Origin: Candidatus Zhuqueibacterota bacterium
GTDB taxonomy: Bacteria > Zhuqueibacterota > Zhuqueibacteria > JANLFK01 > Oleimicrobiaceae
NCBI GenBank assembly: GCA_024655945.1
Contig: JANLFK010000001.1
Span: 588,116 to 652,115 of the forward strand
DNA: 64,000 nucleotides
Direction of reading: 5' to 3'
The position numbers were made by a program, and so were the translations under genes. The notes under the pieces are model-generated. The model saw only the letters and a program-made list of their open reading frames with translations. It had not been told where the DNA came from and ran no database searches. Below are positions 1 through 64,000 of this stretch, piece after piece (the first letter of the stretch is position 1; every line of letters begins with the position of its first letter).

Positions 1-192
1 GAACCCAGGTTTGAGCACGAACAGCATCGCAAACATCAGGGGCAGAGAGAACGGCAAGAGCGCCCAGAAGCTCTTCGCGATGCCCAGGATAGCCAAGTAA
101 AGAAAGCCCATCACCAGGAACTGGCCAAACCAGGTGTGGAGCACCTTGAACGAGGTGTTAAACCCCGTGCCGAGACGAATTCGCGCCGCCAT
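1..192 (-). CDS. hypothetical membrane protein, N-terminal part only (gene runs off the window start)
   Basis: Minus-strand ATG at 192..190 preceded by AAGGAGG; translation MAARIRLGTGFNTSFKVLHTWFGQFLVMGFLYLAILGIAKSFWALLPFSLPLMFAMLFVLKPGF is hydrophobic and has no stop before the window edge. Not in the ORF track because it is partial. Confidence 0.35.
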   Translation of the reverse strand, partial: MAARIRLGTGFNTSFKVLHTWFGQFLVMGFLYLAILGIAKSFWALLPFSLPLMFAMLFVLKPGF

Positions 193-381
193 ACGTGCCC
201 TCCTTGCAAGTGGGAAGATTTTGCCCTGCTCTAAGATAGCACTTTTCCAGAGATTGTCAAGACAAAAATGCGCTGCGACGGAAGGGTTTGCGGAGGGAGC
301 CAATGGGCAAACAGCCGGGCGGCGTGACTCAGGTGCGCAGGAGGCGGTGTCCAGACGCGCCCCGGCCTGGTGCTGCGCTGG

Positions 382-1161
382 TTACTTTCGGCCGCGCAAC
401 ACCAAATGCCAACCGATGGCTTTGCCCCAGGCCTGCGGAAGAATCATAAACACACGACAGAACACCCGATTGAACAGGAAGGCCTTCACCCCTTTCCGGG
501 TGCTCTTGGCGGGCCGAGGCGGCCGCTCGAGGTAGACCTCCACGTCTTTGAACTGACGCAAAAGTTCCCTGCCCTGTCTCTTGGAGTAGGTCTTGATGAT
601 GGGGGCCTCTGCGTCGGTGTGCTCAATGTTCACCCGAAAGGCCTTGGACAGGAAATAGAGCCAGGAGTACTTGTGGTAAAGGATGGCGACAAACGTCCCC
701 CCTGGGCTGAGCACACGGTGGATCTCGCCGATGGCTCCCTCGGTGTCGTCCACGTGGTGCAGGACCCCTGCCGACCAGACGGCGTCGAAAGAGTCGTTGG
801 CAAAACAGAGCTTCTCGGCATCGCACACCACGACTTGCCCTTCAAGGCCAAAGGTGCGCAAGTGTTGTTTGGCGAGCCTCGCCCCGTTGAGGGTCATATC
901 GATGGCTATTGGCTTCAGGCCAATGGCGGCGAGCTGCCGCAGGTCGGTGCCGGGGCCACAGCCCACCTCCAGCACGCGGCCTCCTGGGTGGAGCTGCCCC
1001 AGCCGACGGATCTCCTCCAGCATGTACCCCATGCGGCTGGGATCGTAGCGAAAGGTACGCAGGTCTTCGAAGAACTCCCGGGTGCCCACCTCGTGCTGGG
1101 CCACCTCGATGTCGTTGACATATGTCTCCCAGTACTGCCGGCTTTCCTTGGAAAAAGCCAC
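382..1161 (-). CDS. class I SAM-dependent methyltransferase (Methyltransf_11-like), paralog B
   Basis: Motif I LEVGCGPGTDL, acidic NDSFDAVW, YRVLSPGG; GTG start at 1161 with GGAGGAG 9 nt upstream. The 459-aa track ORF 382..1761 is an in-frame upstream extension through the neighbouring gene. Clearly paralogous to 1185..1970. Confidence 0.8.
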   Translation of the reverse strand: MAFSKESRQYWETYVNDIEVAQHEVGTREFFEDLRTFRYDPSRMGYMLEEIRRLGQLHPGGRVLEVGCGPGTDLRQLAAIGLKPIAIDMTLNGARLAKQHLRTFGLEGQVVVCDAEKLCFANDSFDAVWSAGVLHHVDDTEGAIGEIHRVLSPGGTFVAILYHKYSWLYFLSKAFRVNIEHTDAEAPIIKTYSKRQGRELLRQFKDVEVYLERPPRPAKSTRKGVKAFLFNRVFCRVFMILPQAWGKAIGWHLVLRGRK

Positions 1162-1184
1162 CGAACTTTCTCCTCCTCTGCCTT

Positions 1185-1970
1185 TCACTTCCTCAGGTCG
1201 ATGTAGATGTGCCAGCCGATGGACCTGGTAAGCCGTCTGGGAAGGGCATTGAAGGCCGGCACAAAAATCGAATTGTACAGGCCGACCAACAGCCCGTGTC
1301 GTTTCACCGTCTTCATGGGAAAGCCGGTCATGTGCATCTTGATGCTCGAGAACTTGCCGAACAGGCGGCGCACATCCCGCCGCGAATGGGTGGCAATCAG
1401 CGGGGCGTCCACTCCCTGCGTCTCGTAGCCGATCCCGGAGACGCGCACCAGCAGATTGTACCAGGACCACTTGTGGTAGAGCATGACCACCGCCTCGCCG
1501 CCGGGACGCAGCACGCGATAAATCTCGTCGATAGCCTTTTGGATGTTTGGCGTGCACATGAGCACGCCGATGCAGATGACCACATCGAAAGAGTTGTCCT
1601 CGAAGGGCAACTCCTCGGCACTGGCCACGCGCACGTCCCCTTTGAGGCCACGGTATTCCAGATATTTGCGGGCCAGCGCCACGCCGCTCTCGGTCAGGTC
1701 CACCGCCGTGACGATGGCCTCGTTGCGCGCGTACTTGATCAAGTCTCTCCCCCACCCGCACCCCACCTCAAGGAGCTTCTTGCCGGCAAAGTCGGCGTGG
1801 CGAGCGTACAGCTCTTCCTCCCGGTATTTGATGTCATAGTAGCGTTCCAGCTCGTCGAAGAACTCCGGCGTGCCAGGCTCTTTGTCGGTCACCTCGATGC
1901 CGATGACATTCTCGTTCCAGTACTTCTTGACCTCTTCGATGGTCACTGGGCCTGGGGCACTAGTGGTCAT
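1185..1970 (-). CDS. class I SAM-dependent methyltransferase (Methyltransf_11-like), paralog A
   Basis: 261-aa ORF; LEVGCGWGRDL, NSFDVVICIGVL, YRVLRPGG; ATG at 1970 with AAGGAG upstream. Confidence 0.85.
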   Translation of the reverse strand: MTTSAPGPVTIEEVKKYWNENVIGIEVTDKEPGTPEFFDELERYYDIKYREEELYARHADFAGKKLLEVGCGWGRDLIKYARNEAIVTAVDLTESGVALARKYLEYRGLKGDVRVASAEELPFEDNSFDVVICIGVLMCTPNIQKAIDEIYRVLRPGGEAVVMLYHKWSWYNLLVRVSGIGYETQGVDAPLIATHSRRDVRRLFGKFSSIKMHMTGFPMKTVKRHGLLVGLYNSIFVPAFNALPRRLTRSIGWHIYIDLRK

Positions 1971-2294
1971 TTTTCTCCTTGCACCTCCGCGCTCGCATTC
2001 GTCCCTCTCGCCGCTCTTGCGGCTCCACTTGCGACGCCCTAAATATACGTCCAGGTAGCTGCTGTGCGGAAGGGCCCTCCAAAGTCGGGAGAACCCCTGC
2101 CAAGAACAGCAAGCCGGTTCCCGGGAAGATTCTCCCGAAATGAAAACCCACGTACTGGCCTCTACGCTCTCTTTGTGTGCCCTGCCCGCCGGGACTCCCG
2201 TGCGCCGGGGAGGTGCCTATGCCCGCACAACTTTTCCCTTGCATTTCTCTGCGAAAGCTGTAACTTAGTCACCCAGGAGGTGCACGAGGAGAGT

Positions 2295-4208
2295 ATGGCA
2301 CACGTCATCATCGGCACGGCCGGACACATCGACCACGGCAAATCGGCTCTGGTCAAGGCACTGACCGGCACGGATCCGGACCGACTCAAAGAGGAGAAGG
2401 AACGGGGTCTGACCATTGACCTCGGCTTTGCCTTCCTGGGCGAGCGGGCGGCGTTCATCGACGTCCCGGGTCACGAGCGTTTTGTCAAGAACATGGTGGC
2501 AGGGGTCAGCACGGTGGACGCCGTGCTGTTCGTGGTGGCGGCAGACGACGGGGTGATGCCGCAGACGCGCGAACATCTGGACATCCTCACCCTGCTCGAA
2601 CTCAAGCGGGGGGTCATTGCCCTCACCAAGATTGACCTGGTCGACAGCGAATGGGTAGCCATGGTGACTGCCGACGTGCGCAATCTGGTGCAGGGCACCT
2701 TCTTACAGGAGGCGCCCATCATTCCGGTGTCGAGCGTCACTGGTGAGGGGATCGCACAGCTACGCCAGGCGTTAGATGAGCTCATCGCCAGCACCCCTTC
2801 GCGCTCCGACCAGGGTGTGTTCTGGCTCCCTGTGGACCGCTCGTTCATCATGAAAGGCTTCGGCACGGTGGTCACCGGCTCGGTGCTGTCGGGCGCGGCA
2901 AAGGTGGGTGACGAACTTGAGCTCCATCCCCAGCGCCGCTTGGTGCGGGTGCGTGGTTTGCAGACGCACGGCCGCGACGTCACGCTCGTGCGCGCAGGGG
3001 ATAGGGCAGCCTTGAACCTGGTTGGCGTTCACAAAGAGGAAGTGCAGCGAGGGGACGTGCTGGCGAGCCCGGGATACTTCACGCCCTCGACCCTGCTGGA
3101 TGTGCGCTTGCGCCTTTTGCCGGCAGCCGGACGCTCCCTGCGCCACAACACGCGCGTCCGCCTGCACGTGGGCACCCGCGAGCTCATGGCTCGGGTTTCC
3201 CTGCTCGAGCACAACGACCTCCCCCCCGGCGGGTCGACGTTCGCCCAGCTCCGCTTGGAGGAAGTCATTACGGCACGCCGCCTGGACCGCTTCGTGATCC
3301 GGCAGTACTCCCCGCCCATGACCATCGGCGGCGGCGTGATTCTGGACGCCAATCCGCGCCCGCATCGGCGCTTCCGCCCGGAGGTGCTGCAGCAGATGGC
3401 CGCCTTGGAGAAGGACACTCCAGAAGAGACGGTGATGGCTTTGCTGCAGGCGCAGCCGCTGCAGCCCCTCTCGCTCGCTCAACTCACCAAGGGGACAGGA
3501 CTTGCCCAGCCGAACGCAGAAGAACTGGTGGGGCGCCTGGTGCAGAACGGCACGCTGCTCAGGCTCGGCTCTGAGCGCCAGCCGACCTACGCCTTGCCTG
3601 GCAGCGTAGTGGCGGTCAAAGAGGCGGCGCTTGCGGAGTTGCGGCGCTACCACGCCCAGTTTCCCCTCAGAGCGGGCATGCCGCGCGCCGAATTGCGCGA
3701 GGCGATCGGCCGTGGGCTGGACCAAACCCTCTTCACCGCCGCACTGGATGAGCTCCGGCACAGCGGCGAGGTCAAGGAGAATGGCGGCCTGGTCGCCCTG
3801 TCCACGCACCGCATCGTGCTCTCCCCTGCCGATCAAGCCCTGCGAGAAGAGCTATTGCAGGCACTCGTCGCGGCACGCTTCTCCCCGCCTAGCACCGAGG
3901 AGCTATCAAGAGCCTTGGGCCGGAGGCGTGAAGACGTGGAACGCGTCCTGGCGGCACTGTACGCCCTGGGCGAAGTGCTCCGCGTAGAGGAAGGCATCTA
4001 CCTGCCGCAAACCCTTGTCGCCGAGGCCCAGAAGCGACTTGCCGACTACTTTGCCACCCACGAGGAAGTGACGGTGAGCGCCTTCCGCGAAATGCTGGGC
4101 ACCAGCCGCCGCTATGCCCTGCCGCTTCTGCTCCACTTCGACGAGCAGGGGTTCACTGAACGCAGGGGGGAGGCGCGTGTTCTGAGGAAGAAAGATGCAG
4201 CCCGATGA
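2295..4208 (+). CDS. selB: selenocysteine-specific translation elongation factor SelB
   Basis: N-terminus [20 protein letters not shown] (G1 P-loop), DVPGHERF (G3), ALTKIDL (G4), long C-terminal winged-helix-type extension; ATG at 2295 with AGGAGG upstream; the track ORF starts earlier at 2064. Confidence 0.9.
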
Positions 4209-4233
4209 GATTTCCGGCGGCCGGGGAACGACC

Positions 4234-5001
4234 ATGAGGTCTTCGCTTCTCCTCCTCACTGCACTTTGCCTGCTGCAGGCAACGCCGGCAGCCTGCCAAA
4301 AGGCCGGGATCTTGTTGCGCGGCCCCGTTGCCCACGGACAGGCCACGCCGCAGCAGGCCGATTCCATAGCCGCAGAGTTGCAGCAGTGCTTAGCGAGCAC
4401 AGGTGTGCTGGAACTGCTGCCGGCAACCACCCCGGGGCTCGAGGGGTCGGCACAGACTTCAGGGCACCAACCCCTCGCCGACGAGGTCATCGAGGGAAAG
4501 CTCACCAGGACAGGTGGCAGTTTTGCCCTGACCCTCACCTCCTCTCTGACTGCCACACGCGCGGTTGAAACATTCCATGGCGAAGCGGCGACTCTGGCTG
4601 AGCTGTGCACTCGGCTTGTGCCCACTTTTGCGCAGCAGGTGGCCGAACGCCACAAGAAGGGGCGGCTCGTCATCCGCATCGAACGTGGCTTCGACATCTA
4701 CCCCATGGATAAATACTTCGGCGTGTCTGACCCGTTCGTGGAGGTGTACGTCGACACGTTGTTGGTGGGCGTTACCCAGGTGCGCCAGGACGAAAAAGAC
4801 CCTGTCTGGGACGAGGAGTTCCTGCTCCCTGCGGTTGAGGCCAAGACGATAACGCTGTTCGTTTTCGACAAGGATGCTCTTGAGCACCGGGAGCTCATTG
4901 GCCGGGTCACTGTGCCCTGGGGCAGGGACGGCGTCTACTCCATCCGGCGCCCCCGTTACGTGCGAGATTTCGGGAAGGTTCAGGTCTCATTCGGTCGCTG
5001 A
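4234..5001 (+). CDS. secreted/lipoprotein-like protein with CsgG/LpoB-like N-domain and C-terminal C2-like domain
   Basis: Signal-like N-terminus MRSSLLLLTALCLLQATPAAC; C-terminal DPFVEVYVD...KDPVWDEEF...FVFDKDALEHRELIGRVTVPW resembles C2 domains; start overlaps the selB stop region (alternative start 4195). Confidence 0.6.
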   Translation: MRSSLLLLTALCLLQATPAACQKAGILLRGPVAHGQATPQQADSIAAELQQCLASTGVLELLPATTPGLEGSAQTSGHQPLADEVIEGKLTRTGGSFALTLTSSLTATRAVETFHGEAATLAELCTRLVPTFAQQVAERHKKGRLVIRIERGFDIYPMDKYFGVSDPFVEVYVDTLLVGVTQVRQDEKDPVWDEEFLLPAVEAKTITLFVFDKDALEHRELIGRVTVPWGRDGVYSIRRPRYVRDFGKVQVSFGR

Positions 5002-5061
5002 CTCCGCCCGATTTTTCCCTTGAGGCTTTGCCCCATTTTGCTTACATTTAACAGGTACCAC

Positions 5062-5157
5062 GGGAATGGATGGGTCCCTGGTGGGCCCCGCGGGCTTCAA
5101 ACCCGTTGTTCCGTGCTGAACAGTGCGGAAGGTGGGTTCGATTCCCACACATTCCCG
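5062..5157 (+). tRNA. selC: tRNA-Sec (selenocysteine tRNA), anticodon UCA
   Basis: 96 nt; 8-bp acceptor stem GGGAATGG/ACATTCCC (one G-A mismatch), 6-bp D stem GGGTCC/GGGCCC, anticodon loop CTTCAAA with UCA at 5097-5099, long variable arm 5109-5130, T arm GTGGG-TTCGATT-CCCAC, discriminator G; directly downstream of selB. Confidence 0.8.
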
Positions 5158-5166
5158 CAACAGGTC

Positions 5167-5193
5167 AGAAAGGACTCCTCGGTGGAGTCCTTT
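5167..5193 (+). terminator. perfect 11-bp hairpin after tRNA-Sec (possible terminator, weak U-tract)
   Basis: GAAAGGACTCC-tcggt-GGAGTCCTTTC, followed by CTGGCTATG (no strong T-run). Confidence 0.35.
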
Positions 5194-5415
5194 CTGGCTA
5201 TGGGCGGAAGCATGGCGGGTGCCCTCAAGAGCCGACTTGCCAACCAGAAGACAAATACCGCGCGACATCTCCTGCAAGGGGGTGTCTGCGAAATACGCAG
5301 GAGCCGTGGGGTCTTGAACCCGGCCCTCGATCTTCTGCAAAAAGTGACGACCGCCGGTAAATTCAAGGAGTCAGTGGAGTAAGGCACGAGGATCGCGAGC
5401 AGCACTGCGGGTAGA

Positions 5416-8400
5416 ATGGACAGCGAGAGCACGTGGGATGGCACACGCGGACCTTGGCGGCGAAGGCCGAGGCTTGTGGTACCTCCCCTTCTGGGGCTTG
5501 TGCACTTTGCGGCGCCACTGCTGTTCTTCTTAGCGGCTCCCACCGTCTTATCAGCAGATGAACTGCAGCAGTACGGCGTAGGTCGCCGCGACACTACCTT
5601 TTACCGCGCCGGGCGCACACTGCACACCGCCGTTTACTACCCTGCCACCAGTTCCGGCAGCGGGGCCCCCCTGAACACCTCCGGAGCACCCTATCCCCTG
5701 CTGGTCTTCGCCATTGGCAAACGCATGCAGGTGGAACACTATCTGAGCTACTACGAACACCTGGCAGCCAGTGGCTATGTGGTGATGGCGCCTCAGTTTC
5801 CGGACGTGGACAGTCCCAGCGCCTACACCTGGAACGAGGACCTGCGCGATTGCATCACCCAGGCGCTGAATGCGCGCACCGTGCCAGGCTCCGTGTTCTA
5901 TCAGGCGATAGATCCCGGCAAGATAGGGCTCTTCGGCCACTCCTTCGGCGGCGGCACTGTGGTCGGCGTGGCCGCCGACGACGGCCGTGTGCGGGTGACC
6001 TGCGCCATCGCGCCCAATAACCCGGGCAACTACTCCTTCAACAAGATGCCCAATGTGCACACGCCCATTCACATACTCGGCGCCGAGCTGGACGCCATCA
6101 ACTCGGTGGAGGCCATCGGGCGCCCGCTCTACGAGCGAGGTAACCCCGACAAGGCCTTATTGGTGGTCAAGGGCGGCAACCACATGCAGTTTTCCGACTA
6201 TACCGGTTTTGACAGCGTGGATACACCCGCGACCATCACCCGCGCCCAGCAGCTGGCCATCACCAAGGAGCACCTGGTCAATCTCTTTGACGCTTACCTG
6301 AAGGGAAGAAGTAGCGCCCGGACACAGCTTTACGGCACCGCGACCCTCACCAAAGACAGCGTCTTTCTCTGGTTTGAAACGCAGGCAGCCAGCGCCTCTC
6401 GCCTGGTGTACGTTTCCGGAAACGGACAGAGCGCTCCCCCTGGACAGCTCACCCTCTTGCCGGTAGTGTTCAAGGTGGTGGATGCCCAAGGGAATGCGCT
6501 GCCCCGTCACACGGTGCACTTTCAAATCACGGCTGGCGGCGGCAGCCTGGCCGGACAGACCTGGCGGGACTTGGAGACCGACGCCGATGGTCTGGTAAGC
6601 ATCTATCCTCGTCTCGGACCCTCTGAAGGGGTGGCCAACAACCTCATCGCGGTGAGCGCGTACAAGGGCACGGCCCATCTCACCGACTCTCCCCAGACTG
6701 TGGCGCTCTCGGGCACGACGCAACCGCTGCGCCGCATTGTCGTGCACAGCGATCCTGCCACGCTCACATACCAAGTGGACAACGTCGCTTACTCCAGCCC
6801 ACAGACATTTCTCTGGCCGACGGGCAGCAGCCACACCGTTTCGGCACCCTCGCCGCAGGGTGAGGCGGCCGGCACGCGATTCGTCTTCTCCTCCTGGAGC
6901 GACGGCGGCGCCCTGTCCCACGCCTACACGGTGCCCGCGCGCGACGACACCCTTGTCGTCACCTTCCGGACCCAGTACCTGCTCACGTTGGCTTCTGCCT
7001 ACGGCGCGCCCACCGGTGGTGGATGGTACGATGCCGGCAGTGTGGCTTCCTTCCGCGTGGATCGTCATGTCCCGGCCGGCCAGGCTAGACGCATGAGCTT
7101 GAGCGGCTGGGTGGGCACTGGCTCCGGTTCCTACTCGGGCCCGGACTCCGCCGCCACCGTGACCATGCACGGGCCTGTCACCGAAACGGCTATCTGGCAC
7201 ACCGAATTTTTCCTCACCACTGCTCAGAACCCGCCTGCAGGGGGCACGGTTTCGCCGGCACCGCCTGGCGCCTGGTACGACAGCAGCGCCACGGTGACGC
7301 TGGTGGCCACGCCTGCTCCCGGCTACGCTTGGGGCAGCTGGTCCGGCACCATCAATAGCACCGTCAACCCTCTATCGTTTGTCATGACAGGGCCCACGGC
7401 AGCCACGGCGAATTTTGTTCGCCTCGCCCTGCTCACCTTTCGCACCGAACCACCTGGCCTGACCGTTGTGGTGGACACGGTCAGCTATGTCATACCGCGC
7501 ACTTTCTCGTGGCTCCCCGGCTCGGTGCACACTGTGTCTGCCACCTCGCCACAGGCAGGGGGCGCTGGGGTGCAATACCTCTTTGACTCGTGGAGCGACG
7601 GCAATCCACGCACGCACAACCTCGTCACACCGGCCCGGGACGACACGCTGGTGGCGCGTTTCCGCACGCAGTTTTTCCTTGCCGTGCAGTCGGCGCATGG
7701 CTCTCCGCGCGGTCAAGGGTGGTATGACAGCGGCGCGCAGGCAGCTTTCAGCGTCACCACCCCCGATTCACAGGCTGGCACGCGCCACCTGTTCCAGCAG
7801 TGGACAGGCGACTTCACGGGCACCTCTCCGTCTGGAACCGTGCTCATGGACCGGCCAAAAACCGTCACCGCCCTGTGGAAGACCCAACATTTGCTCACCG
7901 TGCTCAGTCCGTACTGCACGGCTTCCGGCGCCGGCTGGCACGACGAGGGTAGCCAGGCGCTCTTCCGCGTGCAGCCATGCGTCGTGTACGACAGCGCAGG
8001 CACCAGGCGGGTTTTTGCCGGATGGACCGGAACCGGGCCAGGTTCCTACACCGGCCCAGACAGCACAGGGACGATCGTGGTACAAGGTCCCGTCACCGAG
8101 GTGGCAAGCTGGCAGACTCAGTACCAGTTGACCGTCTCTTCCCCCTACGGCAGTCCTGTCGGCGCAGGTTGGTACCCGGCCGGTGCAACGGCCCATTTCG
8201 CCGTGACCTCGCCTGAAGTGGAAGGCCTGAGGCGCCACGTCTTCCGCCGCTGGAGCGGCCACTTTTCCGGCACTCAGCCGGCCGGGACACTGGTCATGCG
8301 CGGCCCGCGGACGGTCACCGCCGAGTGGGGCGACCAGTTCTACCTCGCCATCACCGCGGAGCCGCCCGAGGGCGGGACGGTGACTCCCCAACCTCCTGGC

Positions 8401-10587
8401 GACTGGTTCGAGGCGGACTCGGTGCTGCTCGTGCACGCCTCCCCTTCACCGGGATTTGCCTTTGGCGGCTGGGACGGGGATCTCAAGGGAAACGCCAACC
8501 CTGCTTCGCTTCTCATCGACCGGCCCAAAGAGGTCAGCGCGCTCTTTGTGCCCATGGGCATGGTGCGCGTCACCTCTGAACCAGAAAACCTGCTGGTCAT
8601 CGTGGATGGCACTTCGTGTCTGACGCCGCACGACTTTGTCTGGCAACCCGGTTCGGTGCACACCGTGGAGGCCGTGTCCCCCCAGCAATATGACCGCCTC
8701 AGGCACACCTTCCAGTTCTGGAACGACGGCGGCGCCCGGACCCACTCTGTGACGGTGACCGGACCGGCCGTGTTCGTCGCCCACTACCAGAAGGAGTTTT
8801 TCGTCGCCACGGCGTGTTCGCCTCCTGAGGGAGGGAGCATTGTGCCGCCGCCACCAGGCGCATGGGTTGCCGAGGGCGAAGCTCTTCTGCTCCAGGCCAC
8901 GGCAAATGGCGCCCAGGGTTACCTTTTCGCCGGCTGGAGCGGCGACCTTGTCGGGACAGACAACCCTGACACTCTGCTCGTCACCGAGCCGAAACAGGTC
9001 ACGGCGAACTTTGTGAAGATCGGGCACACCACGATCGCCACCGTACCCGAAGGCCTCTCTATAATCGTGGACGGCACCCGATACACTGCTCCGCAGGAGT
9101 TCGTCTGGGCCCCGGGGTCCAGTCACCTCATCGCCGTGGAGTCGCCACAGGCTGTGGCACCTGGCCTCCGCTACGTCTTCGAGGAGTGGAGCGACCACGG
9201 CGCTCAGAGCCACACCATCACTGCTTCAAGCGGGGCGTTCTACACCGCTTCCTTCCGGGCGGAGTACGCCGTATCCATCGCCGTCGAGCCGCAAGGAGCT
9301 GGCACGGTGGAGCTGTCACCCCCGGGTGGCTGGTACCAGGAAGGCGCTTCCGTAACCCTGACGGCGAGGCCCGACTCGGCGCAAGGCTATGAGTTCGCCC
9401 GGTGGAGCGGCCATTTGACCGGCAGCGACAACCCTGCGACCTTGGCGGTGGACTGCCCAAAGGCGGTGGTGGCGCACTTTGTGGCATCGGACGTGCTGCC
9501 GCCGCTTCTTGTCTATGTCTATCCCCCTGCCGGTGCCACCTTCGTGCCCACGAACACGGCAATTGATTTAGCTATCAGCGACAATCCTGGCGGACGCGGG
9601 CTCGACGCCAAGTCGGTCGTCGTCAGCGTGAACGGCACCACGGTCGTCAACGGCGGCTCGGTCCTGCCAGGACAGCAGGCCACCTTGCGCGTGCGCGACG
9701 GGCTGGCGACGTTGCATTTCGTGCCGGCTGTGCCACTTGCTCCCCAAAGGCCGGTTGAGGTCCGCGTGCAAGCGGCTGACCTGGCCTCGCGCCCGCACAC
9801 CCTCGACACCACCTTCACCTTCACCCTCGGGCCCTATCCGGTGCTCGTTACGGCCATGGAGACGATTGGCCCGCAGGGCGGCTTTGTAACCGACCCCGTG
9901 CACAAGCTGCAGATCAGCGTTCCTGCCGACGCCCTCTCCGACTCGACCACGATGACAATCGCCGTGGCTCCCAGCCCGCCACCGCTTCCGGACTCGCTTC
10001 TGGCTGTGGGTCCCACGTTCTACCTTGGACCGGACGGCCTGAGCTTCCTTGACTCGGTGACGGTGGCGATGCCCTACACCCAGGCCGACCTGGTGGCAAC
10101 AGGCGCCAATGAGCCATCGGCCATGCCGGTGTACCGCTTCGACACTGCACGTTCCCGGTGGGAGAGACTCCGAGTCGGCCGCGTCTACCGCAATTTCCTC
10201 CTGGTGCCGATGCGCAGCTTCTGCTACCTCCTCTTCTGCGGCCCGCGCGGCACGCAGGTGGTCACGGAACAGGCTCCGCTGCCGGAGGTCTTTGCGCTGC
10301 GCGGGGGCTTCCCCAACCCGTTCAACAGTGGTACCACCTTCGTTCTGGACCTCCCTCATCCCTGCGCGGTGAAATTGACCTTCTACGACGCCTCTGGCAG
10401 GAGAGTGGCGAGTGTCGATGCGGGGGTGCTGCCGGCGGGCAGCCATCGCCTGCCTTGGGAGGCCCGCGATGCCCGGGGAGACGCCTTGCCCACCGGCATC
10501 TACCTTTGCCGCGTGGAGGCAGGGGCGCCCGGTGCGTCTCGTTCCCCAGCCTTCATCGCCACCCGCAAAATCGCCTTAGTGCGCTGA
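5416..10587 (+). CDS. giant surface protein: cutinase/PETase-like alpha/beta hydrolase + Ig-like domain + about 10 InlB-B-like repeats + T9SS type-A C-terminal sorting domain
   Basis: Single 1723-aa ORF; N-terminal hydrophobic signal-like segment; nucleophile elbow GHSFGGG (Ser codon 5941-5943), Asp in GAELDAIN, His in GGNHMQF; repeats of type GGTVSP.PPG.W...VTL.A.P.PGY.F..WSG.....NP..L.M..P..V.A.F; C-terminus GGFPNPFNSGTTFVLDL...GIYLCRV. Confidence 0.85.
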   Translation: MDSESTWDGTRGPWRRRPRLVVPPLLGLVHFAAPLLFFLAAPTVLSADELQQYGVGRRDTTFYRAGRTLHTAVYYPATSSGSGAPLNTSGAPYPLLVFAIGKRMQVEHYLSYYEHLAASGYVVMAPQFPDVDSPSAYTWNEDLRDCITQALNARTVPGSVFYQAIDPGKIGLFGHSFGGGTVVGVAADDGRVRVTCAIAPNNPGNYSFNKMPNVHTPIHILGAELDAINSVEAIGRPLYERGNPDKALLVVKGGNHMQFSDYTGFDSVDTPATITRAQQLAITKEHLVNLFDAYLKGRSSARTQLYGTATLTKDSVFLWFETQAASASRLVYVSGNGQSAPPGQLTLLPVVFKVVDAQGNALPRHTVHFQITAGGGSLAGQTWRDLETDADGLVSIYPRLGPSEGVANNLIAVSAYKGTAHLTDSPQTVALSGTTQPLRRIVVHSDPATLTYQVDNVAYSSPQTFLWPTGSSHTVSAPSPQGEAAGTRFVFSSWSDGGALSHAYTVPARDDTLVVTFRTQYLLTLASAYGAPTGGGWYDAGSVASFRVDRHVPAGQARRMSLSGWVGTGSGSYSGPDSAATVTMHGPVTETAIWHTEFFLTTAQNPPAGGTVSPAPPGAWYDSSATVTLVATPAPGYAWGSWSGTINSTVNPLSFVMTGPTAATANFVRLALLTFRTEPPGLTVVVDTVSYVIPRTFSWLPGSVHTVSATSPQAGGAGVQYLFDSWSDGNPRTHNLVTPARDDTLVARFRTQFFLAVQSAHGSPRGQGWYDSGAQAAFSVTTPDSQAGTRHLFQQWTGDFTGTSPSGTVLMDRPKTVTALWKTQHLLTVLSPYCTASGAGWHDEGSQALFRVQPCVVYDSAGTRRVFAGWTGTGPGSYTGPDSTGTIVVQGPVTEVASWQTQYQLTVSSPYGSPVGAGWYPAGATAHFAVTSPEVEGLRRHVFRRWSGHFSGTQPAGTLVMRGPRTVTAEWGDQFYLAITAEPPEGGTVTPQPPGDWFEADSVLLVHASPSPGFAFGGWDGDLKGNANPASLLIDRPKEVSALFVPMGMVRVTSEPENLLVIVDGTSCLTPHDFVWQPGSVHTVEAVSPQQYDRLRHTFQFWNDGGARTHSVTVTGPAVFVAHYQKEFFVATACSPPEGGSIVPPPPGAWVAEGEALLLQATANGAQGYLFAGWSGDLVGTDNPDTLLVTEPKQVTANFVKIGHTTIATVPEGLSIIVDGTRYTAPQEFVWAPGSSHLIAVESPQAVAPGLRYVFEEWSDHGAQSHTITASSGAFYTASFRAEYAVSIAVEPQGAGTVELSPPGGWYQEGASVTLTARPDSAQGYEFARWSGHLTGSDNPATLAVDCPKAVVAHFVASDVLPPLLVYVYPPAGATFVPTNTAIDLAISDNPGGRGLDAKSVVVSVNGTTVVNGGSVLPGQQATLRVRDGLATLHFVPAVPLAPQRPVEVRVQAADLASRPHTLDTTFTFTLGPYPVLVTAMETIGPQGGFVTDPVHKLQISVPADALSDSTTMTIAVAPSPPPLPDSLLAVGPTFYLGPDGLSFLDSVTVAMPYTQADLVATGANEPSAMPVYRFDTARSRWERLRVGRVYRNFLLVPMRSFCYLLFCGPRGTQVVTEQAPLPEVFALRGGFPNPFNSGTTFVLDLPHPCAVKLTFYDASGRRVASVDAGVLPAGSHRLPWEARDARGDALPTGIYLCRVEAGAPGASRSPAFIATRKIALVR
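6700..9500 (+). repeat. tandem protein-domain repeats (InlB B-repeat-like, with Ig-like spacers) inside the giant CDS
   Basis: Recurring about 70-aa modules with conserved W/G/P positions seen at least 10 times in the translation; the DNA copies are divergent. Confidence 0.6.
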
Positions 10588-11374
10588 GGGGCTGGTAGGC
10601 TTTCCCCATTCGCAAACTGCCGGGTGCCTCGCCGCCGATAACGGCTGACGAGCCTTGTGGCCGTTGTGAGGACCCTCAGTGGCCAAGAAGAACCACAGAT
10701 TGGTACAGATTCCCAAGGATGCGAGCCAACCCCCACTCATGAAGCCCTGAACTGTCGCCACCAGCGGTCCGTCAACCTCCAAGGATTCTAACCGCTGGTC
10801 AGCTCTGACGTTGTCATCGGCGCCTCTCACCGGAGTTCATACAACCACAGCTTGAGGCGGATCTCCACGGAGTGAGCTGAGACAAGATCGCGCAGGCGGC
10901 TGAGCCGTTCGGTCTGCCAATGACCGCGGACTTGGCCGCCGATGTCCGTTGCCGACATTTTGCTGGGCCATATCGCCACGTGCCCGCCGCTCATGACGGA
11001 CCACAGATAGGCACCGATGTTCACTGCCAGAAGACCAGACCGGCAAGAGTCGCTGATTTGCCGCCTCCGGTCGGCGGAGCCCGAGGCCTTGCCGTCGCAA
11101 GGACATGCCGATGAGCTTTCATCCGCTGTCAGCGGTCCAGGAGAACCCGCATTGTGGGAGACGTGGCCACGAGTCTTCGCCGAGCGGGAGAATGGGAGAT
11201 GGTCGCCTATGGCGATACCAGCCCTGGCCCTCGGGCGACGGCCCGCAAGTCCTACCTCCCGTATCAGTGCCCATCAATGATTCATGGTGAAAACCGGGTT
11301 GGCGCCGATCTTGACACGGAGTAATTGACCAAACCATCAGCATCTGGCCTCTCTCCCGCACGCGATTTTTTTTC

Positions 11375-11403
11375 TTGACTTTTCTTTGGAAATTGCTTAT
11401 TAC
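11375..11403 (+). promoter_or_regulatory. sigma-70-like promoter (TTGACT-17-TATTAC) with upstream T-run
   Basis: TTGACT at 11375-11380, 17-nt spacer, TATTAC at 11398-11403; followed by GGAGGAGGA and a GTG at 11432. Confidence 0.35.
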
Positions 11404-11671
11404 GTCAGCACGATAAGGGGAGGAGGACATTGTGAACAATCGGCGCGGGGGAAAACCGCAAAGGTTGGCCGTAGCGTGTGGGAAGCGAACCTGGGAAGTG
11501 GGGGCTGCGAAGATCGGGCCCCTCCGCCTGCTGCGGAGAGGCAATGTACCCCGCGCGTACTTGCTCCGCACTGAGCGGGTGCCGGACACTGCACGGCGCG
11601 CAGAGGTTGCATGTTTCACCGCCAAAGAAAACGACTCGTCGCCTCTTAGGCTCTAACAGGCGCCCTACTCC

Positions 11672-14125
11672 TTGCCGTATTTGTCCTGCTCTGGCCCTCT
11701 TCCGAGGCTCTGCAGGACCCCAAGCTCTTGCCCTACCGACTTGTTCCCGTCAAAGAACTGCCCCCCTCTCCTCACGACCCACGATGCTAACCACGACGGC
11801 TACGATGAGTGCTACCATGCGCGGAGTCTTGGTCCTGCCAAAGCGCTCACTGGGACCATCGAGCAGCGGGACCACAGGGGGAATAGCACAGAGCAGTACA
11901 ACTTCCCTGGTGCAGAGACAGCTTCTCTCAGCTTTGCGGACTTGGTGGGCGACGGCCGCGAGGAACTGGTTGTCTGGCTCCTCCGCAATGACACTGCCTT
12001 TGTGGATATCCGCACCACGGACGACCAGCGGGTGACCCGCTTCCCTGCGCTCACCACCGACGAGCATACCAACCTCGACAACATCGGACGCTGGGATTGC
12101 CCAGGGTTCCTAATCGACAGCCGCGACTTGGACGGGGACGGGCAGAATGACCTGATCTTTCTGGTGCGCACAGGACATGCCGGGTCTCCCCGCGGTCTTT
12201 TCGCTTTCCGGTTTCCAGACGGCGCCATCTTATGGCAGGAGAAGATGGTGGCGTTTCCCACCGCGTCACTCGCCACCGACTTGGAAGGGGACGGGCTGCC
12301 GGAGTATGTACTCGGCACGGACACCCCACAGAATCTAAGGGCGCCAATCAACGGCACGAAGGACGACGTGGCTTACCTAATGGTCTTTGACCATGACGGC
12401 AAAAGACTTTTTAGGAAAGAGCTCGCCGCCAAGGGTACGTTTGTCCGCACCTACCAGTTCCGCGAGCACGCCCAGGGAACGGCGCGGTGCGCAGTCTTGT
12501 GTAACCGGGTCCAGAAGGAAGCACAGGTCCTGCCCAGCGACCTCTTCGAGATGGAATTCCCGCAGCTGGCCCTGCGCCGTCTCTTGCCGCCGCCTCCCTT
12601 CTCCCGCTCGGCCTTCACCATTGCCGACCTCGATGAAGATGGTATCTCCGAAGCCTTGCTCGTTGCCGAAGACTCGAGGGCTCAACTTTACCGCTATAGT
12701 GTCGACAAACGGGTTTTTGTGCCCCAACTGGAACGCAAGGTGCCCGTTCAGGGCATAGATGGTGCAGCCGGCGTCGCGTGCTACGACCTCAACCTGGACG
12801 GTACTAAGGAAGTAGTGTGCGAGACGCTCAGAGGGTTTGTCGTGCTCGACGCGCGGCTAAGGCTCCTCGGAGCAGATGCTGGCCTGGGAGGCCCCTTACT
12901 CATAAGACGGGGGAAAGAGAAGCCCCTGCTGGTAGCCAATCGTAGAGACCGAGAGGGCTCCCTCCTTCTGCGGTTCGAACCAACCCCGCATCTCTGGTGG
13001 AACTGTGCGGCCATCGTGGCGCCCCCATTGGCCGTAGTGGTGGTGCTTGGTCTGCTCACCTGGCACTTCTTGCTTTCGCTCTCCGCCTACTGCAGCCTCC
13101 CTGTGCTTAGCCCTACAGCGAACTGGGTGCGGTTAGACCGCCACCTGCGCCCACGGGAGTGGAGCGGGGCGCTGGCCGAGCGGGTCAACCGGAGCACGAC
13201 CTCAATTTCCTTGGGCGACCTCCTGCCACCGAGCGCCGTGCAGTATGTGCAAGGTTGGCTGAGGGTACATGGTGCCCACAGTGCCGAGAGCGTTCAGGAG
13301 CTCGAACTGCCGGACCGAACGCACGGCCTCTTCATCTTCGAGTGGTACCCCCGGCCTGGGCTAACTCTCTCCGGTGGTGGCGTCCTTCTCTGGCGCCAGC
13401 TCCCCGTCTCCGCGCCGTTCCGCTCCGGGGAGTGGCTCAAACTGACCCGCGGCATGGTCCACGACCTGAACAATCCCCTTTCGGCGGCACTGACACTGCT
13501 GGGACGCCTGCGGCGGGAGTTGCAGCCCACAGTCCAAAATCAGGATCAATGCCAGGAGCACCTCGGAGAGATGGAGAACCAGGTCGTGCAAGCGCGCAAC
13601 ACGGCCCTTCGCTTACCCTCTTTGATGGACTTGGCATCGCACAAGCCACGCCCATGCGATGTGAACGCTCTGGTCGAAGAAGTTTGCAAGCAGTTCCGTG
13701 GCGAGGTGGGGCCGGAGGTACTCTTTCACCTCAACGCTGGCAAGGACCTCCCCCTGGTGCACGTGGCGCACGATGCCTTGCGCATGGCCCTGCGCAACGT
13801 CATCCAGAACGCGGTGGAAGCGGTGGGCAAACGTGGGAACATCTTCCTCACCACCTACCGTGAAAGCAGGCAGCGCCCGGAGAGCAGCCAGTGGGAAGAG
13901 TGGATTGTCATCGAGGTTCTCGACGACGGGCCGGGCATCCCGCCGGACCTTCTGGGCAGGCTGTTTGAGCCTGGTGTGACCACCAAGCCAGGAGGCTCAG
14001 GCGTCGGTCTCGCCATTACCAAGGAGATAATGCAGTCGCTGCAAGGCGACGTGCGCGTCGAGTGCCCAGGGGGGCACGGTACCTCGGTCACGTTGAGCAT
14101 TCCGGTGCGCCACCCTCCCGCCTAA
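11672..14125 (+). CDS. sensor histidine kinase with FG-GAP/VCBS-like beta-propeller sensor domain (N-terminus unresolved)
   Basis: Repeats FADLVGDGREEL, DLDGDGQNDL, DLEGDGLPEY, DLDEDGISE, DLNLDGTKE; hydrophobic segment AAIVAPPLAVVVVLGLLTWHFLL; H-box MVHDLNNPLSA; HATPase_c G-boxes DDGPGIP and GGSGVGL. The track start is the first TTG after a stop; a signal-like segment lies upstream in another frame. Confidence 0.8.
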   Translation: MPYLSCSGPLPRLCRTPSSCPTDLFPSKNCPPLLTTHDANHDGYDECYHARSLGPAKALTGTIEQRDHRGNSTEQYNFPGAETASLSFADLVGDGREELVVWLLRNDTAFVDIRTTDDQRVTRFPALTTDEHTNLDNIGRWDCPGFLIDSRDLDGDGQNDLIFLVRTGHAGSPRGLFAFRFPDGAILWQEKMVAFPTASLATDLEGDGLPEYVLGTDTPQNLRAPINGTKDDVAYLMVFDHDGKRLFRKELAAKGTFVRTYQFREHAQGTARCAVLCNRVQKEAQVLPSDLFEMEFPQLALRRLLPPPPFSRSAFTIADLDEDGISEALLVAEDSRAQLYRYSVDKRVFVPQLERKVPVQGIDGAAGVACYDLNLDGTKEVVCETLRGFVVLDARLRLLGADAGLGGPLLIRRGKEKPLLVANRRDREGSLLLRFEPTPHLWWNCAAIVAPPLAVVVVLGLLTWHFLLSLSAYCSLPVLSPTANWVRLDRHLRPREWSGALAERVNRSTTSISLGDLLPPSAVQYVQGWLRVHGAHSAESVQELELPDRTHGLFIFEWYPRPGLTLSGGGVLLWRQLPVSAPFRSGEWLKLTRGMVHDLNNPLSAALTLLGRLRRELQPTVQNQDQCQEHLGEMENQVVQARNTALRLPSLMDLASHKPRPCDVNALVEEVCKQFRGEVGPEVLFHLNAGKDLPLVHVAHDALRMALRNVIQNAVEAVGKRGNIFLTTYRESRQRPESSQWEEWIVIEVLDDGPGIPPDLLGRLFEPGVTTKPGGSGVGLAITKEIMQSLQGDVRVECPGGHGTSVTLSIPVRHPPA

Positions 14126-14189
14126 GGCACGCTGGCACGCCGGTTGCACTCGCTCCCAGGCCATCTCACAAAAATCGTGGCAGGAGCTC

Positions 14190-15563
14190 ATGGAAGAACC
14201 TATTCGTGTCCTGATCGCTGACGACAACCGCAACCTCCGCCTGCAGCTGCGCGATATCGCCGAGGAAGCGGGTTACCAGGTGGAAGAGGCAGCTGATGGC
14301 GAGGAGGCGATCGGCCGGCTGTCCGATGCCGATTACGACCTGCTGCTCCTCGACCTGCAGATGCCCAAGCTCTCCGGCCTGCAGGTGCTGGAACGTGCCA
14401 AAGGCCTGGCGCACCCCCCGGAAGTGTTGATCGTTACCGACTATGCCACCGTTGACGCTGCCGTAGAGGCGACGCGCTTAGGGGCATTCGACTTTATCGA
14501 GCGTGACGCCGTGGAACGGCGCCTGCCGGTGAGCATGCGCAATGCGCTGCAAAAGCGGCAGATAGAACCTGAGAACCAGCAGCTGCGCAGCCTTCGCGAG
14601 CCTGGCGAACTGCTGGGCACCAGCGCGGTGATGGCTGCCCTGCGCCAGCGCATTGCCCAGGTGGCCAAAAGCGACAGCACCGTGCTCATTCTCGGCGAGA
14701 GCGGCTCAGGCAAGGAGCTGGTGGCACGGGCCCTCCATCAACAGAGCCCGCGCGCCGCCAAGCCGTTTGTCGTGGTCAACTGCAGCGCCCTGAGCGACAC
14801 GCTGTTGGAGAGCGAGCTCTTCGGGCACGTGAAGGGGGCCTTCACGGGTGCCCACTCCGCCAAGAGGGGCATGTTCGAATGTGCCGATTCCGGCACTATC
14901 TTCCTCGATGAGATCGGCGACATGAGTCCGGCTGCCCAGGCAAAGGTCTTGCATGTGTTGGAGTACGGTGACGTGCACAAGGTGGGCTCCTTAGAGAGCA
15001 TTCGCGTGAACGTGCGCGTGCTGGCTGCAACTAATCGCCAGTTGGAACAGGATGTTGCCGAGGGTCGTTTTCGGCCCGACCTCTACCATAGGCTGAAGGT
15101 AGTCGTCTTGCACGTCCCGCCCTTGCGCGAGCACCCGGAGGATATCCCCCTCCTGGCCAACCACTTCTTGCGCACCTTTTGTGAGTTGAACCGCCGCCCA
15201 CCGGCGACTCTCGCCCCTGAAGCGTTGCAACTTCTCTTCCGCTACCATTGGCCCAACAATATCCGCGAGTTGCGCAACCTCATGGAGAGGGTGTGGATCC
15301 TGTGCAGCTCTGAGGTGGTAAACGCCTGGGAGTTAGAGCAGGTGTGGGAAAAAGAAGAGGGGCAGGTACCGGAGTCCCTGTTCCGTGGTCAGATTGTGCC
15401 GCTTGCGGAGGCCTGGCGCCAGTTTGAGCGGGCGTACATCAGGCGGGCCTTGGTCGCCTGCCGGGGCAACGTCAGCGAAACCGCGCGGCTTCTGCAGATC
15501 AACAGGAGTCATTTGCATGTGAAGATGAGGGAGTTGGGGGTGGGGGGCGGGCCAGCGTCGTAA
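14190..15563 (+). CDS. sigma-54-dependent response regulator (NtrC/Fis family: REC + AAA+ + HTH)
   Basis: REC domain LIADDN...LLLLDLQMP; Walker A GESGSGKE; GAFTGA-type sigma-54 interaction motif (GAFTGA); C-terminal HTH; ATG at 14190 with AGGAG upstream. Confidence 0.9.
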   Translation: MEEPIRVLIADDNRNLRLQLRDIAEEAGYQVEEAADGEEAIGRLSDADYDLLLLDLQMPKLSGLQVLERAKGLAHPPEVLIVTDYATVDAAVEATRLGAFDFIERDAVERRLPVSMRNALQKRQIEPENQQLRSLREPGELLGTSAVMAALRQRIAQVAKSDSTVLILGESGSGKELVARALHQQSPRAAKPFVVVNCSALSDTLLESELFGHVKGAFTGAHSAKRGMFECADSGTIFLDEIGDMSPAAQAKVLHVLEYGDVHKVGSLESIRVNVRVLAATNRQLEQDVAEGRFRPDLYHRLKVVVLHVPPLREHPEDIPLLANHFLRTFCELNRRPPATLAPEALQLLFRYHWPNNIRELRNLMERVWILCSSEVVNAWELEQVWEKEEGQVPESLFRGQIVPLAEAWRQFERAYIRRALVACRGNVSETARLLQINRSHLHVKMRELGVGGGPAS

Positions 15564-16797
15564 ATCGGGGTTGGTTTTGCGCTCTGCCTGCCGCAAAAGG
15601 ACAGGAACGTGAGGAAGTCTGTTGGAAAAGCCCAACACAGTGTGGGAAGAATCCTACAGTAGCGTGACGAACTTGCAGTAAGGTGTGGAAAGAGCCCTTT
15701 GCCTCCTTCTCGACTTCGAGGCCAGGAGGAACCAACGAGAGGGCACGAAGATTGCGTTATGCGATTATCGAGCGGCCTCGATGACCACTTCATCCCTTGT
15801 GAGAAGAGGATCCCAGGATCAGCAAAGGGGAACACTCAACGCTGCAGGAGTCGGCGGCGTTAAGCCAGCGGGTTCTCTTTTGGAGCGGGTTGAAGTGCAT
15901 TATTGGAGGGTCGGCGCCTGATGTTACCCCGAACGGGAAAGCGCTACATTGGGCGTTAGAGTTCGTGAACACTGTGTTCATCATGAGAGAAAGAGCCGCT
16001 CGCTGGCTAAGGTACTACGGTTAGCGGTGAAGCCGAGCTATGAACACGGGCGGGCTTTCTTTCCTCGCCCGATCGGACTCCCCGGGAAGGGGAGTGTTGT
16101 TGGACTGATGACAGTAGGGTTGCTGAGGCCACGGACTTTAGACACCCGCGATTGAGAGTAGGAGTACAGGCAAAGATACCTAACTTCGCAGCATGTTAAC
16201 CCTTGTTGGTGTCCTCTGAGATTCGGGTGGTGTGAAACATGGGGAGAGACACAGGCCCCGAAGGGCATCGGTACCGTACGGGAGCGCCTGCGCGACTGAT
16301 CAGTGAGGTCTTCAGATTCCTTAAACAAGTTGGAAGGAGTAGGAGTGAGACTCACGGCCATGCAGGCGCCGAAGCAGGCATGAGGACGTAACCCGGTTAC
16401 GTCGAGAGTTCCTCCCGGCGCTGCTCACTGGGTGGAACGGGGTGGGAAGTCAAGCCATTTAGAGGCCTCGCGACGATGGATGGACGGGCAGGTACGGCTT
16501 GCAGGTAGGTAGGGACCCACCAATGTGGAAAGAGCAGGAATGGGTGGCAACTCTATGTGGCCCCCCTGCGAGAGAAGGATGCTGTAGCTTCTTCACAGGG
16601 GACCGAGCAGTCAAGTTTGTCTATCAGAACGGGGGACATCTTGTGAAGGCTCCACCTCACGGGTGGAGTATACCCCAAAAGCATGGTGGGCCGCTATCCG
16701 CTGGAGCGGTGGATTGAAGCCTTTCGATGTCCTTACCCTGGAGTGATCCAGATGAGAAACGAGCGAAAATAGAATTGTCAGTCTCCATAACGCACTT
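15564..16797. other. ORF-free, purine-skewed 1.2-kb segment: candidate structured noncoding RNA or heavily decayed gene
   Basis: No ORF above about 110 aa in any frame; plus strand rich in G and A; several GNRA-like loops and clean hairpins (e.g. CTCCCC-GGGAA-GGGGAG at 16078-16094); 12-nt exact repeat TGTGGAAAGAGC at 15684-15695 and 16524-16535; composition differs from flanking genes. Confidence 0.25.
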
Positions 16798-18749
16798 GTG
16801 CGAATTGAGAGTACGAGAAGCCCCCGACGTGCCAAACCTTCGGGCTTGGCCTGGGATGGAAGTTACTTGTGGTTGTGCGACATCAGCGAGAACACCGTGT
16901 GGAAGCTTAGCCGAACCGGCCAGGTGGCGGCCAGAATGTTTGTTCCCGGTACTTATCACACTGGTCTGGAATGGGACGGCCATTCTGCGTGGCTGGTGGA
17001 CGGCGAGGCTGAACTCATCTACGAACTGGACGGCTCTGGCAACACTCGGAACTTCTATCTGCCGCCGGGGACCTTTCCCAGGGATATTGCCTGGGACGGC
17101 AGTGATCTTTGGATTGCAGATGCTGACAACGACAGAATCTACAAGTTGAGAGGTCCCATCATGGGGCCTGAGCCGAGGGCTTCGTTCACGGTAACCCCAA
17201 CGTCCGGTTTCCTGGAGACCCTTTTCCTGGTTGACGCTTCCAGTTCACAAGACCAAGTTACTCCCCTCGCGGACCTCGAGGTTCGGTGGGATTGGGAAAA
17301 CGATGGGGCGTACGACACCGAATACTCCAAGGTCAAGACTGCAAACCATCAGTACGCCTCACCGGGAACCAAGACAATTAGGCTTGAGGTCAAGGATACG
17401 GACGGGTATACCGGCACGACAACAAGAAGCGTCTCAGTAAGCGCGAGGGCCCCTCAGGCTTTCAGCCTAGTTTCTCCGCGATCAGGTGATACCGTTAGAA
17501 CGTACCTGCCCTCATTCAAGTGGCGGACCGCGCGAGACGCTGACCCAGGAGATACGGTGCGCTATTTTGTTCAGTATTCGAAAAGCTCCTATTTCTCCAT
17601 CTTCGATACACTCGCAGCAGGCACCGACACCCCTGCTGCCGTACGTGATTCTTTGCAGCAATTACAGAGGTACTATTGGCGGGTGGAAGCGGTGGATCGC
17701 TGGGGAGCAAAGACCCTGAGCTCTCAAAGTTGGAATTTCCTGGTCGCAGACCTCACGCCCCCCTCTTTCACAATCGGTCTCCTGCAGAATCCCATAATCA
17801 CAGAGGATCTCGATCTGTACGCCATCCCCAACGAGACACTGGATCAGCGCGGGGTTCAGTGTACCGCCAACGGGATCCCTGTTCCTATGTCGGAGCTCGA
17901 CGCTGCGCGTCGAATCTATGTTGGTGATTACCAGCTCTCGGGGGAGCGGAAGACTGGTGGTCATCATGAGAGGCAAAGATGCGATATGGGGAAATGAAGG
18001 TGCCGACAGCCTGTCCATCTCGGTGCAGCTAGTCAAAACAGTACAGGGGGGGGACGATCGCTAGTCTCGATGGGGCCTTGCATGCACAGTTCCCCGCTGG
18101 TTGCCTTCCTTACGACGCTTACGTCTTGGTTCTACAAGCGAACCAGGAACCAGGACGGAGGGAAGGCCTCTGTAGAAGGACAATGGAAAGTGACACAGTC
18201 ATCGCCATTGGGACAAGCTACGGAATTGAGCCCGCAGGACTCCGGTTATCCGACTCTGTGCTGTTGGAGGCCAGTTACTCGGAGAGGGCCTTGGCAGACC
18301 TAGATGAGGAGAGACTAGAGCTTGCGATCAGAGAAAGTGACGGCTGGAGATCTCTCGGCGGTGTAGTGGACAAGAAGACTGACAGAGTGACCTTGCTGGT
18401 CGACCAGCTGGGAGAATACCGTCTGCAGTGGAATCAGAAACGTCGGACGTCAGGGAGTTTTCCTTCGCACTTGGTCCTTTTGCCAAACTACCCCAATCCG
18501 TTCAATCCGACCACTACCCTACATTATGGACTGCCTGAGCGATTTTCGGGCTGGGTGGAGCTGGGTATCTACGACGCCGCTGGGCGCGAAGTGTGTTGCC
18601 TGGTGGATGAGCCTCAGAACCCCGGGTATTATTCTGTCGTATGGGACGGGAGGGATAGCTCTGGTCGGCAGGTGCCAAGCGGAGTGTACTGTTGCCGTCT
18701 GCGGGCAAACAGGCTTTCCATTGCAAGAAAGATGATCTTCCTACGCTAA
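16798..18749 (+). pseudogene. T9SS-type surface protein (WDG beta-propeller blades + PKD domain + type-A C-terminal sorting domain), frame-disrupted and lacking an N-terminal signal
   Basis: Frame 1 16798-17997 (GLAWDGSYLWLCD, GLEWDGHSAWLVD, DIAWDGSDLWIAD; PKD-like WDWENDGAYD), switch to frame 2 near 17940-17960, then to frame 0 at the G8 run 18046-18053; frame 0 continues to the sorting domain LLPNYPNPFNPTTTLHY...GVYCCRL ending at 18749. Confidence 0.55.
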
Positions 18750-18778
18750 GTTGCTCAACACAAATGGAGGAATAGCCA

Positions 18779-19459
18779 ATGACAGCCTTCATGCTCAAAC
18801 AGTCGCCTGGACGTGCGGTGTTGATCTGCCTTGTCTGCGTCGTGGCCCTCGCTACCTGCAGCAAAGAGACACCCACGGCACCAAAGAAGGGTCCCGTTAC
18901 ATGGATTGCTGAGGGCTGGAGATACTTCGAGGCGAAGGACTTCGCCGAGGCAGTTAATTGCTTCAGCACTGCACTCAACATGAATCCAAGCGACAGCATC
19001 GCTGCAATCGCGCATTGCGGGTTGGGCTGGAGTCAGGCAAGGCAGCGCGCATACGAGGTAGCTCACAACAATTTCACTTTCTCGGTCCAGAAGGACTCCA
19101 CCACGCCCGGCCCATATGTTGCCGACTCTTACGCCGGCAGGGCTGCAACCTTCTTTCGAATGAACCTCTACAGTGAGGCAATTTCTGACGTGAAGAAGGC
19201 CCTGAGCAGTACCGGCACCTATGAATTCGTTCACGACCGGACAGTGAGATTCACTGACCTTCACTTCTTGATGGCCGAAGCCTACTACCACACTCGTCAG
19301 TACCAAATGGCACAGGAAAAAGTAGACTTCCTTCGTGCCTTGTTTGCTCTTCCTCCGATCAACTGGACTGTAGTCCCCTATATGGTTGATGGTTTGGGGT
19401 ATGGAACTTACCAGGAAGCTCTTCTCAAAGCGATCGAGGGACTTCGGAGCAGAGTGTAG
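18779..19459 (+). CDS. TPR-like repeat lipoprotein
   Basis: ATG at 18779 with GGAGGA upstream; signal peptide with lipobox-like LATCS; helical repeat content; lower GC than flanking genes; TAG stop. Confidence 0.7.
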   Translation: MTAFMLKQSPGRAVLICLVCVVALATCSKETPTAPKKGPVTWIAEGWRYFEAKDFAEAVNCFSTALNMNPSDSIAAIAHCGLGWSQARQRAYEVAHNNFTFSVQKDSTTPGPYVADSYAGRAATFFRMNLYSEAISDVKKALSSTGTYEFVHDRTVRFTDLHFLMAEAYYHTRQYQMAQEKVDFLRALFALPPINWTVVPYMVDGLGYGTYQEALLKAIEGLRSRV

Positions 19460-19843
19460 GTTGTCCTTCCGTAAGTCCAGAAGGGTAAACCCAAACAAGA
19501 CAAGGGGGGAAGGTGAAACGGGACTGGAGGACACAATCGCGGCGTCCGCGGTCACAGTGTGTCCGCGACAAACGGTTCCCCCGCACCTTTTCGATCAACC
19601 TTTGTCGAGCGTCTCGAGTGCGAGATTTGGTCGAGGGAACTCCGTCGGGAAAGGGACCACGTCTGATCGTGACTCAAAGGCCTTGGAATTGAGGCGAATC
19701 CGACCACGAACTAGGTCAACGATCGGAGATGGAGGAGCCCACAAGTGAGAGAACACCAAACTGCGCGTTGTCCGCGGGAATCGGTTTCCACGGTGGGCGC
19801 CCAGAGGACGAAGTCGTCACAACGTAACGTAAAGAGGCAAGCG

Positions 19844-21383
19844 ATGAGAGAACCCAGTGGTCCATTCCGTCTTTTGATCATTTTGCTGGTATTTGTTGGC
19901 ATTGGCGCCCACGCCGGAGAAATCCGCCCCGTGAGCCCGGCCACCGTCCTGGGGCAGGTGGGGGTCGAGTTCGACGTGTATGTGCGTGTGGATCAGGTAA
20001 GCAATCTCTTCGGGGTCAGTTTCGTTTTGACCTTGGACAACGGCTATCTGGAGGCGATTTCCGAAAACCCCGAGTCCTTCATGGGCAGTGACGTGGTATT
20101 TTTGGGCCAGCACAATAATGCCGCCGGCACAGTGGCCATCGGGATTTCCCGCAAAGCTGGGCAGGGAGGCGTCAGCGGCACAGGCAATGTCGCACGGGTG
20201 CGAGAGTTGTGCAAGGGGCCACGCAGGACAGAGTCCTCCGGTTCGGGCTCGCCTCCGTGGAAGCCATCGACCCCTTGGGCGCGTCGATTGTGCTCGCTCC
20301 AGGTGAAGCCACGACTACGCTGTCCAGGTTGGTCACGGTGTGGCCGGGCGATGCTGATGATAACGGCACTGTGAACATCTTCGACATTAACCCGATCGTT
20401 GCCAATCACTGGGGCCGGACGGGGCCGCAGCGGCCCAATGCCTCTGTAAACTGGACGGGCCAGGTATGCCCACCATGGACACCGCCTGACGCAACCTACC
20501 CGACACTAACGGCGACGGCCTGGTGAGCATTTTCGACATTAATGCCGTACCGGTCAACTTCGGCAAGACTCACCCCGGAACCGCCGGGGCCCCACTCCCG
20601 ACACCGGTGGAACCCCAGGTCGTTGCGCTTGGCAAGGAAAGCGGGGTCACCTCACCGCCCATCGCGGCAAAGGGCCCGCAGCAGGTAGACAAGAACCAGG
20701 AATTCTGGGTAGACATCGAGGTTGGAGCCTTAGGCAATCCCGTCACCAACCTCAAGGTGGTCTCTTTCGAACTGACCTACACGAACACTGCCATAGTTGA
20801 CTACCTCAGTTACGAGGTGGGACCTTTCTTGACGGGCGCGATAGCAACCGTGATTCCGGATGACCCCAACGGGAAGGTAAGCGCGTCGGTCTATCGAACC
20901 ACTGGCAGCAACTCCGGCTACGGGGTAGTCTTGCGGCTGAAGTTTCGCACAAGCGCACAGGCCGCAGCGGGGCAGACGGTAAGCTTTGCCTTCGCCCAGG
21001 TGCTAGCCAACAGGGAGGACGGTAGCGTTCAGCCCTTGTCGCCCATTGGTCAGGTGGTCACCATTCAACCTGGCAGCGGCATACGCGCTGACGACTTCAC
21101 GCCCACAGAGTTCGAGCTGGTGCAGAACTACCCCAACCCCTTCAATCCTGGGACGGTCATAGAGTACCGTCTCCCGCAGGCCAGCAGGGTGACGCTGCAA
21201 GTGTACAACTTGGCTGGAGTAAAGGTGGCCTCGCTGCGGGACGGGATGGAGAGTGCGGGTCGTCATTCGGTGGTCTGGGATGGCCGCGACGAAATGGGCA
21301 GGCCTGTTGCAGCGGGGGTATACATGTGCAGGCTGGTGGCCGGAACCTACGACAAGACCATCAGAATGCTGCTGCTCAGGTAG
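19844..21383 (+). pseudogene. cohesin-like / dockerin-like / cohesin-like protein with T9SS type-A sorting domain, carrying two frame disruptions
   Basis: ATG at 19844 (AAAGAGG upstream), signal MREPSGPFRLLIILLVFVGIGAHA; cohesin-like VSFVLTLDNGYLEAI; dockerin repeats GDADDNGTVNIFDINPIV (frame 1) and DTNGDGLVSIFDINAVPV (frame 0); second cohesin-like VVSFELTYTNTAIVDYL; C-terminus LVQNYPNPFNPGTVIEY...GVYMCRL. Reading requires frame 2 -> 1 -> 0. Confidence 0.55.
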
Positions 21384-21420
21384 ACTTGCCCGCAGGGGTA
21401 AGGCATAACTAACCAAATCG

Positions 21421-21460
21421 CGAGCGCCCTGGGGCAAATGCCTCAGGGCGCTCTGCCTTG
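21421..21460. terminator. bidirectional hairpin between convergent genes
   Basis: GAGCGCCCTG...CAGGGCGCTC 10-bp stem (with extra inner pairs) followed by T-containing tails on both strands. Confidence 0.4.
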
Positions 21461-21682
21461 TGTATCGCAGCAAAGCGCGAACGTATGGTCCCCCGTCTCC
21501 AGTCCTTGGGCCGGACGTCGAGCTCGGGCGCTCAGGCCGTTACACGGTCTGTATTATCAGGAGACGGGGCGGTCTCGTTTTGCCCAGGAGGATCAAGGTA
21601 GCCGCCCAGCCACGAGGGCCCACAGCCCTCAACAAGGCACGCCACACCCTTCGTCCCGGGAATCCCACGCCGTCCGCACGCC

Positions 21683-23850
21683 TCACCACCCCACCTCCGC
21701 CACCGCCCGCCAGTGCCGGCCGGGCATGGGGTAGCCGGCGGCCACCTGGTACTGCACGTCGAAGAGGTTGTCCATTCCTGCCCGGAGGTGCCAGGTCACG
21801 CCCCAGAAGGGCACGCGCACGCCCACATTGGCATCGGCCACCGTGTGCGCAGGAAGGCGCCGCGTGTTGGCTTCGTCCGTGTAGCGCGACCCCACATAGG
21901 AGGCAGTGACATGGCCGTAGAACGGGCGACCCTGAAAACCAGCCCGCAACGAGGCCATGTGTTCCGGCCGGTAGATGAGCCGCTTGCCCTGAAGACCAGG
22001 TATGCCACCAGTATCTACCGCCCGCAGATGGCTGTAGTTCGCCTCAAGGATGAGGCGCTGCGCAAACCCCTCCCACTTGAGCCGCAGCTCCTGCCCCGTA
22101 ATCTCCGCCCTGCTCACATTGGCAGGCGACCACTTGTAACTCAGCGGGTCCATCCCCCAGACGATGAGGTCGCGGGCCCAGCGTCGGTACAAGCTGAGCT
22201 CGCCGTGCACGCGTCCGGCAGCCGGCACCCTCACGCTCAGCCCACCATCAATTTCCGTGGTCCGTTCCGGCTTCAGGTTGGGATTGCCCACGGTAAAGGC
22301 GTCCTCCGGCCAGTAGAGGTCGTTGAATGTCGGTGCGCGGAAGGAGCCACCCACATTGCCGCGTATCGCTACGTGGCTGTGCCGCACCCTGCTCAAAATT
22401 ATCCCCACCTTCGGACTGGTGACGAAACCAACCCCCTCGTAGTGGTCGATGCGCGCCGTCGGCAGAAGGTTGGCCTGCCACTCGGGGCGACCGAGCAAGC
22501 CTTTCCAGGCGGCATCGGCCTGGGCAAAGGCGCCGAAAGACTCCCGCGCGTGGGTACCCAACGAGGTACCTCGCGAGCGCTCGTTCAGATAGCTGGCCCC
22601 CAGGGACAGCACCTTGTCCTGTGCCAAGGGCAGGTCACCCTGCAAAGAGGCACCGGCGCTGACGCCTTTGTTGTCGGCATTCGACGGCCAGAAGGGATTG
22701 GGGTCAACATAGCGGGTGGCGAGCTCGTGCCGGAACCCTGTCGCCTGTACGTGCACCTTGCCGCCGAGGCTCGTCTCCACACCCAGCTGCACGCGGCGGC
22801 TGTCGTCGGTCTGCTTTGCCTCGGGACTCGGAAAGGCCAAGGATCCAGGCGCACCCCGCTCGGCATGGGACCACTCGCCGGAAAGGGTGAGGCGTGTGAG
22901 TGGAGAAGACTGCCAGCTCACCTTGCCGAAGAGTTCATCCATGGCAAACGAATTGTTGATGCGCCTGCTCTCCCTTTCCCTGTCCGTGGCTGGGTCCTTG
23001 GTGCGGTAAATAAAGTCGCCGTCGCTGCGGGCGCGGCTTGCGGCCACCAGCAGGCCGACATCGCCCTGCTGGTGACTTGCGCCAAAGTGCGCCGAGCGGC
23101 TGCCCCAAGAGCCCATGCCCGTGGCAAGCGACAGCTGAGGCCTCACTCCTCCCCGCGGCGCGCGTGTGATGATGTTCACCACGCCGGCGGCGGCATCCGC
23201 CCCATAGAGCGAGGAGAGCCCGCTACGCACAAATTCAATGCGCTCCACCGCAGTGAGCGGCAGCAGGCCGAGATCGTACCCCCCGGCTAACGGCGAATTG
23301 AGGCGCGCGCCATCCCAGAGGATGAGCACCTGTTCCGCCGAGGAGCCGCGCACCGACAGCGACTTCATGGCCGCATCCGAGCCATAGCTTTTCACAAAGG
23401 CCCCGGCCACAGGCCGCAAGGCATCAGCCACGGTGCTGCCGTTGACCATCTCTATGTCCGCGGCGGAGACCACCTCCGCCGACACGGGCAACTCCCAGCT
23501 CAGCGATCTGCCACGCTTGCCGGTGACCATCACTTCCTCAAGTTCAATGATGGTCGGCACCAGGCGCACGGACACCTGTTGGGCGCCGCGATCCGCAACG
23601 CGGAGCGTGAGCAGCTGCGGCGCATAGCCCATGTAGGAAACGCGAAGCTGGTACGTTCCTGCCCGCAGCTTGGGAAGCACGAAACGGCCCATTTCGTCGG
23701 TGGCGGCGCCCTGCCCGCCTGGCATAACACTGACGTTGGCGCCGGCGAGCGGTTTGCCGGTGGTGTGGTCCACCACCAGGCCGGTCACTTGCGCAAGGGC
23801 ACTCGAACAAAGGACCGCCACACAGAGGAGCGTCAGGAAAAGCGTCTTTT
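21683..23850 (-). CDS. btuB: TonB-dependent receptor (CarboxypepD_reg-like + plug + beta-barrel), probably cobalamin receptor BtuB-like
   Basis: ATG at 23850 with GGGAGG upstream; signal MKTQKTLFLTLLCVAVLCSSALAQ; plug motifs, C-terminal aromatic AVAEVGW; lies downstream of a cobalamin riboswitch. The btuB assignment is by context. Confidence 0.8.
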
Positions 23851-24421
23851 GCGTCTTCATCTTCGCCTCCCGTGGAACCCGGTTCACTGCTGTCTCTCTC
23901 CTACCTAACACTCCGATGGCCGCCGGCACCAGCAGCGCAAAGATTGCGGTGTTGACGGCGGCGTGGGTCAGGTAGAACACCGCCCCATAGGCGTAGGCTC
24001 CGAGCAAAGCCGGGAGGGTGAGCCGGGTCATCACGAGAAAGCCCACCGTGGTGAGAAAGTCGAAGGTCACCGTGAGGATGAAGCCGCTGGCCGCTAAAAC
24101 CAGCACTTGTGGCCAGTGGATTTTGTGCCGCCGCGCCCTCCTGCCGATCAGCCCCCCCACAAACCCCGCCAGGCCCATCCCCAAGACCTGGCTGACCAGC
24201 AGAGTGACAGAGGAGATGCCGTAGGGGTTGATGGCCGCGTAGAGAAGCTCGCCGACCATGGCCGTGGCCAGTCCTCGCCCGGCACCAAGGAAGGCGCCGG
24301 CGACAAAGGCAGTGGCGGTCACCAGCTCCACGTTGGGCACGCTGCTGAGCAGGTAGCCCAAGGCGACCATCAACCCGGCGAACATGGCCATGCTGGCCAA
24401 AGAAACGGTGCCCGGTCTCAC
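23851..24421 (-). CDS. ECF-transporter S-component-like small membrane protein (possibly cobalamin-specific); 3' end undefined
   Basis: Hydrophobic multi-TM translation MAMFAGLMVALGYLL...LLVPAAIGVLGRR; GTG at 24421 with GAGGAGGAA upstream (alternative ATG 24391); no stop codon before the btuB start, same frame. Confidence 0.55.
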
Positions 24422-24478
24422 GACCTCATTCCTCCTCTGCCATGCGCGAGCACTCCACCACGCGGCGGGCGGCGCCAA

Positions 24479-24514
24479 CAAAAAAACCCTGGCCTCCTCA
24501 AACAGACCAGGGTT
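24479..24514 (-). terminator. intrinsic terminator / riboswitch expression-platform hairpin
   Basis: Minus strand AACCCTGG-14 nt loop-CCAGGGTT followed by TTTTTTT; sits between the riboswitch aptamer and the RBS. Confidence 0.5.
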
Positions 24515-24569
24515 CGCACGTCGCGCACGCTACGCACCGACACCTCACCCGCGGAGGCTCACACGGTGA

Positions 24570-24760
24570 TACCGACTCCGGCAGGTTTCCTGGCTCTCCC
24601 GACCCTGGTCGCCTTCCCATCCAAGCTGCGGACAGTGGCACCGTTGACCAGGGCACCGGCGCATCGACTCATGCGCCCGGGATCACAGTAGCGGGGCTGC
24701 GACGGACTTGCACCGTCTTCCCTTTTCCTCCCCGGCGGGGAGCACCGGAATCTACGCCCA
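24570..24760 (-). promoter_or_regulatory. cobalamin (AdoCbl) riboswitch
   Basis: Minus strand reads AAGGGAAGACGGTGCAAGTCCGTCGCAGCCCCGCTACTGTGA ... GCCACTG ... GGGAAGGC ... AGCCAGGAAACCTGCC, matching the conserved core and B12 box of the cobalamin riboswitch family. Confidence 0.8.
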
Positions 24761-24783
24761 TATCGCCAAAGAGCGACGGTGCA

Positions 24784-24812
24784 AATATAGCACAGCGCGA
24801 AGGCAATTGCAA
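24784..24812 (-). promoter_or_regulatory. sigma-70-like promoter for the riboswitch operon (TTGCAA-17-TATATT)
   Basis: Minus strand TTGCAA (plus 24807-24812), 17-nt spacer, TATATT (plus 24784-24789), about 25 nt upstream of the aptamer. Confidence 0.45.
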
Positions 24813-24936
24813 GGAAAAAATGCTCACGGGCAAGGTTTCCGCGGAAAATTTGTAGCGGCCCGCCAGTTGGAACTTTTCCCTCTCTGAGGAAGTCTGACCA
24901 GCGTCAACGCGTTCGCACAAGTCTGAGGAGGTGGAC

Positions 24937-26412
24937 GTGAAGACGCGCGCAAGAATTTGGCTGGCAACGGTCGTGGTAGGCAGTCTGCTTTCCTGTTCTC
25001 CGAGTCACAGGACTTCCCTGCAGAGCAAGATCGACGAGTACATGCGCCGCATGACTGCCCGCGGGTTTTCCGGGGCGCTCTTGGTGGCCAAAGAGGGCAA
25101 AATCATTTTGGCCAAAGGCTACGGGCTGAGCGATCGCCAACGGGGCGTCCCTGTCACTGCCGCGACGGTCTTCACCGTGGGGTCCATCACCAAGCAGTTC
25201 ACGGCCACGGCCATCCTCAAACTTCAGCAGATGGGGAAGCTGAACGTGCACGATCCCATCACCCGCTTCTTCCCGGATGTCCCGCTGGACAAAGCGGACA
25301 TCACCCTCCATCACCTGCTCACCCACACGGCCGGCTTCCCTGGCGCCATCGGCGACGATTTTGAGCCCATCGGCCGCCAGGAGTTCGTGGCCCTTGCCAT
25401 GCGCACGCCCCTCCTCTTCGCCCCCGGGGAACGATACCACTACTCCAATGTCGGCTACAGCCTGCTGGGGGCGATCATCGAGGAGCTCACAGGGCGACCG
25501 TATGAGCGCTTCCTGCACGAGCACCTTTTCGCACCAGCGGGCATGGCGGAAACCGGCTATGTGCTTCCCTCCTGGAAGGAAGGGCAATTGGCGCACGGGT
25601 ACCGCGGCGCCCGCGATTGGGGAACCCTGCGCGACCATCCGTGGGGCAGCGACGGCCCCTACTGGCACCTGCGCGCGAACGGCGGTATCCTCTCCACGGT
25701 CGGTGACCTTTACAAGTGGCACCTGGCCCTCGAGAGTGACTGCATTCTGCCCGATAGCCTGCGCGCGCTTCTCTCCCACCCTTTCGTGCGCGAAGGCCCT
25801 GATGCCGACTCCTTCTACGGCTACGGCTGGTCGATTTCCACAACGCCCAGGGGAACACGGCTTGTGGCCCACAGTGGCGGCAACGGCATCTTCTCTGCGG
25901 ACTTGCTGCGTTTTCTCGATGAGGGGGTGGCCATCATCTGTCTGGCGAACGGGGCCGGCAAACCGGCCTGGCAGGTGAGCCAGTCGGTGGCACGCATCGT
26001 GTTTGGCGAGCGATATGAGCTGCCCCCGGAGAAGACCGAACTCCTGGATCTTGCCACGCTGGCCAGCTCGCCCATGGGGGCTCACGCCATGGCGCTCTTG
26101 GAAATCCTGGCCCGGGGAGATACCGGCGCCGCCGCCCGAAACTTGAGCGTGCATTTCGCGGAATCCTACTGCCAGCCGGAGAGGCGACAGCGCCTGCTGG
26201 CCTTTGTGCAGCGCGTCGGCAGCAGACAGGCGCCCTTGCGTCTTGTCAAAGCAGAGAAAGTCGGCCCCGCCACCCTCGAGTTCACCGCCCAGTCAGAAAA
26301 GACGGGCGACTGGTGGCTGCTCACGATAGATTTCGAGGAGCAAGCTCCCCACCGCATCGCCGGCATACGGATGCAGGACACGGTGCCGCCAGAAGGCCAG
26401 GAGGAACAGTAA
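24937..26412 (+). CDS. serine hydrolase, beta-lactamase/PBP-like family lipoprotein
   Basis: SxxK motif SITK, YSN motif, HSGG; lipobox LLSC; GTG at 24937 six nt after GGAG (track start 24931). Confidence 0.85.
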   Translation: MKTRARIWLATVVVGSLLSCSPSHRTSLQSKIDEYMRRMTARGFSGALLVAKEGKIILAKGYGLSDRQRGVPVTAATVFTVGSITKQFTATAILKLQQMGKLNVHDPITRFFPDVPLDKADITLHHLLTHTAGFPGAIGDDFEPIGRQEFVALAMRTPLLFAPGERYHYSNVGYSLLGAIIEELTGRPYERFLHEHLFAPAGMAETGYVLPSWKEGQLAHGYRGARDWGTLRDHPWGSDGPYWHLRANGGILSTVGDLYKWHLALESDCILPDSLRALLSHPFVREGPDADSFYGYGWSISTTPRGTRLVAHSGGNGIFSADLLRFLDEGVAIICLANGAGKPAWQVSQSVARIVFGERYELPPEKTELLDLATLASSPMGAHAMALLEILARGDTGAAARNLSVHFAESYCQPERRQRLLAFVQRVGSRQAPLRLVKAEKVGPATLEFTAQSEKTGDWWLLTIDFEEQAPHRIAGIRMQDTVPPEGQEEQ

Positions 26413-26460
26413 GGCGAGCGCGCACGCAGGGTCGCGTCGCTCCTGGCCTTGGGCCTGGGC

Positions 26461-27536
26461 TCAGGGATGCTGCGCTAAGAACTCGGTCACTGCCGTGGCA
26501 AACTCATCTGGCGCATCGGCAAAGAGAAAGTGGCCGGCCTGCGGCATGGTGCGCGGCTCCGCATGAGGGAGCAGTTGCGCGTACGTGGCGGTGGCCGCCT
26601 CCGGCTAAATGTCCATCCCTCCGTGGAGAATGAGCGCCGGTGCGGTGACCCGCTGCAAAGCCGCGCGGTAGTCGTGCTTCTTGCCCATGCTGAGATACTT
26701 CGCCTGCACCATCCAACCGCCGTTGCCGTGGAAGCGAAGCGTGCTGGGCACCGGCATGCCCTTCGCCTTTGCGGCAGCAAGGTAGAACCTGGTGAAACGG
26801 GAGTTCAGGCCGATCATCTCCCCCTCACTGCGCGAGAAGAGGTGCTTGAAATCGAGATACTCCTTGAGGAAAGTAGCATAGTCGCTCTTCAGCTCTGCTG
26901 GCAGGAGCGCGCCCACCTCGTCCAGGAGGTTGCCCTCGCCGGGAAACACGAGGAGCTGCGCCGGTGCAATCAACACCAGGGCACGCACATGTTCGGGAAA
27001 CTCCGCCGCGTACAGGGTGGCGAGAAAGGCGCCGATGGAGTGTCCGACCAGGATCAACCTATCCACGCCCAGGATGCGACGGATGCGTTCGACGTCAGCC
27101 ACCTGCGCACCTATGCCGAGGGCCCTATCGAGGTTGAGCATGTTGCGATAGAGGCTCTTGTCGGATAGCCGATCCACTGGCCGCGTTGAGTTGCCGCAGC
27201 CGCGCTGGTGGTAATAGATAACGCGATACTGCGCCGCCAGCTGATGCAGACCAGGTGGTGGGGGAGGTAGGGATAGCCAGGGCCACCGTGCAACACCAGA
27301 ACCTGCGAGCCAGACCCTTCTTCGAAGAAGAAGAGCTTCACATTCGGCTCAACCAGCCAGAGGTTTGCGCCTGCCGTTTGCGGCGGCGGAGCCAGTGGCG
27401 CCCGCAGGTTCTTTGCCTGCCGCACCATTCCTGGTCGGTACAAAGGCTTTCCGGCGGAAACGACAAAGAGCACCCCAGCAACCACCACTACCACAAGCAC
27501 CCCCGCCAGCAGCACCAGCATTACTCTCTTGGCCAC
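26461..27536 (-). pseudogene. membrane-anchored alpha/beta hydrolase (proline iminopeptidase-like) with one frameshift and one in-frame TAG
   Basis: N-terminal part VLVLHGGPG (track ORF 27111..27536); body LAAQYRVIYYHQRGCGNS...LVGHSIGAFLA...ILHGGMDI in another frame (switch at a C5 run near 27260-27264); TAG at 26607..26605; conserved C-terminus PEAATATYAQLLPHAEPRTMPQAGHFLFADAPDEFATAVTEFLAQHP continues in frame to TGA at 26461. Confidence 0.6.
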
Positions 27537-27548
27537 GGTTTCTCCTCC

Positions 27549-29384
27549 TCAATCCACAAAGCTCCAGTTGACGCCCCAGGCAAAAAAGCGCGTGGGCATG
27601 GGATATCCCCAGGTGGTCTGGTACGCGCGCCCAAGAAGGTTTTCCATCCTCACCCAGATGACGGCGTTGTGCATGATCCGCGCCCTGGCTTCGGCGCCAG
27701 GGACGGCCACTGGTGGCAGCCTGTGCTCGCTCTCCGCGTCCCACCGCTGGCCAAGGAGCTGGCAGAAGAGTTGCGCGGTGACCTCGAGGTCGGAGTTGAA
27801 CAGGGAAAGGCCGTAACCTGCGGCCAGCCAGCCGTGCCAACTCGGCAGTTGCGGTAGGCGTTCGTCGCCAAGCACGGGGGACTGCGCCACGACCCAGCAG
27901 CGCAGGAAGGAACGCTTGACCGGCTCCCCGAAGAGGCTCGCCATCACTCCGGCCGACCGATGCCTTCCGGCCGCTTGCGTGAACAAGAGCGAGTCCCCTG
28001 AGGCTCCAAAACGCGCGTCTATCTCCCGTGCGCCGTGCCGCACAAAGCCGCCGACGTAGAACGCCGCGTGAGGGCCCTGGGACGACATGCCTGCCACCAC
28101 TCTGTGCACAGCCCACGGGCGAAGGCCCTGAGTGCCCCACACGCGCTGCCGGCCGTATCGCTCGGCAAAGCTGGGAAAAAAGACCTCGCGGCTGCCGTGC
28201 ACCTCCACCCAGGAATTTGTGCTCAGGCGCCGGACAACCTGGAGGGACGGGGCAAGAAAGAAGCGCGTATCCTGGCGCGCCATACCATCGCAAAGGAGCT
28301 GGAGGTGCCAGGACTTGCCAGGTTCGCTGCGCAAGCCGCACCGCAGGCTCCCCTCCACGTCCGTGTGGCCGGCCATAACCTCACTCTCCACCTGGGCATA
28401 GCGCACAAAGGCGCCCACGAGGCCGGCAGCCTTCTGCCCGCCCACGCTCGCCGATGACGCTAAGGTGAGGACATGGCTTTCTTCCTGCCAGCGCAGCCGC
28501 AATGGGTAGTCGTGAAACTCGCGCCGCAGGTCTGTGTGCACGATGCTTGCCGCGACGTCAACAGGGCGCCCAAGGGTGCCCCGCAGCGTGAGCGCGTGGT
28601 CTATCCTGCGATCTTTGCGCACCGGGTGGACCGCCATGCGCAGGGCGAGTTGGCGTTGGTCCGGCGTTTCCTCTGTCTGCGACTTTGTGAGGAGGGCCAC
28701 ATAGTTTGCCGAGCAGTTGTCCGCCAGTGCCGCGCTTGCGGTTGCCCTGATCCTTTGTGCATCATACTCCTGCCGCAGGGCAAAGCCCTCGAAGCCAGAG
28801 AGCAGGGCACCCGCCAACACGTCGGCCTTGGGGCTCACCTTCATGCCAAGGGCGACGTCCACGGCGTGTACGCCCCAGTCGCCGTTCTCATAGCCGACAT
28901 GGGAAAGTGGCCGCTGCCCGGTGTGACGGCGCGCTGTGCAGGAAAGCGTCCCCCCTGCCAGACCACGGGGCGTTCCCCACCCGGCAGCCGTGGCCTCGAG
29001 GCGGATCGCCGACAGCCAGTAGGTGGGAAGCATGTGCACATCAGCCGTGCCGGAGATGGGGTCGCGGAGGTCTAATCCGTCCACGAAGAGACCGGTCTCC
29101 CGCGGCGTACTCCCCAGCGCGGAAAAGGTCAGCCACTGGCCGGGTGCCCCTCTGTCGTGGAGAAAGATGAAAGGCAGCTCGGTCAGGACCTGTGCAGGCC
29201 TGGGGCGCAAGAGCGCCACCCCCTCGAGCGAGAGCGGCTGCCGCATCGGCAGGCTGTCCTGGGAAGCCACGGTCCCGGCCGCCCCACCCTGGGCTCCAGA
29301 ATCGGCAGACCACCCCAGCACCAGCAGTGTCACCAGAGCCCACAACGGCACGGTCCACATGGGCATTTGGACGCGGCTCATCAT
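27549..29384 (-). CDS. TonB-dependent receptor-like outer-membrane protein (plug + barrel)
   Basis: ATG at 29384 with AAGGGGAG upstream; signal MMSRVQMPMWTVPLWALVTLLVLGWSADSGAQ; plug-like GLFVDGLDLRDPISGTADVHMLP; C-terminus FAWGVNWSFVD. Confidence 0.65.
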   Translation of the reverse strand: MMSRVQMPMWTVPLWALVTLLVLGWSADSGAQGGAAGTVASQDSLPMRQPLSLEGVALLRPRPAQVLTELPFIFLHDRGAPGQWLTFSALGSTPRETGLFVDGLDLRDPISGTADVHMLPTYWLSAIRLEATAAGWGTPRGLAGGTLSCTARRHTGQRPLSHVGYENGDWGVHAVDVALGMKVSPKADVLAGALLSGFEGFALRQEYDAQRIRATASAALADNCSANYVALLTKSQTEETPDQRQLALRMAVHPVRKDRRIDHALTLRGTLGRPVDVAASIVHTDLRREFHDYPLRLRWQEESHVLTLASSASVGGQKAAGLVGAFVRYAQVESEVMAGHTDVEGSLRCGLRSEPGKSWHLQLLCDGMARQDTRFFLAPSLQVVRRLSTNSWVEVHGSREVFFPSFAERYGRQRVWGTQGLRPWAVHRVVAGMSSQGPHAAFYVGGFVRHGAREIDARFGASGDSLLFTQAAGRHRSAGVMASLFGEPVKRSFLRCWVVAQSPVLGDERLPQLPSWHGWLAAGYGLSLFNSDLEVTAQLFCQLLGQRWDAESEHRLPPVAVPGAEARARIMHNAVIWVRMENLLGRAYQTTWGYPMPTRFFAWGVNWSFVD

Positions 29385-30430
29385 GCGCGCTCCCCTTTTG
29401 GCGAAGTGGCAAGCTGCCCGCATGCCGCTTGGATGTCGTCCCCCTTGCTACAGCGCACGATGACCGGCGCCTTCAAGGGTGCTAGCCCCTGCCGAAATGC
29501 CTCAATGCGCGCGGCGGTCGGCCGGCGGAAGAGCTCATCGGTGGGATTGTAGGGGATGAGGTTCACCTTGCAGGGCACCTGCTTCAGCAAGTCGCGCAGA
29601 CGCTTAGCGTCCTCGGCCGAGTCGTTTACCCCTGCCAAGAGCACGTACTCGAAGGTCGGTCTGCGACCTGAGCGGCGGTGGTAGAAAATCACCGCGTTGA
29701 GGAGCTCCTGCAGCGGATAGCGCTCTGCCACCGGCATGAGCGCCCGGCGTTGTTCGTCAGTGGTGGCATTGAGGGAAATCGCCAGCTTGAAGCGGTGCCC
29801 CTCTTCGGCCAGCCTCATGATCCCGGGCACCCAGCCAGCGGTGGAAATGACGATGCGCCGATGGCCGATGGCTATGCCGCGCTCATGGCGCACAAGCTCG
29901 CAGGCAGCAATCACCTTATCATAGTTGAGCAGCGGCTCGCCCATGCCCATGAGCACCAGGTTGCTCACCTCCTCCCCGACCTCGCGCTCGACGAGCAGCA
30001 CCTGGTCAACAATCTCCCCTGCCGACAGGTTGCGACGGAAACCCAGGCGTCCGGTGGCGCAGAAACGGCACCCTAAGGCGCAACCGACCTGCGTGGAAAC
30101 ACAGAGGGTGTGGCGCCCTGCCTCGCGAATGTACACGCTTTCGATGCGCTCGCCATCGCCGAGCTCGAACAAGAACTTGCGCGTGCCTCCGTCCCGTGAG
30201 GATACCACCGCCACAATCTTCAGGAGGCCAATCTCGGCAACTTCGGCCAGGCGCAGCCGCAAAGGCTTAGAGATGTCGGTCATTTCGGCAAAGTCGCGCG
30301 CTCGCTTGTTGTAGAGCCAAGCGAACAGCTGCCGCCCGCGGAAAGGCTTCTCGCCTATGCTGGAGGCAAACTGCTCCAGCTCCTCCATGCTCATGCCGAC
30401 AAGTTGTCTCTTGCCTGGCTCAGTCTCCAT
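29381..30430 (-). CDS. rlmN: 23S rRNA (adenine2503-C2)-methyltransferase RlmN (radical SAM)
   Basis: CX3CX2C radical-SAM motif GCALGCRFCATG, LVLMGMGEPLLNYD, 349 aa; 4-bp overlap with the downstream gene. Confidence 0.9.
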   Translation of the reverse strand: METEPGKRQLVGMSMEELEQFASSIGEKPFRGRQLFAWLYNKRARDFAEMTDISKPLRLRLAEVAEIGLLKIVAVVSSRDGGTRKFLFELGDGERIESVYIREAGRHTLCVSTQVGCALGCRFCATGRLGFRRNLSAGEIVDQVLLVEREVGEEVSNLVLMGMGEPLLNYDKVIAACELVRHERGIAIGHRRIVISTAGWVPGIMRLAEEGHRFKLAISLNATTDEQRRALMPVAERYPLQELLNAVIFYHRRSGRRPTFEYVLLAGVNDSAEDAKRLRDLLKQVPCKVNLIPYNPTDELFRRPTAARIEAFRQGLAPLKAPVIVRCSKGDDIQAACGQLATSPKGERA

Positions 30431-30505
30431 CAGCAGTTCCTCTCAGTCCCGCAATTGCTCAGGGGCAAATTTACGCAAATGGCGTGGCCTGCGCAAGGAA
30501 AAACG

Positions 30506-30534
30506 TTGACAATTGCGGCGAAAAATGATAACTT
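30506..30534 (+). promoter_or_regulatory. sigma-70-like promoter upstream of the MoxR operon (TTGACA-17-TAACTT, extended TG)
   Basis: TTGACA at 30506-30511, spacer 17 nt, TGATAACTT at 30526-30534; 36 nt upstream of the ATG at 30570. Confidence 0.35.
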
Positions 30535-30569
30535 AAACGAGCCCTATGACGACATGCGAAGGAGAACCT

Positions 30570-31574
30570 ATGGCCCTTGCGCAACCCCAAAAAGGCGACT
30601 TGGAGATTGTCGAGCAGCTTAAGGAAGCGCACGACCGCATTACTAGAGAAATTGGCAAGGTCATTGTCGGTCAGCGGCAGGTCATCGACGAGCTGCTGAT
30701 TTCGTTGCTGTCGCGCGGGCACTGCCTGCTCATCGGCGTGCCCGGCTTAGCCAAGACGCTGCTCATCAGCACGCTGGCGCGGGTGCTGAACCTGTCCTTT
30801 TCGCGTATCCAGTTCACCCCGGACCTGATGCCCTCCGACATCACCGGCACCGAAGTTATTGAGGAGGACGTGAGCACGGGGCGGAAGACCTTCAAGTTCG
30901 TGCGCGGACCGGTATTTGCCAACATCGTGCTGGCCGACGAGGTGAACCGGACGCCGCCCAAGACGCAGGCGGCCCTGCTGCAAGCCATGCAGGAGCACGA
31001 GGTCTCGGTGGCCGGGCAAACCTACAAGCTCGATGAACCCTTCTTCGTGCTTGCCACCCAGAACCCCATCGAGCAAGAGGGTACCTATCCGCTGCCGGAG
31101 GCGCAGCTTGACCGGTTTATGTTCAGCCTGTGGGTCGACTATCCCGCCGCCGAGGAGGAGGAGCAGATTGTACGTTCCACCACCAGTGCCTACGCCGCGC
31201 AACTGCACAAGGTTCTGGAGGCGCAGGAAATTGTTGCCCTGCAGGACCTGGTGCGGCGCGTGCCGGTGGCCGATGCGGTGATTCACTATGCAGTCGAGCT
31301 GGTGCGCAAGACTCGCCCCAACCACGACGGCGCGCCGCAGTTTATTCGCGACTGGATTAGCTGGGGAGCGGGACCGCGCGCCTCCCAATACCTCATCCTC
31401 GGCGCCAAGACGCGCGCCATCCTGGACGGTCGGCCTACCCCGGACATTGCCGACGTGCGGGCGGTGACCCTGCCCGTGCTCCGCCATCGCCTGGTGACCA
31501 ATTTCAACGCCGAGGCCGATGGCGTAGGCACCGAGGAGATTATCCGCCGCCTTCTGGACACCACCGGAGCATGA
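30570..31574 (+). CDS. MoxR-family AAA+ ATPase
   Basis: Walker A GVPGLAKT, Walker B ADEVNR, sensor VLATQNP; ATG at 30570 with AAGGAG six nt upstream. Confidence 0.9.
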
Positions 31575-32488
31575 CCACGATGCCGCGCGCGGCGCAAGAC
31601 TACCGCCGATTCCTGCAGCCAGAAGTGGTGTCTAAGCTGGCGTCGATGGACCTGCGCGCCCGCCTTGTGGTGGAAGGCTTTATCGCCGGCCTGCACCGCA
31701 GCCCGTACCACGGCTTCAGCGTAGAGTTCGCCGAGTACCGCCAGTACATGCCCGGCGACGAGGTCAAGCACATCGACTGGAAGGTCTACGGCCGCACCGA
31801 CCGCTTCTACGTCAAGGAATTCGAGGAAGAGACTAACCTCAAGTGCTATCTGCTCCTGGACGCCTCTGGCTCCATGGGCTATGCCTCCGGGCCGCTCACC
31901 AAGCTGCAATACGCCAGCTACTTAGCAGCCGCCCTCACCTACCTGATGCTCCAGCAACGGGACGCTGTCGGGCTGGTGACTTTTGACCAGAAGATTCGCA
32001 CCTTTGTGCCGCCGCGCTCGGTGTCCAGCTACCTGCACGTGATTCTACGCCAGTTGGACCGGATGCGCAGCCGCAGCAGAACCAACGTGGCCGCCACACT
32101 CCATGAGTTGGCCGAGAGGATCAAGCGCCGCGGCCTCATCATCCTCTTCTCTGACCTATTCGACGAGCCCAGCGAAGTGCTGGCTGGCCTGCAGCACTTT
32201 CGCCACCGCAAACACGAGGTCATCGTCTTTCACATTCTCGACCCGCTGGAACGCACGTTTAGCTTCCGGCAGGACGGCCTTTTCAAAGACCTCGAGACGG
32301 ACGAGACCATCAGCACCCAGCCGTGGCACATCCGCGGGGAGTATCGGGCGCTGGTGGAGCAGTTCCTCGACACCTACCGCCGCGGCTGCCGCCAGCATCG
32401 CATCGACTATGTGCTGATGGACACGGCCGCCTCGTACGACCGCGCCCTCTTGCAGTACTTGCTGAAACGACAGCGCGTGGGCGGCTGA
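31571..32488 (+). CDS. DUF58 domain protein (MoxR partner, vWA-like)
   Basis: Start overlaps the MoxR stop (ATGA); motifs [25 protein letters not shown]. Confidence 0.85.
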
Positions 32489-32534
32489 TAGAAAACCGCA
32501 CGGCCGGGACAGTCTGCAACCGCTGGTGAAACCC

Positions 32535-35471
32535 ATGAGCAGCAAGACCGTGGACGACATCCTCAATGCATTGAATGCCGAACAACGCGAAGCGGTGACC
32601 TTCGGCGAGGGACCCCTGATGGTGGTGGCCGGTGCAGGCACTGGCAAGACGCGCGTCATCACGCATCGCATTGCCTACCTGATCGCCACCAAGCAGGCCC
32701 GTCCGGAGGAGATCTTGGCGCTCACCTTCACCGACAAGGCCGCCGCGGAGATGGAAGAGCGCGTGGACGTGCTGGTGCCCTATGGCTTTGCCAATGTGTG
32801 GATCAGCACCTTCCACTCCTTCGGCGACCACCTGCTGCGCCAATACGCCTTTGAGTTGGGTCTACCTCCCGACTTTCAAGTCCTTGCCGAAGCAGAGCAG
32901 AACATCTTCTTCTGCCAGCACCTTTTCGCCTATCCGCTGGATTTCTACCGGCCGCTGGGCAACCCGACCCGTTTCCTCTCCGCGCTCCTCTCGCTGTTCA
33001 GCCGAGCAAAGGACGAAGACGTCAGCCCTGAAGAGTATCTGGCCTACGCCGAACGGCTGCAGAGCGAGGCTGCGGCCCATCCAGAGGACGGCGAGCTTCA
33101 GGAGGAGGCGGCGCGGCAGATGGAGCTGGCGCGCACCTATGCCTGTCATCAGCGCCTGTTGGCCGAAAATGGCAAAATCGACTTTGGCGACCAGGTGAGC
33201 CTCGCCCTCAAACTGCTGCGCGAGCGTCCTGCCGTGCTACGAGAATTACGGCAGCGCTACCGGTACATCCTGGTGGATGAGTTTCAGGACACCAACTATG
33301 CGCAGTTTGTGCTCCTGCAACTTCTGGCCGGGTCGCACGGCAACATCACCGTGGTGGCCGACGATGACCAGTCCATCTACAAGTTCCGGGGTGCGGCAAT
33401 CAGCAACGTCATCAATTTCTTGCGCACCTACCCCGACGCCCGCCTGGTGGTGCTGAGGGAGAACTATCGCTCCACCCAGCAGATTCTGGATGCGGCCTAT
33501 CGCCTCATCAGCCACAACAACCCCGAGCGCCTGGAGGTGCAGCGCGGCATCAGCAAGCAGCTGCGGGCGCAGCGCGCCGGCGGGCCTGCAGTCATGCACC
33601 GCCATTTCGACAGCCTCTCCACTGAAGCAGACGCGGTGGCGAGCATCATCGAGCAGAAGATGCAGGCAGGTGGTTACTGCTATCGCGACTTTGCCATTCT
33701 CGTGCGCGCCAACAACCACGCCGATCCCTTCCTGCGCTCGCTGAACATGAAGGGCATCCCATACCAGTTCAGCGGTAGCCGTGGGCTCTACAGCCGCGAA
33801 GAGGTGCGCCTGCTGACCCACTTCTTGCGCACCCTGAGCAATCCCGACGATGTGGTGAGCCTTTTCCACTTAGCGCAATCTGAGGTGTACCAGTTCCCGC
33901 CTGTGGAGTTGGCGCGCTGCAACAGCTATGCTCATGCCAGGAACCTGTCGCTCTTCCAGGTCTTTGAGAGCCTGCCACGGCTCGCCGACCTGGTCGTCTC
34001 TCCGGAGGCGCAGGCCACCGCCGCCAAGATTGTGGAGAACACGCACAAATTCTTGGAATTTGCTCGCACGAATAACGCCGGCGTGGTGCTGTACCGATTT
34101 CTGACCGACAGCGGTCTGTTGAAACGGCTGACCAGCGCGCAGACCGTGGACGCAGAGGTGCAGCTTCTCAACATCGCGCGCTTTTTCGAGATTGTGCGCA
34201 GCTTCTGCGCCATGGCCACCGAGGACCGCGTCCAGGAGTTCGTCACGCACTTGGACGCCCTCATCGAGGCGGGCGACGACCCGCCCACCGCGCAGGCCGA
34301 CACCGACTTGGACGCCGTGAACGTGCTCACAGTGCACAAGGCCAAGGGGTTGGAGTTCCGCGCCGTGTTTCTGGTGGGACTGGTGCAGGACCATTTCCCG
34401 ACGCGCGCCAGGTCGGAGGCCCTCGCCTTGCCCAAGGAGTTGATCAAAGACATTGTGCCGGAAGGGGACGTGCACTTGCAGGAGGAGCGCCGCCTCTTCT
34501 TCGTCGGCATGACGCGCGCCAAGGAAGAGCTCTACCTCACCAGCGCACGCGACTATGGCGGCAAGCGCCCGCGCAAAATCAGCCAGTTCGTGCTGGAGGC
34601 CTTGGACACCGTGCGCGCCGACGACAGCTACGAGCGCCCATCTCCCATAGAGGTGATCCAGCGCCACGCACCAGCAGCGCAGACCACTCCCGACTTGGCC
34701 GCGCCCATCCCCGAGGACCAGCTCCTCACCATAAGCCATAGGCAGATTGACGACTACATTACCTGCCCGCTCAAGTACAAGTACATCCACGTGCTGCGCG
34801 TGCCTCTGTTGCCGCACCACACCATCGTCTACGGGCAAGCCATTCACAAGGCCATCGAGCAGTACCATCGGCGCAAGGTGGCCGGCCAGCCGGTGACCCT
34901 GCAAGACCTGCACGAGGCGTTTCGCAGCGCCTGGAGTAGCCAGGGGTTCTTGTCGCGAGAGCACGAGGAGCAACGGTTCGCCGCCGGCCTCAAGGCCCTA
35001 GAGCTCTTCTTCCACCAGGAGGAGGAAAACGGTTGCACGCCGGCCCTGGTGGAACAGGAGTTCAGCTTCATCCTGGACAACGACCGGGTAACGGGCCGCT
35101 GGGACCGAGTGGACGTTCGCGATGGGGCCGTGTACATCGTCGACTTCAAGTCGTCGGCAGTGCAGGACCAGGACAAGGCCAACGAAGAGGCAAGAAAGAG
35201 CCTGCAGCTGGGGATCTACGCCTTGGGCTATCGCGAAGTGAACGCCCGCACTCCAGATTTCATCGAGCACCGCTACGTGGAGAGCGGGATCACCGGGCGA
35301 GCTGCCGTGACCGACAAGTTGCTGGCCAAGGCCACCGAGAAGATTAAGATTGCAGCCCGCGGCATTCGGCAGCGGCACTACACCGCCCAGCCGGACGAGT
35401 ACACCTGCCCCTACTGCGCCTACAGCCAGATCTGTCCGGCCACGTCGAGCAGTTACCTCATCACCGAGTGA
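32535..35471 (+). CDS. UvrD/PcrA-family SF1 helicase fused to C-terminal Cas4/RecB-like PD-(D/E)xK nuclease with a Cys cluster
   Basis: Walker A AGAGTGKT, helicase motifs LTFT, VDEFQDT, YRST; C-terminal ITCPLKYKY ... YIVDFKSS ... CPYCAYSQICP (four Cys, Fe-S-type). Confidence 0.85.
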   Translation: MSSKTVDDILNALNAEQREAVTFGEGPLMVVAGAGTGKTRVITHRIAYLIATKQARPEEILALTFTDKAAAEMEERVDVLVPYGFANVWISTFHSFGDHLLRQYAFELGLPPDFQVLAEAEQNIFFCQHLFAYPLDFYRPLGNPTRFLSALLSLFSRAKDEDVSPEEYLAYAERLQSEAAAHPEDGELQEEAARQMELARTYACHQRLLAENGKIDFGDQVSLALKLLRERPAVLRELRQRYRYILVDEFQDTNYAQFVLLQLLAGSHGNITVVADDDQSIYKFRGAAISNVINFLRTYPDARLVVLRENYRSTQQILDAAYRLISHNNPERLEVQRGISKQLRAQRAGGPAVMHRHFDSLSTEADAVASIIEQKMQAGGYCYRDFAILVRANNHADPFLRSLNMKGIPYQFSGSRGLYSREEVRLLTHFLRTLSNPDDVVSLFHLAQSEVYQFPPVELARCNSYAHARNLSLFQVFESLPRLADLVVSPEAQATAAKIVENTHKFLEFARTNNAGVVLYRFLTDSGLLKRLTSAQTVDAEVQLLNIARFFEIVRSFCAMATEDRVQEFVTHLDALIEAGDDPPTAQADTDLDAVNVLTVHKAKGLEFRAVFLVGLVQDHFPTRARSEALALPKELIKDIVPEGDVHLQEERRLFFVGMTRAKEELYLTSARDYGGKRPRKISQFVLEALDTVRADDSYERPSPIEVIQRHAPAAQTTPDLAAPIPEDQLLTISHRQIDDYITCPLKYKYIHVLRVPLLPHHTIVYGQAIHKAIEQYHRRKVAGQPVTLQDLHEAFRSAWSSQGFLSREHEEQRFAAGLKALELFFHQEEENGCTPALVEQEFSFILDNDRVTGRWDRVDVRDGAVYIVDFKSSAVQDQDKANEEARKSLQLGIYALGYREVNARTPDFIEHRYVESGITGRAAVTDKLLAKATEKIKIAARGIRQRHYTAQPDEYTCPYCAYSQICPATSSSYLITE

Positions 35472-35476
35472 GGATC

Positions 35477-36514
35477 ATGTCCACCGCTTCCCTGCTCCTT
35501 TTTGCCGCCATGACGCTGGCCGTCATCGCCACCTTGGGCATCATGCACGCACGCCAGGAGCGGCGCTGGCGGGAATTCGAGAAGCGCCACCCGGATGCCC
35601 CCGCCTTGAGCGTCATTACCCAGTGGCTGCAGGACATGCGCGGCAGCTTAGAACGGAGCACGGCGGTCATGCAGCAGCAGATGCAGGCCACCCAGCGCAG
35701 CATCGCCGAGCGCCTGGATGCCGCGGCCCAGGCGCTGAGCATGGTGCATCACGACTTGGGGCAGATGCAAGAAATCGGCCGGCAGATGCGGGAGTTTCAG
35801 GACTTTTTCCGTTCCCCCAAGCTGCGCGGCAATATCGGCGAGCAGGTATTGCGCGAGCTACTGGAGCAGGTGCTCCCCCGCGCCTGCTTTCGCTTGCAGC
35901 ATCGCTTTGCCAACGGGCAGGTGGTGGACGCAGTCATCGTCAGCGACAAAGGGCTGATCCCCATCGACGCCAAGTTTCCGCTGGAAGACTACCGACAGAT
36001 GCGCGCTGCCCGCAGCGAAGACGAACGCGCCGTGTTTGCGCGGAACTTTGTACGCACCATCCGCCGCCACATCGACACCATCAGCGAAAAGTACATCGCC
36101 CCTGCCGAGGGGACGGTCGATTTTGCACTCATGTACGTGCCTTCCGAGGTCGTCTACTACGAGATCATCGCCGGCGACTACTCCCTGCTGGCGCATGCGC
36201 AGCAGCGGCGCGTGGTGGTGGTCTCGCCCAACAGCTTCTACCTCTTTCTCCACGTGGTGCTGATGGGCTTAGAAGGACAGCGCATCGAGGAGACTGCGCG
36301 ACGCATCCTCCAGGCCCTGGACGCGCTCCGCCACGATGCCGGACGCCTTGGCGAGGGTTTGCGCCTGCTCAATACGCACGTCAACAACGCTCGCGCCGCC
36401 CTGGAGCGGGTCAACAACGACTTTGCGCTACTCACCAGCAAGATCGAGGGAATGCGCCAGTTGCGCCCGGGGGAGGATCATGCACAAGCCAAGCTGCCTG
36501 GCGAGGGCGTGTGA
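35477..36514 (+). CDS. rmuC: DNA recombination protein RmuC
   Basis: N-terminal TM, coiled coil, RmuC-type core GLIPIDAKFPLEDY, VVVVSPNSFYLFL; ATG at 35477 six nt after the helicase stop. Confidence 0.85.
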   Translation: MSTASLLLFAAMTLAVIATLGIMHARQERRWREFEKRHPDAPALSVITQWLQDMRGSLERSTAVMQQQMQATQRSIAERLDAAAQALSMVHHDLGQMQEIGRQMREFQDFFRSPKLRGNIGEQVLRELLEQVLPRACFRLQHRFANGQVVDAVIVSDKGLIPIDAKFPLEDYRQMRAARSEDERAVFARNFVRTIRRHIDTISEKYIAPAEGTVDFALMYVPSEVVYYEIIAGDYSLLAHAQQRRVVVVSPNSFYLFLHVVLMGLEGQRIEETARRILQALDALRHDAGRLGEGLRLLNTHVNNARAALERVNNDFALLTSKIEGMRQLRPGEDHAQAKLPGEGV

Positions 36515-36564
36515 GCCGCTCCTGGACAGGGGCCGCGCGGTAGCCGGTTCACGGAAAAAGAAAA

Positions 36565-36584
36565 GCCCGTCGCTGCCGACGGGC
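36565..36584. terminator. bidirectional rho-independent terminator
   Basis: GCCCGTCG-ctgc-CGACGGGC; the minus strand follows with TTTTCTTTTTCC, the plus strand with a weaker T-rich tail; between convergent rmuC and the small secreted-protein gene. Confidence 0.55.
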
Positions 36585-36610
36585 TCATTGTTCTCGGTTG
36601 AGGATGTTGC

Positions 36611-37027
36611 TCAGCGGAACATCGCCTTGATGCTCCCCCAGGTGTGGCGGACGCTGGAAATTTGCGGCGACACCGACACCACCTTGTCGTAATACGCAAA
36701 GCTGCCGTCGAAATCGACCAGCTTCAAGCGATAGTAATAGGTGTTGCCGGTGGACTTGAAGACCGTGCGATCCTCGTAGGCATAGTCCCGCGGCGAGGAA
36801 GAATTTCCCGCCGCCTCGACGAAGACAATCGCCTGGAAGCTCTTGCCATCCAGGCCACGTTCGATTTCAAAACCCTTGAGATTGGACTCGGCAGCAGTAG
36901 TCCAGCGGAGGGTGACCTTGTTCAGCCCAGGCTCCGCCTCGAAGCGGGAGATGACCGCACCCCCCAAAAGGGCCCTTAGCGAGCCAAATGTGACCAGCAC
37001 AACTATCGCGACTCGGCTCATACCCAC
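36611..37027 (-). CDS. small secreted beta-sandwich-like protein (hypothetical)
   Basis: Signal MSRVAIVVLVTFGSLRALLGGA; beta-rich translation with Fn3-like pattern; start at GTG 37027 or ATG 37021. Confidence 0.5.
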   Translation of the reverse strand: MGMSRVAIVVLVTFGSLRALLGGAVISRFEAEPGLNKVTLRWTTAAESNLKGFEIERGLDGKSFQAIVFVEAAGNSSSPRDYAYEDRTVFKSTGNTYYYRLKLVDFDGSFAYYDKVVSVSPQISSVRHTWGSIKAMFR

Positions 37028-37157
37028 CTTGCGGTCTGTGTTCTACCTTGAAGCACGCCTAAAGATAATCATTTTCCTGAAAAATGCAAGTCTTTTTTTT
37101 GCGATTTTTTTCGGTTGTGAGGGGCGGTTTCCTGGGGCGACCTGCCAGAGAAACCGG

Positions 37158-37186
37158 TTGACAGAGAGCAGACGATTACCTATATT
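37158..37186 (+). promoter_or_regulatory. near-consensus sigma-70 promoter (TTGACA-17-TATATT) for the sigma factor gene
   Basis: TTGACA at 37158-37163, 17-nt spacer, TATATT at 37181-37186; upstream A/T-rich tract. Confidence 0.5.
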
Positions 37187-37228
37187 TCGAGCAGGCTGCA
37201 AAGCATGGCTCACTAACGGCAGGTTCCG

Positions 37229-38086
37229 ATGCCATCCTCCAAGAAACGCCGCGATCGCGCGGAGGGCCATTCCTTGGACAGGTATCTCCGGGAGATCGCG
37301 CGGGAACCTCTCCTTTCTCCCAGCGAGGAGGTGGAGCTTGCGCGCCTGGCGCGGCAAGGCGATACCGCGGCCTTGGAGCGTTTGACCAAGGCGAACCTTC
37401 GCTTTGTGGTCAGCGTCGCCAAGCAATTTCAGAACCAAGGTCTGGCGTTGGGCGACCTCATCAACGAAGGCAATTTGGGGCTCATCAAGGCGGCGACGCG
37501 CTTTGACGAGACCCGAGGGTTCCGCTTCATTTCCTATGCGGTGTGGTGGATCCGGCAGGCGATACTGCAGGCCCTTGCCGAGCAATCGCGCGTTGTGCGT
37601 CTGCCGCTGAACCGTGTGGGTGCGCTGACCCGCATCGGCAAAGCGTTCTCCGCGCTGGAACAGGAGTACGAGCGCGAACCTTCGCCGCAAGAGGTGGCCG
37701 GGGTCTTGGAGATGAGCCCTGTGGATGTGACTGACGCCCTCCGCTTCGCCGGCCGCCACGTCTCGCTCAGCGCCCCTTACTTCGCCGACGACGGCACCTT
37801 GCTTCTCGATACCATTCCCAACCCGGACATCCCTGCTCCGGACTCACCGTTGGTCGAGAAGTCCTTGCAAGAAGAGATCGAGGCTGCCCTTTCCCGGCTC
37901 ACTGCCCGCGAAGCGGAAATCATCCGCCTCTACTATGGCTTAGACCAGGAACCCGCGCTCACCCTGGAGGAAATCGGCACCAGGCTCGGCTTGACCAGGG
38001 AGCGCGTGCGGCAGATCAAAGAAAAGGCACTTCGCAAGTTGCGCCGCTTTGCCAAAGGAAGAGGATTGCGTTCCTACCTGGGCTGA
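37229..38086 (+). CDS. RNA polymerase sigma factor, sigma-70 family (regions 2-4; short primary-like form)
   Basis: Region 2 [28 protein letters not shown]; region 4 [15 protein letters not shown]...[27 protein letters not shown]. Confidence 0.9.
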
Positions 38087-38170
38087 ACAAAGCCGGGGAA
38101 GGGTCTGCACGCCGTCCCACGCCCGCCAACACAGGTCGCGAAATCTTTTTACACGAATGAAATTTTTTTC

Positions 38171-38199
38171 TTGACAAATGGTGTTTCTTTTATTAAATT
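38171..38199 (+). promoter_or_regulatory. sigma-70-like promoter (TTGACA-17-TAAATT) upstream of the M23 peptidase gene
   Basis: TTGACA at 38171-38176 after a T7 run, 17-nt spacer, TAAATT at 38194-38199. Confidence 0.4.
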
Positions 38200-38309
38200 G
38201 CAGCACACCCTTTGTTCTGCACCCGCTTTCACCCAGGAGAGTGCCTGGGCAGGGGCCACAACAGCTCTTGCCAGGCGGAGGAAACGAGAGGAGACCGAAG
38301 GAAGCACAC

Positions 38310-39230
38310 ATGCGCGGAAAATCGATCAAGTTGATCTACTTCTCCCTGGGGGGGTCAGAGGTGAGGGAGATCAACCTCGGATGGAGACACGCAGTGCTCC
38401 TGGGGGTTTCTGCTGTGGCGATGATAGGCGTGGTAGTGGTGGGTGTGCTGACGTTGTTTACGGACTTTTTTCAGGACGCTCGCCTCAAGAGCCTGGCAAG
38501 CGCGAACATGGCCCTCAACATCCGCTTGGCCGACATGGGCGCGCAGATCGACCGCATCCAGTCCAAGATTGTGGAGCTGGAGAAGAAAGACAACGACATG
38601 CGCATCTTCGTCGATCTGGACACCCTGGGTAGTGGCGTGAGAGCAGCGGGCGTGGGCGGCTTCACCAAGAGCATAGACTATCCCGAGCCTCCTGCCGGCT
38701 CGCCGCTGGCGACCACAGAGAGCTCCAAAACGTTGCTCGACGAGCTTGAGCGGCGCCTGCAGCTGCTGAAGACCAGCCGCGAGCAAATCGAAGCAAAGTG
38801 GCAGAGCAAGCAAGACCTTTACAACCACACCCCTTCCATTCCGCCGGTGGAAAACTACCGCATCACCGACACCTTTGGCATGCGCCGGCACCCGTTCACC
38901 GGCCGGCGGACGATGCACGAGGGTTTGGACTTTGCCGCCCACCGAGGCGAGCCGGTCTATGCCACTGCTGATGGCGTGGTTATTTCGGCGGTAGACAGGT
39001 TCAGACCCAACAATGGCTACGGCAAGGAGGTCATCGTTGACCACGGCTACGGTAAGCAGACGCGGTATGCGCACCTCTCCAAGGTGCTGGTGAGGCAAGG
39101 GCAACGCGTTTCCCGTTGGGATGTCATCGGTCTTCTTGGCGACACCGGTCAGGCCACCGGACCCCATGTGCACTATGAGGTCTTGGTGGAAGGAAAACCG
39201 GTCAATCCGAAGGACTTTATCTTAGAATAG
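38310..39230 (+). CDS. M23/LytM-family metallopeptidase with N-terminal TM and coiled coil
   Basis: HxxxD (MHEGLDF) and HxH (GPHVHYEV) catalytic motifs; ATG at 38310 with AAGGAAG upstream. Confidence 0.85.
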   Translation: MRGKSIKLIYFSLGGSEVREINLGWRHAVLLGVSAVAMIGVVVVGVLTLFTDFFQDARLKSLASANMALNIRLADMGAQIDRIQSKIVELEKKDNDMRIFVDLDTLGSGVRAAGVGGFTKSIDYPEPPAGSPLATTESSKTLLDELERRLQLLKTSREQIEAKWQSKQDLYNHTPSIPPVENYRITDTFGMRRHPFTGRRTMHEGLDFAAHRGEPVYATADGVVISAVDRFRPNNGYGKEVIVDHGYGKQTRYAHLSKVLVRQGQRVSRWDVIGLLGDTGQATGPHVHYEVLVEGKPVNPKDFILE

Positions 39231-39264
39231 ACGCGCGCAATCCGTGTGTCCAGGAAGAGCACAA

Positions 39265-39298
39265 GGCCCACCGCTCAGGGTGGGCTTTTTTTCTACCC
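39265..39298 (+). terminator. rho-independent terminator after the M23 peptidase gene
   Basis: GGCCCACC-gctca-GGGTGGGC followed by TTTTTTTC. Confidence 0.6.
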
Positions 39299-39388
39299 GG
39301 TCGTCCTGGGCCTGGCAAGGTGCGCAGCCCCGAAAAGCAGGCACATCACCTGCACCGTCGGCAGAAAGGCTGGCGATACTGAGGCGCC

Positions 39389-40474
39389 ATGAAACGACGG
39401 AGCGCACGACCCTTTGCAAAACTCGGCCTGTTATCCATCTGCCTGGCAATGACCCTTGGGGGAATGGTGCTCCTGCGGGCCCCACAGGCTCTGCTCGCAG
39501 ACGACCCCATCGGGCCAGCCCCTCCCGACCCTCTCGTCCTGCGTGGCATCGAGCTCACCGTCAACCACCACTACCAAGAGGCGCAAAGCTGCTTTGACTC
39601 CTTGGCCAACTCCTTGCCCGACCACCCGGCTGGCCCTTTTTTCAAGGCGGCGGTGCTCCATTCAAGGATGTTGGACTATGAATCGGACCGGGGCACTGCA
39701 GAGTTCGCCCGCCTCGTGCAGGAGGCCATTGCTTCTGCCAGCCGTCGCCTGCACCAGAATCCTTCGGATGCGTGGTGCCTTTTCTTCCGTGGAGCCGCAT
39801 ACGGCTATCGGGCGTTCCACGCCGCACGCCAGGGACAATACCTCGCGGCCTTTCACGATGGGCAACTTTCCGTGCAGGACTTGGAGAAGGCAGTGACGCT
39901 CGACTCGTCGCTGGCCGATGCCTACCTCGGCATCGGCAGCTACAAGTACTGGCGTGGCAAGCTTCTCCGCTACTTAAGCTGGCTTCCCTTTGTGCCCGAT
40001 GAGCGTGAGGAGGGAATTCGCCTCATCCGCCTGGCCATTGCGAAGGGGCGGTACTGCTACCTGACCGGTCTCAACGATTTGGCATGGGTCCTCATCGATG
40101 CGGGCAGGTTTGACGAGGCAGCGCAGGCTGCACAGAGGGGGTTAGCGTCCTACCCGGAGAGCCGCTTCTTCTTGTGGCCGCTTGCCGAGGCCTACTTCGC
40201 CAAGCAGGACTACCCCGCGGCGGTGCACTGGTACGAATGCCTGTTGGCGTCCGTGCTACGGGCGCCGGAGAACAATCACTACAACGAAATCATATGCCGC
40301 CTGAAGTTGGCCCGCGCCTATTGTGCCTTGGGCCAGGCCGACAAGGCGCGCATGCACGCCACCACGGTCCTCAGCCTGAAGTTAGAAAAGGAGATTGCGC
40401 AGCGGGCGAAAAAGAAGCTGGCGCTGGCCAGGGAGATACTCGAACGCTGCGGTCCTCCCGCAGATGCTCCATGA
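39389..40474 (+). CDS. TPR-repeat protein with signal peptide
   Basis: Signal MKRRSARPFAKLGLLSICLAMTLGGMVLL; repeated helical A/Y/L-rich TPR-like units. Confidence 0.75.
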   Translation: MKRRSARPFAKLGLLSICLAMTLGGMVLLRAPQALLADDPIGPAPPDPLVLRGIELTVNHHYQEAQSCFDSLANSLPDHPAGPFFKAAVLHSRMLDYESDRGTAEFARLVQEAIASASRRLHQNPSDAWCLFFRGAAYGYRAFHAARQGQYLAAFHDGQLSVQDLEKAVTLDSSLADAYLGIGSYKYWRGKLLRYLSWLPFVPDEREEGIRLIRLAIAKGRYCYLTGLNDLAWVLIDAGRFDEAAQAAQRGLASYPESRFFLWPLAEAYFAKQDYPAAVHWYECLLASVLRAPENNHYNEIICRLKLARAYCALGQADKARMHATTVLSLKLEKEIAQRAKKKLALAREILERCGPPADAP

Positions 40475-40504
40475 CGCTCCTCAGACCCAGCCCCCGTGGA
40501 GTCC

Positions 40505-40876
40505 TCAGAAACTGTAGCGTATGCCCACCTGGTTAACTGGCTTGCCCACAAAGGTGCCGTGCACACGTTGGTAGTTGACGGCCACTTTCCCCACCACGTA
40601 TTTCAGCACGCCGGCTTCTAGATAGTAGTCGGTGGCGTAGCCGGGAGTGAGATGCCGATTGAAATCCGCGGTGAACTCCACCTGGAACCACCACTTGAGC
40701 TTGACCTGATTGATGGACACAATCTGCAGGGTGTTGCCAGCGCTGGCGCCGGAATCGAACGCGTTCTTGTACAGGGACACATCGTTCACCAGTGGGCAAA
40801 AACCCACCAGCTTTTCGCCTGCCCCGGCCAGACCGACCAAGAAAAAGAGCAGAAGACCGCACGCCAAGATGCGCAT
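40505..40876 (-). CDS. small outer-membrane beta-barrel-like protein (hypothetical)
   Basis: Signal MRILACGLLLFFLVGLAGAG; alternating beta pattern; C-terminal ...GIRYSF; GAGGAG RBS. Confidence 0.5.
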   Translation of the reverse strand: MRILACGLLLFFLVGLAGAGEKLVGFCPLVNDVSLYKNAFDSGASAGNTLQIVSINQVKLKWWFQVEFTADFNRHLTPGYATDYYLEAGVLKYVVGKVAVNYQRVHGTFVGKPVNQVGIRYSF

Positions 40877-40942
40877 GTTGGGCTCCTCGCAGTCTGCGAA
40901 GCTAACGGTAACGCAAAGTCGAGACGAGCGGTGCCAGCGCGC

Positions 40943-41842
40943 TCAGATGCCGGTCACTATGGCACCGCCGTGCACTTTGTAGGCGAAGGCCATGCGCGGG
41001 GTATTGAAGGCCCAGCCGAGCTGTCCTCGCGGGTTGATGGCGATGGCGCCCCCCAGTCCTTGCACCTTCCTGCCGAGAATGGCAACCCCTTCGGCCACCG
41101 CCTCCCTGCTGTCGAAGCCGGCTCCCATGAGGTCGCAGATGGTCTTGGCGAGGACGACGCGCATGATCGCCTCGCCCCAGCCGCTGGCTGACACCGCCCC
41201 TGTGGCATCGTCGGCGTAGGTGCCGCAGCCGATGAGGGCCGAGTCGCCCACTCTGCCGGGCAGTTTGAGGGGCGTGCCGCCGGTGGAGGTGGCTGCTGCC
41301 AAGTGCCCATGCCAGTCGATGGCTACCGCACCGACGGTCCCGCGCGGCTGACTCGCAAAGAAATCGCGGGTTGACAACGAGTCCTGGTTGCGCAGGCGCC
41401 GATAGCGTTCCTGCTCCCGCGCCACTACCAGTTCCTCTGGCGAGCAGAGGGCCATTCCCTGGTTGGCGGCAAAATGCCATGCCCCCTCACCCACCACCAG
41501 GACGTGCTGGCTGTACTCCATGACCGCTCGCGCGAGCATGATTGGGTTCCGCACGAAGCGTACCGCAGCCACCGCTCCCGCCCGCAAAGTCGCGCCGTCC
41601 ATGAGCATGGCGTCTAACTCCACCTCGCCAGCGGCATTGAGCGCCGCACCATAGCCCGCGTCAAAGGTCGGATCGTCTTCCATGAGCGCCACTGCCGCCT
41701 GGACTGCATCCAAGGCACTCCCCCCACCATCGAGCACAGCCCATCCTGCGGCAACGGCCTTGCGACACCCCTCACGATGCGCTTCAACGGCATCGTCGGG
41801 GATGTCCCATGCACCTCCATGTACGATGATCGCCGGTTTCAC
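40943..41842 (-). CDS. isoaspartyl peptidase / L-asparaginase (Ntn hydrolase, plant-type)
   Basis: Autoprocessing-site nucleophile context GTVGAVAID, HGGAWD, GGTPLKLPGRVGDSALIGCGTYADD; GTG at 41842 six nt after AAGGAG. Confidence 0.85.
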   Translation of the reverse strand: MKPAIIVHGGAWDIPDDAVEAHREGCRKAVAAGWAVLDGGGSALDAVQAAVALMEDDPTFDAGYGAALNAAGEVELDAMLMDGATLRAGAVAAVRFVRNPIMLARAVMEYSQHVLVVGEGAWHFAANQGMALCSPEELVVAREQERYRRLRNQDSLSTRDFFASQPRGTVGAVAIDWHGHLAAATSTGGTPLKLPGRVGDSALIGCGTYADDATGAVSASGWGEAIMRVVLAKTICDLMGAGFDSREAVAEGVAILGRKVQGLGGAIAINPRGQLGWAFNTPRMAFAYKVHGGAIVTGI

Positions 41843-41991
41843 CTCTTGCTCCTTGCACCCATAACTATCGCCGGCTCTATTGAGCACCAACGGCTCTCCT
41901 CAGCCGCCGGAGGACCGAGTCGCGAACCCCCCAGGGAGCATTCTCGCCGATCCGAGGCGGCCTGTACAGTGAGCCGGCCCAAGAGAAGGCT

Positions 41992-42348
41992 TCACCCCCT
42001 CGCTCCGGGCCCCACTTTGAACACCAACGTGGCCACCAATTCGATAAGCAGGGCATACACGGCACCCATCACCACGATGGCAAAAGCGGTGCCCGTGCCC
42101 ATTTGCGGCGCCTCGAGGAAAAAGGCTGCCAACGGCAGACTAAAGATCGCCCCCAGCACCAGCGCGTGCAGCCACCACCGCAAACGCAGCCTGCTTATGC
42201 CCAAACCGAAGCCCATCACCGTCCTGCCGAGGATGACGGCAAGCGCAGCGGAGGTGCTCACCAACGGGTTCTTGGCGCTTATCAGGCCCCAGCAGACTAC
42301 GCCGAACACCAGACCCAGCAGCGTGCACAGGATAAGGCGCTTGTCCAC
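41992..42348 (-). CDS. small integral membrane protein (hypothetical)
   Basis: 118 aa, three to four predicted TM helices. Confidence 0.5.
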   Translation of the reverse strand: MDKRLILCTLLGLVFGVVCWGLISAKNPLVSTSAALAVILGRTVMGFGLGISRLRLRWWLHALVLGAIFSLPLAAFFLEAPQMGTGTAFAIVVMGAVYALLIELVATLVFKVGPGARG

Positions 42349-42373
42349 TGCTCCTCCCTTCGTCTGTCACCTT

Positions 42374-43849
42374 TCAGGATTTTTCTGGAAAGAGCTTGGC
42401 CAGGCTCGCCTTGCTTGGCGGCGGGGTCAGCAGGCTCACCACCACCAGACCAAGGAAAGAGGCCAGAAACGCCGGATATATGCTGGGAATGCCCCACGGG
42501 TCGCCACCTTTGAGCACCGAGGGAAAGGCGTAAGGAATCACCACCTCGAGAACCAGCGCCACCACTGCCCCTGCCACGATGGAGGTCACGCCGCCCGCCT
42601 TGGTGGCACGTTTCCACGCCAGTGCTGCGATCAGCGCCGGCGTAATGGCCACACCGTACATGGTGTAGGCAAAGTAGGAATACTTGAGCACCGAAATGGG
42701 CAGATGGAGGACCGTGGGGACAAAGATCATTAGGAACGCGCACAAGCCTAAGATGACAATGAAGGTCTTTTGCAGAGCAACCATCCGCTTTTGCTCTGCC
42801 TGCGGGTTGAGAAAACGCTGATAGATGTCGCGCATGATGCTGGTAGTCGGCGAGAGCAGGTAGTTCATGCCCGTGGAGATGACGACGGCACACGCTGCTG
42901 CCAAGAGGAAAAGTCCCACGGGTGCCGGCACCATGTGCCGGGCCGCCTGCAGCACCACCGAGGCAGGATCGATCCCCTTGCCCCAGAAATAGGCCGCGCC
43001 GTAGATGGCAATCACCACCACCACGGTCTCCACCACGATCGTGCCCAGAATCCAGAAGACCACCGCCTTGCGCGCCTCCCTTGCGCTGCCGGCACTGTAG
43101 AATTTCTGGTACATGCTTTGGACCCCGAGCAACAGGAGCATGGTGGCAAGGCAGTAGCTGAGCGCCTTCAGGACAGGGTACTGGCCAAAGTCAGGAGAAA
43201 AGACCGCCATGTGCCCTGGTGGGAGCGTCTGGGCGGCGGCTTTCCATCCTCCGGCGGCGGCCACGGTGAAGGGTGTCGCCACGCAGCAAGCCAGCACAAT
43301 GATGATGCCGTTCGGCAGGTCGGTGTGAGCCACCGCCACCATGCCGCCCAAGGCGACAAAAAGAATCACAAAGCCGGCGGCCAGCGCCTGGCCCACCTCC
43401 ACGCTCACTCTCCCATCAGTGATCACGTTGAGAATGTAACCACCCGCCCGGAACTGGTAGGAGACGATGGTCGTGAAGGCGATGATGAGGGCAATCGCCC
43501 CGAACAGGCGGGCAAACTTGCCATAGCGCTCCTCCAAGATGTCGCCCACCGTGTACTGCCCGAACGTGCGGATTTTGCCGGCAAGGAAGTAGATGATCGC
43601 AATGCCCACCCACGCTCCGGCAGGCAGCCAGAGCGAACTCCATCCCGCCTTGTATGCATACTCGGCGCCGGCAATGAAGGTGCCGGAACCGATCCAGGTA
43701 CAGACCAGGGTAAAGACCATCTTCGTGGTGTTTAGGCTACGCCCGGCCACCATCATGTCGTCCTGCGTCTTCACCCGCCCTGCCCGGTAGAAGTTGAGCA
43801 CAGTCAGCACCAGCAGATAGCCCAAGATGACGTACAGATACCAGACCAT
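42374..43849 (-). CDS. sodium:solute symporter family transporter
   Basis: 491 aa, multi-TM, SSF-type N-terminal region GRSLNTTKMVFTLVCTWIGSGTFIAGAE; ATG at 43849 with GGGAGGG upstream. Confidence 0.85.
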   Translation of the reverse strand: MVWYLYVILGYLLVLTVLNFYRAGRVKTQDDMMVAGRSLNTTKMVFTLVCTWIGSGTFIAGAEYAYKAGWSSLWLPAGAWVGIAIIYFLAGKIRTFGQYTVGDILEERYGKFARLFGAIALIIAFTTIVSYQFRAGGYILNVITDGRVSVEVGQALAAGFVILFVALGGMVAVAHTDLPNGIIIVLACCVATPFTVAAAGGWKAAAQTLPPGHMAVFSPDFGQYPVLKALSYCLATMLLLLGVQSMYQKFYSAGSAREARKAVVFWILGTIVVETVVVVIAIYGAAYFWGKGIDPASVVLQAARHMVPAPVGLFLLAAACAVVISTGMNYLLSPTTSIMRDIYQRFLNPQAEQKRMVALQKTFIVILGLCAFLMIFVPTVLHLPISVLKYSYFAYTMYGVAITPALIAALAWKRATKAGGVTSIVAGAVVALVLEVVIPYAFPSVLKGGDPWGIPSIYPAFLASFLGLVVVSLLTPPPSKASLAKLFPEKS

Positions 43850-43924
43850 GCCATGCCCTCCCGTTGCGTTACCTTCCTCTGTTCCTTGCTAAGACTGCCG
43901 GACCACGCACTGCGCGCTGGTCGT

Positions 43925-46414
43925 TCAGCGGATGAGCACCATCTTGCGCCACTCCACGCCTTCTTCGCCCACCAGCCGATAGAGATAGACTCCCGCGGCC
44001 AATGTCGCCCCGTCGAACCGCACCCGATGCGGCCCTGCGCTCATTCTCTGGTCCAGCACGGTGCACACCTGTGCCCCAAGCGGGTTGAACACATCCAGGC
44101 GTACTCTGCTCTCGTGGGGCAGTTCAAAACAGATCTCTGTGACCGGATTGAAAGGGTTCGGGTAGTTTTGGTGGAGGCGGAAAGCCTTGGGCAACGCTCC
44201 TTCGCGCGGGGCCTCCACAGCGGTCTGCAGGTAGTGGGCAGTAAAGTCGTCGAAGTAGAGCACGCCGGCGTCCTTGCGATTGTCGTCGGTCTCCGCCAAG
44301 TAGATGCGCTTCCAGGTAATTGGAAAAGTGAGAACCGCCGCGGGGTTACTCCAGTGCACAATCACGCTGTCCATGGACACGCGCAGGTAGCGCCAAGTGC
44401 CAGACCAATTGATGCCAGGCGATGCCGGGGTAAAGTTCACCAAGAACTTTTCGCCATCGGCGTCGGCAAACTCCCCGCGCAGCCAGTGACCTTTGCCATC
44501 GCCATACACGTGCACGCCCACCGCAGTAGGTGTCCCCGAGAGCGGAATCGAGCATTCCATGTACAGAGCGCTCGTCCCCCCAGTGGCCAGGGAATAGGTG
44601 AGCTTTCCGGAGGTAGGCGGGGAGAAGATGACGGCGCTATCAAGCGTCAGACTGCAGGCCGGCAGGTTGACCCGCACGCCGGTCAGACTCCAGCGCGCAA
44701 GAGAGCTAAAGTCGTCCACCACTACGTCCGTGGGAAGGCCAACGTAGACGGCGGCAGAGCCTACCACGCTTCGATACGCCGCCCTAATCTCGCCCTCCCC
44801 CGGTTTCACCGCAGTGAAGACTCCTGTGGCGCTGACGGTGCCCACCTCTCCCACCACCGACCAGTGGTAATCGGTGGCCAGCAGACTGATCTGACTGCCG
44901 AAGCTGTCGTTGGCCCGTGCGGTGATAGTTTGCGTTTGACCAACTTGCAGCACCACCGGATTGGGCGTCAGGGTAATGGCTGCCACCCTGGTGATGCGCA
45001 CCATGGCCGAGTCGCGTGCCACGCCCGCAGTGGCGTAGACGTACCCAGAGGTATCGTGCAGTCCGGCCACAAACGTGCCTTGGGCGTTGATGCTCCCTAT
45101 CCACGGATCGCAGCTCCAGGCCACGGTGCCGGCCGGCAGGCTGAGCGGGTTATAGAACTCGTCAAACCCTTGCACGGTAAAGCGCAGCGTCCCTTCAGAG
45201 AGGACAAAGGCCTCCCGTGGCGAGATGCGCAGCACGCGCAGTGGTCCGGTAGGGGCGTTGCTCACCACCAGCAGCGCGTTTGCTACCGGCCGCTCCGTGC
45301 CATCCGAAGGGCTATTCACCACGCGGCCGCGCACGACCATGGTGGTGGAGCCGCCGCCATCCAAGTTCACCGCCTGATGCACACCCCATTCCCGCATGTA
45401 CGCGGCGAGCTCAAAAAGGGACATCCCCACGCTGTACCCGGCCTGACGGCCATCCACGGTGACAAAGAACAGCTTCGTAGAGTCGGCAGAAAAGCCCACT
45501 GCCGTTCGCGGATGGCGATCGTAAGCAAAGTTCTTGTTGGTGAGCCCCTCCTGGTCCCATTCCACCGAGACGGCCCCGTCGCGAATGATGCGCGGCACGC
45601 CACCGACTAACTCGACAATCCGCTTGCGCGTGGGGGGCAAGCGCAGCACCACGGCCACGGTATCCCCCACGAAAACATGGGCATTCAGAAAGGCGCTCGC
45701 CTGTCCGTGGCCAGAAAGAACGACGCCGTTCCTCGGAATGGCCGCATTCCCGTGGCCAGCCGCCATGATGCTATCCTTGGTGGTGGCAACCAGCCACACC
45801 GTATCGTTGACCGCGAAATCGCTGCCCAGATACTGCGCCACGACTTCGGTACCCCAGTAGTTCGTGCGGGTGTTGTTCCCGTAGAAGGAGTTGTAGATGA
45901 TGAGCTCGTCGGTATCTCTGCTTTCGTTGACGCCGTTCACCGCTGCTTGTCCCTTCTTGCTGATGAGGGTGCCGGCAAAGGTGACGATATCGATGAGCGG
46001 GCGGCGCTCGTCAGTGTAGGCAAAGACCGAGCGGCTAATCGGCCGCTTGATGAGCACGCCTCTCACCACCTGCGCCCCAATGGGGGTGCCGTCGGTTTCC
46101 CAAAAGTCGGCGTTCATGGCGCCAACCACCTTGTGCCCCTCGCGGTCGCTGCGGGCAGCCATGGCCGAGGTCAACTCCCGCCCTCCGGAGAGCAGGTCGT
46201 TGGACTTGACGCTTTCGATGGCCACCCACGGGTTGGTCAGATCGATTTCCAGCACATGGAAGTGCCATGGGCCAGCCTCCCGGTATTCGTGGTGGTGCAC
46301 CACGCCCGGGCCCACTGGCACACTCTCCTTCCAATCCGCTACGGCGATGCCGCAGAAGGCTGCCAAGGCCACAATGAGCAGCAAGAGCAGTTTCTTCGGG
46401 ATTCGGGAATTCAT
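43925..46414 (-). CDS. phosphodiester-glycosidase-like (NAGPA/DUF2233-type) surface protein with Ig-like domains and T9SS type-A sorting domain
   Basis: Signal MNSRIPKKLLLLLIVALAAF; GAMNADFWETDG and NLDGGGSTTM motifs; Big_2-like segments; C-terminus LHQNYPNPFNPVTEICFEL...GVYLYRL; ATG at 46414 with AAGGAGC upstream. Confidence 0.8.
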   Translation of the reverse strand: MNSRIPKKLLLLLIVALAAFCGIAVADWKESVPVGPGVVHHHEYREAGPWHFHVLEIDLTNPWVAIESVKSNDLLSGGRELTSAMAARSDREGHKVVGAMNADFWETDGTPIGAQVVRGVLIKRPISRSVFAYTDERRPLIDIVTFAGTLISKKGQAAVNGVNESRDTDELIIYNSFYGNNTRTNYWGTEVVAQYLGSDFAVNDTVWLVATTKDSIMAAGHGNAAIPRNGVVLSGHGQASAFLNAHVFVGDTVAVVLRLPPTRKRIVELVGGVPRIIRDGAVSVEWDQEGLTNKNFAYDRHPRTAVGFSADSTKLFFVTVDGRQAGYSVGMSLFELAAYMREWGVHQAVNLDGGGSTTMVVRGRVVNSPSDGTERPVANALLVVSNAPTGPLRVLRISPREAFVLSEGTLRFTVQGFDEFYNPLSLPAGTVAWSCDPWIGSINAQGTFVAGLHDTSGYVYATAGVARDSAMVRITRVAAITLTPNPVVLQVGQTQTITARANDSFGSQISLLATDYHWSVVGEVGTVSATGVFTAVKPGEGEIRAAYRSVVGSAAVYVGLPTDVVVDDFSSLARWSLTGVRVNLPACSLTLDSAVIFSPPTSGKLTYSLATGGTSALYMECSIPLSGTPTAVGVHVYGDGKGHWLRGEFADADGEKFLVNFTPASPGINWSGTWRYLRVSMDSVIVHWSNPAAVLTFPITWKRIYLAETDDNRKDAGVLYFDDFTAHYLQTAVEAPREGALPKAFRLHQNYPNPFNPVTEICFELPHESRVRLDVFNPLGAQVCTVLDQRMSAGPHRVRFDGATLAAGVYLYRLVGEEGVEWRKMVLIR

Positions 46415-46454
46415 GGTCACTTGCTCCTTATTCCTCCGTGAACTTGTTATTTCT

Positions 46455-48845
46455 TCAGTACAGCCGTGCCAGACTCAACCCCACCGCCCAGGCCGATCGA
46501 TCCAGCCTCCTGGTCACATCGCATCGCAAAAAGCCCAGGAGCCCGCTGAGAGACAGGCCCAACTCCTGGTGGAACCCTGCCGAGAAATGCCCTTCCCCCT
46601 CCCGAAAAGAGGAATCGCCACGCCATGTCCGGGCCGCGCCGCCGTGCACGAGCAGCCCAATTCCTTGGTCAACCAGCCAGCGCAGGTCAAGAAGCTCGAA
46701 GGGCACCGTGCGGAAGTTGTGTTCCCAAGACAAGCCCAAGTACTTCTTCCCCTCGTACCAGCCGTGCAGCGTGCGCAATCCGCCAAAGGGGCTGAGGAAC
46801 GCCAACCGCCCCTCTATGGTGCCCAAGCGCTGCCTCGGGGCCAAGCCCTCTATCATCCCAGCGACCAGCCTTAGGTCCAACCGATTGGGCAACAAACGGC
46901 GACGCACAAAGGTGCTGGTGGCATAAGCCGCTTCGACCCGATAGCTCGTAAAAGAAAAATCGCTGCCGAACAGGCCGCGCAGGCAGCGCTCTACTTCCAC
47001 CTGCAGGCCCTTATGGCTGGTGACGCTCCAGGCGGAACCAAGCCCTCCGACGGTCAACTTGAACCGCACCGAGCCCAGGCGGCCCTCGTCCACAAGCGGA
47101 TTCGGGTGTTGGCAGCGCCTCGGGCTGAGCAGGGCAAAGTCGGTCTGCTTGGCCGCGGAGCTATGGCGTTCGGCCGCTACGGCCACCTCCATGGCCAAAT
47201 CCCACCGCCGTACCCGGTGGGTCAGCCCCACGGTCGTGCCGGTAAGCCAGAAGTAGTCGAAGTAGTCGGCAGCCCCGAAAAGATTTAGGAGGGAGTTGAA
47301 GACGCGCGGATAGAGGCTGCCGGCCGGCCTGGACGCAGTGTCGTGCAGATGGCGCACCCAGGCCTGGGTGTTCTTCCCTGCCGGCGCGGCGAAAGCCAGT
47401 TGGTAGGACCATTGGCGTAGGCCAGTCTTGTAGCCGCCGCCACCCTGCACCTGCCAGCCCTTCGCTGGGCGAGACTGGTAGACTGCCCCGAGGTGCAGTC
47501 CGTCGACGCGATCGTAGCGCAGGTCGGGGAGCACGCTACCACGGTTGCTTTTCCGCCTGGTCGCCCTGGTCTCAGCGGCTTCGCTGCGCTCAGACCCTTC
47601 CCGTGATTCTGCCCGTACGGAGGCCTTCACCAGCCTGGCCAGCGGCCCCTTCGGACGGAACTGCTGCTGCAGGGTCCATGTGCTGTCCACCCGCTGGTAG
47701 GCCACCAGCTCCGGCTCGGTGAGGGGCACCGCTCTCACCCCGCGCGCCAAGAGCGTGTCCTGCTGAACCACCAACGAGTCAAGGGATACCACGCGTCGCC
47801 TGGCGTAGAGACTATCCGGCAGGGGCACATTGACCTGGTAGTCGGTGAGCCTGGCCAGGCGGTCGTACTTTATCGTCGGGAAGCGAAGGCCCGGCACCCC
47901 AACGCGCACCTCGCCGTGCTCCTGCATGTCCACCGGCAACCAGAACTCCTGCCCGAAGCTGTGAAAATGTTGTCGCAACTGCACCTGCCACTCTTCCACC
48001 GGGAACGGCAACTGCAGGGCATTGCCCGGCTGCAGCTCTGCCCCAACCAAGGCATAGGCAGAGTCCAGAACCGCGAGGGTGCCAGAGAAGCACGGTTGCA
48101 GCTGAGTCTTGGGGCTCACCGCAATGTCGTAGATGATCCCTTGGTCCATCCCCCGGCGCCCCAACAGGACAAACCGATAATGGTCAAGTGCTTCTGGACT
48201 GGTCACGCCCACGAACTTGTTCCCCAAAACCTCGACGTCATCATCGTAAAAGTTGGGAAAACCGACGGCGAAGATCATCGCCTCCTTGGGGACATTGCTC
48301 GTTTGGATACGGGAAGTGACCACCTCGCGCGAGCCTCGCGTGCCGTCCCAAAACAGGCGCGAGGTGCTCTCCAGGATCATGACCATAGCTGTGTCATTGG
48401 AGACCGAGAATCGCGAAAATGCCTCAGCGGCAAAGGTGCGCAGTTTGCCGCGCCACTGCTGTTTGCGCCGGATCACCTCGCGCATGATGGCCACTGCCGG
48501 ATCCTCACTGGTGACCACTACCGGCGGCAATTCCACCACTGTCGGCCGCAAATGGATATCCACAAGCTCCGGCGTAGCGGCAGTGACCACAATGCGCTCA
48601 GAGTGGTACCCGATGTAGCGGACTTGCACAGTGGCAGGCACGTGCGGGATCAGCAGGCTGTACTGGCCCTGGGCATTGCTGGTGGTGCCGCGGTAGGTGC
48701 CCTCAATCCAAACATTCGCCAGGGGGAGCGCCTCTCCTGTGCGGGCGTCGCGGACCGTGCCATGAATGCGGACTTCTTGCGCAAGAGTGTGAGCTTCCCC
48801 CACTGCGAAAAGACAAAACGCTATGAGCGCGTGGAGTCTGCTCAT
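46455..48845 (-). CDS. CarboxypepD_reg-like + DUF5686-type outer-membrane protein
   Basis: Signal MSRLHALIAFCLFAVGEAHTLAQ; N-terminal GTVRDARTGEALPLANVWIEGTYRGTTSNAQGQYSL; about 800 aa beta-rich body. Confidence 0.75.
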   Translation of the reverse strand: MSRLHALIAFCLFAVGEAHTLAQEVRIHGTVRDARTGEALPLANVWIEGTYRGTTSNAQGQYSLLIPHVPATVQVRYIGYHSERIVVTAATPELVDIHLRPTVVELPPVVVTSEDPAVAIMREVIRRKQQWRGKLRTFAAEAFSRFSVSNDTAMVMILESTSRLFWDGTRGSREVVTSRIQTSNVPKEAMIFAVGFPNFYDDDVEVLGNKFVGVTSPEALDHYRFVLLGRRGMDQGIIYDIAVSPKTQLQPCFSGTLAVLDSAYALVGAELQPGNALQLPFPVEEWQVQLRQHFHSFGQEFWLPVDMQEHGEVRVGVPGLRFPTIKYDRLARLTDYQVNVPLPDSLYARRRVVSLDSLVVQQDTLLARGVRAVPLTEPELVAYQRVDSTWTLQQQFRPKGPLARLVKASVRAESREGSERSEAAETRATRRKSNRGSVLPDLRYDRVDGLHLGAVYQSRPAKGWQVQGGGGYKTGLRQWSYQLAFAAPAGKNTQAWVRHLHDTASRPAGSLYPRVFNSLLNLFGAADYFDYFWLTGTTVGLTHRVRRWDLAMEVAVAAERHSSAAKQTDFALLSPRRCQHPNPLVDEGRLGSVRFKLTVGGLGSAWSVTSHKGLQVEVERCLRGLFGSDFSFTSYRVEAAYATSTFVRRRLLPNRLDLRLVAGMIEGLAPRQRLGTIEGRLAFLSPFGGLRTLHGWYEGKKYLGLSWEHNFRTVPFELLDLRWLVDQGIGLLVHGGAARTWRGDSSFREGEGHFSAGFHQELGLSLSGLLGFLRCDVTRRLDRSAWAVGLSLARLY

Positions 48846-48883
48846 TGGCAACTTGCCTCATAATAGCTCAAGAACCGGCAGGC

Positions 48884-48917
48884 CGGCATTGGCCTGTACG
48901 GGCGCACAGGCCAATGC
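48884..48917. terminator. perfect 13-bp inverted repeat hairpin (likely terminator of the minus-strand four-helix-bundle gene)
   Basis: GGCATTGGCCTGT-acgggcgc-ACAGGCCAATGCC. Confidence 0.4.
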
Positions 48918-48960
48918 CACACCGACCCGAGAGCAGCGCTTTGCATCTTGACGGAAGCGA

Positions 48961-49344
48961 TTACTGCTGGCCGCGATTCTGCTGGGGCCGCGCCGAGCGC
49001 ACCAGGCGACTCAGCATCCGGCCCACCTCCTCGCCGAGATTCCAGAGCGCCTCAAACTCCTTGAGCAATCCCAAGTCGCGCGCCAGGATGAGGTAGTAGC
49101 GGGCACGCTCCAAGGCTGACAGGCTCTCGCTGTAGAGGCGCAGCTTTTCCGGCTGGATCCTGCAGCGGAACCCTGCGGCAATGTTGGCCGGCACGGCGGC
49201 AATCGCCTTGCGCAGCTCCGCAGCCAGGCCGTCGCGTTCTTCCTTGGGGAATTTCTTCGTGGCTCTGAATATCTCCAAAGTGAGTTGGTGGCTCCTTTGC
49301 CACACAACCAGGTCGTGGAAAGTAATCCTCTTTTCTTGTTCCAT
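48961..49344 (-). CDS. four-helix-bundle protein (23S rRNA intervening-sequence protein family)
   Basis: MEQEKRITFHDLVVWQRSHQLTLEIFRATKKFPKEERDGLAAELRKAIAAVPANIAAGF...; start at internal ATG 49344. Confidence 0.7.
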   Translation of the reverse strand: MEQEKRITFHDLVVWQRSHQLTLEIFRATKKFPKEERDGLAAELRKAIAAVPANIAAGFRCRIQPEKLRLYSESLSALERARYYLILARDLGLLKEFEALWNLGEEVGRMLSRLVRSARPQQNRGQQ

Positions 49345-49387
49345 GCTTGTTGCCTTTCGGTTGAGGAGGCCCCCGCAGAAGCTTCCG

Positions 49388-51385
49388 CTACCGCGGGTAG
49401 CCCGCGTAGCGCAGCATCTGGCCCAGGAAATCACAAGGATAGGTCACCATGACATCTATGGGCTTGCCATTCGCGTCGGTGACCAGGGACAACTCAGGAT
49501 TCACGTAGGCAGTGTAGGTGGGCAAGTCGAGCTTGGCAAAACGCGCCACTACCTCATCGCGCAGCACAGGATCGAGAGAGCTGCCGTAGGTGGTGACTAG
49601 CGCCCGGGCCGCCTGATAGTCCCCTTGCGCCTTGATGCGCATGATCTCGGCCAAGAGGCGCCCCACGCCGGCATGCATCGCCGCATAGTGCCTCACGCGC
49701 AAGTAGCTCTTCCCCCCTTTGCGCTCCAAGGCGATGGCGTCGGTGGTGGCACGCAGGTAGCTGACGATCAAGTGGGCGGCGCGGTCGTGGTCCTCTTCGA
49801 TGGTCGTGGCGTGCGGGTACAGGCGGAGCAGGGTCAGGTCATCGCGCGCATAGTCGTCGTAGGCAGCCTTGCCGACTTCCTCAGAATTGCTCACCAGGCC
49901 GATCTCCACCAGCTTGGGGTCGAAGATGTTCCACAGTGCCATTAGGTCCGCGCGGGCCTCCTCCAGCGTCGAGTAGTACTCCCTGAGAAAGTCGGAGGGG
50001 TCCCTGCCCAGAGCCGGGTCTGCTTTGCCACTGCCATGGCCGACCACTTCGTGCAGCGCCAGGCAGGCGTCGGCCGCCTGGTCTCCCCACTTCTTGGCGC
50101 GTCGCAGTTCGCCGCTTGTGGCGCAGAACTCACGCAGCAAGGCTTCCGATTGGGCACGGCGCCGCGCGGCAATCATGTTCTGCAAGGTGATGCTCTTGCT
50201 GCCATGTTGCTCGCGGATCCACTGCTCATTGGGCAAGTTGATGCCCGCCCAGCCGATAGGTCCTTGATCCCCGGTCTGCGTGAGCACCTTGATGGCACTT
50301 GCTACCGGCGGGTGCACGCCCTGCTTCTTGAAAGCTTCGTCCCAAGGCGCACGATCTTCGAAATACTGGGCCGCAGCCGCCAAGGCGCGCATCTTCGCCG
50401 TGGTCTCCTCGTCGACAAAGAAGACGATCCCTTCCCAGGCGCCCTTCACCGCACGCGCGTCAAGGTAGGTCTCCACAAAGCCATTGATGGTATCCACGAG
50501 CGGGTCGTCGCGCACCCATAGCAGGTAAAAGTTGTAGAACTCCCGGACGTCGCCGGTCCGGTAGTAGGCGATCAGGTGCCGCAACGCCTGACGTTGTGCT
50601 CCCTCCGCCACGGCCTCTGCCCGCTCCAAATGGGAAACGACCGCCGCCAACTCGGCAGCATAGCGTCCAGGCGGAATGCTGTCGGTGCCAACCCGGTAGA
50701 CCTCCTCCACCAACTGTCCATCTCTCTTCACCAGGCGAGAGTTGAGCGGGTAGCGCTCGGCAAACCGCTCCACCTCGGCCAGCGTGACGCCTTCGTACAG
50801 GTTGTTGGCGCTGGCGGTCAGGATGTCCTGACCAGGTCCCGGCGTCTTGTTGGTCTTGAAAGGCTCATAAGCCGGGTCAAAGATGGTTGGGCGCAGGCGT
50901 TCTATCAGTGCCTCCAACGATTCGCCCTCTGCACCCTGGATCGAGGCGCCATTGCGCACGGCGATGCGCGCGGCGGCAAGCAGCTCCTCGGGGGTAAAGT
51001 CGGGCACGAACTTGGCAAACGACCGGCTGTAGTAGTGGCCATTGTTGATCCACACCAGCTTGGCATAATGCACGATGCGATCCAAGAGCGGCTGCTCGAT
51101 GCCCTGCGGGTGGAGGATGATCTGCTCGAGCATGCGGCGGATCTCCAGGGCGTGGCGGTGATTCTGGTCGTACATGATGTCGCGCCCGGCGATGGCCGCC
51201 TCACAGAGGTGGTAGGCGAGCACTTTCTGCTGCAGGGGCAGACGCTCGAATCCGTCCGCATACATCTGCACGATCTGCGTGTTCCCCACCCGTTCGAGGA
51301 AATAGCGGCGTTGGTTGCCCCCACACGCCACGAGGAGCACCGCCAACACGATGGCGCCTAACGAGTACGTCGCTTTGCCAGCCAA
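49388..51385 (-). CDS. dipeptidyl-peptidase III-like M49 zinc metallopeptidase, lipoprotein
   Basis: HEVVGHGSG (HExxGH) and EEARAD second zinc-binding motif; lipobox LLVACGG; TTG start at 51385 with GGGAGGAAGC upstream. Confidence 0.8.
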   Translation of the reverse strand: MAGKATYSLGAIVLAVLLVACGGNQRRYFLERVGNTQIVQMYADGFERLPLQQKVLAYHLCEAAIAGRDIMYDQNHRHALEIRRMLEQIILHPQGIEQPLLDRIVHYAKLVWINNGHYYSRSFAKFVPDFTPEELLAAARIAVRNGASIQGAEGESLEALIERLRPTIFDPAYEPFKTNKTPGPGQDILTASANNLYEGVTLAEVERFAERYPLNSRLVKRDGQLVEEVYRVGTDSIPPGRYAAELAAVVSHLERAEAVAEGAQRQALRHLIAYYRTGDVREFYNFYLLWVRDDPLVDTINGFVETYLDARAVKGAWEGIVFFVDEETTAKMRALAAAAQYFEDRAPWDEAFKKQGVHPPVASAIKVLTQTGDQGPIGWAGINLPNEQWIREQHGSKSITLQNMIAARRRAQSEALLREFCATSGELRRAKKWGDQAADACLALHEVVGHGSGKADPALGRDPSDFLREYYSTLEEARADLMALWNIFDPKLVEIGLVSNSEEVGKAAYDDYARDDLTLLRLYPHATTIEEDHDRAAHLIVSYLRATTDAIALERKGGKSYLRVRHYAAMHAGVGRLLAEIMRIKAQGDYQAARALVTTYGSSLDPVLRDEVVARFAKLDLPTYTAYVNPELSLVTDANGKPIDVMVTYPCDFLGQMLRYAGYPR

Positions 51386-51938
51386 GCTTCCTCCCTGGTC
51401 CAGTCAAACTTTCCAACAAGCGGCAGGGTAAGATACGCAATCCACAGTGCAAAAGCAACGAATTTTTCGCGCCAGGTCCGCGCAACAGGTGCCACAAGCC
51501 TCGCAGCGACCGGCCAAGGGTCGACAGACAACATGAAGAACCTTTCCCGTGCCCCCGTGCAACAAAGATCTCGGGTTTGCGGCCGGAGACTGCCGGTGCG
51601 CCGTGCCGACGCCCACGCGGGCTGGTCATCATGCTACAGGTGCAGCCTCCCTTGCGCATGTGGACTGCGAGCAGGGTTCCTCACCGGCTCATGCGCCGGA
51701 GCCCCGGCGAGGAGCCTCCTGCGTTGACCTCTCTGGTCACCCCGTTGTCTTTCTCTCGCTCCCTTTTGGATTGGCGGAGGCCCCACACCTCCGTATGGTG
51801 AGGACGGCAACGACCGTTCCTGCGACCCCTGAGGAGGGCAAGGAGCTCCCAGGCGCGGCAGCCGCCAGATCCATGCAGTGCTTGCCCCTAACAAAAAAGC
51901 CCTCCCGCAATATGTGGGAGGGCTCGACGTTAGGCACC

Positions 51939-52997
51939 TTATGCCTTGCTGACCTTCTTGGGCAGCTCGTCGATCCACTTGGTCAAAGCATCGTACTTGA
52001 TCTTGGCCACTTTATAGACCAAGTTGTCGTACTGCACAAACATGAAGTAGCCTTTGTCCTTCTCAAACTCGCGGCCGAACACGACGTTGTAGCGCGAAGG
52101 ATCATTCTGCTTCGTGAAGACCATGAAAAGGCTGGGCCGGTCAAACTGGTAGCGGCTCTGCTTGCCCAGGTCGGCCAGGGTGTTGCCAATTCGGTCGACC
52201 ACTTCCTGCGCGTAAACATAGGTCACGTCGCCCAGGAATCTATCCACTTCTTTTTGGTCGATCTTGAGCTGCCGTCCGCCGCGGACCAACACCCATTCGT
52301 ACTCCTTCCTGCTCGCCGAGTCCGAGCTGGCGGAGGCGGCCTTTTGCACGCGGCGGATGACCACCTCTTTCCCGCCGCTGGCCATGGCTACCAGCTCGAG
52401 GTCCTTCTTCTCCAGCTTCACCGCGGTGAGGTCCACAAAGGAGTTGTCATTAAAGCGCGACAGAGTATCCAACTCGCCGTAGATGGCCAAGCTGGAGAGT
52501 ATGTTCTTGTCCACGGCATAAATCTTCTCGCGATTGGCGAAACGGACAAAGCCGGTGTTGTAGTCGTCACCCCGCTTGCCGATAATCAGGTTGGCCAAGG
52601 GTTTCTGCGCAGCGTCCTTGAGGATCAAGTGCACGCCCTGGTCGTCCCCGACCTGGAAGGTCGCAAAGTGCTTGGGGTCAGCGGCCCTCACCCTGCCGGT
52701 CATCTCCAGTAGGTCGTCGATGATGCGGTTGACGCTGTACTCGCGCGCCTTGGCGTTGAGCCTGGTGGGAATGTACCACTGCTTATCCTTTTTCACAAAC
52801 TCCATGCGGATCTCGCCACCGGGGGTCTGCTTGTACACCTCGATGGCCTGCACATCGTCGCGGCCCACGCCGATGACCACACTCTGCTGCAGTTCATCAA
52901 CGTTGACCGTCTTCATGCGCGGCTTGGTCACGAAAAATAGCAGCAGCAGCGCGCAGAAGACGCCACCCAGGATGTAGAGTTGCTTTTCCTTCATCAT
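51939..52997 (-). CDS. DUF4340 domain protein (GldG-associated)
   Basis: ATG at 52997 with GAGGGAAG upstream; N-terminal TM MMKEKQLYILGGVFCALLLLFFV; last gene of the gldA-F-G operon. Confidence 0.75.
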   Translation of the reverse strand: MMKEKQLYILGGVFCALLLLFFVTKPRMKTVNVDELQQSVVIGVGRDDVQAIEVYKQTPGGEIRMEFVKKDKQWYIPTRLNAKAREYSVNRIIDDLLEMTGRVRAADPKHFATFQVGDDQGVHLILKDAAQKPLANLIIGKRGDDYNTGFVRFANREKIYAVDKNILSSLAIYGELDTLSRFNDNSFVDLTAVKLEKKDLELVAMASGGKEVVIRRVQKAASASSDSASRKEYEWVLVRGGRQLKIDQKEVDRFLGDVTYVYAQEVVDRIGNTLADLGKQSRYQFDRPSLFMVFTKQNDPSRYNVVFGREFEKDKGYFMFVQYDNLVYKVAKIKYDALTKWIDELPKKVSKA

Positions 52998-53049
52998 AGC
53001 GCTTCCCTCATTGCTTACTGGCACGTTCCCTGGGGCGCCAGCCCATGCC

Positions 53050-54825
53050 TCACTTCATCTTCCGCCGCATGGTGAGCACCACGCCGAGCGCCACAAAGCA
53101 GAGAGCCGGGAACCAGACGACGAAGAACTTGGCCAGCGACTTGCCAAAGGCGCTGGTCTCTTTGATGCGCCGCGCTTCGATGTTCTTGGCGCGGATGTGA
53201 ATGAGCTCATCGCCAAGCGTCAAGGCATCCACACTGTTCAGCAAGAGCGCCTTGTGGCTGTCCACGGCACGGAGCACGTCATCCTTGAACATGTTGCTGC
53301 AGCCGTAGGCGATGATCTTGGTCGGGGCGCCCGGTCCGGTAATGAGCGGCGCAGCCGTGCTGTCCACCCCAGAACCTTCGCTGGACCACTTCGGAGGCGG
53401 CTGGTCAAGGTAGCGAGCGCTGAAGGTTCCCTCAATCAGCACGCCGAGCGGCTGCCGCCGCAAAAAGTCGCCGGAGGCCGGCTCGGAGGTGTCCACAGGC
53501 CGATAACCCAGGCTCTCTGTAGTCCAACTATGGTTGCTTGAGGTAAAAAGTACGGTCGCCTTGAGATGGTCCTTTTCCAAGATCTCGTTGTACAGGTTCA
53601 GCCGGTTGCCGTACATGTAGAACAGCTCGGTGATCTTGTTGGCCACCGATACACGGCTGTTGATGTTCTCCTGGTTGACCTTGATGATGACCGGCTTGCT
53701 CACCGGCTCGTAGCTCTGCTCCTGGATCTGGAAGATACCCATGCGTCGGGTGCGGTAGGTAGGCACCTGGACGAAGGCGGCGCTGCGGTCCATGAAGATC
53801 TTGGTGTCGATCTCAAAGCCATAGTTCTTCGTTAGGCTGTTGATGTTGATGCGGGTAGGCATGGCCTGCACATCGAATCCCCCAGATGCGCCGCCGCGGG
53901 CGGGGTAGATCTGGTAGTTGTACGTCTGCCCCGCTAACACCAACCGCACGCCCTTGTGCACCAGCCGGTCGATTTCGTAGAGCTGCCGTTCGGTGAGCGG
54001 TTCGTCCACCATCATCACCATCGTCTGGATGTCGCCGGGGATGGTGTCATCCTTGGTGATGTTGGTGCGAACCACGTCATAGCCGGCGTTGCGCAGCAGC
54101 TCGACTGCCATGCTGTAGGCATCAGGCGGCGACTGTTGGAACTGGCGGTACTGCGGAGGAGTCTCGGGCTGGTCCGGGAAGAACCCCACCTTAGGCCGCT
54201 TGGTGGCAGTCAGCTTGTAGATGCGGGAGACGATCTCATATTCCAAGCTGCCGAACATCTCCGGCCGCACTTGCTCGATCACATCTTCCTTGCGGTCCAG
54301 GTAGGATAGGACAAGCGACGAGTAGATACGTTTGACGGCAAATTCGTCGCGCTCGGCGCTCTGCACGCCAAATGGCCCCACCCCCTTTTCCGCCAGTCGC
54401 TCGGCAATGCGTTTGCGCGGCGCGGGTTTGCTGGCTTGGCCCTTCTCCTCCTTCTCTTTGGCGCGGCGTTCCTCGTATGCTTCGCGCTCCTCCTCAGCAG
54501 AGGGGTCGAACACCTTGTAGGTGACCCTCCCCTTGGAGGCCAACTTCAGCTCCTCAAGCTTGTCGATGACGTCCCGCTCCAAGTTCTTCCACTTGGTCGG
54601 CATCTTCTCCGACGAGGAGACGTAGTAGGTGATTTCGATGGGCGCTTCTAACCGCGACAAAATCTTCTCCACCGAGGGCGAAAGTTTGTAGACCTGCTCG
54701 GCAGTCAGGTCGAAGCGACCGAGGTTGAGATTGTCGAAAACCATGATGACCAACAGGGCGATGCCCAAGAGCAGCCCTGAGCCGATCAAGAAGGTCCTAA
54801 TGAAGAGCTTGCGTAGGTTCTTCAT
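53050..54825 (-). CDS. gldG: GldG-family ABC transporter auxiliary component
   Basis: 591 aa, N- and C-terminal TM anchors, GldG-like periplasmic body; directly downstream of the permease gene. Confidence 0.85.
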   Translation of the reverse strand: MKNLRKLFIRTFLIGSGLLLGIALLVIMVFDNLNLGRFDLTAEQVYKLSPSVEKILSRLEAPIEITYYVSSSEKMPTKWKNLERDVIDKLEELKLASKGRVTYKVFDPSAEEEREAYEERRAKEKEEKGQASKPAPRKRIAERLAEKGVGPFGVQSAERDEFAVKRIYSSLVLSYLDRKEDVIEQVRPEMFGSLEYEIVSRIYKLTATKRPKVGFFPDQPETPPQYRQFQQSPPDAYSMAVELLRNAGYDVVRTNITKDDTIPGDIQTMVMMVDEPLTERQLYEIDRLVHKGVRLVLAGQTYNYQIYPARGGASGGFDVQAMPTRININSLTKNYGFEIDTKIFMDRSAAFVQVPTYRTRRMGIFQIQEQSYEPVSKPVIIKVNQENINSRVSVANKITELFYMYGNRLNLYNEILEKDHLKATVLFTSSNHSWTTESLGYRPVDTSEPASGDFLRRQPLGVLIEGTFSARYLDQPPPKWSSEGSGVDSTAAPLITGPGAPTKIIAYGCSNMFKDDVLRAVDSHKALLLNSVDALTLGDELIHIRAKNIEARRIKETSAFGKSLAKFFVVWFPALCFVALGVVLTMRRKMK

Positions 54826-54827
54826 GG

Positions 54828-55556
54828 CTAATACTTTCTCCCATCCAGGTACTTGATGTTCAACGTGATGAACAGAGCACTCAAGGAGAGGAAGTAAACG
54901 AGGCTGCGGACGTCAATCACGCCGCGAGCGATGTCGTTAAAGTGCCGGGTGACGCCCACGTAGCTGTACAAGAAATCGCCGAGACCAGGGAACCACCCGT
55001 CGATGACCATCGGCACGTACTGCCAGCCAATGAGGGCAAAGAACCCGCACACCAGGCTGGTAATAATCAGCGAAACGATCTGGTCGGCAAAGAAGCCGGA
55101 GATGAAGATGCCGACCGCCAAGTAGAAGGCGCCCAAGAGCACCGCGCCGAAGTAGCCACCGATGATGGGCCCAAAGTCCGGCTTGCCCAGGAACAGCAGC
55201 ATGATGGGAATCGCCAGCGTGCCAGCCAGCGCCACCAGGTAGAAGGCAAGGCCGGCCAAGTACTTGCCCAGCACCACGTGCTCGGCCTTCATGGGCAGCG
55301 TGAGCAGCAGTTCGATGGTGCCCAGCTTCTTCTCCTCAGACCACAGGCGCATGCAGATGGCCGGGATGAAGATCAGCGCCAAGGTCACCGGCAGCGCCGA
55401 GAAGAACGCGCGCATGTCGGCGTTGCCGAAGAAGAAGAAGTGAAACATGTACAAGCCGCAGTTGAGCACGATGAAGATGATGCTGAACACGTAAGCTATG
55501 GGTGAATAGAAGTAGGCGGCGAACTCCCGTTTGAAAATGATCCAGATGTCTTTCAT
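54828..55556 (-). CDS. gldF: ABC-2 type transporter permease (GldF-like)
   Basis: 242 aa, six TM helices, MKDIWIIFKREFAAYFYSPIAYVF. Confidence 0.85.
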   Translation of the reverse strand: MKDIWIIFKREFAAYFYSPIAYVFSIIFIVLNCGLYMFHFFFFGNADMRAFFSALPVTLALIFIPAICMRLWSEEKKLGTIELLLTLPMKAEHVVLGKYLAGLAFYLVALAGTLAIPIMLLFLGKPDFGPIIGGYFGAVLLGAFYLAVGIFISGFFADQIVSLIITSLVCGFFALIGWQYVPMVIDGWFPGLGDFLYSYVGVTRHFNDIARGVIDVRSLVYFLSLSALFITLNIKYLDGRKY

Positions 55557-55571
55557 GTCTCGCCTCCCTTC

Positions 55572-56549
55572 TTACGCCTGAGCTTGCTTTCCAGGCTGCC
55601 CGGCGCGCTCCTCTGCGCCGCCGCCTTGGGTGAGAAGGATGAACGAGTCCTCCAGCGACAGCTTCTCCGGATGGAACTCCAGAATGTCCCACTGGGCCTC
55701 ACGAATGACGCGGTTCAAATCCGCGATGAGGTCCTTGCCCGCGTCGTAAGAGAGGGTGCAGCGCGTCACGCCTCGCTCCCCACCGTCGCGGAAGGTGACG
55801 TCCAGGAGATTGTCCAGCCCCTTCAGGCGCTGCTCCACCTCCTTGCGCGGCGCTTTCACCGCCAAGGACAACGACGTGCGCGTTGCCAGCTTGTTGCGCA
55901 GCTCCTCGAAATTGCCGTCGGCCACCAGCCTGCCCTGGTTGATTACCAACACGCGATCCGCAACTGTGGCCACCTCCGGCAAGATGTGCGTGCTGAGGAT
56001 AATCGTCTTGTCGTGTGCCAACTTCTTGACCAGATTGCGGATGCCGATGATTTGCAGCGGGTCAAGACCCGAGGTGGGCTCGTCCAGAATCAGAACATCT
56101 GGGTCATGGATGAGCGCCTGGGCGAGGCAAGTGCGCTGGCGAAAACCTTTCGACAGCACGCCGATCTTGCGCTTGAGCACCGACTCCAGGCCGCAGGCCT
56201 CAATTACCCACGCCATGCGCTCGTTCAGCTTGCCGTTCAGGTGCCTGGCCTCGCCAATGAAGCGGAGGTACTCGGAGACCAACATGTCGGCGTACAGCGG
56301 CACTGTCTCCGGCAGGTACCCGATGATGCGGCGCACATCGTAGGGGTTTTCCAGCACGTCGTAGCCCCCCACCCGTGCCGTCCCCGAGGTGGGGGCCGTG
56401 TAGGTAGTGATAATCTTCATTGCCGTGGTCTTCCCGGCACCGTTCGGCCCCACAAAACCCACGATCTCACCCTTCTTGATCGTGCAGGTCACATCCTCGA
56501 GGGCAGTGGTCAAGCCGTACCGCTTGGTGAGGTTCTGCAGTTCGATCAT
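55572..56549 (-). CDS. gldA: ABC transporter ATP-binding protein (GldA-like)
   Basis: Walker A GPNGAGKTT, signature LSKGFRQR, Walker B VLILDEPTSGLD. Confidence 0.9.
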   Translation of the reverse strand: MIELQNLTKRYGLTTALEDVTCTIKKGEIVGFVGPNGAGKTTAMKIITTYTAPTSGTARVGGYDVLENPYDVRRIIGYLPETVPLYADMLVSEYLRFIGEARHLNGKLNERMAWVIEACGLESVLKRKIGVLSKGFRQRTCLAQALIHDPDVLILDEPTSGLDPLQIIGIRNLVKKLAHDKTIILSTHILPEVATVADRVLVINQGRLVADGNFEELRNKLATRTSLSLAVKAPRKEVEQRLKGLDNLLDVTFRDGGERGVTRCTLSYDAGKDLIADLNRVIREAQWDILEFHPEKLSLEDSFILLTQGGGAEERAGQPGKQAQA

Positions 56550-56664
56550 GGCTATCCCTCTGTTTTGACCTCCACTATGCCCACTGAAAACTCAATTCGC
56601 CGAATTGAACGAGAAAAAAGCCTTTGGAGTTCCGGCGAAATTCGCATAGATTTTCGCGCTGGCT

Positions 56665-56693
56665 TATATACAAAATTTCCGTCTTTTCGTCAA
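56665..56693 (-). promoter_or_regulatory. sigma-70-like promoter for the gldA operon (TTGACG-17-TATATA)
   Basis: Minus strand TTGACG (plus 56688-56693), 17-nt spacer, TATATA (plus 56665-56670). Confidence 0.45.
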
Positions 56694-57024
56694 CCGAAAA
56701 GTGAGCTGGCAGGGAAGGAGCTGCGGGGAGTGTGGGAAGGCAGACGGTCGCCACCCCCAAGCGGCGACGGTGATCGCCTATGACGGACGGAGCTATCGGC
56801 CAGGGTTTCCCAGCAAGCGCCGGCGGAGAGCCTCCGGCGCCAACCTCGTGCACGAGGATGGACTCAGGCTGGTCTGCACCGCCCGTGTGGCGAAGAGGCG
56901 TGCCTTCGCCGGCCTGATCTGGCCGCCATGACGCCGTGTGGCACTCGCCTTTTGCTCCGATCATACCTGCTGCTCTCGCATGACGCTGGAGGCGCAAGCC
57001 AGTACCCCCATTCCGAGGTCACTC

Positions 57025-58083
57025 ATGCCAAGACAAACTTTGCAGGCCCAAAAAGTCCCGCGTCTGCTCAGTACCTTGAGGCACTCCACTCATCCGGCCA
57101 GGACCTGCCCCACTGCGCTGGCGGGCTTGCTTTTCTGGGGGCTTTTGCCAGGGACGAGCACCGCACAGAGTTGGAGCACGACTGGCAGAGTCGTTGGCTT
57201 TGAGACCGGAGCCACCATCTCGCTTGGCGCTTACAAGGCATACGCCAGCGCCTTTGTGAATCTTGCGCGAAGGCAGGGCACACCAGTCTTCCTTACCGGA
57301 AATGAGGGGCGCATTTACGCCTATTTGGGCAGGCGGCTCCTTTCCCCTAAGTACCTGGTGGTGCAGGCCACCCTCTACCCGCTGGCGACCCTCAGCAGCT
57401 ACGCGGAGACCTACCATCCGCGGCAGTTCGACCGCCTCGAAGTAGCAGGCTTCAACGTCTTGCGCTCCCTCGGCTCTGGCAGCGAGGAACCGTACGCGCT
57501 TTCCCTGCTGGTTGGCAACATCGCGTTCCTCGGTTACTACGAGCATGCGGAGGGCTCTGTGCGGGTTCGCCAGGCCGGTTCAGCGCTCGCCGGCCTGTTG
57601 CTCTCCACCGGCCACTGGCACATCCACGACAACATCCGTGTGAACGACCGCTGGTGGCAGGCGGAGCTGATCCTCAAAGGCACCTCAAGCCGCCCCGGCC
57701 TGGAGAAGCTGGAATGGAACTTTCGCGGCGGGGTGAAACTGCACGGCAATCACCTTGCCCCGGACGCTGTCGCCTTCGCCCTGTTTCGCGACGATGTTCA
57801 CTGGCAGGCACGTGGCTTTTCCCTCCTAGCCAACAGCCAAATCGCCTACGAGGTACGCTTCCCTCTTGACGAGCAAGACCAGGCCATGCCGTTTGTTGTC
57901 AGGCACCTGTTCAGATACGGGAAAAAGTTCCCACTGCGCATGGGGGGCAAGCGGATGGTCCCGCAACTCGGCGGCGGGGTCTTGTGGGAGTGGGTGCGAA
58001 GTTACGACCGCCAGGCACGACGGTTCCAGCCACACGGGGCCGGACAGTGGGTTTGGCTCATCCAGCCCACCGTCTCGTTTTGA
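57025..58083 (+). CDS. hypothetical outer-membrane beta-barrel-like protein
   Basis: ATG at 57025; signal MPRQTLQAQKVPRLLSTLRHSTHPARTCPTALAGLLFWGLLPGTSTAQS; C-terminal ...IQPTVSF. Confidence 0.55.
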   Translation: MPRQTLQAQKVPRLLSTLRHSTHPARTCPTALAGLLFWGLLPGTSTAQSWSTTGRVVGFETGATISLGAYKAYASAFVNLARRQGTPVFLTGNEGRIYAYLGRRLLSPKYLVVQATLYPLATLSSYAETYHPRQFDRLEVAGFNVLRSLGSGSEEPYALSLLVGNIAFLGYYEHAEGSVRVRQAGSALAGLLLSTGHWHIHDNIRVNDRWWQAELILKGTSSRPGLEKLEWNFRGGVKLHGNHLAPDAVAFALFRDDVHWQARGFSLLANSQIAYEVRFPLDEQDQAMPFVVRHLFRYGKKFPLRMGGKRMVPQLGGGVLWEWVRSYDRQARRFQPHGAGQWVWLIQPTVSF

Positions 58084-58126
58084 CAGTGGCGGCGCTCAGG
58101 CCGCGACCTTCTCCGACGGCCCCGCC

Positions 58127-59527
58127 TCAGGGACGGGTCATCCTCAGGTCGTCGTAGAACTGCACCGACGTGCCAGAGGCAAAGTCCTGCGCCGCCAAGA
58201 CCAGTGCGTCCCACTGCTCGCCAGAGAGGTAGAACATGGAGGCCTTCTGTTCGCCGTCCACAAAGACGTTGCCATGCGGGTAGACCAGCTCCACGCGCAC
58301 TGTGTACCAGGTCAGGGGCTCGTAGGGTTGCAGCTCCGTGCGCTGGTCTTTTCTGGCGGCGTAAATGTGGCCATCTTCAGCGAATTCTATCCAATCGACA
58401 AAGGCGCCCCCTCCGGCAGCGCCACGGTTGAATAGGCCCACGACAGCCCCGCTGCCACCCTCTTGCAGCAACACGCTCACCTGGATGGTGAGGCTGTCTG
58501 CACGCCGCAGCGGCAAGAGGTCGCGCCTCGGGTGGCCCGGGGATGATTCCTGGCGAAAGCTCTGCGCGCCACTAAAGGCATAGGCTCTGCTCACGCCGCC
58601 GCCTACTCCCGGCGCCAGCACTTCCCACCCCCCAGCGGATGGGTAGGCGCCCACGGCGTACGTTTCAAAGTCCTCGGCCGCCAGCAGCGTAGCCAGCGCA
58701 ATCGTAACCTGCGCCATGGCAGTGTCGCCTTCGAACACCGCGAGCACGGCTTCCTGGCCAGTGGCCTGCAGCCCCGCCAGGAAGAGGCCGGTGTCGTCAA
58801 TGCTCCCGGCGATGCCTGGCTGCACGGACCAGACTGCGTGCTTGGTCACATCCACCTCTCGACCATCGGAGTAGTACGCAGTGCAGCGGAAGCGCTGGCT
58901 CAGGCCGTTCTTCAGGGGAGCAAAGTACGGACGCACCTCTAGCCAATAGAGCTGCGGCCCCACATCCCAGACCTGCACCGCGGCGCGGGCAGGTTCTCCT
59001 TCCCGCACCATGACCTCGCCTTCGCCCCAGTAGCGAATACTGTCGCCTTCGATCATGCCCACGCAGAGGTAGTTCAGCCCAACCACCCCTGTGACGGTCC
59101 CCTTGGCATAGTCCCCCTCGATGCTCAACGCCTGGTCGGCGACCACTCGGAAAAAGTCGCCAAGCAGCTTGCGCCATTCGGCCCAATACTTCAGGTCTCC
59201 TGGCCAGCTGTCGCGCGCGTGCACATATTTGTGGTACTCTTCCGACTCGAAGTGCTGCGACGCACTGTCATAGGCAGAAACGTCCAGGACCATCGCCCTG
59301 ACGATGTCCACCTTCTCCTGGCCAGTCCTTTTGGCGAGAGGTTGTGCCGGCGCAGAGGGCCGCTCCGGGACTTTGCCGATATGCGGTGCGCCTGCCGGGT
59401 CAAAGACAAAGCGCAGCGTGATGCTCGGCTCGCCTCCGTCACTGGTCGGCTGCTTGCTGCACTGCAAGGAGAGCATGAGGCTGCCCGCCGCAAGCAGGCA
59501 CGCGCCTATCGTCAATCTCGTCATCAT
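58127..59527 (-). CDS. lipoprotein with Ig-like (Big_2-type) and lectin-like regions (hypothetical)
   Basis: ATG at 59527 with AAGAGG upstream; lipobox MMTRLTIGACLLAAGSLMLSLQC; Big_2-like FRCTAYYSDGREVDVTKHAVWSV. Confidence 0.65.
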   Translation of the reverse strand: MMTRLTIGACLLAAGSLMLSLQCSKQPTSDGGEPSITLRFVFDPAGAPHIGKVPERPSAPAQPLAKRTGQEKVDIVRAMVLDVSAYDSASQHFESEEYHKYVHARDSWPGDLKYWAEWRKLLGDFFRVVADQALSIEGDYAKGTVTGVVGLNYLCVGMIEGDSIRYWGEGEVMVREGEPARAAVQVWDVGPQLYWLEVRPYFAPLKNGLSQRFRCTAYYSDGREVDVTKHAVWSVQPGIAGSIDDTGLFLAGLQATGQEAVLAVFEGDTAMAQVTIALATLLAAEDFETYAVGAYPSAGGWEVLAPGVGGGVSRAYAFSGAQSFRQESSPGHPRRDLLPLRRADSLTIQVSVLLQEGGSGAVVGLFNRGAAGGGAFVDWIEFAEDGHIYAARKDQRTELQPYEPLTWYTVRVELVYPHGNVFVDGEQKASMFYLSGEQWDALVLAAQDFASGTSVQFYDDLRMTRP

Positions 59528-59555
59528 GGAGAACCTCTTTCTTTCCCCCAAGGGG

Positions 59556-60680
59556 TCACAAAAAGTATCGGAACAAGGCATCCACCACAAAGCCTGTCAG
59601 ATGTGCTTTCTTCGGGCCGCTCTTGAGATTCCCGGTGTAGTAGCGGATGCCCAGGTCGCCGTCGATTTTGCTCCCCAATCTCAGCAGAGCGCCGCCGCCC
59701 AGGCCAACCAGGAGTGCGGAGCCGGTGCCATACTCATTGTCGCCGTACGCCTTCAGGTCCACCAGTGCCTTCGGGCGCGTGCCCTGCGCAGCGCCGAAGA
59801 GCATTTGCGAGGAGAACTCGAACTCGTTCCCGTTGCTGTTCTTGCGCTCCTCGGCAAACAGATCACCAATCCCTGTCTTGTTGCGGCCCTTCAGCCGCTC
59901 GCGCAACGTGAGGAGCAGATCGAAGGAACCCGGGCGTGCGAGCAGGCCGCCCTGGATGAGCAGACGGTTGCCGCTCTTGAACACCACCTGGCCTGCCCCC
60001 CTGTCTTTGCCATAGATGCTGTACACCAGGTCGGTGGTCAGGCGGGCGTCGTTGCCGAACAGGGTCAGGGCGCGATCGATGCCCGCCGACAGCGTCAGTT
60101 CGCCGCCAGGCTTGTACTCATAGTCCATCCCGTGGAACGGGCGGAAGGCACCTTTTGCTAAGTAACTGGCTCCTGCCCCCAAAACAAAGTCACCGAGCTC
60201 CGCCGCAGTGGCCAATCCCACATGGAGATCGAGGCCCTGGCCCATGTTGGGCACGCGGAAGCCTAAGGCATGCAACGCCAGCACGTTGGAAACGTTGAAC
60301 TCCTCTGCAGTAAGCGAGTGCCTGCCCGTGGGAAAGTTTGCGCCAAAGGTGAACAAGAAACGGCCATTCGGCGTCCAGTAGTGGCCGCTGATGCGCGTGT
60401 CGGAAAGCCCACCCAACTGGTTAGCGGCGACCGTGGTCAGCTTGGAAAAAGCTGGCGCCGTCGCCACCACCACCCGCATGCGCTCGTTGACCGGATACAC
60501 GAAGCTCACCGGTAAAGCGACCTGATTGACCTTGTTAGTACCAGCCGTCCACCACTGGCCAGTCACTCCCGCTCCCAAGGATACCCGGCTCTGCAGCCTG
60601 CTCAGCAGCGCTTGGGCCCGAGAAGCCCCAGGCATTAGCGCGCCGAGCAGCAGAATGTAAACAAGGGCGTCACGCTTCAT
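59556..60680 (-). CDS. porin-like outer-membrane beta-barrel protein
   Basis: ATG at 60680 with GAGGTG upstream; signal MKRDALVYILLLGALMPGASRAQA; Gly/aromatic-rich beta pattern; C-terminal ...ALFRYFL. Confidence 0.65.
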   Translation of the reverse strand: MKRDALVYILLLGALMPGASRAQALLSRLQSRVSLGAGVTGQWWTAGTNKVNQVALPVSFVYPVNERMRVVVATAPAFSKLTTVAANQLGGLSDTRISGHYWTPNGRFLFTFGANFPTGRHSLTAEEFNVSNVLALHALGFRVPNMGQGLDLHVGLATAAELGDFVLGAGASYLAKGAFRPFHGMDYEYKPGGELTLSAGIDRALTLFGNDARLTTDLVYSIYGKDRGAGQVVFKSGNRLLIQGGLLARPGSFDLLLTLRERLKGRNKTGIGDLFAEERKNSNGNEFEFSSQMLFGAAQGTRPKALVDLKAYGDNEYGTGSALLVGLGGGALLRLGSKIDGDLGIRYYTGNLKSGPKKAHLTGFVVDALFRYFL

Positions 60681-60706
60681 TTCAGCACCTCGCCACCGGT
60701 ATCTGT

Positions 60707-62020
60707 TCACTTGGGAATAGGAACCACCACTTCGATGCTGGCGCCAGAACCAAAGCTCGACTGGCTCTGCTCCTGCAGGGGTTGTCGCGCATCGACACCG
60801 GGCACAAATCCGGCGCTGAGCTGTTGCTGCGTCTGCTGCAGCCGGTCCAGAGTCGACGGTTTGAGCGCCTCGGCCACTGCCGGAGGTGGCTCGAGGGTCT
60901 TCTTCAGCTCCTGGATGTCCTGGCTGCCCACTTGCATCGCCTCCACCTGGGCTACCGCAGCGTTGGCAGCCTTGAACCTGGGGTCAAGTTCGGCTGCCTG
61001 TGCGTAGGCCTCCCGCGCAGCGTCACACATGCCACGATCTTCATAGTCCAGGCCCTTGCAGTAGGCCAAGAAGGCGAGCATGTTCTCCGTGGGGATGAGC
61101 AGGATCGCATCACGCTCTTCCTGGCTCAAGGGCACGCCGATTTGGTCGAGGATGCGGAAGACCAGCGCCTTCTCCATGCGGAAAAAGTCCTGCACAGAAC
61201 CGCTGATGCGGCGCGGGCCACTGATGGTGCGGCTCCTGGTGTCCACCAGGGCTGCCTCGATGCGCAGCTGCTCCCCTTCGAGGCCCAAGAATCCGCCCTG
61301 CACGACTTTGGCCACGCCCAGCAGGCGGCCCAGCCGCGGCGCAGTGGTTTCGTCGACCAGGCCAGTCATGCCCAGGACAATCTCCTCGAGCAAGGCCTGC
61401 ATCCTGGCCCGTTCGATGACGCGCAGCGCCTTCGCCTTGGACAGGTCGGTGATGAGCATCTCGGCTATGCCCTTCTCCAACGGGTCGAGCTCCTCGGGAC
61501 CGCCCAACCGGGCGAAGTTCAGCACAGCCACCGCATTGTGCGGGATGCGCACGGTATCAAGGGCTGCCTCATTGGCCAAGGCCTGCCGCGCCTGCTCGGC
61601 CAAGCGCCGCCGCAGCAGCACCTGCAGTCGCCCTTCCAAGGCGCGCCTCATCTGGCTCATGCCGCCCACGCGCGTGTACCGCCGGTACATGTCGATGGCC
61701 CCATCCAGGTCGCCGGTCAATTCGTACGCGGAGCCAAGGTAAAAGAGCGTGCGCGCGTCGGTGGAATCCAGCCGGAACGCCCTCCTCAGCACCGAGATCG
61801 CCGCGGCATAGTCCTCCTTGCCATAGAGGGCAATCCCTGTGTCGCGGAGAACAAGTGGGTCTGCGCGTCGCTGCTCTAAGGCGATGGCTAAGTGAAGGAG
61901 GGCAGCGTCGTAGTTTTGGCGGCGTAACTCGCTCTTCGCCTGGCCGTAGTGGGAAGCAGCGCATCCCATGAGGACCAGGCTCAGGCCCAAGGCAAAGCTC
62001 AGAACAAGACTTCTCCGCAC
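60707..62020 (-). CDS. lipoprotein with TPR repeats and CsgG/LpoB-like (TolB-N-like) domain
   Basis: GTG at 62020 six nt after AGGAGGAA; lipobox SLVLMGCAAS; TPR region; domain VAVLNF...GIAEMLITDLSKAKALRVIERARMQALLEE...GRLLGVAKVVQG; paralogous to 62057..62758. Confidence 0.7.
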   Translation of the reverse strand: MRRSLVLSFALGLSLVLMGCAASHYGQAKSELRRQNYDAALLHLAIALEQRRADPLVLRDTGIALYGKEDYAAAISVLRRAFRLDSTDARTLFYLGSAYELTGDLDGAIDMYRRYTRVGGMSQMRRALEGRLQVLLRRRLAEQARQALANEAALDTVRIPHNAVAVLNFARLGGPEELDPLEKGIAEMLITDLSKAKALRVIERARMQALLEEIVLGMTGLVDETTAPRLGRLLGVAKVVQGGFLGLEGEQLRIEAALVDTRSRTISGPRRISGSVQDFFRMEKALVFRILDQIGVPLSQEERDAILLIPTENMLAFLAYCKGLDYEDRGMCDAAREAYAQAAELDPRFKAANAAVAQVEAMQVGSQDIQELKKTLEPPPAVAEALKPSTLDRLQQTQQQLSAGFVPGVDARQPLQEQSQSSFGSGASIEVVVPIPK

Positions 62021-62056
62021 GAGGATTTCCTCCTGTGCCAATGGGCGCCAGGCCCG

Positions 62057-62758
62057 CTACTTGAGATGCACTTGGATCTGCATCAGGCGTTGCTTAGCTT
62101 GCGCGAAGGAAGGGCTCACGGCAAGGGCTTTGCGGTACATCTTGTAAGCCTCAAGAGGCTGGCCGCTGTCCTCAAATTCCAGCCCCTTGGCGTACAGGAC
62201 AGCCGCTTCAAAGGAAGCCTCGCCACTTTCCTCCAGCCGCGCGCGGTCCTCCTTGGTGAGCGCTACATCCAGGTCACGGACAATCTTCTCCGTGAGTCGC
62301 TTGACCATGTCGAACAGCTTGTCGACCTTGCCGGTCTCTTCTTCAGCCTTTATGGTCAAGCCGGTCTCCACTTCCACGATCCGGGCGTCGATGCGCATCT
62401 TTCCGCCGAACATGTGCACATAGCTGCCCAACAAGAGGTGCTTCGCTCCCAACAGGCGACCCACCTGCACCGCGCTCTTTTCGTCGATGAGGCCGGCCTG
62501 GGGCAACTTCATCTCTTCTAAGAGCTGCTGCAGCTGCGCGCGCTCAATCACCTGCAAGGCACGTACCTTGGCAAGCTCGGTGATGAACATGTCGGCCAAG
62601 CCCTTGCTCAGCGCAGCCACCTCGTCCTTCTGCGCCAAGCTGTTGTTCTGGAAGTAAAGCACCGCAAGGGTCTTCGCTTGTTGGGCACCTAAGGGGATGG
62701 CAGCAGTGACAAGAAGAATAGTCAACAGGAGTGCCAAGAGTCGTTTCGAAGCGCACAT
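62057..62758 (-). CDS. lipoprotein with CsgG/LpoB-like (TolB-N-like) domain and C-terminal TPR-like helices
   Basis: ATG at 62758 six nt after GGGAGG; signal MCASKRLLALLLTILLVTAAIPLGAQQ; LAVLYFQNNS...GLADMFITELAKVRALQVIERAQLQQLLEE...GRLLGAKHLLLGS. Confidence 0.7.
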   Translation of the reverse strand: MCASKRLLALLLTILLVTAAIPLGAQQAKTLAVLYFQNNSLAQKDEVAALSKGLADMFITELAKVRALQVIERAQLQQLLEEMKLPQAGLIDEKSAVQVGRLLGAKHLLLGSYVHMFGGKMRIDARIVEVETGLTIKAEEETGKVDKLFDMVKRLTEKIVRDLDVALTKEDRARLEESGEASFEAAVLYAKGLEFEDSGQPLEAYKMYRKALAVSPSFAQAKQRLMQIQVHLK

Positions 62759-63102
62759 AGTCAACCTCCCATTGGCTTGCAGGAACGGGTGGCTCCACCG
62801 GCAGAAAAAAGCAGGAGGCCCGGCTCAGCCTCTCAGCCGTCGTCCATCTGCCACTTTCCGTCCAATGCTAAGCAATTTGGCGGACAAATACAAGGATTTT
62901 CTGTTGGCCGTGCGAAAAACGGGGCATTGAGGAGCACCGAACTCTCGATCGCGGGCGAATGCCTGCCCCTGGCTTGTGCAGCCAGAAGCGAAAAGACCAC
63001 GTTCTCTTGCCTCGACTCTGGGCTATGCCCGGCTGTCCCCGGGAGGTTTGGCTGCACACCAGGCTGCAGGTTCGCGCCCGCAGCGGCGTGGGAGCGGCGC
63101 GA

Positions 63103-64000
63103 CTAATAGAGCTGCAGGTACTTCTGCACCTCCCAGGGGGTCACCTGCGCCCTGAAGTCTTCCCATTCGCGGGACTTGATATCCAAGTAGCGCTCGAAGA
63201 GGTGCTGCCCAAGAACCTTCAGAGAGAGCTCGTCTTTCTGCAACTCCTGCAGCGCCTCGTACAGCGAACTGGGCAGGAGCTCGATCTGCTTCGCCTTCAG
63301 GCCCTCTTCGTCAAAGAGGTACACATTCTCCTCCACCGGCTCTGGGGGCTGCCACTTGTTGCGAATGCCATCCAGGCCGGCCTCGAGCATGAAGGCAAGG
63401 GCCAGATAGGGATTGCAACTGGGGTCAGGGCAGCGCAACTCGATGCGCGCCGACTGCTTGCGGTCGTGAAACCATTTCGGCACCCGAATCAGCGCCGAGC
63501 GATTGATCCGCGCCCAGGTCACGTAGACCGGCGCCTCGTAACCGGACACCAGGCGCTTGTAGGAATTCACCGTCGGGCACAGCACCGCACACATCGCTCG
63601 GATGTGCTTGATGATGCCCGCCATGAAGTGATAGGCCAGCGGCGACAGGTTGTAGGGGTCGTCCGCATGGTAGAAGGCGTTTAGGCCCGACTTGAAGTCA
63701 AAAAGGCTCTGGTGCGTGTGCATGCCGTTGCCTGGCGCGCCGAACAGAGGCTTGGGCATGAAGGTGGCGTCCAGGTTGTACCGCTGGGCGATCTTTTTCA
63801 CCGTGTACTTTAACGTGAGGATGCGATCGGCCGTCTCTAAGGCGTTGCCGTAGAGGAAGTCTATCTCGTACTGCCCGCTCCCGACCTCGTGGTGAGAGGC
63901 CTCCACCGGGATGCCGAAGCTGTGCAGCGCGCCGAGGATTTCGCGCATCACGAAGTAACCCTCATGCGAGGAAAAGTCAAAGTAACTCCCCTCGTCGATG
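63103..64000 (-). CDS. glnA: glutamine synthetase, C-terminal catalytic part (gene continues beyond the window end)
   Basis: HHEVGSGQYEIDF, FMPKPLFGAPGNGMHTHQSL, RVPKWFHDRKQSARIELRCPDPSCNPYLA; the reading frame stays open to position 64000. Confidence 0.9.
   Translation of the reverse strand, partial: IDEGSYFDFSSHEGYFVMREILGALHSFGIPVEASHHEVGSGQYEIDFLYGNALETADRILTLKYTVKKIAQRYNLDATFMPKPLFGAPGNGMHTHQSLFDFKSGLNAFYHADDPYNLSPLAYHFMAGIIKHIRAMCAVLCPTVNSYKRLVSGYEAPVYVTWARINRSALIRVPKWFHDRKQSARIELRCPDPSCNPYLALAFMLEAGLDGIRNKWQPPEPVEENVYLFDEEGLKAKQIELLPSSLYEALQELQKDELSLKVLGQHLFERYLDIKSREWEDFRAQVTPWEVQKYLQLY

What the first reader, a model, noticed from the sequence alone, without database searches (positions are those of the whole stretch)
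26461..27536. Alpha/beta hydrolase with a frameshift and an in-frame TAG inside the conserved C-terminal region
The conserved sequence ILHGGMDI-[TAG]-PEAATATYAQLLPHAEPRTMPQAGHFLFADAPDEFATAVTEFL continues in frame across the TAG at 26607..26605, and the N-terminal HGGPG segment is in a different frame from the GHSIG core. TAG is a genuine stop elsewhere in the window (18779-19459 and 19844-21383 both end in TAG), so recoding is unlikely; a nonsense substitution plus indel (pseudogene) or base errors are the likely explanations.
Basis: seen in the sequence. Interest (0 to 1): 0.4.

Follow-up and report, generated by a model that had tools for sequence, protein, structure and literature searches.

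The report
Recently broken alpha/beta hydrolase pseudogene
A membrane-anchored alpha/beta hydrolase gene in an uncultured KSB1-group bacterium has been knocked out by a one-base deletion and a Gln-to-stop mutation; it is an ordinary young pseudogene, one of three decaying genes in this stretch, not a case of unusual decoding.

Summary
On the minus strand, 27536..26461 holds a 1076-nt gene, one base shorter than its intact 1077-nt, 358-aa ortholog (P0121/L002, 91% aa identity, same gene order). One base is missing at the C5 run 27264..27260, just after the HGGPG motif. In addition, CAG (Gln, found in all homologs examined) has become TAG at 26607..26605. That is two codons after the putative catalytic Asp and upstream of the catalytic His.

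TAG ends 6 of 40 predicted genes in the window, and the lesions are absent from orthologs, so recoding is very unlikely. Several results favour a genuine, young pseudogene over base errors:
- About 52 kb of other coding sequence is unbroken, including 85 G/C runs of 5 or more bases.
- Two nearby genes (16798-18749 and 19844-21383) also carry two frameshifts each. Such clustering has P = 0.0045 under random placement.
- The window's copy has 13 derived amino-acid changes against 1 in its intact sister. Neighbouring genes show 54:36 (Fisher p = 0.017).
- A related lineage independently carries TGG to TGA in the same gene, in two non-identical assemblies.

Read-level confirmation was not possible. 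This is an ordinary finding of low interest.

The parts
26461..27536 (-). Whole disrupted alpha/beta hydrolase gene (1076 nt; the intact ortholog is 1077 nt and 358 aa)
   Evidence: The repaired product matches Pfam Abhydrolase_1 at E=1.8e-32.
27542..27548 (-). Shine-Dalgarno-like GGAGGAG, 5 nt upstream of the GTG start. The upstream gene's TGA stop is at 27551..27549, so the hydrolase is probably co-transcribed with rlmN and the 611-aa outer-membrane-like gene.
   Evidence: Read directly from the sequence. The same gene order occurs in L002 and L003.
27265..27536 (-). N-terminal segment in the first frame: GTG start, hydrophobic membrane anchor (LVLLAGVLVVVVVAGVLFVV) and the HGGPG motif
   Evidence: tblastn P0121 residues 27-91 map to 27458-27264 in frame -3.
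27260..27264 (-). Frameshift site: a C5 run where one base is missing relative to orthologs. The Gly/Ala codon of YL(G/A)PPPG is lost.
   Evidence: Nucleotide alignment, CTC-CCCCACC against CTCGGGCCTCC (L002) and CTTGGTCCTCT (L003).
26608..27259 (-). Core segment in the second frame, running up to the premature stop
27031..27045 (-). Nucleophile elbow GHSIG (Ser codon 27039..27037). All close homologs have GHSFG, so F168I is a change derived on the window branch.
   Evidence: The PDB alignment to 1azw places it on GGSWG.
26611..26613 (-). Putative catalytic Asp codon (GAC in HGGMDI)
   Evidence: It aligns with the Asp of HGRYD in proline iminopeptidase 1azw.
26605..26607 (-). In-frame TAG replacing a conserved Gln codon (CAG), a C-to-T transition
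   Evidence: Gln is present at this position in all homologs shown.
26461..26604 (-). C-terminal segment after the TAG, still in frame. It contains the putative catalytic His (AGHF, codon 26532..26530) and the normal TGA stop at 26463..26461.

Best explanation
This is a genuine, recently inactivated pseudogene of a membrane-anchored alpha/beta-fold serine hydrolase from the neighbourhood of the S33 proline-iminopeptidase family. The source records label the organism candidate division KSB1. Two independent lesions disable the gene. The first is a 1-nt deletion in a short C run immediately after the HGGPG motif, which separates the membrane anchor and HGGPG from the rest of the protein. The second is a CAG-to-TAG transition two codons after the putative catalytic Asp, which removes the segment carrying the catalytic His. 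None of the resulting fragments (141 aa, about 190-214 aa, and an untranslated tail) can carry a complete Ser-Asp-His triad, so no active enzyme is made. Shown here: both lesions, their positions relative to conserved motifs, the existence of intact single-frame orthologs, the clustering of lesions, and the lineage-specific excess of replacements. Inferred: that the lesions are in the organism's DNA and not consensus errors, and that the product is inactive. The gene sits in a stretch (about 15.5-27.5 kb) where two other genes for exported proteins are also decaying. The same hydrolase has been knocked out independently in a sister lineage. Together these suggest the function became dispensable in this group.
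For: - Lesions verified by translation, nucleotide alignment and tblastn.
- An intact syntenic ortholog exists: P0121/L002, 358 aa, 91% aa identity, with Gly and Gln at the lesion sites. More than 100 homologs of 350-365 aa are single-frame.
- The truncated products are what the public records annotate: P0005 (214 aa) under two NCBI accessions on two contigs, the longest 761,593 bp, and P0122 (178 aa) on a 631,779-bp JGI contig.
- The assembly is not error-prone: about 52 kb of intact ORFs contain 60 G/C5, 22 G/C6 and 3 G/C7 runs with no frame break, and other genes give full-length domain matches.
- Lesions cluster. Six lesions fall in only 3 of 41 genes. P = 0.0045 under random placement across the window and 0.013 within the local region.
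- Constraint looks relaxed on the window branch only: 13 derived amino-acid changes against 1 in L002, compared with 54:36 in four neighbouring genes (Fisher p = 0.017). With four outgroups the count is 13:4, p = 0.049. The derived changes include F168I in the nucleophile elbow and L328P.
- A parallel, independent TGG-to-TGA nonsense mutation occurs at Trp275 of the ortholog in L003 and L004. These two consensus sequences differ at 9 of 5799 positions and both carry the stop.
Against: - No reads were available, so the lesions are not confirmed at read level.
- The JGI contig is byte-identical to the window over 23.3 kb, so it is not independent evidence. I could not establish whether the two NCBI records derive from different data.
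- The frameshift lies in a C homopolymer, the classic context for sequencing indels.
- Overall dN/dS against L002 is still low (0.096), and there is no excess of changes at the most conserved family columns (7 vs 7). Any decay is therefore very recent, and the relaxed-selection signal rests on small counts.
Confidence: 0.8

Rival explanations
1. The gene is intact in the organism, and both lesions are consensus errors of sequencing or assembly: a homopolymer deletion plus a miscalled base.
For: The frameshift is a 1-nt loss in a C run. The contigs are very long for a metagenome (632 and 762 kb), which would fit long-read data where such errors occur. The coding sequence is otherwise well preserved, with dN/dS 0.096 and no extra changes at highly conserved columns. 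The only second copy I could read is identical to the window and so is not independent.
Against: There are 85 G/C runs of 5 or more bases in 52 kb of other ORFs, and none is broken. Two random lesions land in the same gene with P = 0.035, and the window's six lesions land in 3 or fewer genes with P = 0.0045. A substitution error that happens to create a stop is a different error class from a homopolymer indel. The 13:1 excess of derived replacements cannot come from two miscalls. The same gene is truly broken in a relative.
Confidence: 0.12
2. The deposited consensus represents one strain, and an intact allele coexists in the population. The pseudogene would then be polymorphic, or the consensus would be a chimera of strains.
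For: Metagenome assemblies collapse strains. L003 and L004 show that closely related variants coexist in such samples (9 SNPs in 5.8 kb).
Against: I could recover no alternative allele. Two metagenome scans, with patterns that tolerate both alleles, found nothing. The records found for this species carry the truncated products.
Confidence: 0.05
3. Programmed recoding: a -1 ribosomal or transcriptional slip on the C run, plus read-through or reassignment of UAG (for example pyrrolysine or a suppressor tRNA), still yields a full-length enzyme.
For: A -1 slip of tRNA-Pro on CCCCC would restore a 358-aa frame reading YLPPPPGLHQL (read from the sequence). The organism does carry one recoding system, Sec (tRNA-Sec and SelB).
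Against: Neither lesion is conserved. L002, L003 and all other homologs are single-frame with CAG/Gln. In the zero frame the site reads C CCC CAC, which is not an X XXY YYZ heptamer. The downstream RNA is no more structured than shuffled sequence (z = -0.94). TAG terminates 6 of 40 genes. No tRNA with a CUA anticodon and no Pyl genes are present in the window. The Sec system decodes UGA, not UAG.
Confidence: 0.01

Closest known systems
Proline iminopeptidase / prolyl aminopeptidase (MEROPS S33; PDB 1azw from Xanthomonas, 1qtr from Serratia; the Thermus 'PIP-related protein' 2yys)
   Same: Both have the alpha/beta hydrolase fold, the HGGPG motif, a G-x-S-x-G nucleophile elbow, and Asp and His at the aligned positions. 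These are the best PDB matches (E = 2.4e-14 and 2.2e-12). JGI names many homologs 'proline iminopeptidase'.
   Different: Scores are far below the curated NCBIfam cut-offs: TIGR01250 91.5 vs 167.65 bits, TIGR01249 53 vs 259.75 bits. This family has an N-terminal membrane anchor and a longer lid region. Its substrate is unknown. The copy in the window is disrupted.
Intact orthologs in the same clade (P0121 = MBC7187328.1 on JACIZP010000220.1; also P0001, P0002, P0004)
   Same: 66-91% amino-acid identity, 358 aa, and the same rlmN / 611-aa outer-membrane-like gene / hydrolase / (convergent) beta-lactamase-family neighbourhood.
   Different: They are single-frame with Gly/Ala and Gln at the two lesion sites. 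The window copy has lost one base and gained a TAG.
Ordinary bacterial pseudogenes formed by frameshift and nonsense mutations
   Same: Disabling lesions at conserved positions, more than one lesion per gene, functional orthologs in relatives, neighbouring intact genes, and signs of relaxed constraint.
   Different: Nothing essential differs. This one is young: only two lesions, and dN/dS is still low.
The ortholog in GCA_900174565.1 (L003) and GCA_900175145.1 (L004)
   Same: It is the same gene in the same neighbourhood and is also inactivated by a transition that creates a stop.
   Different: The lesion is different and independent: TGG to TGA at Trp275, with no frameshift. Amino-acid identity to the window copy is about 72%.

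Membership tests
Alpha/beta hydrolase fold (Pfam PF00561 Abhydrolase_1) | Profile match above the curated gathering score | tested here: met
   The repaired 358-aa product scores 113.4 bits against a cut-off of 25.8, E = 1.8e-32, covering profile positions 3-245 of 245.
Alpha/beta hydrolase fold (Pfam PF00561 Abhydrolase_1) | Ser-Asp-His triad in the canonical order (nucleophile elbow G-x-S-x-G, acid after strand 7, His after strand 8) | tested here: met
   GHSIG, HGGMD and AGHF align with GGSWG, HGRYD and SGHS of 1azw. The triad residue numbers of 1azw are recalled from the literature and were not checked here. In the window the three residues are not in one translatable ORF.
Proline iminopeptidase (NCBIfam TIGR01249 / TIGR01250, MEROPS S33) | Score at or above the curated whole-protein cut-off | tested here: not met
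   TIGR01250 scores 91.5 vs 167.65 bits, TIGR01249 53 vs 259.75 bits, and NF045945 56.5 vs 400 bits. The protein resembles the family but cannot be filed as a member.
Proline iminopeptidase (NCBIfam TIGR01249 / TIGR01250, MEROPS S33) | Release of N-terminal proline from peptides | not testable with these tools
   This needs an enzyme assay on an intact ortholog.
Pseudogene (disabled copy of a functional gene) | Frame-disrupting or nonsense lesions relative to intact orthologs, at positions needed for function | tested here: met
   A 1-nt deletion after HGGPG, and CAG to TAG between the catalytic Asp and His.
Pseudogene (disabled copy of a functional gene) | Relaxed purifying selection on the affected lineage | tested here: inconclusive
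   Derived replacements are 13:1 against 54:36 in neighbours (p = 0.017) and 13:4 with four outgroups (p = 0.049). However, pairwise dN/dS is still 0.096, and there is no excess at highly conserved columns.
Pseudogene (disabled copy of a functional gene) | Lesions present in the organism's DNA (read-level or independent-assembly support) | tested here: inconclusive
   The same truncated product appears in two NCBI records and one JGI record, but the JGI contig is byte-identical to the window. Reads were not available.
Programmed ribosomal frameshifting / stop-codon recoding | The recoding site is conserved among orthologs | tested here: not met
   All orthologs are single-frame with a sense codon.
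Programmed ribosomal frameshifting / stop-codon recoding | Slippery heptamer with a downstream stimulatory structure, or dedicated UAG-decoding machinery | tested here: not met
   The site C CCC CAC is not X XXY YYZ. The downstream fold has z = -0.94. There is no tRNA-CUA in the window, and TAG ends 6 of 40 genes. The whole genome could not be searched for Pyl genes.

The most novel reading that the evidence does not exclude
The loss may be adaptive or niche-driven and not just neutral decay. The same membrane-anchored hydrolase has been knocked out independently in two KSB1 lineages (window: frameshift plus TAG; L003/L004: TGA). In the window it lies within about 12 kb of two decaying genes for T9SS-secreted surface proteins. 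This could point to ongoing, possibly selected, shedding of a set of envelope or exported functions.
Probability: 0.15. Interest if true: 0.3.

Novelty: already known. Interest (0 to 1): 0.12.

Why it matters
It matters mainly for annotation. The locus should be flagged as one pseudogene and not as two or three short 'alpha/beta hydrolase' proteins, which is how public records currently list it. It should not be taken as evidence for TAG recoding or programmed frameshifting. It also gives a small, concrete example of recent and parallel gene loss in an uncultured phylum. It shows that this otherwise clean assembly contains a local patch of decaying genes for exported proteins.

Tried and rejected
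- Two scans of the metagenome collection used patterns spanning the TAG site (degenerate, to match both alleles) and a segment identical in the window and L002. Both returned nothing.
- The genome-collection scan with P0121 returned only relatives at about 45-55% identity from other phyla. It missed the window's own genome because each peptide word differs by one residue.
- Exact look-ups of the truncated products P0005 and the 141-aa GTG-start fragment found no record. Look-ups of RlmN and the 136-aa fragment displayed only the JGI contig, so I could not read the 761,593-bp NCBI contig.
- A literature search for 'Oleimicrobiaceae' found nothing.
- Counting changes at family-conserved columns showed no difference between the window and its intact sister. 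Only the outgroup-polarised test showed asymmetry.
- An Rfam scan at permissive threshold and a repeat search of the ORF-free stretch 15563-16846 found nothing informative.
- Pyrrolysine, suppressor and phase-variation readings were considered and rejected. TAG is a normal stop, the lesions are not conserved, and a C5 run is too short for a typical contingency locus.

Full report
**1. The observation**

From the GTG at 27536, one frame reads MAKRVMLVLLAGVLVVVVVAGVLFVVSAGKPLYRPGMVRQAKNLRAPL...SQVLVLHGGPGYPYLPHHLV and then runs into nonsense. A GGAGGAG Shine-Dalgarno-like sequence precedes this start, which lies 13 nt after the stop of the upstream gene. A second frame reads ...PPPPGLHQLAAQYRVIYYHQRGCGNSTRPVDRL...LILVGHSIGAFLATLYAAEFPEHVRALVLIAPAQ...RFHGNGGWMVQAKYLSMGKKHDYRAALQRVTAPALILHGGMDI, then TAG at 26607..26605, then PEAATATYAQLLPHAEPRTMPQAGHFLFADAPDEFATAVTEFLAQHP, and finally TGA at 26463..26461.

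**2. What the gene is**

A conceptually repaired 358-aa product matches Pfam Abhydrolase_1 over the whole profile (113 bits, E = 1.8e-32). It resembles proline iminopeptidases but scores far below NCBIfam's curated cut-offs.

The best solved structures are proline iminopeptidase 1azw (E = 2.4e-14) and the Thermus PIP-related protein 2yys. In those alignments GHS(F/I)G lies on the nucleophile elbow, the Asp of HGGMD lies on the Asp of HGRYD, and the His of AGHF lies on SGHS. The identification of these 1azw residues as its catalytic triad rests on my recollection of the literature.

Homologs are abundant: 1382 hits, typically 352-365 aa at about 50% identity, from Chloroflexota, KSB1, Planctomycetota, Acidobacteriota and others. 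All shown homologs have an N-terminal hydrophobic anchor. So this is a widespread, membrane-anchored, S33-like serine hydrolase of unknown substrate.

**3. The lesions at nucleotide level**

The closest intact ortholog is P0121 (MBC7187328.1, labelled Calditrichota/KSB1-like) on contig JACIZP010000220.1 (L002). It has 358 aa, 91% amino-acid identity and about 88% nucleotide identity. Its gene order is the same: MoxR, rlmN, a 611-aa outer-membrane-like gene, the hydrolase, then a convergent beta-lactamase-family gene.

A three-way nucleotide alignment shows two lesions:
- **Deletion.** The window gene is 1076 nt against 1077 nt in L002. The window has CTC-CCCCACC where L002 has CTCGGGCCTCC and L003 has CTTGGTCCTCT. 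One base of the Gly/Ala codon in YL(G/A)PPPG is missing, which leaves a C5 run at 27264..27260.
- **Nonsense.** The window has ATT TAG CCG where L002 has ATC CAG CCG and L003 has TTG CAG CCG, a C-to-T transition. Gln is present at this position in every homolog inspected.

tblastn gives the same picture objectively. P0121 residues 27-91 map to frame -3, and residues 96-358 map to frame -2.

Functionally, the frameshift cuts the protein immediately after HGGPG. The TAG lies two codons after the putative catalytic Asp and about 25 codons before the catalytic His. No fragment can therefore hold a complete triad.

**4. Is TAG or the frameshift decoded?**

This is very unlikely, for the following reasons:
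- Of 40 predicted intact genes, 26 end in TGA, 8 in TAA and 6 in TAG.
- The window encodes tRNA-Sec and SelB, but that system decodes UGA. No tRNA with a CUA anticodon and no Pyl genes are in the window.
- Neither lesion is conserved in any ortholog.
- The shift site in the zero frame is C CCC CAC, which is not a tandem-slippage heptamer.
- The 93 nt downstream fold no better than shuffled sequence (z = -0.94).

**5. Real mutation or sequencing error?**

Reads are not available, so the evidence here is indirect.

*Public records.* The truncated products are what the public records annotate. P0005 (214 aa, ending ...GGMDI and starting just after the frameshift) exists under two NCBI accessions on two contigs, the longest 761,593 bp. 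P0122 (178 aa) sits on a 631,779-bp JGI contig. However, the JGI contig is byte-identical to the window across all 23.3 kb that I could read. It is therefore the same consensus and not independent support. I could not retrieve the other contig.

*Assembly quality.* A codon-usage gene map shows about 52 kb of uninterrupted ORFs, including proteins of 1703, 981, 912, 831, 794 and 782 aa. These ORFs contain 60 G/C runs of 5, 22 of 6 and 3 of 7 with no frame break. The genes I scanned give full-length domain matches.

*Clustering.* The window contains two more multiply broken genes close by.
- 19844-21383 (+) encodes a cohesin/dockerin/cohesin/T9SS-sorting protein that runs through three frames. 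Its conceptual 511-aa product aligns over residues 52-511 with the single-frame homolog P0124 (E = 8e-138). Many homologs cover 90-97% of it. The source genome annotates only the last 286 aa.
- 16798-18749 (+) encodes a PKD/T9SS protein. tblastn with P0243 maps it to frames +1, +2 and +3 in succession. It also lacks the first ~125 residues of that homolog.

That makes six lesions in 3 of 41 genes. Simulation gives P = 0.0045 for so few genes being hit by random placement. Restricted to the 16.8-27.5 kb region, where three intact genes are interleaved, P = 0.013. Two random lesions fall in the same gene with P = 0.035. Multiple hits per gene are what is expected once a gene is dead, and not what is expected from random errors.

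*Selection.* Pairwise dN/dS against L002 is 0.096, within the range of neighbouring genes (0.03-0.25). Changes at family-conserved columns are equal in the window and P0121 (7 vs 7 at 95% or higher). The inactivation must therefore be recent relative to the split from L002 (dS about 0.43).

Polarising the differences shows an asymmetry. With L003 as the outgroup, 13 replacements are derived on the window branch and 1 on the L002 branch. Four neighbouring genes pooled give 54:36 (Fisher p = 0.017). With four outgroups the hydrolase counts are 13:4 (p = 0.049). The derived changes include F168I in the otherwise invariant GHSFG elbow and L328P just before the His loop. Two miscalled bases cannot generate this pattern.

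*Parallel loss.* In the about 72%-identical ortholog on FWPU01000023.1 (L003, a 505-kb contig), the conserved Trp codon of GNGGWMVQ is TGA. This splits the gene into calls of 274 aa and 90 aa. The 5.8-kb contig FWWM01032160.1 (L004) differs from L003 at 9 of 5799 positions and carries the same TGA. That lesion is therefore shared by two distinct consensus sequences. Two of the nine differences lie in the hydrolase, both nonsynonymous and both downstream of the stop. The numbers are too small to test, but they point in the expected direction.

**6. Verdict**

The best explanation is a genuine, young pseudogene, with confidence about 0.8. The main rival is consensus error in an intact gene, at about 0.12. 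It is kept alive by the homopolymer context of the frameshift, the very long contigs (possibly from long reads) and the lack of read-level data. A polymorphic allele is possible, at about 0.05. Programmed recoding is at about 0.01.

**7. Comparison with what is known, and novelty**

The protein works like an S33-type alpha/beta serine hydrolase. It is a member of the alpha/beta-hydrolase fold family, but it fails the curated proline-iminopeptidase thresholds, so it should not be named as one.

A gene disabled by a frameshift and a nonsense mutation is entirely ordinary. Public databases already list the fragments as short 'alpha/beta hydrolase' proteins. The only mildly interesting aspects are the independent knock-out of the same gene in a sister lineage and the local patch of decaying exported-protein genes. 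Interest is low, at about 0.12.

Noticed in passing
window 19844-21383 (+): A second broken gene, encoding a cohesin / dockerin-repeat / cohesin / T9SS C-terminal sorting-domain protein. It runs through three frames, with junctions near 20200 and 20500. Single-frame homologs (for example P0124, 556 aa) align across both junctions. The public annotation keeps only the last 286 aa (P0123).
   Followed up: yes
window 16798-18749 (+): A third broken gene, encoding a PKD-domain / T9SS sorting-domain protein. It maps in frames +1, +2 and +3 in succession, with junctions near 17942 and 18040. It lacks about 125 N-terminal residues compared with homolog P0243 (768 aa).
   Followed up: yes
window 15563-16846: A 1.28-kb stretch with no credible ORF on either strand. 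It has lower GC (56-58% against about 62%) and strongly positive GC skew (0.12-0.17). There was no Rfam hit even at E <= 1, no tRNA and no notable repeats. It may be the fully decayed 5' part of the PKD gene or other dead sequence. I did not exclude an undescribed non-coding RNA.
   Followed up: partly
window ~10.6-21.6 kb: This segment (histidine kinase with FG-GAP repeats, sigma-54-type response regulator, the ORF-free stretch, the two broken T9SS-cargo genes and a TPR lipoprotein) seems absent from the syntenic region of relative L003. There the 1720-aa PETase-like gene lies about 650 nt from the TonB-dependent receptor. It is a lineage-specific insertion or deletion, and part of it has lower GC.
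   Followed up: partly
window 5062-5158 (+) and 2064-4208 (+): A tRNA-Sec (anticodon TCA; Rfam 75 bits and ARAGORN) lies next to a SelB selenocysteine-specific elongation factor gene, so the organism decodes UGA as Sec in selenoproteins.
   Followed up: partly
window 24563-24764 (-): A cobalamin riboswitch (Rfam RF00174, 99 bits, full length) lies upstream of the TonB-dependent receptor gene 21683-24421 (-). This probably marks a BtuB-like, B12-regulated outer-membrane transporter.
   Followed up: no
window 5416-10587 (+): A 1723-aa protein combines an N-terminal PETase-like / dienelactone-hydrolase-like alpha/beta hydrolase domain with four Flg_new_2 repeats, Ig-like domains and a FlgD_ig/T9SS C-terminal domain. 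It is a large secreted polyester or lipid hydrolase candidate, and it is conserved in L003 (1720 aa).
   Followed up: no
L003 6001-7098 and L004 3507-4604: The ortholog of the hydrolase in GCA_900174565.1 / GCA_900175145.1 carries an independent TGG-to-TGA nonsense mutation at Trp275. It is annotated there as two proteins of 274 and 90 aa. The second call starts at the Met codon immediately after the stop.
   Followed up: yes
window 27549-29423 (-): The 611-624-aa gene immediately upstream of the hydrolase has no Pfam hit. However, it has a signal-peptide-like N-terminus, a Plug-like segment and a C-terminal ...NWSF, so it looks like a divergent TonB-dependent-receptor-like outer-membrane protein. 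It is the fastest-evolving gene of the cluster (dN/dS about 0.25) and is conserved next to the hydrolase in L002 and L003.
   Followed up: no

Follow-up and report, generated by a model that had tools for sequence, protein, structure and literature searches.

Helicase-nucleases of the UvrD-Cas4 type, in which a UvrD-like helicase is fused to a Cas4-like nuclease, form the largest branch of pfam12705. They were described computationally by Hudaiberdiev et al. in 2017, with stand-alone or non-conserved gene contexts and a proposed RecB/AddB-like role, and were further predicted to be ancillary to type III restriction-modification (RM) and Dcm/Vsr loci (PMC5704561). For such fusions the searchable literature yielded this one computational paper, with no biochemical characterisation of the helicase subfamily treated here and nothing specific on RmuC together with UvrD. 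AdnAB from mycobacteria and AddAB from Bacillus likewise carry a UvrD-like SF1A motor and a C-terminal RecB-family nuclease on one chain, and are obligate heterodimers encoded by adjoining genes. RmuC, a membrane-anchored PD-(D/E)xK nuclease, is presumed to cleave DNA secondary structures that form at inverted repeats. Pairs of MoxR and vWA proteins, such as NorQ/NorD, mature metal-containing enzymes. A defensive use of RmuC domains is also described: in Shield, reported in Pseudomonas only, they mediate phage defence, and ShdA degrades DNA (PMC10270631).

We analysed a 64,000-nucleotide stretch of DNA from a KSB1 MAG (the window), in which genes of all these kinds stand together. A moxR gene, a DUF58 gene, a helicase-nuclease gene and rmuC form a single close-packed block on the + strand (30570-36514). 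Both Pfam and the ORFs agree with the four co-directional, close-set genes and the domains proposed for them in the first-pass annotation. The MoxR stop and the DUF58 start share the ATGA that it had placed at 31571 (31571-31574, a 4-nt overlap), and 46 nt separate DUF58 from the helicase ATG at 32535. With the last base of the helicase stop at 35471 and the RmuC ATG at 35477, the gap between the two genes is 5 nt and not 6 nt as first given.

Upstream, the block is divergent from rlmN (- strand), and the intergenic region between rlmN and moxR (30431-30569) is presumed to hold its promoter. This region contains a TTGACA hexamer (30507-30512, read from the sequence), and an AGGAG ribosome-binding site lies 6 nt upstream of the moxR ATG at 30570. 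A consensus scan of the + strand upstream of moxR found no full sigma-70 promoter; as promoters of KSB1 may depart from that consensus, the scan says little either way. The divergent rlmN/moxR order is kept in five related loci (L081, L082, L086, L175 and L176). A scan of the block found no terminator-like sites between the four genes. Beyond them, a GC-rich 10-bp hairpin (36563-36586, with no strand assigned) lies between the convergent RmuC gene (+) and a 138-aa ORF (-); the accompanying T-run is clear for the - strand and less so for the + strand, and the hairpin is likely a bidirectional terminator closing the transcription unit.

The third gene (32535-35471, + strand) encodes a single-chain protein with a PcrA/UvrD-type SF1A core and a C-terminal PD-(D/E)xK nuclease. 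From the ATG at 32535 it has 978 aa, where 979 had been reported, and matches the NCBI protein MDH7559096.1 exactly; with the alternative GTG start at 32526 it would have 981 aa. The Pfam matches are UvrD-helicase (PF00580, 7e-77), UvrD_C (PF13361, 2.2e-48) and PDDEXK_1 (PF12705, 6.9e-31), with a Cas_Cas4 match below that model's cut-off. By Pfam and alignment, the helicase core (UvrD-helicase plus UvrD_C) spans 32571-34547 on the + strand. Its Walker A (AGAGTGKT, G36-T42), motif II (DEFQD, D251-D255) and other SF1 motifs are invariant in 27 homologues.

In terms of known helicases, PcrA, UvrD and Rep match residues about 10-700 best in both sequence and structure, and all helicase motifs are kept, although these enzymes are without the 250-aa nuclease domain that the protein here carries. 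A search of PDB sequences returned PcrA at 3e-98. The NCBIfam PcrA match (4e-139) is under the equivalog cut-off, with 465 bits for TIGR01073 (PcrA) against a cut-off of 911 and 368 bits for TIGR01075 against 1144, which leaves the protein outside the PcrA and UvrD equivalogs. Core identity is 30-33% to PcrA/UvrD and 18-24% to AddA/AdnB. With an AF2 model of the whole protein (pLDDT 80.6), Foldseek matched the core to UvrD/PcrA and the full length to AddA, AdnAB and RecB. We also considered an AddA whose AddB partner lies elsewhere in the genome, but rejected this as the main reading: the core is of the PcrA/UvrD type, and an adjoining second helicase-nuclease subunit occurs in none of the loci with genes listed. 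The annotated ORFs in the 10 kb or so up- and downstream include no gene for a partner subunit (AddB, AdnA or RecC/RecD).

The nuclease domain (PDDEXK_1, 34731-35438, + strand) was delimited by Pfam, alignment, profile search and a domain model. In numbering from GTG 32526, all 27 aligned sequences have the catalytic residues D860, D873, K875, Q894 and Y898 and the cysteines C747 and C961-x2-C964-x5-C970. The peptides ITCPLKYKY and CPYCAYSQICP, quoted in the first-pass annotation, are present. This four-cysteine pattern is common to the Fe-S-binding Cas4, AddB and Dna2 nucleases, and the domain is predicted to hold such an Fe-S cluster. Against PDB sequences, the nuclease-domain profile matched the AdnB nuclease (3.8e-8) and that of AdnA (9e-5), and the best structural matches of the domain model (pLDDT 87.7, pTM 0.84) are the AdnA nuclease (TM 0.70), the Cas4-family ACE1, AddB, Dna2 and type I-C Cas4. 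The domain is thus nearest to the AdnB/AdnA nucleases in sequence and fold, and then to AddB, but the enzyme here is a single chain and those are heterodimers.

By its architecture, we place the protein in the UvrD-Cas4 fusion family (pfam12705 branch). It has an N-terminal UvrD-like SF1 helicase with ATPase motifs, and a C-terminal PDDEXK_1/Cas4-like nuclease with the D, D/ExK and QxxxY motifs and the cysteines C…CxxCx5C. The type III Mod/Res and Dcm/Vsr contexts of the family are absent here, and it is by architecture that the present subfamily is set beside the published one (PMC5704561). The subfamily that we sampled is chromosomal and highly conserved, being 55-62% identical, at a fixed length, across proteins labelled with several phyla by their sources. 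At E<=1e-30, the nuclease-domain profile matched 665 cluster representatives (clusters at 50% identity); among the best 150 of these, the proteins that are complete have about 945-1000 aa, with the nuclease domain C-terminal.

The fourth gene (35477-36514, + strand, 345 aa) encodes an RmuC-family protein (Pfam RmuC, PF02646, 1.7e-53), which scores 182 bits against a Pfam gathering score of 26. Its N-terminus has a hydrophobic stretch, LLLFAAMTLAVIATLGIM, taken as a transmembrane helix, and its PD-(D/E)xK core carries the motif IPIDAKFP; both were read from the translation on the basis of the family architecture (PMC1189080), and in our reading there is also a coiled-coil region. E. coli RmuC (COG1322/PF02646) shares the RmuC domain, the N-terminal hydrophobic helix and the PD-(D/E)xK motif, but has 475 aa. 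Against the E. coli equivalog model the protein scores 33 bits for a cut-off of 810, and it is therefore a distant family member and not an equivalog.

As for the first two genes, they encode a MoxR-class AAA+ ATPase of the AAA_3/MRP type (30570-31574, + strand, 334 aa; AAA_3 1.2e-63, AAA_lid_2 2.1e-13) and a DUF58 protein with a vWA fold (31571-32488, + strand, 305 aa; DUF58 4.4e-51, VWA_2 6.8e-11). Walker A (GVPGLAKT) and Walker B (LADEV) of the former and the MIDAS motif (DASGS) of the latter are intact in the translations, and the MoxR of L081 and L082 is also called at 334 aa. With AAA_3, both Walker motifs and the lid followed by a vWA/MIDAS protein, the two belong to the class of MoxR AAA+ ATPases with a vWA partner. 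A MoxR ATPase directly followed by a DUF58/vWA protein with MIDAS is also the likeness to Bat/aerotolerance-type operons, but the BatA/BatB membrane vWA and TPR genes are absent downstream, where the next gene is the helicase; no BatA/B-type vWA gene lies downstream in the related loci examined either. The MoxR-vWA-beta-propeller ternary conflict systems are not represented: AAA_3 scores 213 bits and bpMoxR (PF20030) 41, and no beta-propeller gene is found within the four-gene block.

DUF58 orthologues 70-75% identical to the one here are widespread in KSB1 and Calditrichota, where MoxR-DUF58 is a conserved unit divergent from rlmN. Orthologous pairs also occur without the helicase, and are then followed by other genes, namely a HAMP kinase in L173 and a Na/Ca exchanger in L175, while in L174 a DUF58 orthologue is found without an adjoining MoxR. 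In this lineage the gene that usually comes next is a HAMP histidine kinase (L173, L176), lost in the window.

Related loci were drawn as a sample, from at most 600 candidate stretches per scan, and do not form a census. A first profile scan of genome contigs with a full-length alignment returned 80 loci, mostly plain UvrD/PcrA paralogues with about 25 true fusions. Since this alignment picked up generic UvrD motifs, the scan was repeated, on metagenomes, with a profile of the nuclease domain only. The fused helicase was found in at least 113 loci, of which 88 are near-full-length and fall into 69 lineages at 80% identity.

Among the 56 lineages with enough upstream flank, only 4 have MoxR-DUF58 within 5 kb of the helicase and 52 do not. 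All four are in one KSB1 clade of a neighbour-joining tree without support values, and only the clade of the window itself (with L081 and L082) has the genes directly abutting. The first-pass annotation had proposed conservation of the linkage in relatives as a check, and it holds at short range only: the four genes stay together where helicases are 78-84% identical (L081, L082), and in deeper relatives the arrangement is interrupted or absent. L086 has one extra gene, in the order moxR-DUF58-HAMP protein-helicase-rmuC; the HAMP protein is 26% identical to the kinase of L176 and has lost the phospho-acceptor histidine (SHEIKNPL to SLEVSNLL). In L176, moxR-DUF58-HAMP kinase (+) is followed by a parA-like gene (-), the helicase (+) and a 139-aa ORF (-), with no rmuC. 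In L177, moxR-DUF58 (+) is again followed by a parA-like gene (-), and then by the helicase with sbcD-like and sbcC-like (AAA_23) genes.

The opposite-strand parA-like gene between the two modules in L176 and L177 argues that the ancestral state was not an operon. These graded arrangements within the clade, together with the other downstream genes at orthologous MoxR-DUF58 pairs, suggest that the abutting arrangement arose by loss of intervening genes. At the other end, the 138-aa ORF convergent with RmuC has its orthologue (50% identical) directly after the helicase in L176, so RmuC was either inserted in the window or lost in L176. In this genome the four genes are nonetheless probably co-transcribed, given the operon-like spacing (4-nt overlap, 46 nt and 5 nt) and its retention in the close relatives, and MoxR-DUF58 is then likely to be co-regulated to some degree with the DNA enzymes. 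Four close-spaced co-directional genes are statistically unremarkable in a bacterial chromosome.

The one link that recurs outside the clade is that of the helicase-nuclease with other DNA-repair nucleases. RmuC adjoins it in 5 of about 62 lineages (about 8%), including a Saccharibacteria MAG (L012), with gaps of 4 to 441 nt and one lineage convergent. SbcD/SbcC adjoins it in 6 lineages, RecJ in 10 lineages that all belong to one clade, and in L088 RuvX and YceG lie upstream. A further helicase-RmuC adjacency is seen in L020, a locus too incomplete to enter the 69 lineages. RmuC, SbcCD, RecJ and RuvX as neighbours in different lineages point to a role of the helicase-nuclease in recombinational repair, and give a new, if modest, indication of joint action by the helicase and RmuC/SbcCD.

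Taken together, we consider it probable that three self-sufficient housekeeping modules came to lie side by side here recently and within one lineage, and that the block is not a new defence system. The first-pass annotation had offered a DNA repair module, a defence system or ordinary housekeeping; the evidence favours the last of these, and a repair module fits the helicase-nuclease and RmuC half but not the MoxR-DUF58 half. MoxR-DUF58, a chaperone-like AAA+ ATPase with a MIDAS-bearing adaptor, would be an unrelated passenger. The PcrA/UvrD-type motor would translocate 3' to 5' on single-stranded DNA and feed or expose a strand to the Cas4/AdnA/AddB-like C-terminal nuclease, whose presumed Fe-S cluster would stabilise it. 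The protein would be a DNA-end or gap-processing enzyme in one polypeptide, comparable to half of the AddAB or AdnAB complex. A shared recombinational-repair pathway is plausible for the helicase-nuclease and RmuC, in which a structure-specific cut by RmuC would be followed by end processing by the helicase-nuclease.

It is unlikely, in our view, that all the adjacencies, that of helicase and RmuC included, are accidents of gene order among four genes in unrelated processes. Even the top-shared neighbour occurs in about 11 of the 113 sampled loci at most, and the infrequent RmuC adjacency varies in gap and orientation, which would suit such a reading. At least five independent RmuC adjacencies, however, exceed a rough, uncomputed estimate of about 0.1 per 100 genomes (one gene among about 3000), and the other recurrent neighbours are likewise DNA-end or structure nucleases.

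We give little chance to a two-gene anti-phage or anti-plasmid system of helicase-nuclease and RmuC, akin to Shield, to a Gabija-type UvrD or to the defence-context UvrD-Cas4. The reported role of RmuC domains in Shield and the predicted one of UvrD-Cas4 in RM and Dcm/Vsr loci speak for it, as do matches to PADLOC models, but these matches proved generic. Among the 14 proteins scanned (the four and ten neighbours), PADLOC found only general similarity to UvrD (GajB) and to RmuC domains. Gabija has the UvrD-like helicase domain family in common with the block, but its OLD-family nuclease GajA is absent from the 14 proteins. The accessory models RTasHel and RTasRmuC of DRT-type systems match, with no reverse-transcriptase domain in the block or flanks. 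Shield gave no match in PADLOC v2, a version that may predate it; the RmuC domain family is shared with ShdA, but the ShdA-specific architecture, the ShdB-E partners and a defence island are absent. A match of the neighbouring sigma factor to MzaA reflects sigma-domain similarity and was rejected as defence evidence.

The search for a defence island, which had also been proposed, led instead to housekeeping flanks: rlmN, a sigma-70 factor, an M23 peptidase, a TPR protein, asparaginase, selB/tRNA-Sec and a B12 receptor. A scan of viral contigs gave one weak partial match (30% identity over 80 residues) and no close relative, which is no evidence for a phage origin. By tblastn against plasmids, no close relative was found and full-length fusions are at most 30% identical. 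These distant plasmid-borne fusions do lie in a cassette, which we take to be of the conflict type, with an MPN/JAB-family gene (so annotated only in L180) and a ThiF-like gene; with so low an identity and another cassette, they were judged not to be the same subfamily. Conservation of 55-62% at fixed length, across proteins labelled with several phyla, we take to be atypical for defence genes, and the recurrent neighbours other than RmuC are the repair genes sbcCD, recJ and ruvX.

A single system of all four genes, in which MoxR-DUF58 would use ATP to remodel, load or mature the helicase-nuclease and RmuC in repair or defence, is very improbable. The operon-like spacing without internal terminators would suit it, as would the retention of the arrangement in L081, L082 and, but for an added gene, L086. 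The client of MoxR-DUF58 may even be the helicase-nuclease, since MoxR/vWA pairs mature metalloenzymes and an Fe-S cluster is predicted for this enzyme. Against this, the proximity is confined to one clade, the modules are separated by the parA-like gene in L176 and L177, orthologous pairs do without the helicase, and PADLOC has no match for MoxR or DUF58. Least credible is a hitherto undescribed four-component DNA-processing or anti-invader machine for which a KSB1 sublineage recruited MoxR-DUF58 as remodeller or Fe-S maturation factor. A weaker version with two partners is more likely than this machine, though still less likely than not: the helicase-nuclease with RmuC (elsewhere SbcCD or RecJ) could form an undescribed, single-chain AddAB-like pathway for breaks at secondary structures.

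As a four-gene system, the block is of little consequence. Rather, it illustrates that genes can come to be spaced as tightly as in an operon once those between them are deleted, and such spacing is therefore not to be taken as evidence of a functional system. Lastly, the UvrD-Cas4 fusion helicases are a very large family, with a chromosomal subfamily repeatedly found beside RmuC, SbcCD and RecJ. For two poorly understood proteins this hints at a shared task, in which the helicase-nuclease and RmuC would cooperate in the recombinational repair of structure-induced breaks.

The four-gene block is real, and its best explanation is a juxtaposition of three housekeeping modules. It comprises moxR (30570-31574), the DUF58 gene (31571-32488), the helicase-nuclease gene (32535-35471) and rmuC (35477-36514), all on the plus strand, and the ORF listing and Pfam confirm the four co-directional genes and the domains named in the first-pass annotation. 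MoxR matches AAA_3 (1.2e-63) and AAA_lid_2, and the DUF58/vWA protein and RmuC have Pfam matches at 4.4e-51 and 1.7e-53. The helicase (978-981 aa) matches UvrD-helicase (7e-77), UvrD_C (2e-48) and PDDEXK_1 (7e-31), with a Cas_Cas4 match slightly below the cut-off. Homologue preference places the MoxR start at the ATG at 30570, with AGGAG 6 nt upstream. MoxR and DUF58 share an ATGA overlap, 46 nt separate DUF58 from the helicase ATG at 32535, and the RmuC ATG comes after a gap of 5 nt from the helicase stop. This last gap had been given as 6 nt and the helicase as 979 aa, where we find 978; both differences are trivial, and the tight spacing and the rest of the observation are correct. A terminator scan of the block found no terminator-like site between the four genes, and a GC-rich 10-bp hairpin (36563-36586) follows RmuC, facing a convergent 138-aa ORF. 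The block is probably one transcription unit in the window's lineage.

In terms of motifs, Walker A (GVPGLAKT) and Walker B (LADEV) are intact in MoxR, as is the MIDAS motif (DASGS) in the DUF58 protein, and RmuC has an IPIDAKF motif and an N-terminal hydrophobic helix. The helicase-nuclease has kept every SF1 motif. Its nuclease part has D860, D873, K875, Q894 and Y898 in place, and its four cysteines C747, C961, C964 and C970 are invariant (numbered from the GTG at 32526).

The helicase core is nearest to PcrA/UvrD/Rep, with PcrA at 3e-98 in a search of PDB sequences. Its AF2 model (pLDDT 80.6) matches UvrD/PcrA at 30-33% identity in Foldseek, where the only full-length alignments are to AddA, AdnA/B and RecB. 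The protein falls under every NCBIfam equivalog cut-off. The suggested likeness of its C-terminus to Cas4/AddB is borne out: a profile of the C-terminal 257 residues matches the AdnB (3.8e-8) and AdnA (9e-5) nucleases among PDB sequences, and the confident model of the nuclease domain (pLDDT 87.7, pTM 0.84) has the AdnA nuclease as best structural match (TM 0.70), followed by ACE1 (an Argonaute-associated Cas4-family protein), AddB, Dna2, RecE and type I-C Cas4. UvrD-Cas4 fusions were described computationally as the largest branch of pfam12705, reported as monophyletic; they occur together with genes of type III RM or of Dcm/Vsr, or alone, and a role like that of the RecB/AddB nuclease was proposed (PMC5704561). 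Our literature search found no biochemical study of these fusions. This is a large family: with clustering at 50% identity, the nuclease-domain profile matches 665 cluster representatives at E<=1e-30 and 4,222 at E<=1e-10. The complete proteins among the best 150 matches have about 945-1000 aa, with the nuclease domain C-terminal. Homologues at 55-62% identity are labelled by source as KSB1, Calditrichota, Deltaproteobacteria, Armatimonadota, Firmicutes and NC10. The window's helicase-nuclease adds a new member to this described but uncharacterised family.

As for the surroundings, the window is ordinary chromosome. The helicase and DUF58 protein are identical to MDH7559096.1 and MDH7559095.1, whose source is a MAG (contig of about 760 kb) with relatives labelled candidate division KSB1. 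The window's genes include selB, a C2-domain protein, tRNA-Sec, secreted hydrolases, a sensor kinase, a sigma-54 activator, a B12 riboswitch with a TonB receptor, a beta-lactamase-fold protein, rlmN (divergent from moxR), sigma-70, an M23 peptidase, a TPR protein, asparaginase and transporters. C2 domains are rare in bacteria, and a 268-aa protein with this domain (PF00168, E 3.5e-13) is unusually encoded inside the selenocysteine locus (2064-5156), between selB (2064-4208) and tRNA-Sec (5062-5156). Downstream of the sigma-54 activator (14190-15563), GC drops to about 0.55 at 15600-20500, a region coding for several small proteins, taken as secreted, with PKD, FlgD_ig, TPR and cohesin domains; it may be a sigma-54-controlled surface or secretion set. 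On the minus strand (21683-24764), a cobalamin riboswitch (24563-24764, 99 bits) precedes the gene of a 932-aa TonB-dependent receptor, likely for B12 uptake; the receptor carries CarboxypepD_reg and Plug and, at its N-terminus, a weak ECF-transporter-like match. A 624-aa protein (27549-29423, minus strand) overlaps the rlmN start, has no match in Pfam or PADLOC, and is kept upstream of rlmN in the related loci L081 and L082, the L082 version having 610 aa and again no Pfam match. Lastly, the gene at 48961-49434 (minus strand) codes for a 157-aa protein of the "23S rRNA-intervening sequence protein" family (PF05635, 1.6e-21), with genes for an M49 peptidase and a DUF5686/CarboxypepD_reg protein on either side.

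The possibility that the block is a defence system finds little in its favour. PADLOC has no match for MoxR or DUF58, gives the helicase and RmuC generic domain matches only (GajB, RT-associated helicase, RT-associated RmuC), and has no system-specific match among ten neighbours, where sigma-70 resembles MzaA and an alpha/beta hydrolase a TAP-like candidate, both generically. With these generic matches and housekeeping flanks, the block does not sit in a defence island, as had been asked. Against defence also speak the very high conservation of the helicase, at fixed length, across proteins of different phylum labels, and its relatives, which are essentially absent from viral contigs and at most 30% identical on plasmids. 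RmuC domains can be co-opted for defence, as in Shield, a system with partners of its own that has been reported only in Pseudomonas (PMC10270631).

Two alphaproteobacterial plasmids (L179, 5395-11780; L180, 5437-11725) carry longer UvrD-nuclease fusions (about 1,120-1,150 aa, 28% identical) in a conserved cassette of a sigma-like HTH gene, a hypothetical, the helicase-nuclease, two small hypotheticals, an MPN/JAB-family gene (annotated so in L180 only, hypothetical in L179) and a ThiF-like E1 enzyme. We take this cassette to be conflict-related, probably a conflict system, and it fits the defence contexts reported for UvrD-Cas4 fusions (PMC5704561), but its helicase-nuclease is not of the window's subfamily.

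We gathered 113 fused-helicase loci, a capped sample of related loci and not a census; the 88 near-full-length ones form 69 lineages at 80% identity. The linkage holds in close relatives, the whole rlmN-to-asparaginase neighbourhood being kept in L081 and L082 (helicases 84% and 78% identical), where moxR-DUF58-helicase-rmuC abut as in the window, but it dissolves in deeper ones. Of the 56 lineages with sufficient upstream flank, 4 have MoxR-DUF58 no more than 5 kb from the helicase, all in one clade of the helicase tree (a tree without support values). Gene order in this clade varies as a series, and L086 has moxR-DUF58-HAMP protein-helicase-rmuC. L177 has moxR-DUF58(+), parA-like(-) and helicase-sbcD-like-sbcC-like (AAA_23)(+), and L176 has rlmN(-), a toxin-antitoxin pair, moxR-DUF58-HAMP kinase(+), parA-like(-), helicase(+) and a 139-aa ORF(-), with no rmuC. 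As a unit, the four-gene "system" is not conserved. Within this clade, the convergent 138-aa ORF (36611-37027, minus strand; no Pfam match) is a steadier helicase neighbour than RmuC, with a 50%-identical orthologue directly 3' of the helicase in L176. Similarly placed ORFs of 136-140 aa follow the helicase in L081-L083. In L001, the closest relative in genome contigs (8393-12543), a second copy of the last ~50 helicase codons (12391-12543) stands about 1 kb 3' of the intact gene, and a 122-aa ORF separates the two; an assembly artefact or an insertion that duplicated its target may be the cause.

On the MoxR-DUF58 side, among DUF58 orthologues at 70-75% identity, that of L173 has a HAMP kinase next and a parA-like gene on the opposite strand after it, without a helicase; that of L174 lacks an adjacent MoxR; and that of L175 (Calditrichota), where the divergent rlmN is kept, precedes a Na/Ca exchanger. 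The HAMP protein of L086 (4477-5985) is a full-length homologue of the L176 kinase (3406-4977), only 26% identical, without the phospho-acceptor histidine (H-box SHEIKNPL changed to SLEVSNLL) and with no scoring kinase domain; it is a degenerate relative of the HAMP histidine kinase after MoxR-DUF58 in L173 and L176. MoxR-DUF58-HAMP kinase may be the real conserved three-gene unit in KSB1. In L176 (162-892), an MJ0235/TumE toxin-antitoxin-like pair sits as an insertion between rlmN and moxR, and a Cas6 gene adjoins rlmN in L175 (3590-4573); insertions seem to be tolerated at the rlmN-moxR boundary. In the simplest history of the block, MoxR-DUF58(-HAMP kinase) and the helicase would ancestrally have been mere neighbours on either side of a reverse-strand gene, and deletions would then have joined them in the window's lineage, which argues against MoxR-DUF58 having been selected to work with the DNA enzymes.

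Finally, clustering of all flanking ORFs reveals no family common to more than about 11 of the 113 loci, and several of those that recur are nucleases acting on DNA ends or structures. Five lineages have RmuC as the immediate neighbour of the helicase (the window clade, L086, L106, L012 from Saccharibacteria, and L167/L169, convergent), with gaps of 4 to 441 nt; in L020, too truncated for inclusion among the 69, rmuC lies upstream. SbcD/SbcC lie directly downstream in 6 lineages of several clades, RecJ upstream in 10 lineages of one clade, and RuvX and YceG upstream in one other lineage. By a rough estimate, chance would give about 0.1 adjacencies per 100 genomes for one gene among roughly 3000, so five or six independent RmuC adjacencies are meaningful, in a sample that is not a census. 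SbcCD cleaves hairpins. RmuC keeps inversions at short inverted repeats in check and is a predicted cutter of the secondary structures involved (PMC1189080). A coherent reading is that the helicase-nuclease would process the ends left by RmuC/SbcCD-type cutting of DNA structures. The comparison of loci points to a shared recombinational-repair role, which would concern only the helicase-nuclease/RmuC part of the block.

What the first reader, a model, noticed from the sequence alone, without database searches (positions are those of the whole stretch)
58127..62758. Envelope operon: tandem paralogous CsgG/LpoB-like TPR lipoproteins, a porin-like barrel and an Ig/lectin lipoprotein
Four minus-strand genes with 27-37 nt gaps. 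Two adjacent lipoproteins share a TolB-N/CsgG/LpoB-like domain (AVLxFxN...GLADMxITxL...VIERxxLxxLLEE...GRLLGA) combined with TPR helices in opposite domain order, then a porin-like beta-barrel and a 466-aa Big_2/lectin-like lipoprotein. The same small domain reappears in the C2-domain protein at 4234-5001. The architecture resembles secretion or assembly systems built around CsgG-like lipoproteins, but there is no obvious cargo.
Basis: inference. Interest (0 to 1): 0.45.

Follow-up and report, generated by a model that had tools for sequence, protein, structure and literature searches.

The report
Conserved outer-membrane barrel–lipoprotein gene cassette
Four adjacent genes encode an uncharacterised outer-membrane assembly: a beta-barrel, two TPR proteins whose CsgG-type domain lacks CsgG's pore-forming hairpins, and a lipoprotein with a new conserved domain; the set recurs in the same order in dozens of uncultured bacteria and most resembles barrel-plus-lipoprotein-ring export gates, though its function is untested.

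Summary
The four minus-strand genes are real. They are separated by 36, 26 and 28 nt.

- **G1** (233 aa) and **G2** (437 aa) are paralogues (35% identity, E 4e-31) sharing a CsgG/LpoB-type domain followed by TPR helices.
- **G3** (374 aa) models as a 16–18-strand barrel.
- **G4** (466 aa) is a lipoprotein.

Three details in the finding are wrong:
- The domain order is colinear, not opposite. G2 is the G1 module plus extra N-terminal TPRs and a conserved C-terminal tail.
- G1 has an ordinary signal peptide, not a lipobox.
- The C2 protein at 4195–5001 shows no detectable copy of the domain.

The CsgG-like domain matches only the first half of the CsgG profile and lacks room for both transmembrane hairpins. 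It cannot form a CsgG pore; G3 is the membrane part.

Gene order is strongly conserved. G2 lies directly upstream of G3 in 36 of 37 loci. A lipoprotein with a new "domain X" lies directly downstream in 31 of 38. Flanking genes are unrelated housekeeping genes. The hosts are KSB1, Calditrichota, Gemmatimonadota and similar MAGs.

The barrel family has about 1,100 clusters and no Pfam, NCBIfam or PDB sequence relative.

Best reading: a PelBC/LptDE-like barrel-plus-periplasmic-lipoprotein complex with G4 as client or partner. Function remains inferred.

The parts
62057..62758 (-). G1: 233-aa secreted (signal peptidase I type) periplasmic protein; CsgG/LpoB-type alpha/beta domain followed by a short TPR
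   Evidence: ORF and RBS GGGAGG. Pfam CsgG E 3.7e-17, LpoB 6.3e-5, TPR_1 3.7e-4. No lipobox.
62264..62686 (-). G1 CsgG-like alpha/beta domain (residues about 25-165), lacking CsgG transmembrane hairpins
   Evidence: Matches CsgG profile positions 6-97 of 210 only. Family profile against PDB: CsgG E 0.018, LpoB 0.078; the alignment skips CsgG residues about 132-153.
60707..62020 (-). G2: 437-aa outer-membrane lipoprotein (lipobox LMGC); N-terminal TPRs, then a G1-like module, a low-complexity linker and a conserved C-terminal tail
   Evidence: The lipobox is conserved across the homologues (33 of 41 scored by a crude pattern). More than 160 full-length homologues.
61622..61927 (-). G2 N-terminal TPR block, absent from G1
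   Evidence: Pfam TPR_16 1.1e-11, TPR_2 6.8e-10. PDB consensus-TPR hits.
61133..61549 (-). G2 CsgG-like alpha/beta domain
   Evidence: Pfam CsgG 1.2e-8, profile positions 36-102 of 210. Family HMM E 3.6e-54.
60710..60868 (-). G2 conserved C-terminal tail (...GFxPGxxSRxP...FG...IEVxVPIP) after a variable linker; putative docking peptide
   Evidence: Alignment of 40 G2 homologues. The motif is also present, in recognisable form, in three loci that lack domain X (L008, L039, L041).
59556..60680 (-). G3: 374-aa outer-membrane beta-barrel (16-18 strands) of an undescribed family
58127..59527 (-). G4: 466-aa lipoprotein; domain X, then a Big_2-like domain, then a weakly ConA-like C-terminal domain
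   Evidence: The AF2 model is unusable (pLDDT 41).
58958..59338 (-). G4 domain X (residues about 64-190): the conserved, family-specific domain found only in the gene after the barrel
   Evidence: hhalign probability 99.3%, E 2.5e-20 between window-type and LamG-type G4 proteins. Alignment A7. No Pfam hit and no PDB hit.
62815..62832 (-). Terminator-like hairpin plus T-run between the upstream glutamine synthetase gene and G1; suggests G1 starts a separate transcription unit
   Evidence: This is a consensus scan only: 3 sites found against 4.0 expected by chance.

Best explanation
The four genes form one operon encoding a self-contained outer-membrane complex.

Shown:
- G3 is a 16-18-strand barrel of an undescribed family.
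- G2 is a lipoprotein made of TPRs, a CsgG-type alpha/beta domain, more TPR, a flexible linker and a conserved C-terminal peptide.
- G1 is a shorter paralogue consisting of the alpha/beta domain plus TPR, without a lipid anchor.
- G4 is a lipoprotein with a family-specific 'domain X' plus variable lectin/Ig-like modules.
- The order [G1]-G2-G3-G4 is conserved across distant uncultured lineages, while the flanking genes are not.

Inferred:
- The alpha/beta domain lacks CsgG's membrane hairpins, so it cannot make a pore.
- Like PelC under PelB, or LptE in LptD, G2 (with G1 where present) probably assembles on the periplasmic face of the barrel, possibly as a ring.
- G2's conserved tail probably docks onto the barrel's unusually long, conserved periplasmic turns.
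- The TPRs act as the receiving scaffold.
- G4 is the dedicated client or partner. Domain X would be recognised, and G4 would be inserted or passed through the barrel so that its variable binding modules are displayed at the cell surface.

The confidence figure refers to this functional model. The composition of the complex is much better supported.
For: Operon structure: the genes are co-directional with gaps of 26-36 nt.

Paralogy and domain assignment. Pore hairpins absent.

Published comparison: CsgG-, PelC-, PqiC- and LptE-like lipoproteins share one alpha/beta core. Only CsgG has membrane strands. The PelC ring sits on the PelB barrel, and LptE plugs LptD (PMC13631591; PMC12141448).

Barrel: the model is a barrel and the best structural matches are 16-stranded.

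Topology: counting strands back from the C-terminus puts the two long, most conserved insertions (residues 117-150, with a helix, and 176-193) on the periplasmic side. Most external loops are 2-6 residues (inference).

Synteny:
- G2 lies directly upstream of G3 in 36 of 37 loci.
- The domain-X lipoprotein lies directly downstream in 31 of 38.
- G1 is present in 16 of 35.
- All four distant G2 homologues that were looked up have a G3 homologue beside them.

G2 tail: it is conserved, in recognisable form also in three loci without domain X (L008, L039, L041), which points to G3 as its partner.

G4: always a lipoprotein. It has one conserved domain plus variable Laminin_G, PEGA, Glucodextran_B and Big_2 modules.

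Flanks: no synthase, amyloid subunit or ATPase recurs beside the cassette.
Against: - No experiment and no complex prediction supports the contacts or the ring.
- The G4 model failed, so domain X has no fold assignment.
- Domain X is absent from the most distant loci (L006, L008, L009, L039-L043). The universal core is therefore G2+G3, and G4 cannot be the universal client.
- Residues after the lipid Cys of G4 do not clearly match the Bacteroidota surface-export signal, so surface exposure is unproven.
- Many of the loci come from related MAGs and are not independent.
Confidence: 0.4

Rival explanations
1. It is the outer-membrane gate of a synthase-dependent exopolysaccharide pathway (a PelBC, AlgK-AlgE, PgaA or BcsC analogue). 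The polymer is made by genes elsewhere in the genome, and G4 is a lectin-like accessory.
For: - TPR scaffold plus a 16-strand barrel plus a PelC-type domain.
- PelBC architecture (PMC12141448).
- Lectin-like modules in G4 homologues.
Against: - No glycosyltransferase, synthase, c-di-GMP receptor or polymer-modifying enzyme recurs next to the cassette among 100 flanking genes from 32 loci. The neighbours are CarAB, fucosidases, GDPD and two-component genes.
- No sequence similarity to PelC or any polysaccharide porin.
- From general knowledge, known porins of this class are encoded inside the synthase operon.
Confidence: 0.15
2. It is a passive uptake channel. G3 is a substrate-specific porin and G4 is a surface glycan-binding lipoprotein that feeds it, as SusD or SGBPs do. 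G1/G2 are periplasmic scaffolds.
For: - Laminin_G, Glucodextran_B and ConA-like modules in G4 proteins.
- Fucosidases lie next to L003.
Against: - Many cassettes have a short G4 of about 190 aa with domain X only and no binding module.
- The conserved features of the barrel are predicted to face the periplasm and the external loops are short.
- Ordinary porins do not need a dedicated TPR/CsgG-like lipoprotein.
- Glycan-degrading neighbours are not consistent across loci.
Confidence: 0.15
3. It is an envelope tethering or sensing module rather than a transporter. G2 and G1 use the LpoB/TolB-N-type domain and TPRs to contact peptidoglycan, a synthase or another periplasmic partner. The barrel is only the outer-membrane anchor.
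For: - LpoB Pfam hit for G1 and LpoB in the PDB profile search (E 0.078).
- The same alpha/beta-plus-TPR module matches the periplasmic part of 'peptide modification system cyclases' (TIGR04510, E 2.5e-13).
- The module occurs beside a Ser/Thr kinase in a T6SS cluster (L006) and in proteins of about 850 aa (L035).
Against: - The cassette has no output or enzymatic domain.
- The strict coupling to a dedicated barrel and, in most lineages, to a dedicated lipoprotein is not explained.
- The NCBIfam LpoB and TolB scores are far below their cut-offs.
Confidence: 0.15
4. It is a true curli-type CsgG secretion channel for an amyloid subunit.
For: The Pfam CsgG score is above the gathering threshold for G1 and G2. 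NCBI names a homologue 'CsgG/HfaB family protein'.
Against: - Only the first half of the CsgG profile matches.
- There is no room for either transmembrane hairpin.
- G1 is not lipidated.
- No CsgA/B/E/F-like or HfaA/D-like genes lie in or near the cassette.
- A separate barrel is always present.
Confidence: 0.03

Closest known systems
PelB-PelC outer-membrane Pel export complex (Pseudomonas aeruginosa; PDB 9H80)
   Different: - Here the TPRs are fused to the alpha/beta domain (G2, G1), not to the barrel.
- There is no sequence similarity to PelC or PelB.
- There are no pel or other synthase genes nearby.
- An extra dedicated lipoprotein (G4) follows the barrel.
- Ring formation is untested.
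CsgG curli secretion channel (Pfam PF03783)
   Same: This is the only family with significant sequence similarity to the shared domain: Pfam E 3.7e-17 and 1.2e-8. It is also the best PDB profile hit (E 0.018). G2 is a lipoprotein, as CsgG is.
   Different: - The match covers only profile positions 6-102 of 210.
- Both hairpins that build CsgG's 36-strand pore are missing (PMC13631591).
- There are no curli genes.
- A separate barrel supplies the membrane part.
LptD-LptE plug-and-barrel, and AlgK-AlgE
   Same: A dedicated outer-membrane barrel is encoded together with a lipoprotein that works at or in it. LptE has the same alpha/beta core class (PMC13631591). AlgK is a TPR lipoprotein partnered with a barrel (general knowledge).
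   Different: G3 is far smaller than the 26-strand LptD (general knowledge). There is no sequence relation. The cargo of those systems (LPS, alginate) has no counterpart in the neighbourhood.
Slam (TPR + DUF560 barrel) surface-lipoprotein translocon and two-partner secretion (TpsB/TpsA)
   Different: There is no DUF560, POTRA or TPS domain. In Slam the TPR is fused to the barrel (general knowledge). Surface exposure of G4 is not shown.

Membership tests
CsgG (PF03783) curli-type channel | Pfam score above the gathering threshold | tested here: met
   G1 scores 62.8 bits and G2 34.9 bits against a cut-off of 20.8.
CsgG (PF03783) curli-type channel | Full domain including the two transmembrane hairpins that form the 36-strand pore | tested here: not met
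   Only profile positions 6-97 (G1) and 36-102 (G2) of 210 are matched. In the alignment to 4UV3 the family profile jumps over CsgG residues about 132-153, and only about 25 residues remain after the last shared strand, against about 84 in CsgG.
CsgG (PF03783) curli-type channel | N-terminal lipidation | tested here: inconclusive
   G2 has the lipobox LMGC, conserved in its homologues. G1 has none.
CsgG (PF03783) curli-type channel | Curli or holdfast partner genes (csgA/B/E/F or hfaA/D) in the operon | tested here: not met
   No such families appear in the cassette or in 100 flanking genes.
PelC / PelBC | Sequence relationship to PelC | tested here: not met
   The profile of 51 domain sequences against all PDB chains at E<=10 finds CsgG and LpoB but no PelC entry.
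PelC / PelBC | Partner is a 16-strand barrel associated with TPRs | tested here: met
PelC / PelBC | Oligomeric periplasmic ring under the barrel | not testable with these tools
   Only monomer prediction was available.
PelC / PelBC | Encoded within a polysaccharide synthase operon | tested here: not met
   No synthase genes lie in the window region or in related loci.
LpoB (PF13036 / TIGR02722) | Family model score above the cut-off | tested here: inconclusive
   Pfam LpoB gives 23.3 bits against 22.3 for G1 only. The NCBIfam equivalog gives 15 against 110.55.
Omp85 / TpsB | POTRA domains N-terminal to a 16-strand barrel | tested here: not met
   G3 is 374 aa, barrel only, with no Pfam hit. 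CdiB is merely the best fold match.
Slam (DUF560) | DUF560 barrel with a fused N-terminal TPR | tested here: not met
   None of 15 G3 members hits DUF560 at E<=10. The TPR is on a separate protein.
ConA-like lectin / Laminin_G (G4) | Significant family hit | tested here: inconclusive
   For the window's G4, PF06439 at E 0.039 is the best hit. Laminin_G_3 is significant in 11 of 27 homologues, but hhalign aligns only domain X between the two G4 types.
Big_2 (G4) | Significant family hit | tested here: inconclusive
   The window's G4 has no hit. The L007 orthologue aligns over G4 residues 10-274 and hits Big_2 at E 0.0028, below the cut-off.

The most novel reading that the evidence does not exclude
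The cassette is a previously undescribed translocon found across several phyla (KSB1, Calditrichota, Rhodothermales-like, Gemmatimonadota). In it, a new barrel family and a TPR-plus-PelC-like lipoprotein ring deliver a dedicated lipoprotein to the cell surface. It would be a functional analogue of Slam or two-partner secretion built from unrelated parts.
Probability: 0.2. Interest if true: 0.75.

Novelty: new variant of a known kind. Interest (0 to 1): 0.5.

Why it matters
How lipoproteins and other clients cross or are mounted on the outer membrane outside the Proteobacteria is poorly understood.

This cassette defines three things:
- a sizeable barrel family (about 1,100 clusters at 50% identity) with no annotation;
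- a new conserved lipoprotein domain;
- a new use of the CsgG/PelC/LptE-type core, fused to TPRs and always paired with a barrel.

It gives a compact set of three or four genes that could be co-folded or reconstituted. That would test whether ring-plus-barrel gates of the PelBC type are a general design rather than a peculiarity of the Pel system.

Tried and rejected
- **AFDB search.** Foldseek against afdb50 for the barrel was unavailable.
- **Foldseek against PDB for G3.** It returned only generic barrels with TM <= 0.44.
- **Profile searches of PDB.** The barrel profile found nothing. The domain X profile found nothing significant.
- **Surface-export signal.** I counted acidic residues after the lipid Cys. 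G4 has more than G2 (36% against 3% with an acidic residue at +2..+6), but there is no clear motif. The result is inconclusive.
- **C2 protein.** The claimed extra copy of the domain was rejected.
- **Barrel paralogy.** Similarity between G3 and the convergent ORF 56938-58083 was rejected.
- **Literature.** Searches for a described TPR + CsgG-like lipoprotein + barrel system found nothing matching.
- **Flanking genes.** Enrichment analysis found only lineage-specific housekeeping synteny.
Full report
**What is in the sequence**

Between 58127 and 62758 there are four co-directional minus-strand ORFs. Reading the DNA gives the following starts.

| Gene | Coordinates | Start context | Length |
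|---|---|---|---|
| G1 | 62758..62057 | ATG after GGGAGG | 233 aa |
| G2 | 62020..60707 | GTG after AGGAGG | 437 aa |
| G3 | 60680..59556 | ATG | 374 aa |
| G4 | 59527..58127 | ATG | 466 aa |

The gaps are 36, 26 and 28 nt. A terminator-like hairpin (62832-62815) lies between the upstream glutamine synthetase gene and G1. That scan found 3 sites against 4.0 expected by chance, so it is only a hint that G1 opens the transcription unit. The host is an uncultured KSB1/Calditrichota-like bacterium. Identical proteins are recorded from a MAG, and close relatives are labelled KSB1 or Calditrichaeota.

**G1 and G2**

G1 and G2 are paralogues: 35% identity over 214 residues, E 4e-31.

The alignment is colinear. 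G1 residues 18-231 match residues 161-367 of the 444-aa G2 ORF, which starts 7 codons upstream of the GTG start used here. G2 is an extra N-terminal TPR block, then a G1-like module, then a low-complexity linker and a tail.

Both proteins exceed the Pfam CsgG gathering score (62.8 and 34.9 bits against 20.8). G1 marginally exceeds the LpoB score. Only CsgG profile positions 6-97 (G1) and 36-102 (G2) of 210 are matched.

A profile of 51 family domains (A4) finds CsgG (E 0.018) and LpoB (E 0.078) among all PDB chains. In that alignment about ten family residues replace CsgG residues about 132-153. Only about 25 residues follow the last shared strand, where CsgG has about 84. From general knowledge (Goyal et al. 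2014), those are the regions of CsgG's two transmembrane hairpins. PMC13631591 states that each CsgG subunit contributes four strands to a 36-strand pore. It also states that these segments are absent from the related PelC- and PqiC-like lipoproteins, which share the same alpha/beta core with LptE. G1 and G2 therefore have the non-pore version of this core.

G2 has a lipobox (LMGC) that is conserved in its homologues. G1 has an ordinary signal peptide and no lipobox, as do most of its homologues.

G2 also ends in a conserved peptide (...GFxPGxxSRxP...FG...IEVxVPIP) behind a linker of very variable length.

The shared alpha/beta-plus-TPR module also matches the periplasmic part of TIGR04510 cyclases (E 2.5e-13, far below that model's cut-off).

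**G3**

G3 has no Pfam or NCBIfam hit and no PDB sequence relative.

This fixes the class of barrel but not the family.

Counting DSSP strands back from the C-terminal strand, most external loops are 2-6 residues. The two long insertions, residues 117-150 (with a helix) and 176-193, fall on the periplasmic side. These insertions carry many of the invariant residues (P117, G119, E127, P144, G147-Q148-G149, P181, Y189, P191). One conserved loop (265-285, ERKNSNGNE) is external or lies in the lumen. This orientation is an inference from topology rules.

An exhaustive HMM search finds 1,341 clusters at 50% identity (1,091 at E<=1e-10) of uniform length, about 365-395 aa. Sampled members come only from metagenomes or MAGs.

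**G4**

G4 has an invariant lipid-anchor Cys.

Its residues 64-190 form a conserved 'domain X'. This domain aligns with the C-terminal domain of the differently built downstream lipoproteins of other loci (hhalign probability 99.3%, E 2.5e-20). Domain X has no Pfam hit and no PDB relative.

The rest of the protein is variable. Across 27 homologues Pfam finds Laminin_G_3 (11), Laminin_G_2 (5), PEGA (3), Glucodextran_B (3) and Big_2 (1).

In the window's own G4 the Big_2-like and lectin-like parts are supported only weakly. The structure model failed (pLDDT 41).

**Conservation**

Loci were retrieved through the barrel and, independently, through distant G2 homologues. HMM and phmmer mapping of all ORFs gives these counts.

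| Arrangement | Loci |
|---|---|
| G2-type gene directly upstream of the barrel gene | 36 of 37 |
| G1-type gene directly upstream of G2 | 16 of 35 |
| Domain-X lipoprotein directly downstream of the barrel gene | 31 of 38 |

Notes on the exceptions and subtypes:

- In the one exception for G2 (L009), a T9SS-type cargo gene is inserted between G2 and the barrel.
- G1-type genes occur elsewhere in the cluster in L001, L009, L042 and L043.
- Two subtypes recur, sometimes in the same genome. One is G2-G3-short G4 (about 190 aa, domain X only). The other is G1-G2-G3-long G4 (about 400 aa with Laminin_G). All 12 scorable G1-containing cassettes with a domain-X gene have the long form.
- Domain X is missing from the most distant loci (Gemmatimonadota, L006, L008, L009, L039), so the universal core is G2+G3.
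- The G2 tail motif is still recognisable in three loci without domain X (L008, L039, L041), which points to G3 as its partner.

Flanking genes are unrelated to one another in function: CarAB, fucosidases, GDPD and two-component genes. The cassette is therefore autonomous, and no synthase, amyloid subunit or ATPase travels with it. Many loci come from related MAGs, so the counts overstate independence. The G2 identities nevertheless go down to about 35-40%.

**Interpretation**

The best-supported model is a barrel with a periplasmic lipoprotein assembly of the PelBC/LptDE type.

In PelBC, twelve PelC subunits form a ring under the 16-strand PelB barrel, and the TPRs of PelB sit in that ring and are needed for its assembly (PMC12141448). 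Here the same three ingredients are distributed differently: the TPRs are fused to the PelC-like core.

The domain-X lipoprotein is always encoded after the barrel. It combines one conserved domain with variable binding modules. That is the pattern of a dedicated client or partner, as in Slam or two-partner secretion (general knowledge).

Composition and synteny are shown. The ring, the docking of the tail and the fate of G4 are inferred.

The rivals, listed with their evidence in the rival explanations, cannot be excluded:
- polysaccharide export with a distant synthase;
- a lectin-assisted porin;
- an envelope tether or sensor.

A true curli-type channel is contradicted by the missing pore segments.

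**Verdict**

Three of its details are wrong, and the system is not built around a CsgG channel. It is an undescribed variant of the barrel-plus-lipoprotein outer-membrane machines, of moderate interest.

Noticed in passing
L001 4913-6501 (also L002): A restriction-modification pair (N6_N4 methyltransferase plus a BglII-like endonuclease) is inserted between the G1 and G2 homologues, splitting an otherwise contiguous cassette.
   Followed up: no
L006 3949-9442: A G1-like protein (350 aa), a G2 homologue and a G3 homologue split into two ORFs lie inside a type VI secretion cluster (ClpV, VgrG, DUF2169, PAAR), directly after a Ser/Thr protein kinase. This hints at a signalling use of the module.
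   Followed up: partly
L009 8493-15257: A 1591-aa BNR/sortilin-type protein with a T9SS C-terminal sorting domain sits between the G2 and G3 homologues, and a G1-like gene follows the barrel.
   Followed up: partly
L039 2955-11010; L035 213-5320: L039 has four CsgG-like/TPR paralogues around one barrel. L035 has two proteins of about 850 aa that carry the G1-like module near their N-terminus.
   Followed up: no
window 56938-58083 (+): This ORF converges on the end of G4. It has a signal-peptide-like N-terminus and ends ...PTVSF, like an outer-membrane protein. It has no Pfam hit, is not similar to G3, and is conserved only in the closest relatives, L005 and L010.
   Followed up: partly
window 4195-5001 (+): A secreted protein with a eukaryote-type C2 domain (Pfam E 3.5e-13, residues 156-244). 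Its N-terminal half has no detectable family and is not related to the G1/G2 domain.
   Followed up: partly
window 53050-56549 (-): An ABC ATPase, an ABC-2 permease and a 591-aa ORF follow downstream. The syntenic genes in L005 hit ABC_tran, ABC2_membrane, ABC_transp_aux/DUF7088 and DUF4340, a gliding-type GldA/F/G-like set. The synteny holds only in close relatives.
   Followed up: no
window 5416-10587 (+): A very large (1723 aa) repetitive secreted protein lies next to the C2 protein. It was not analysed.
   Followed up: no
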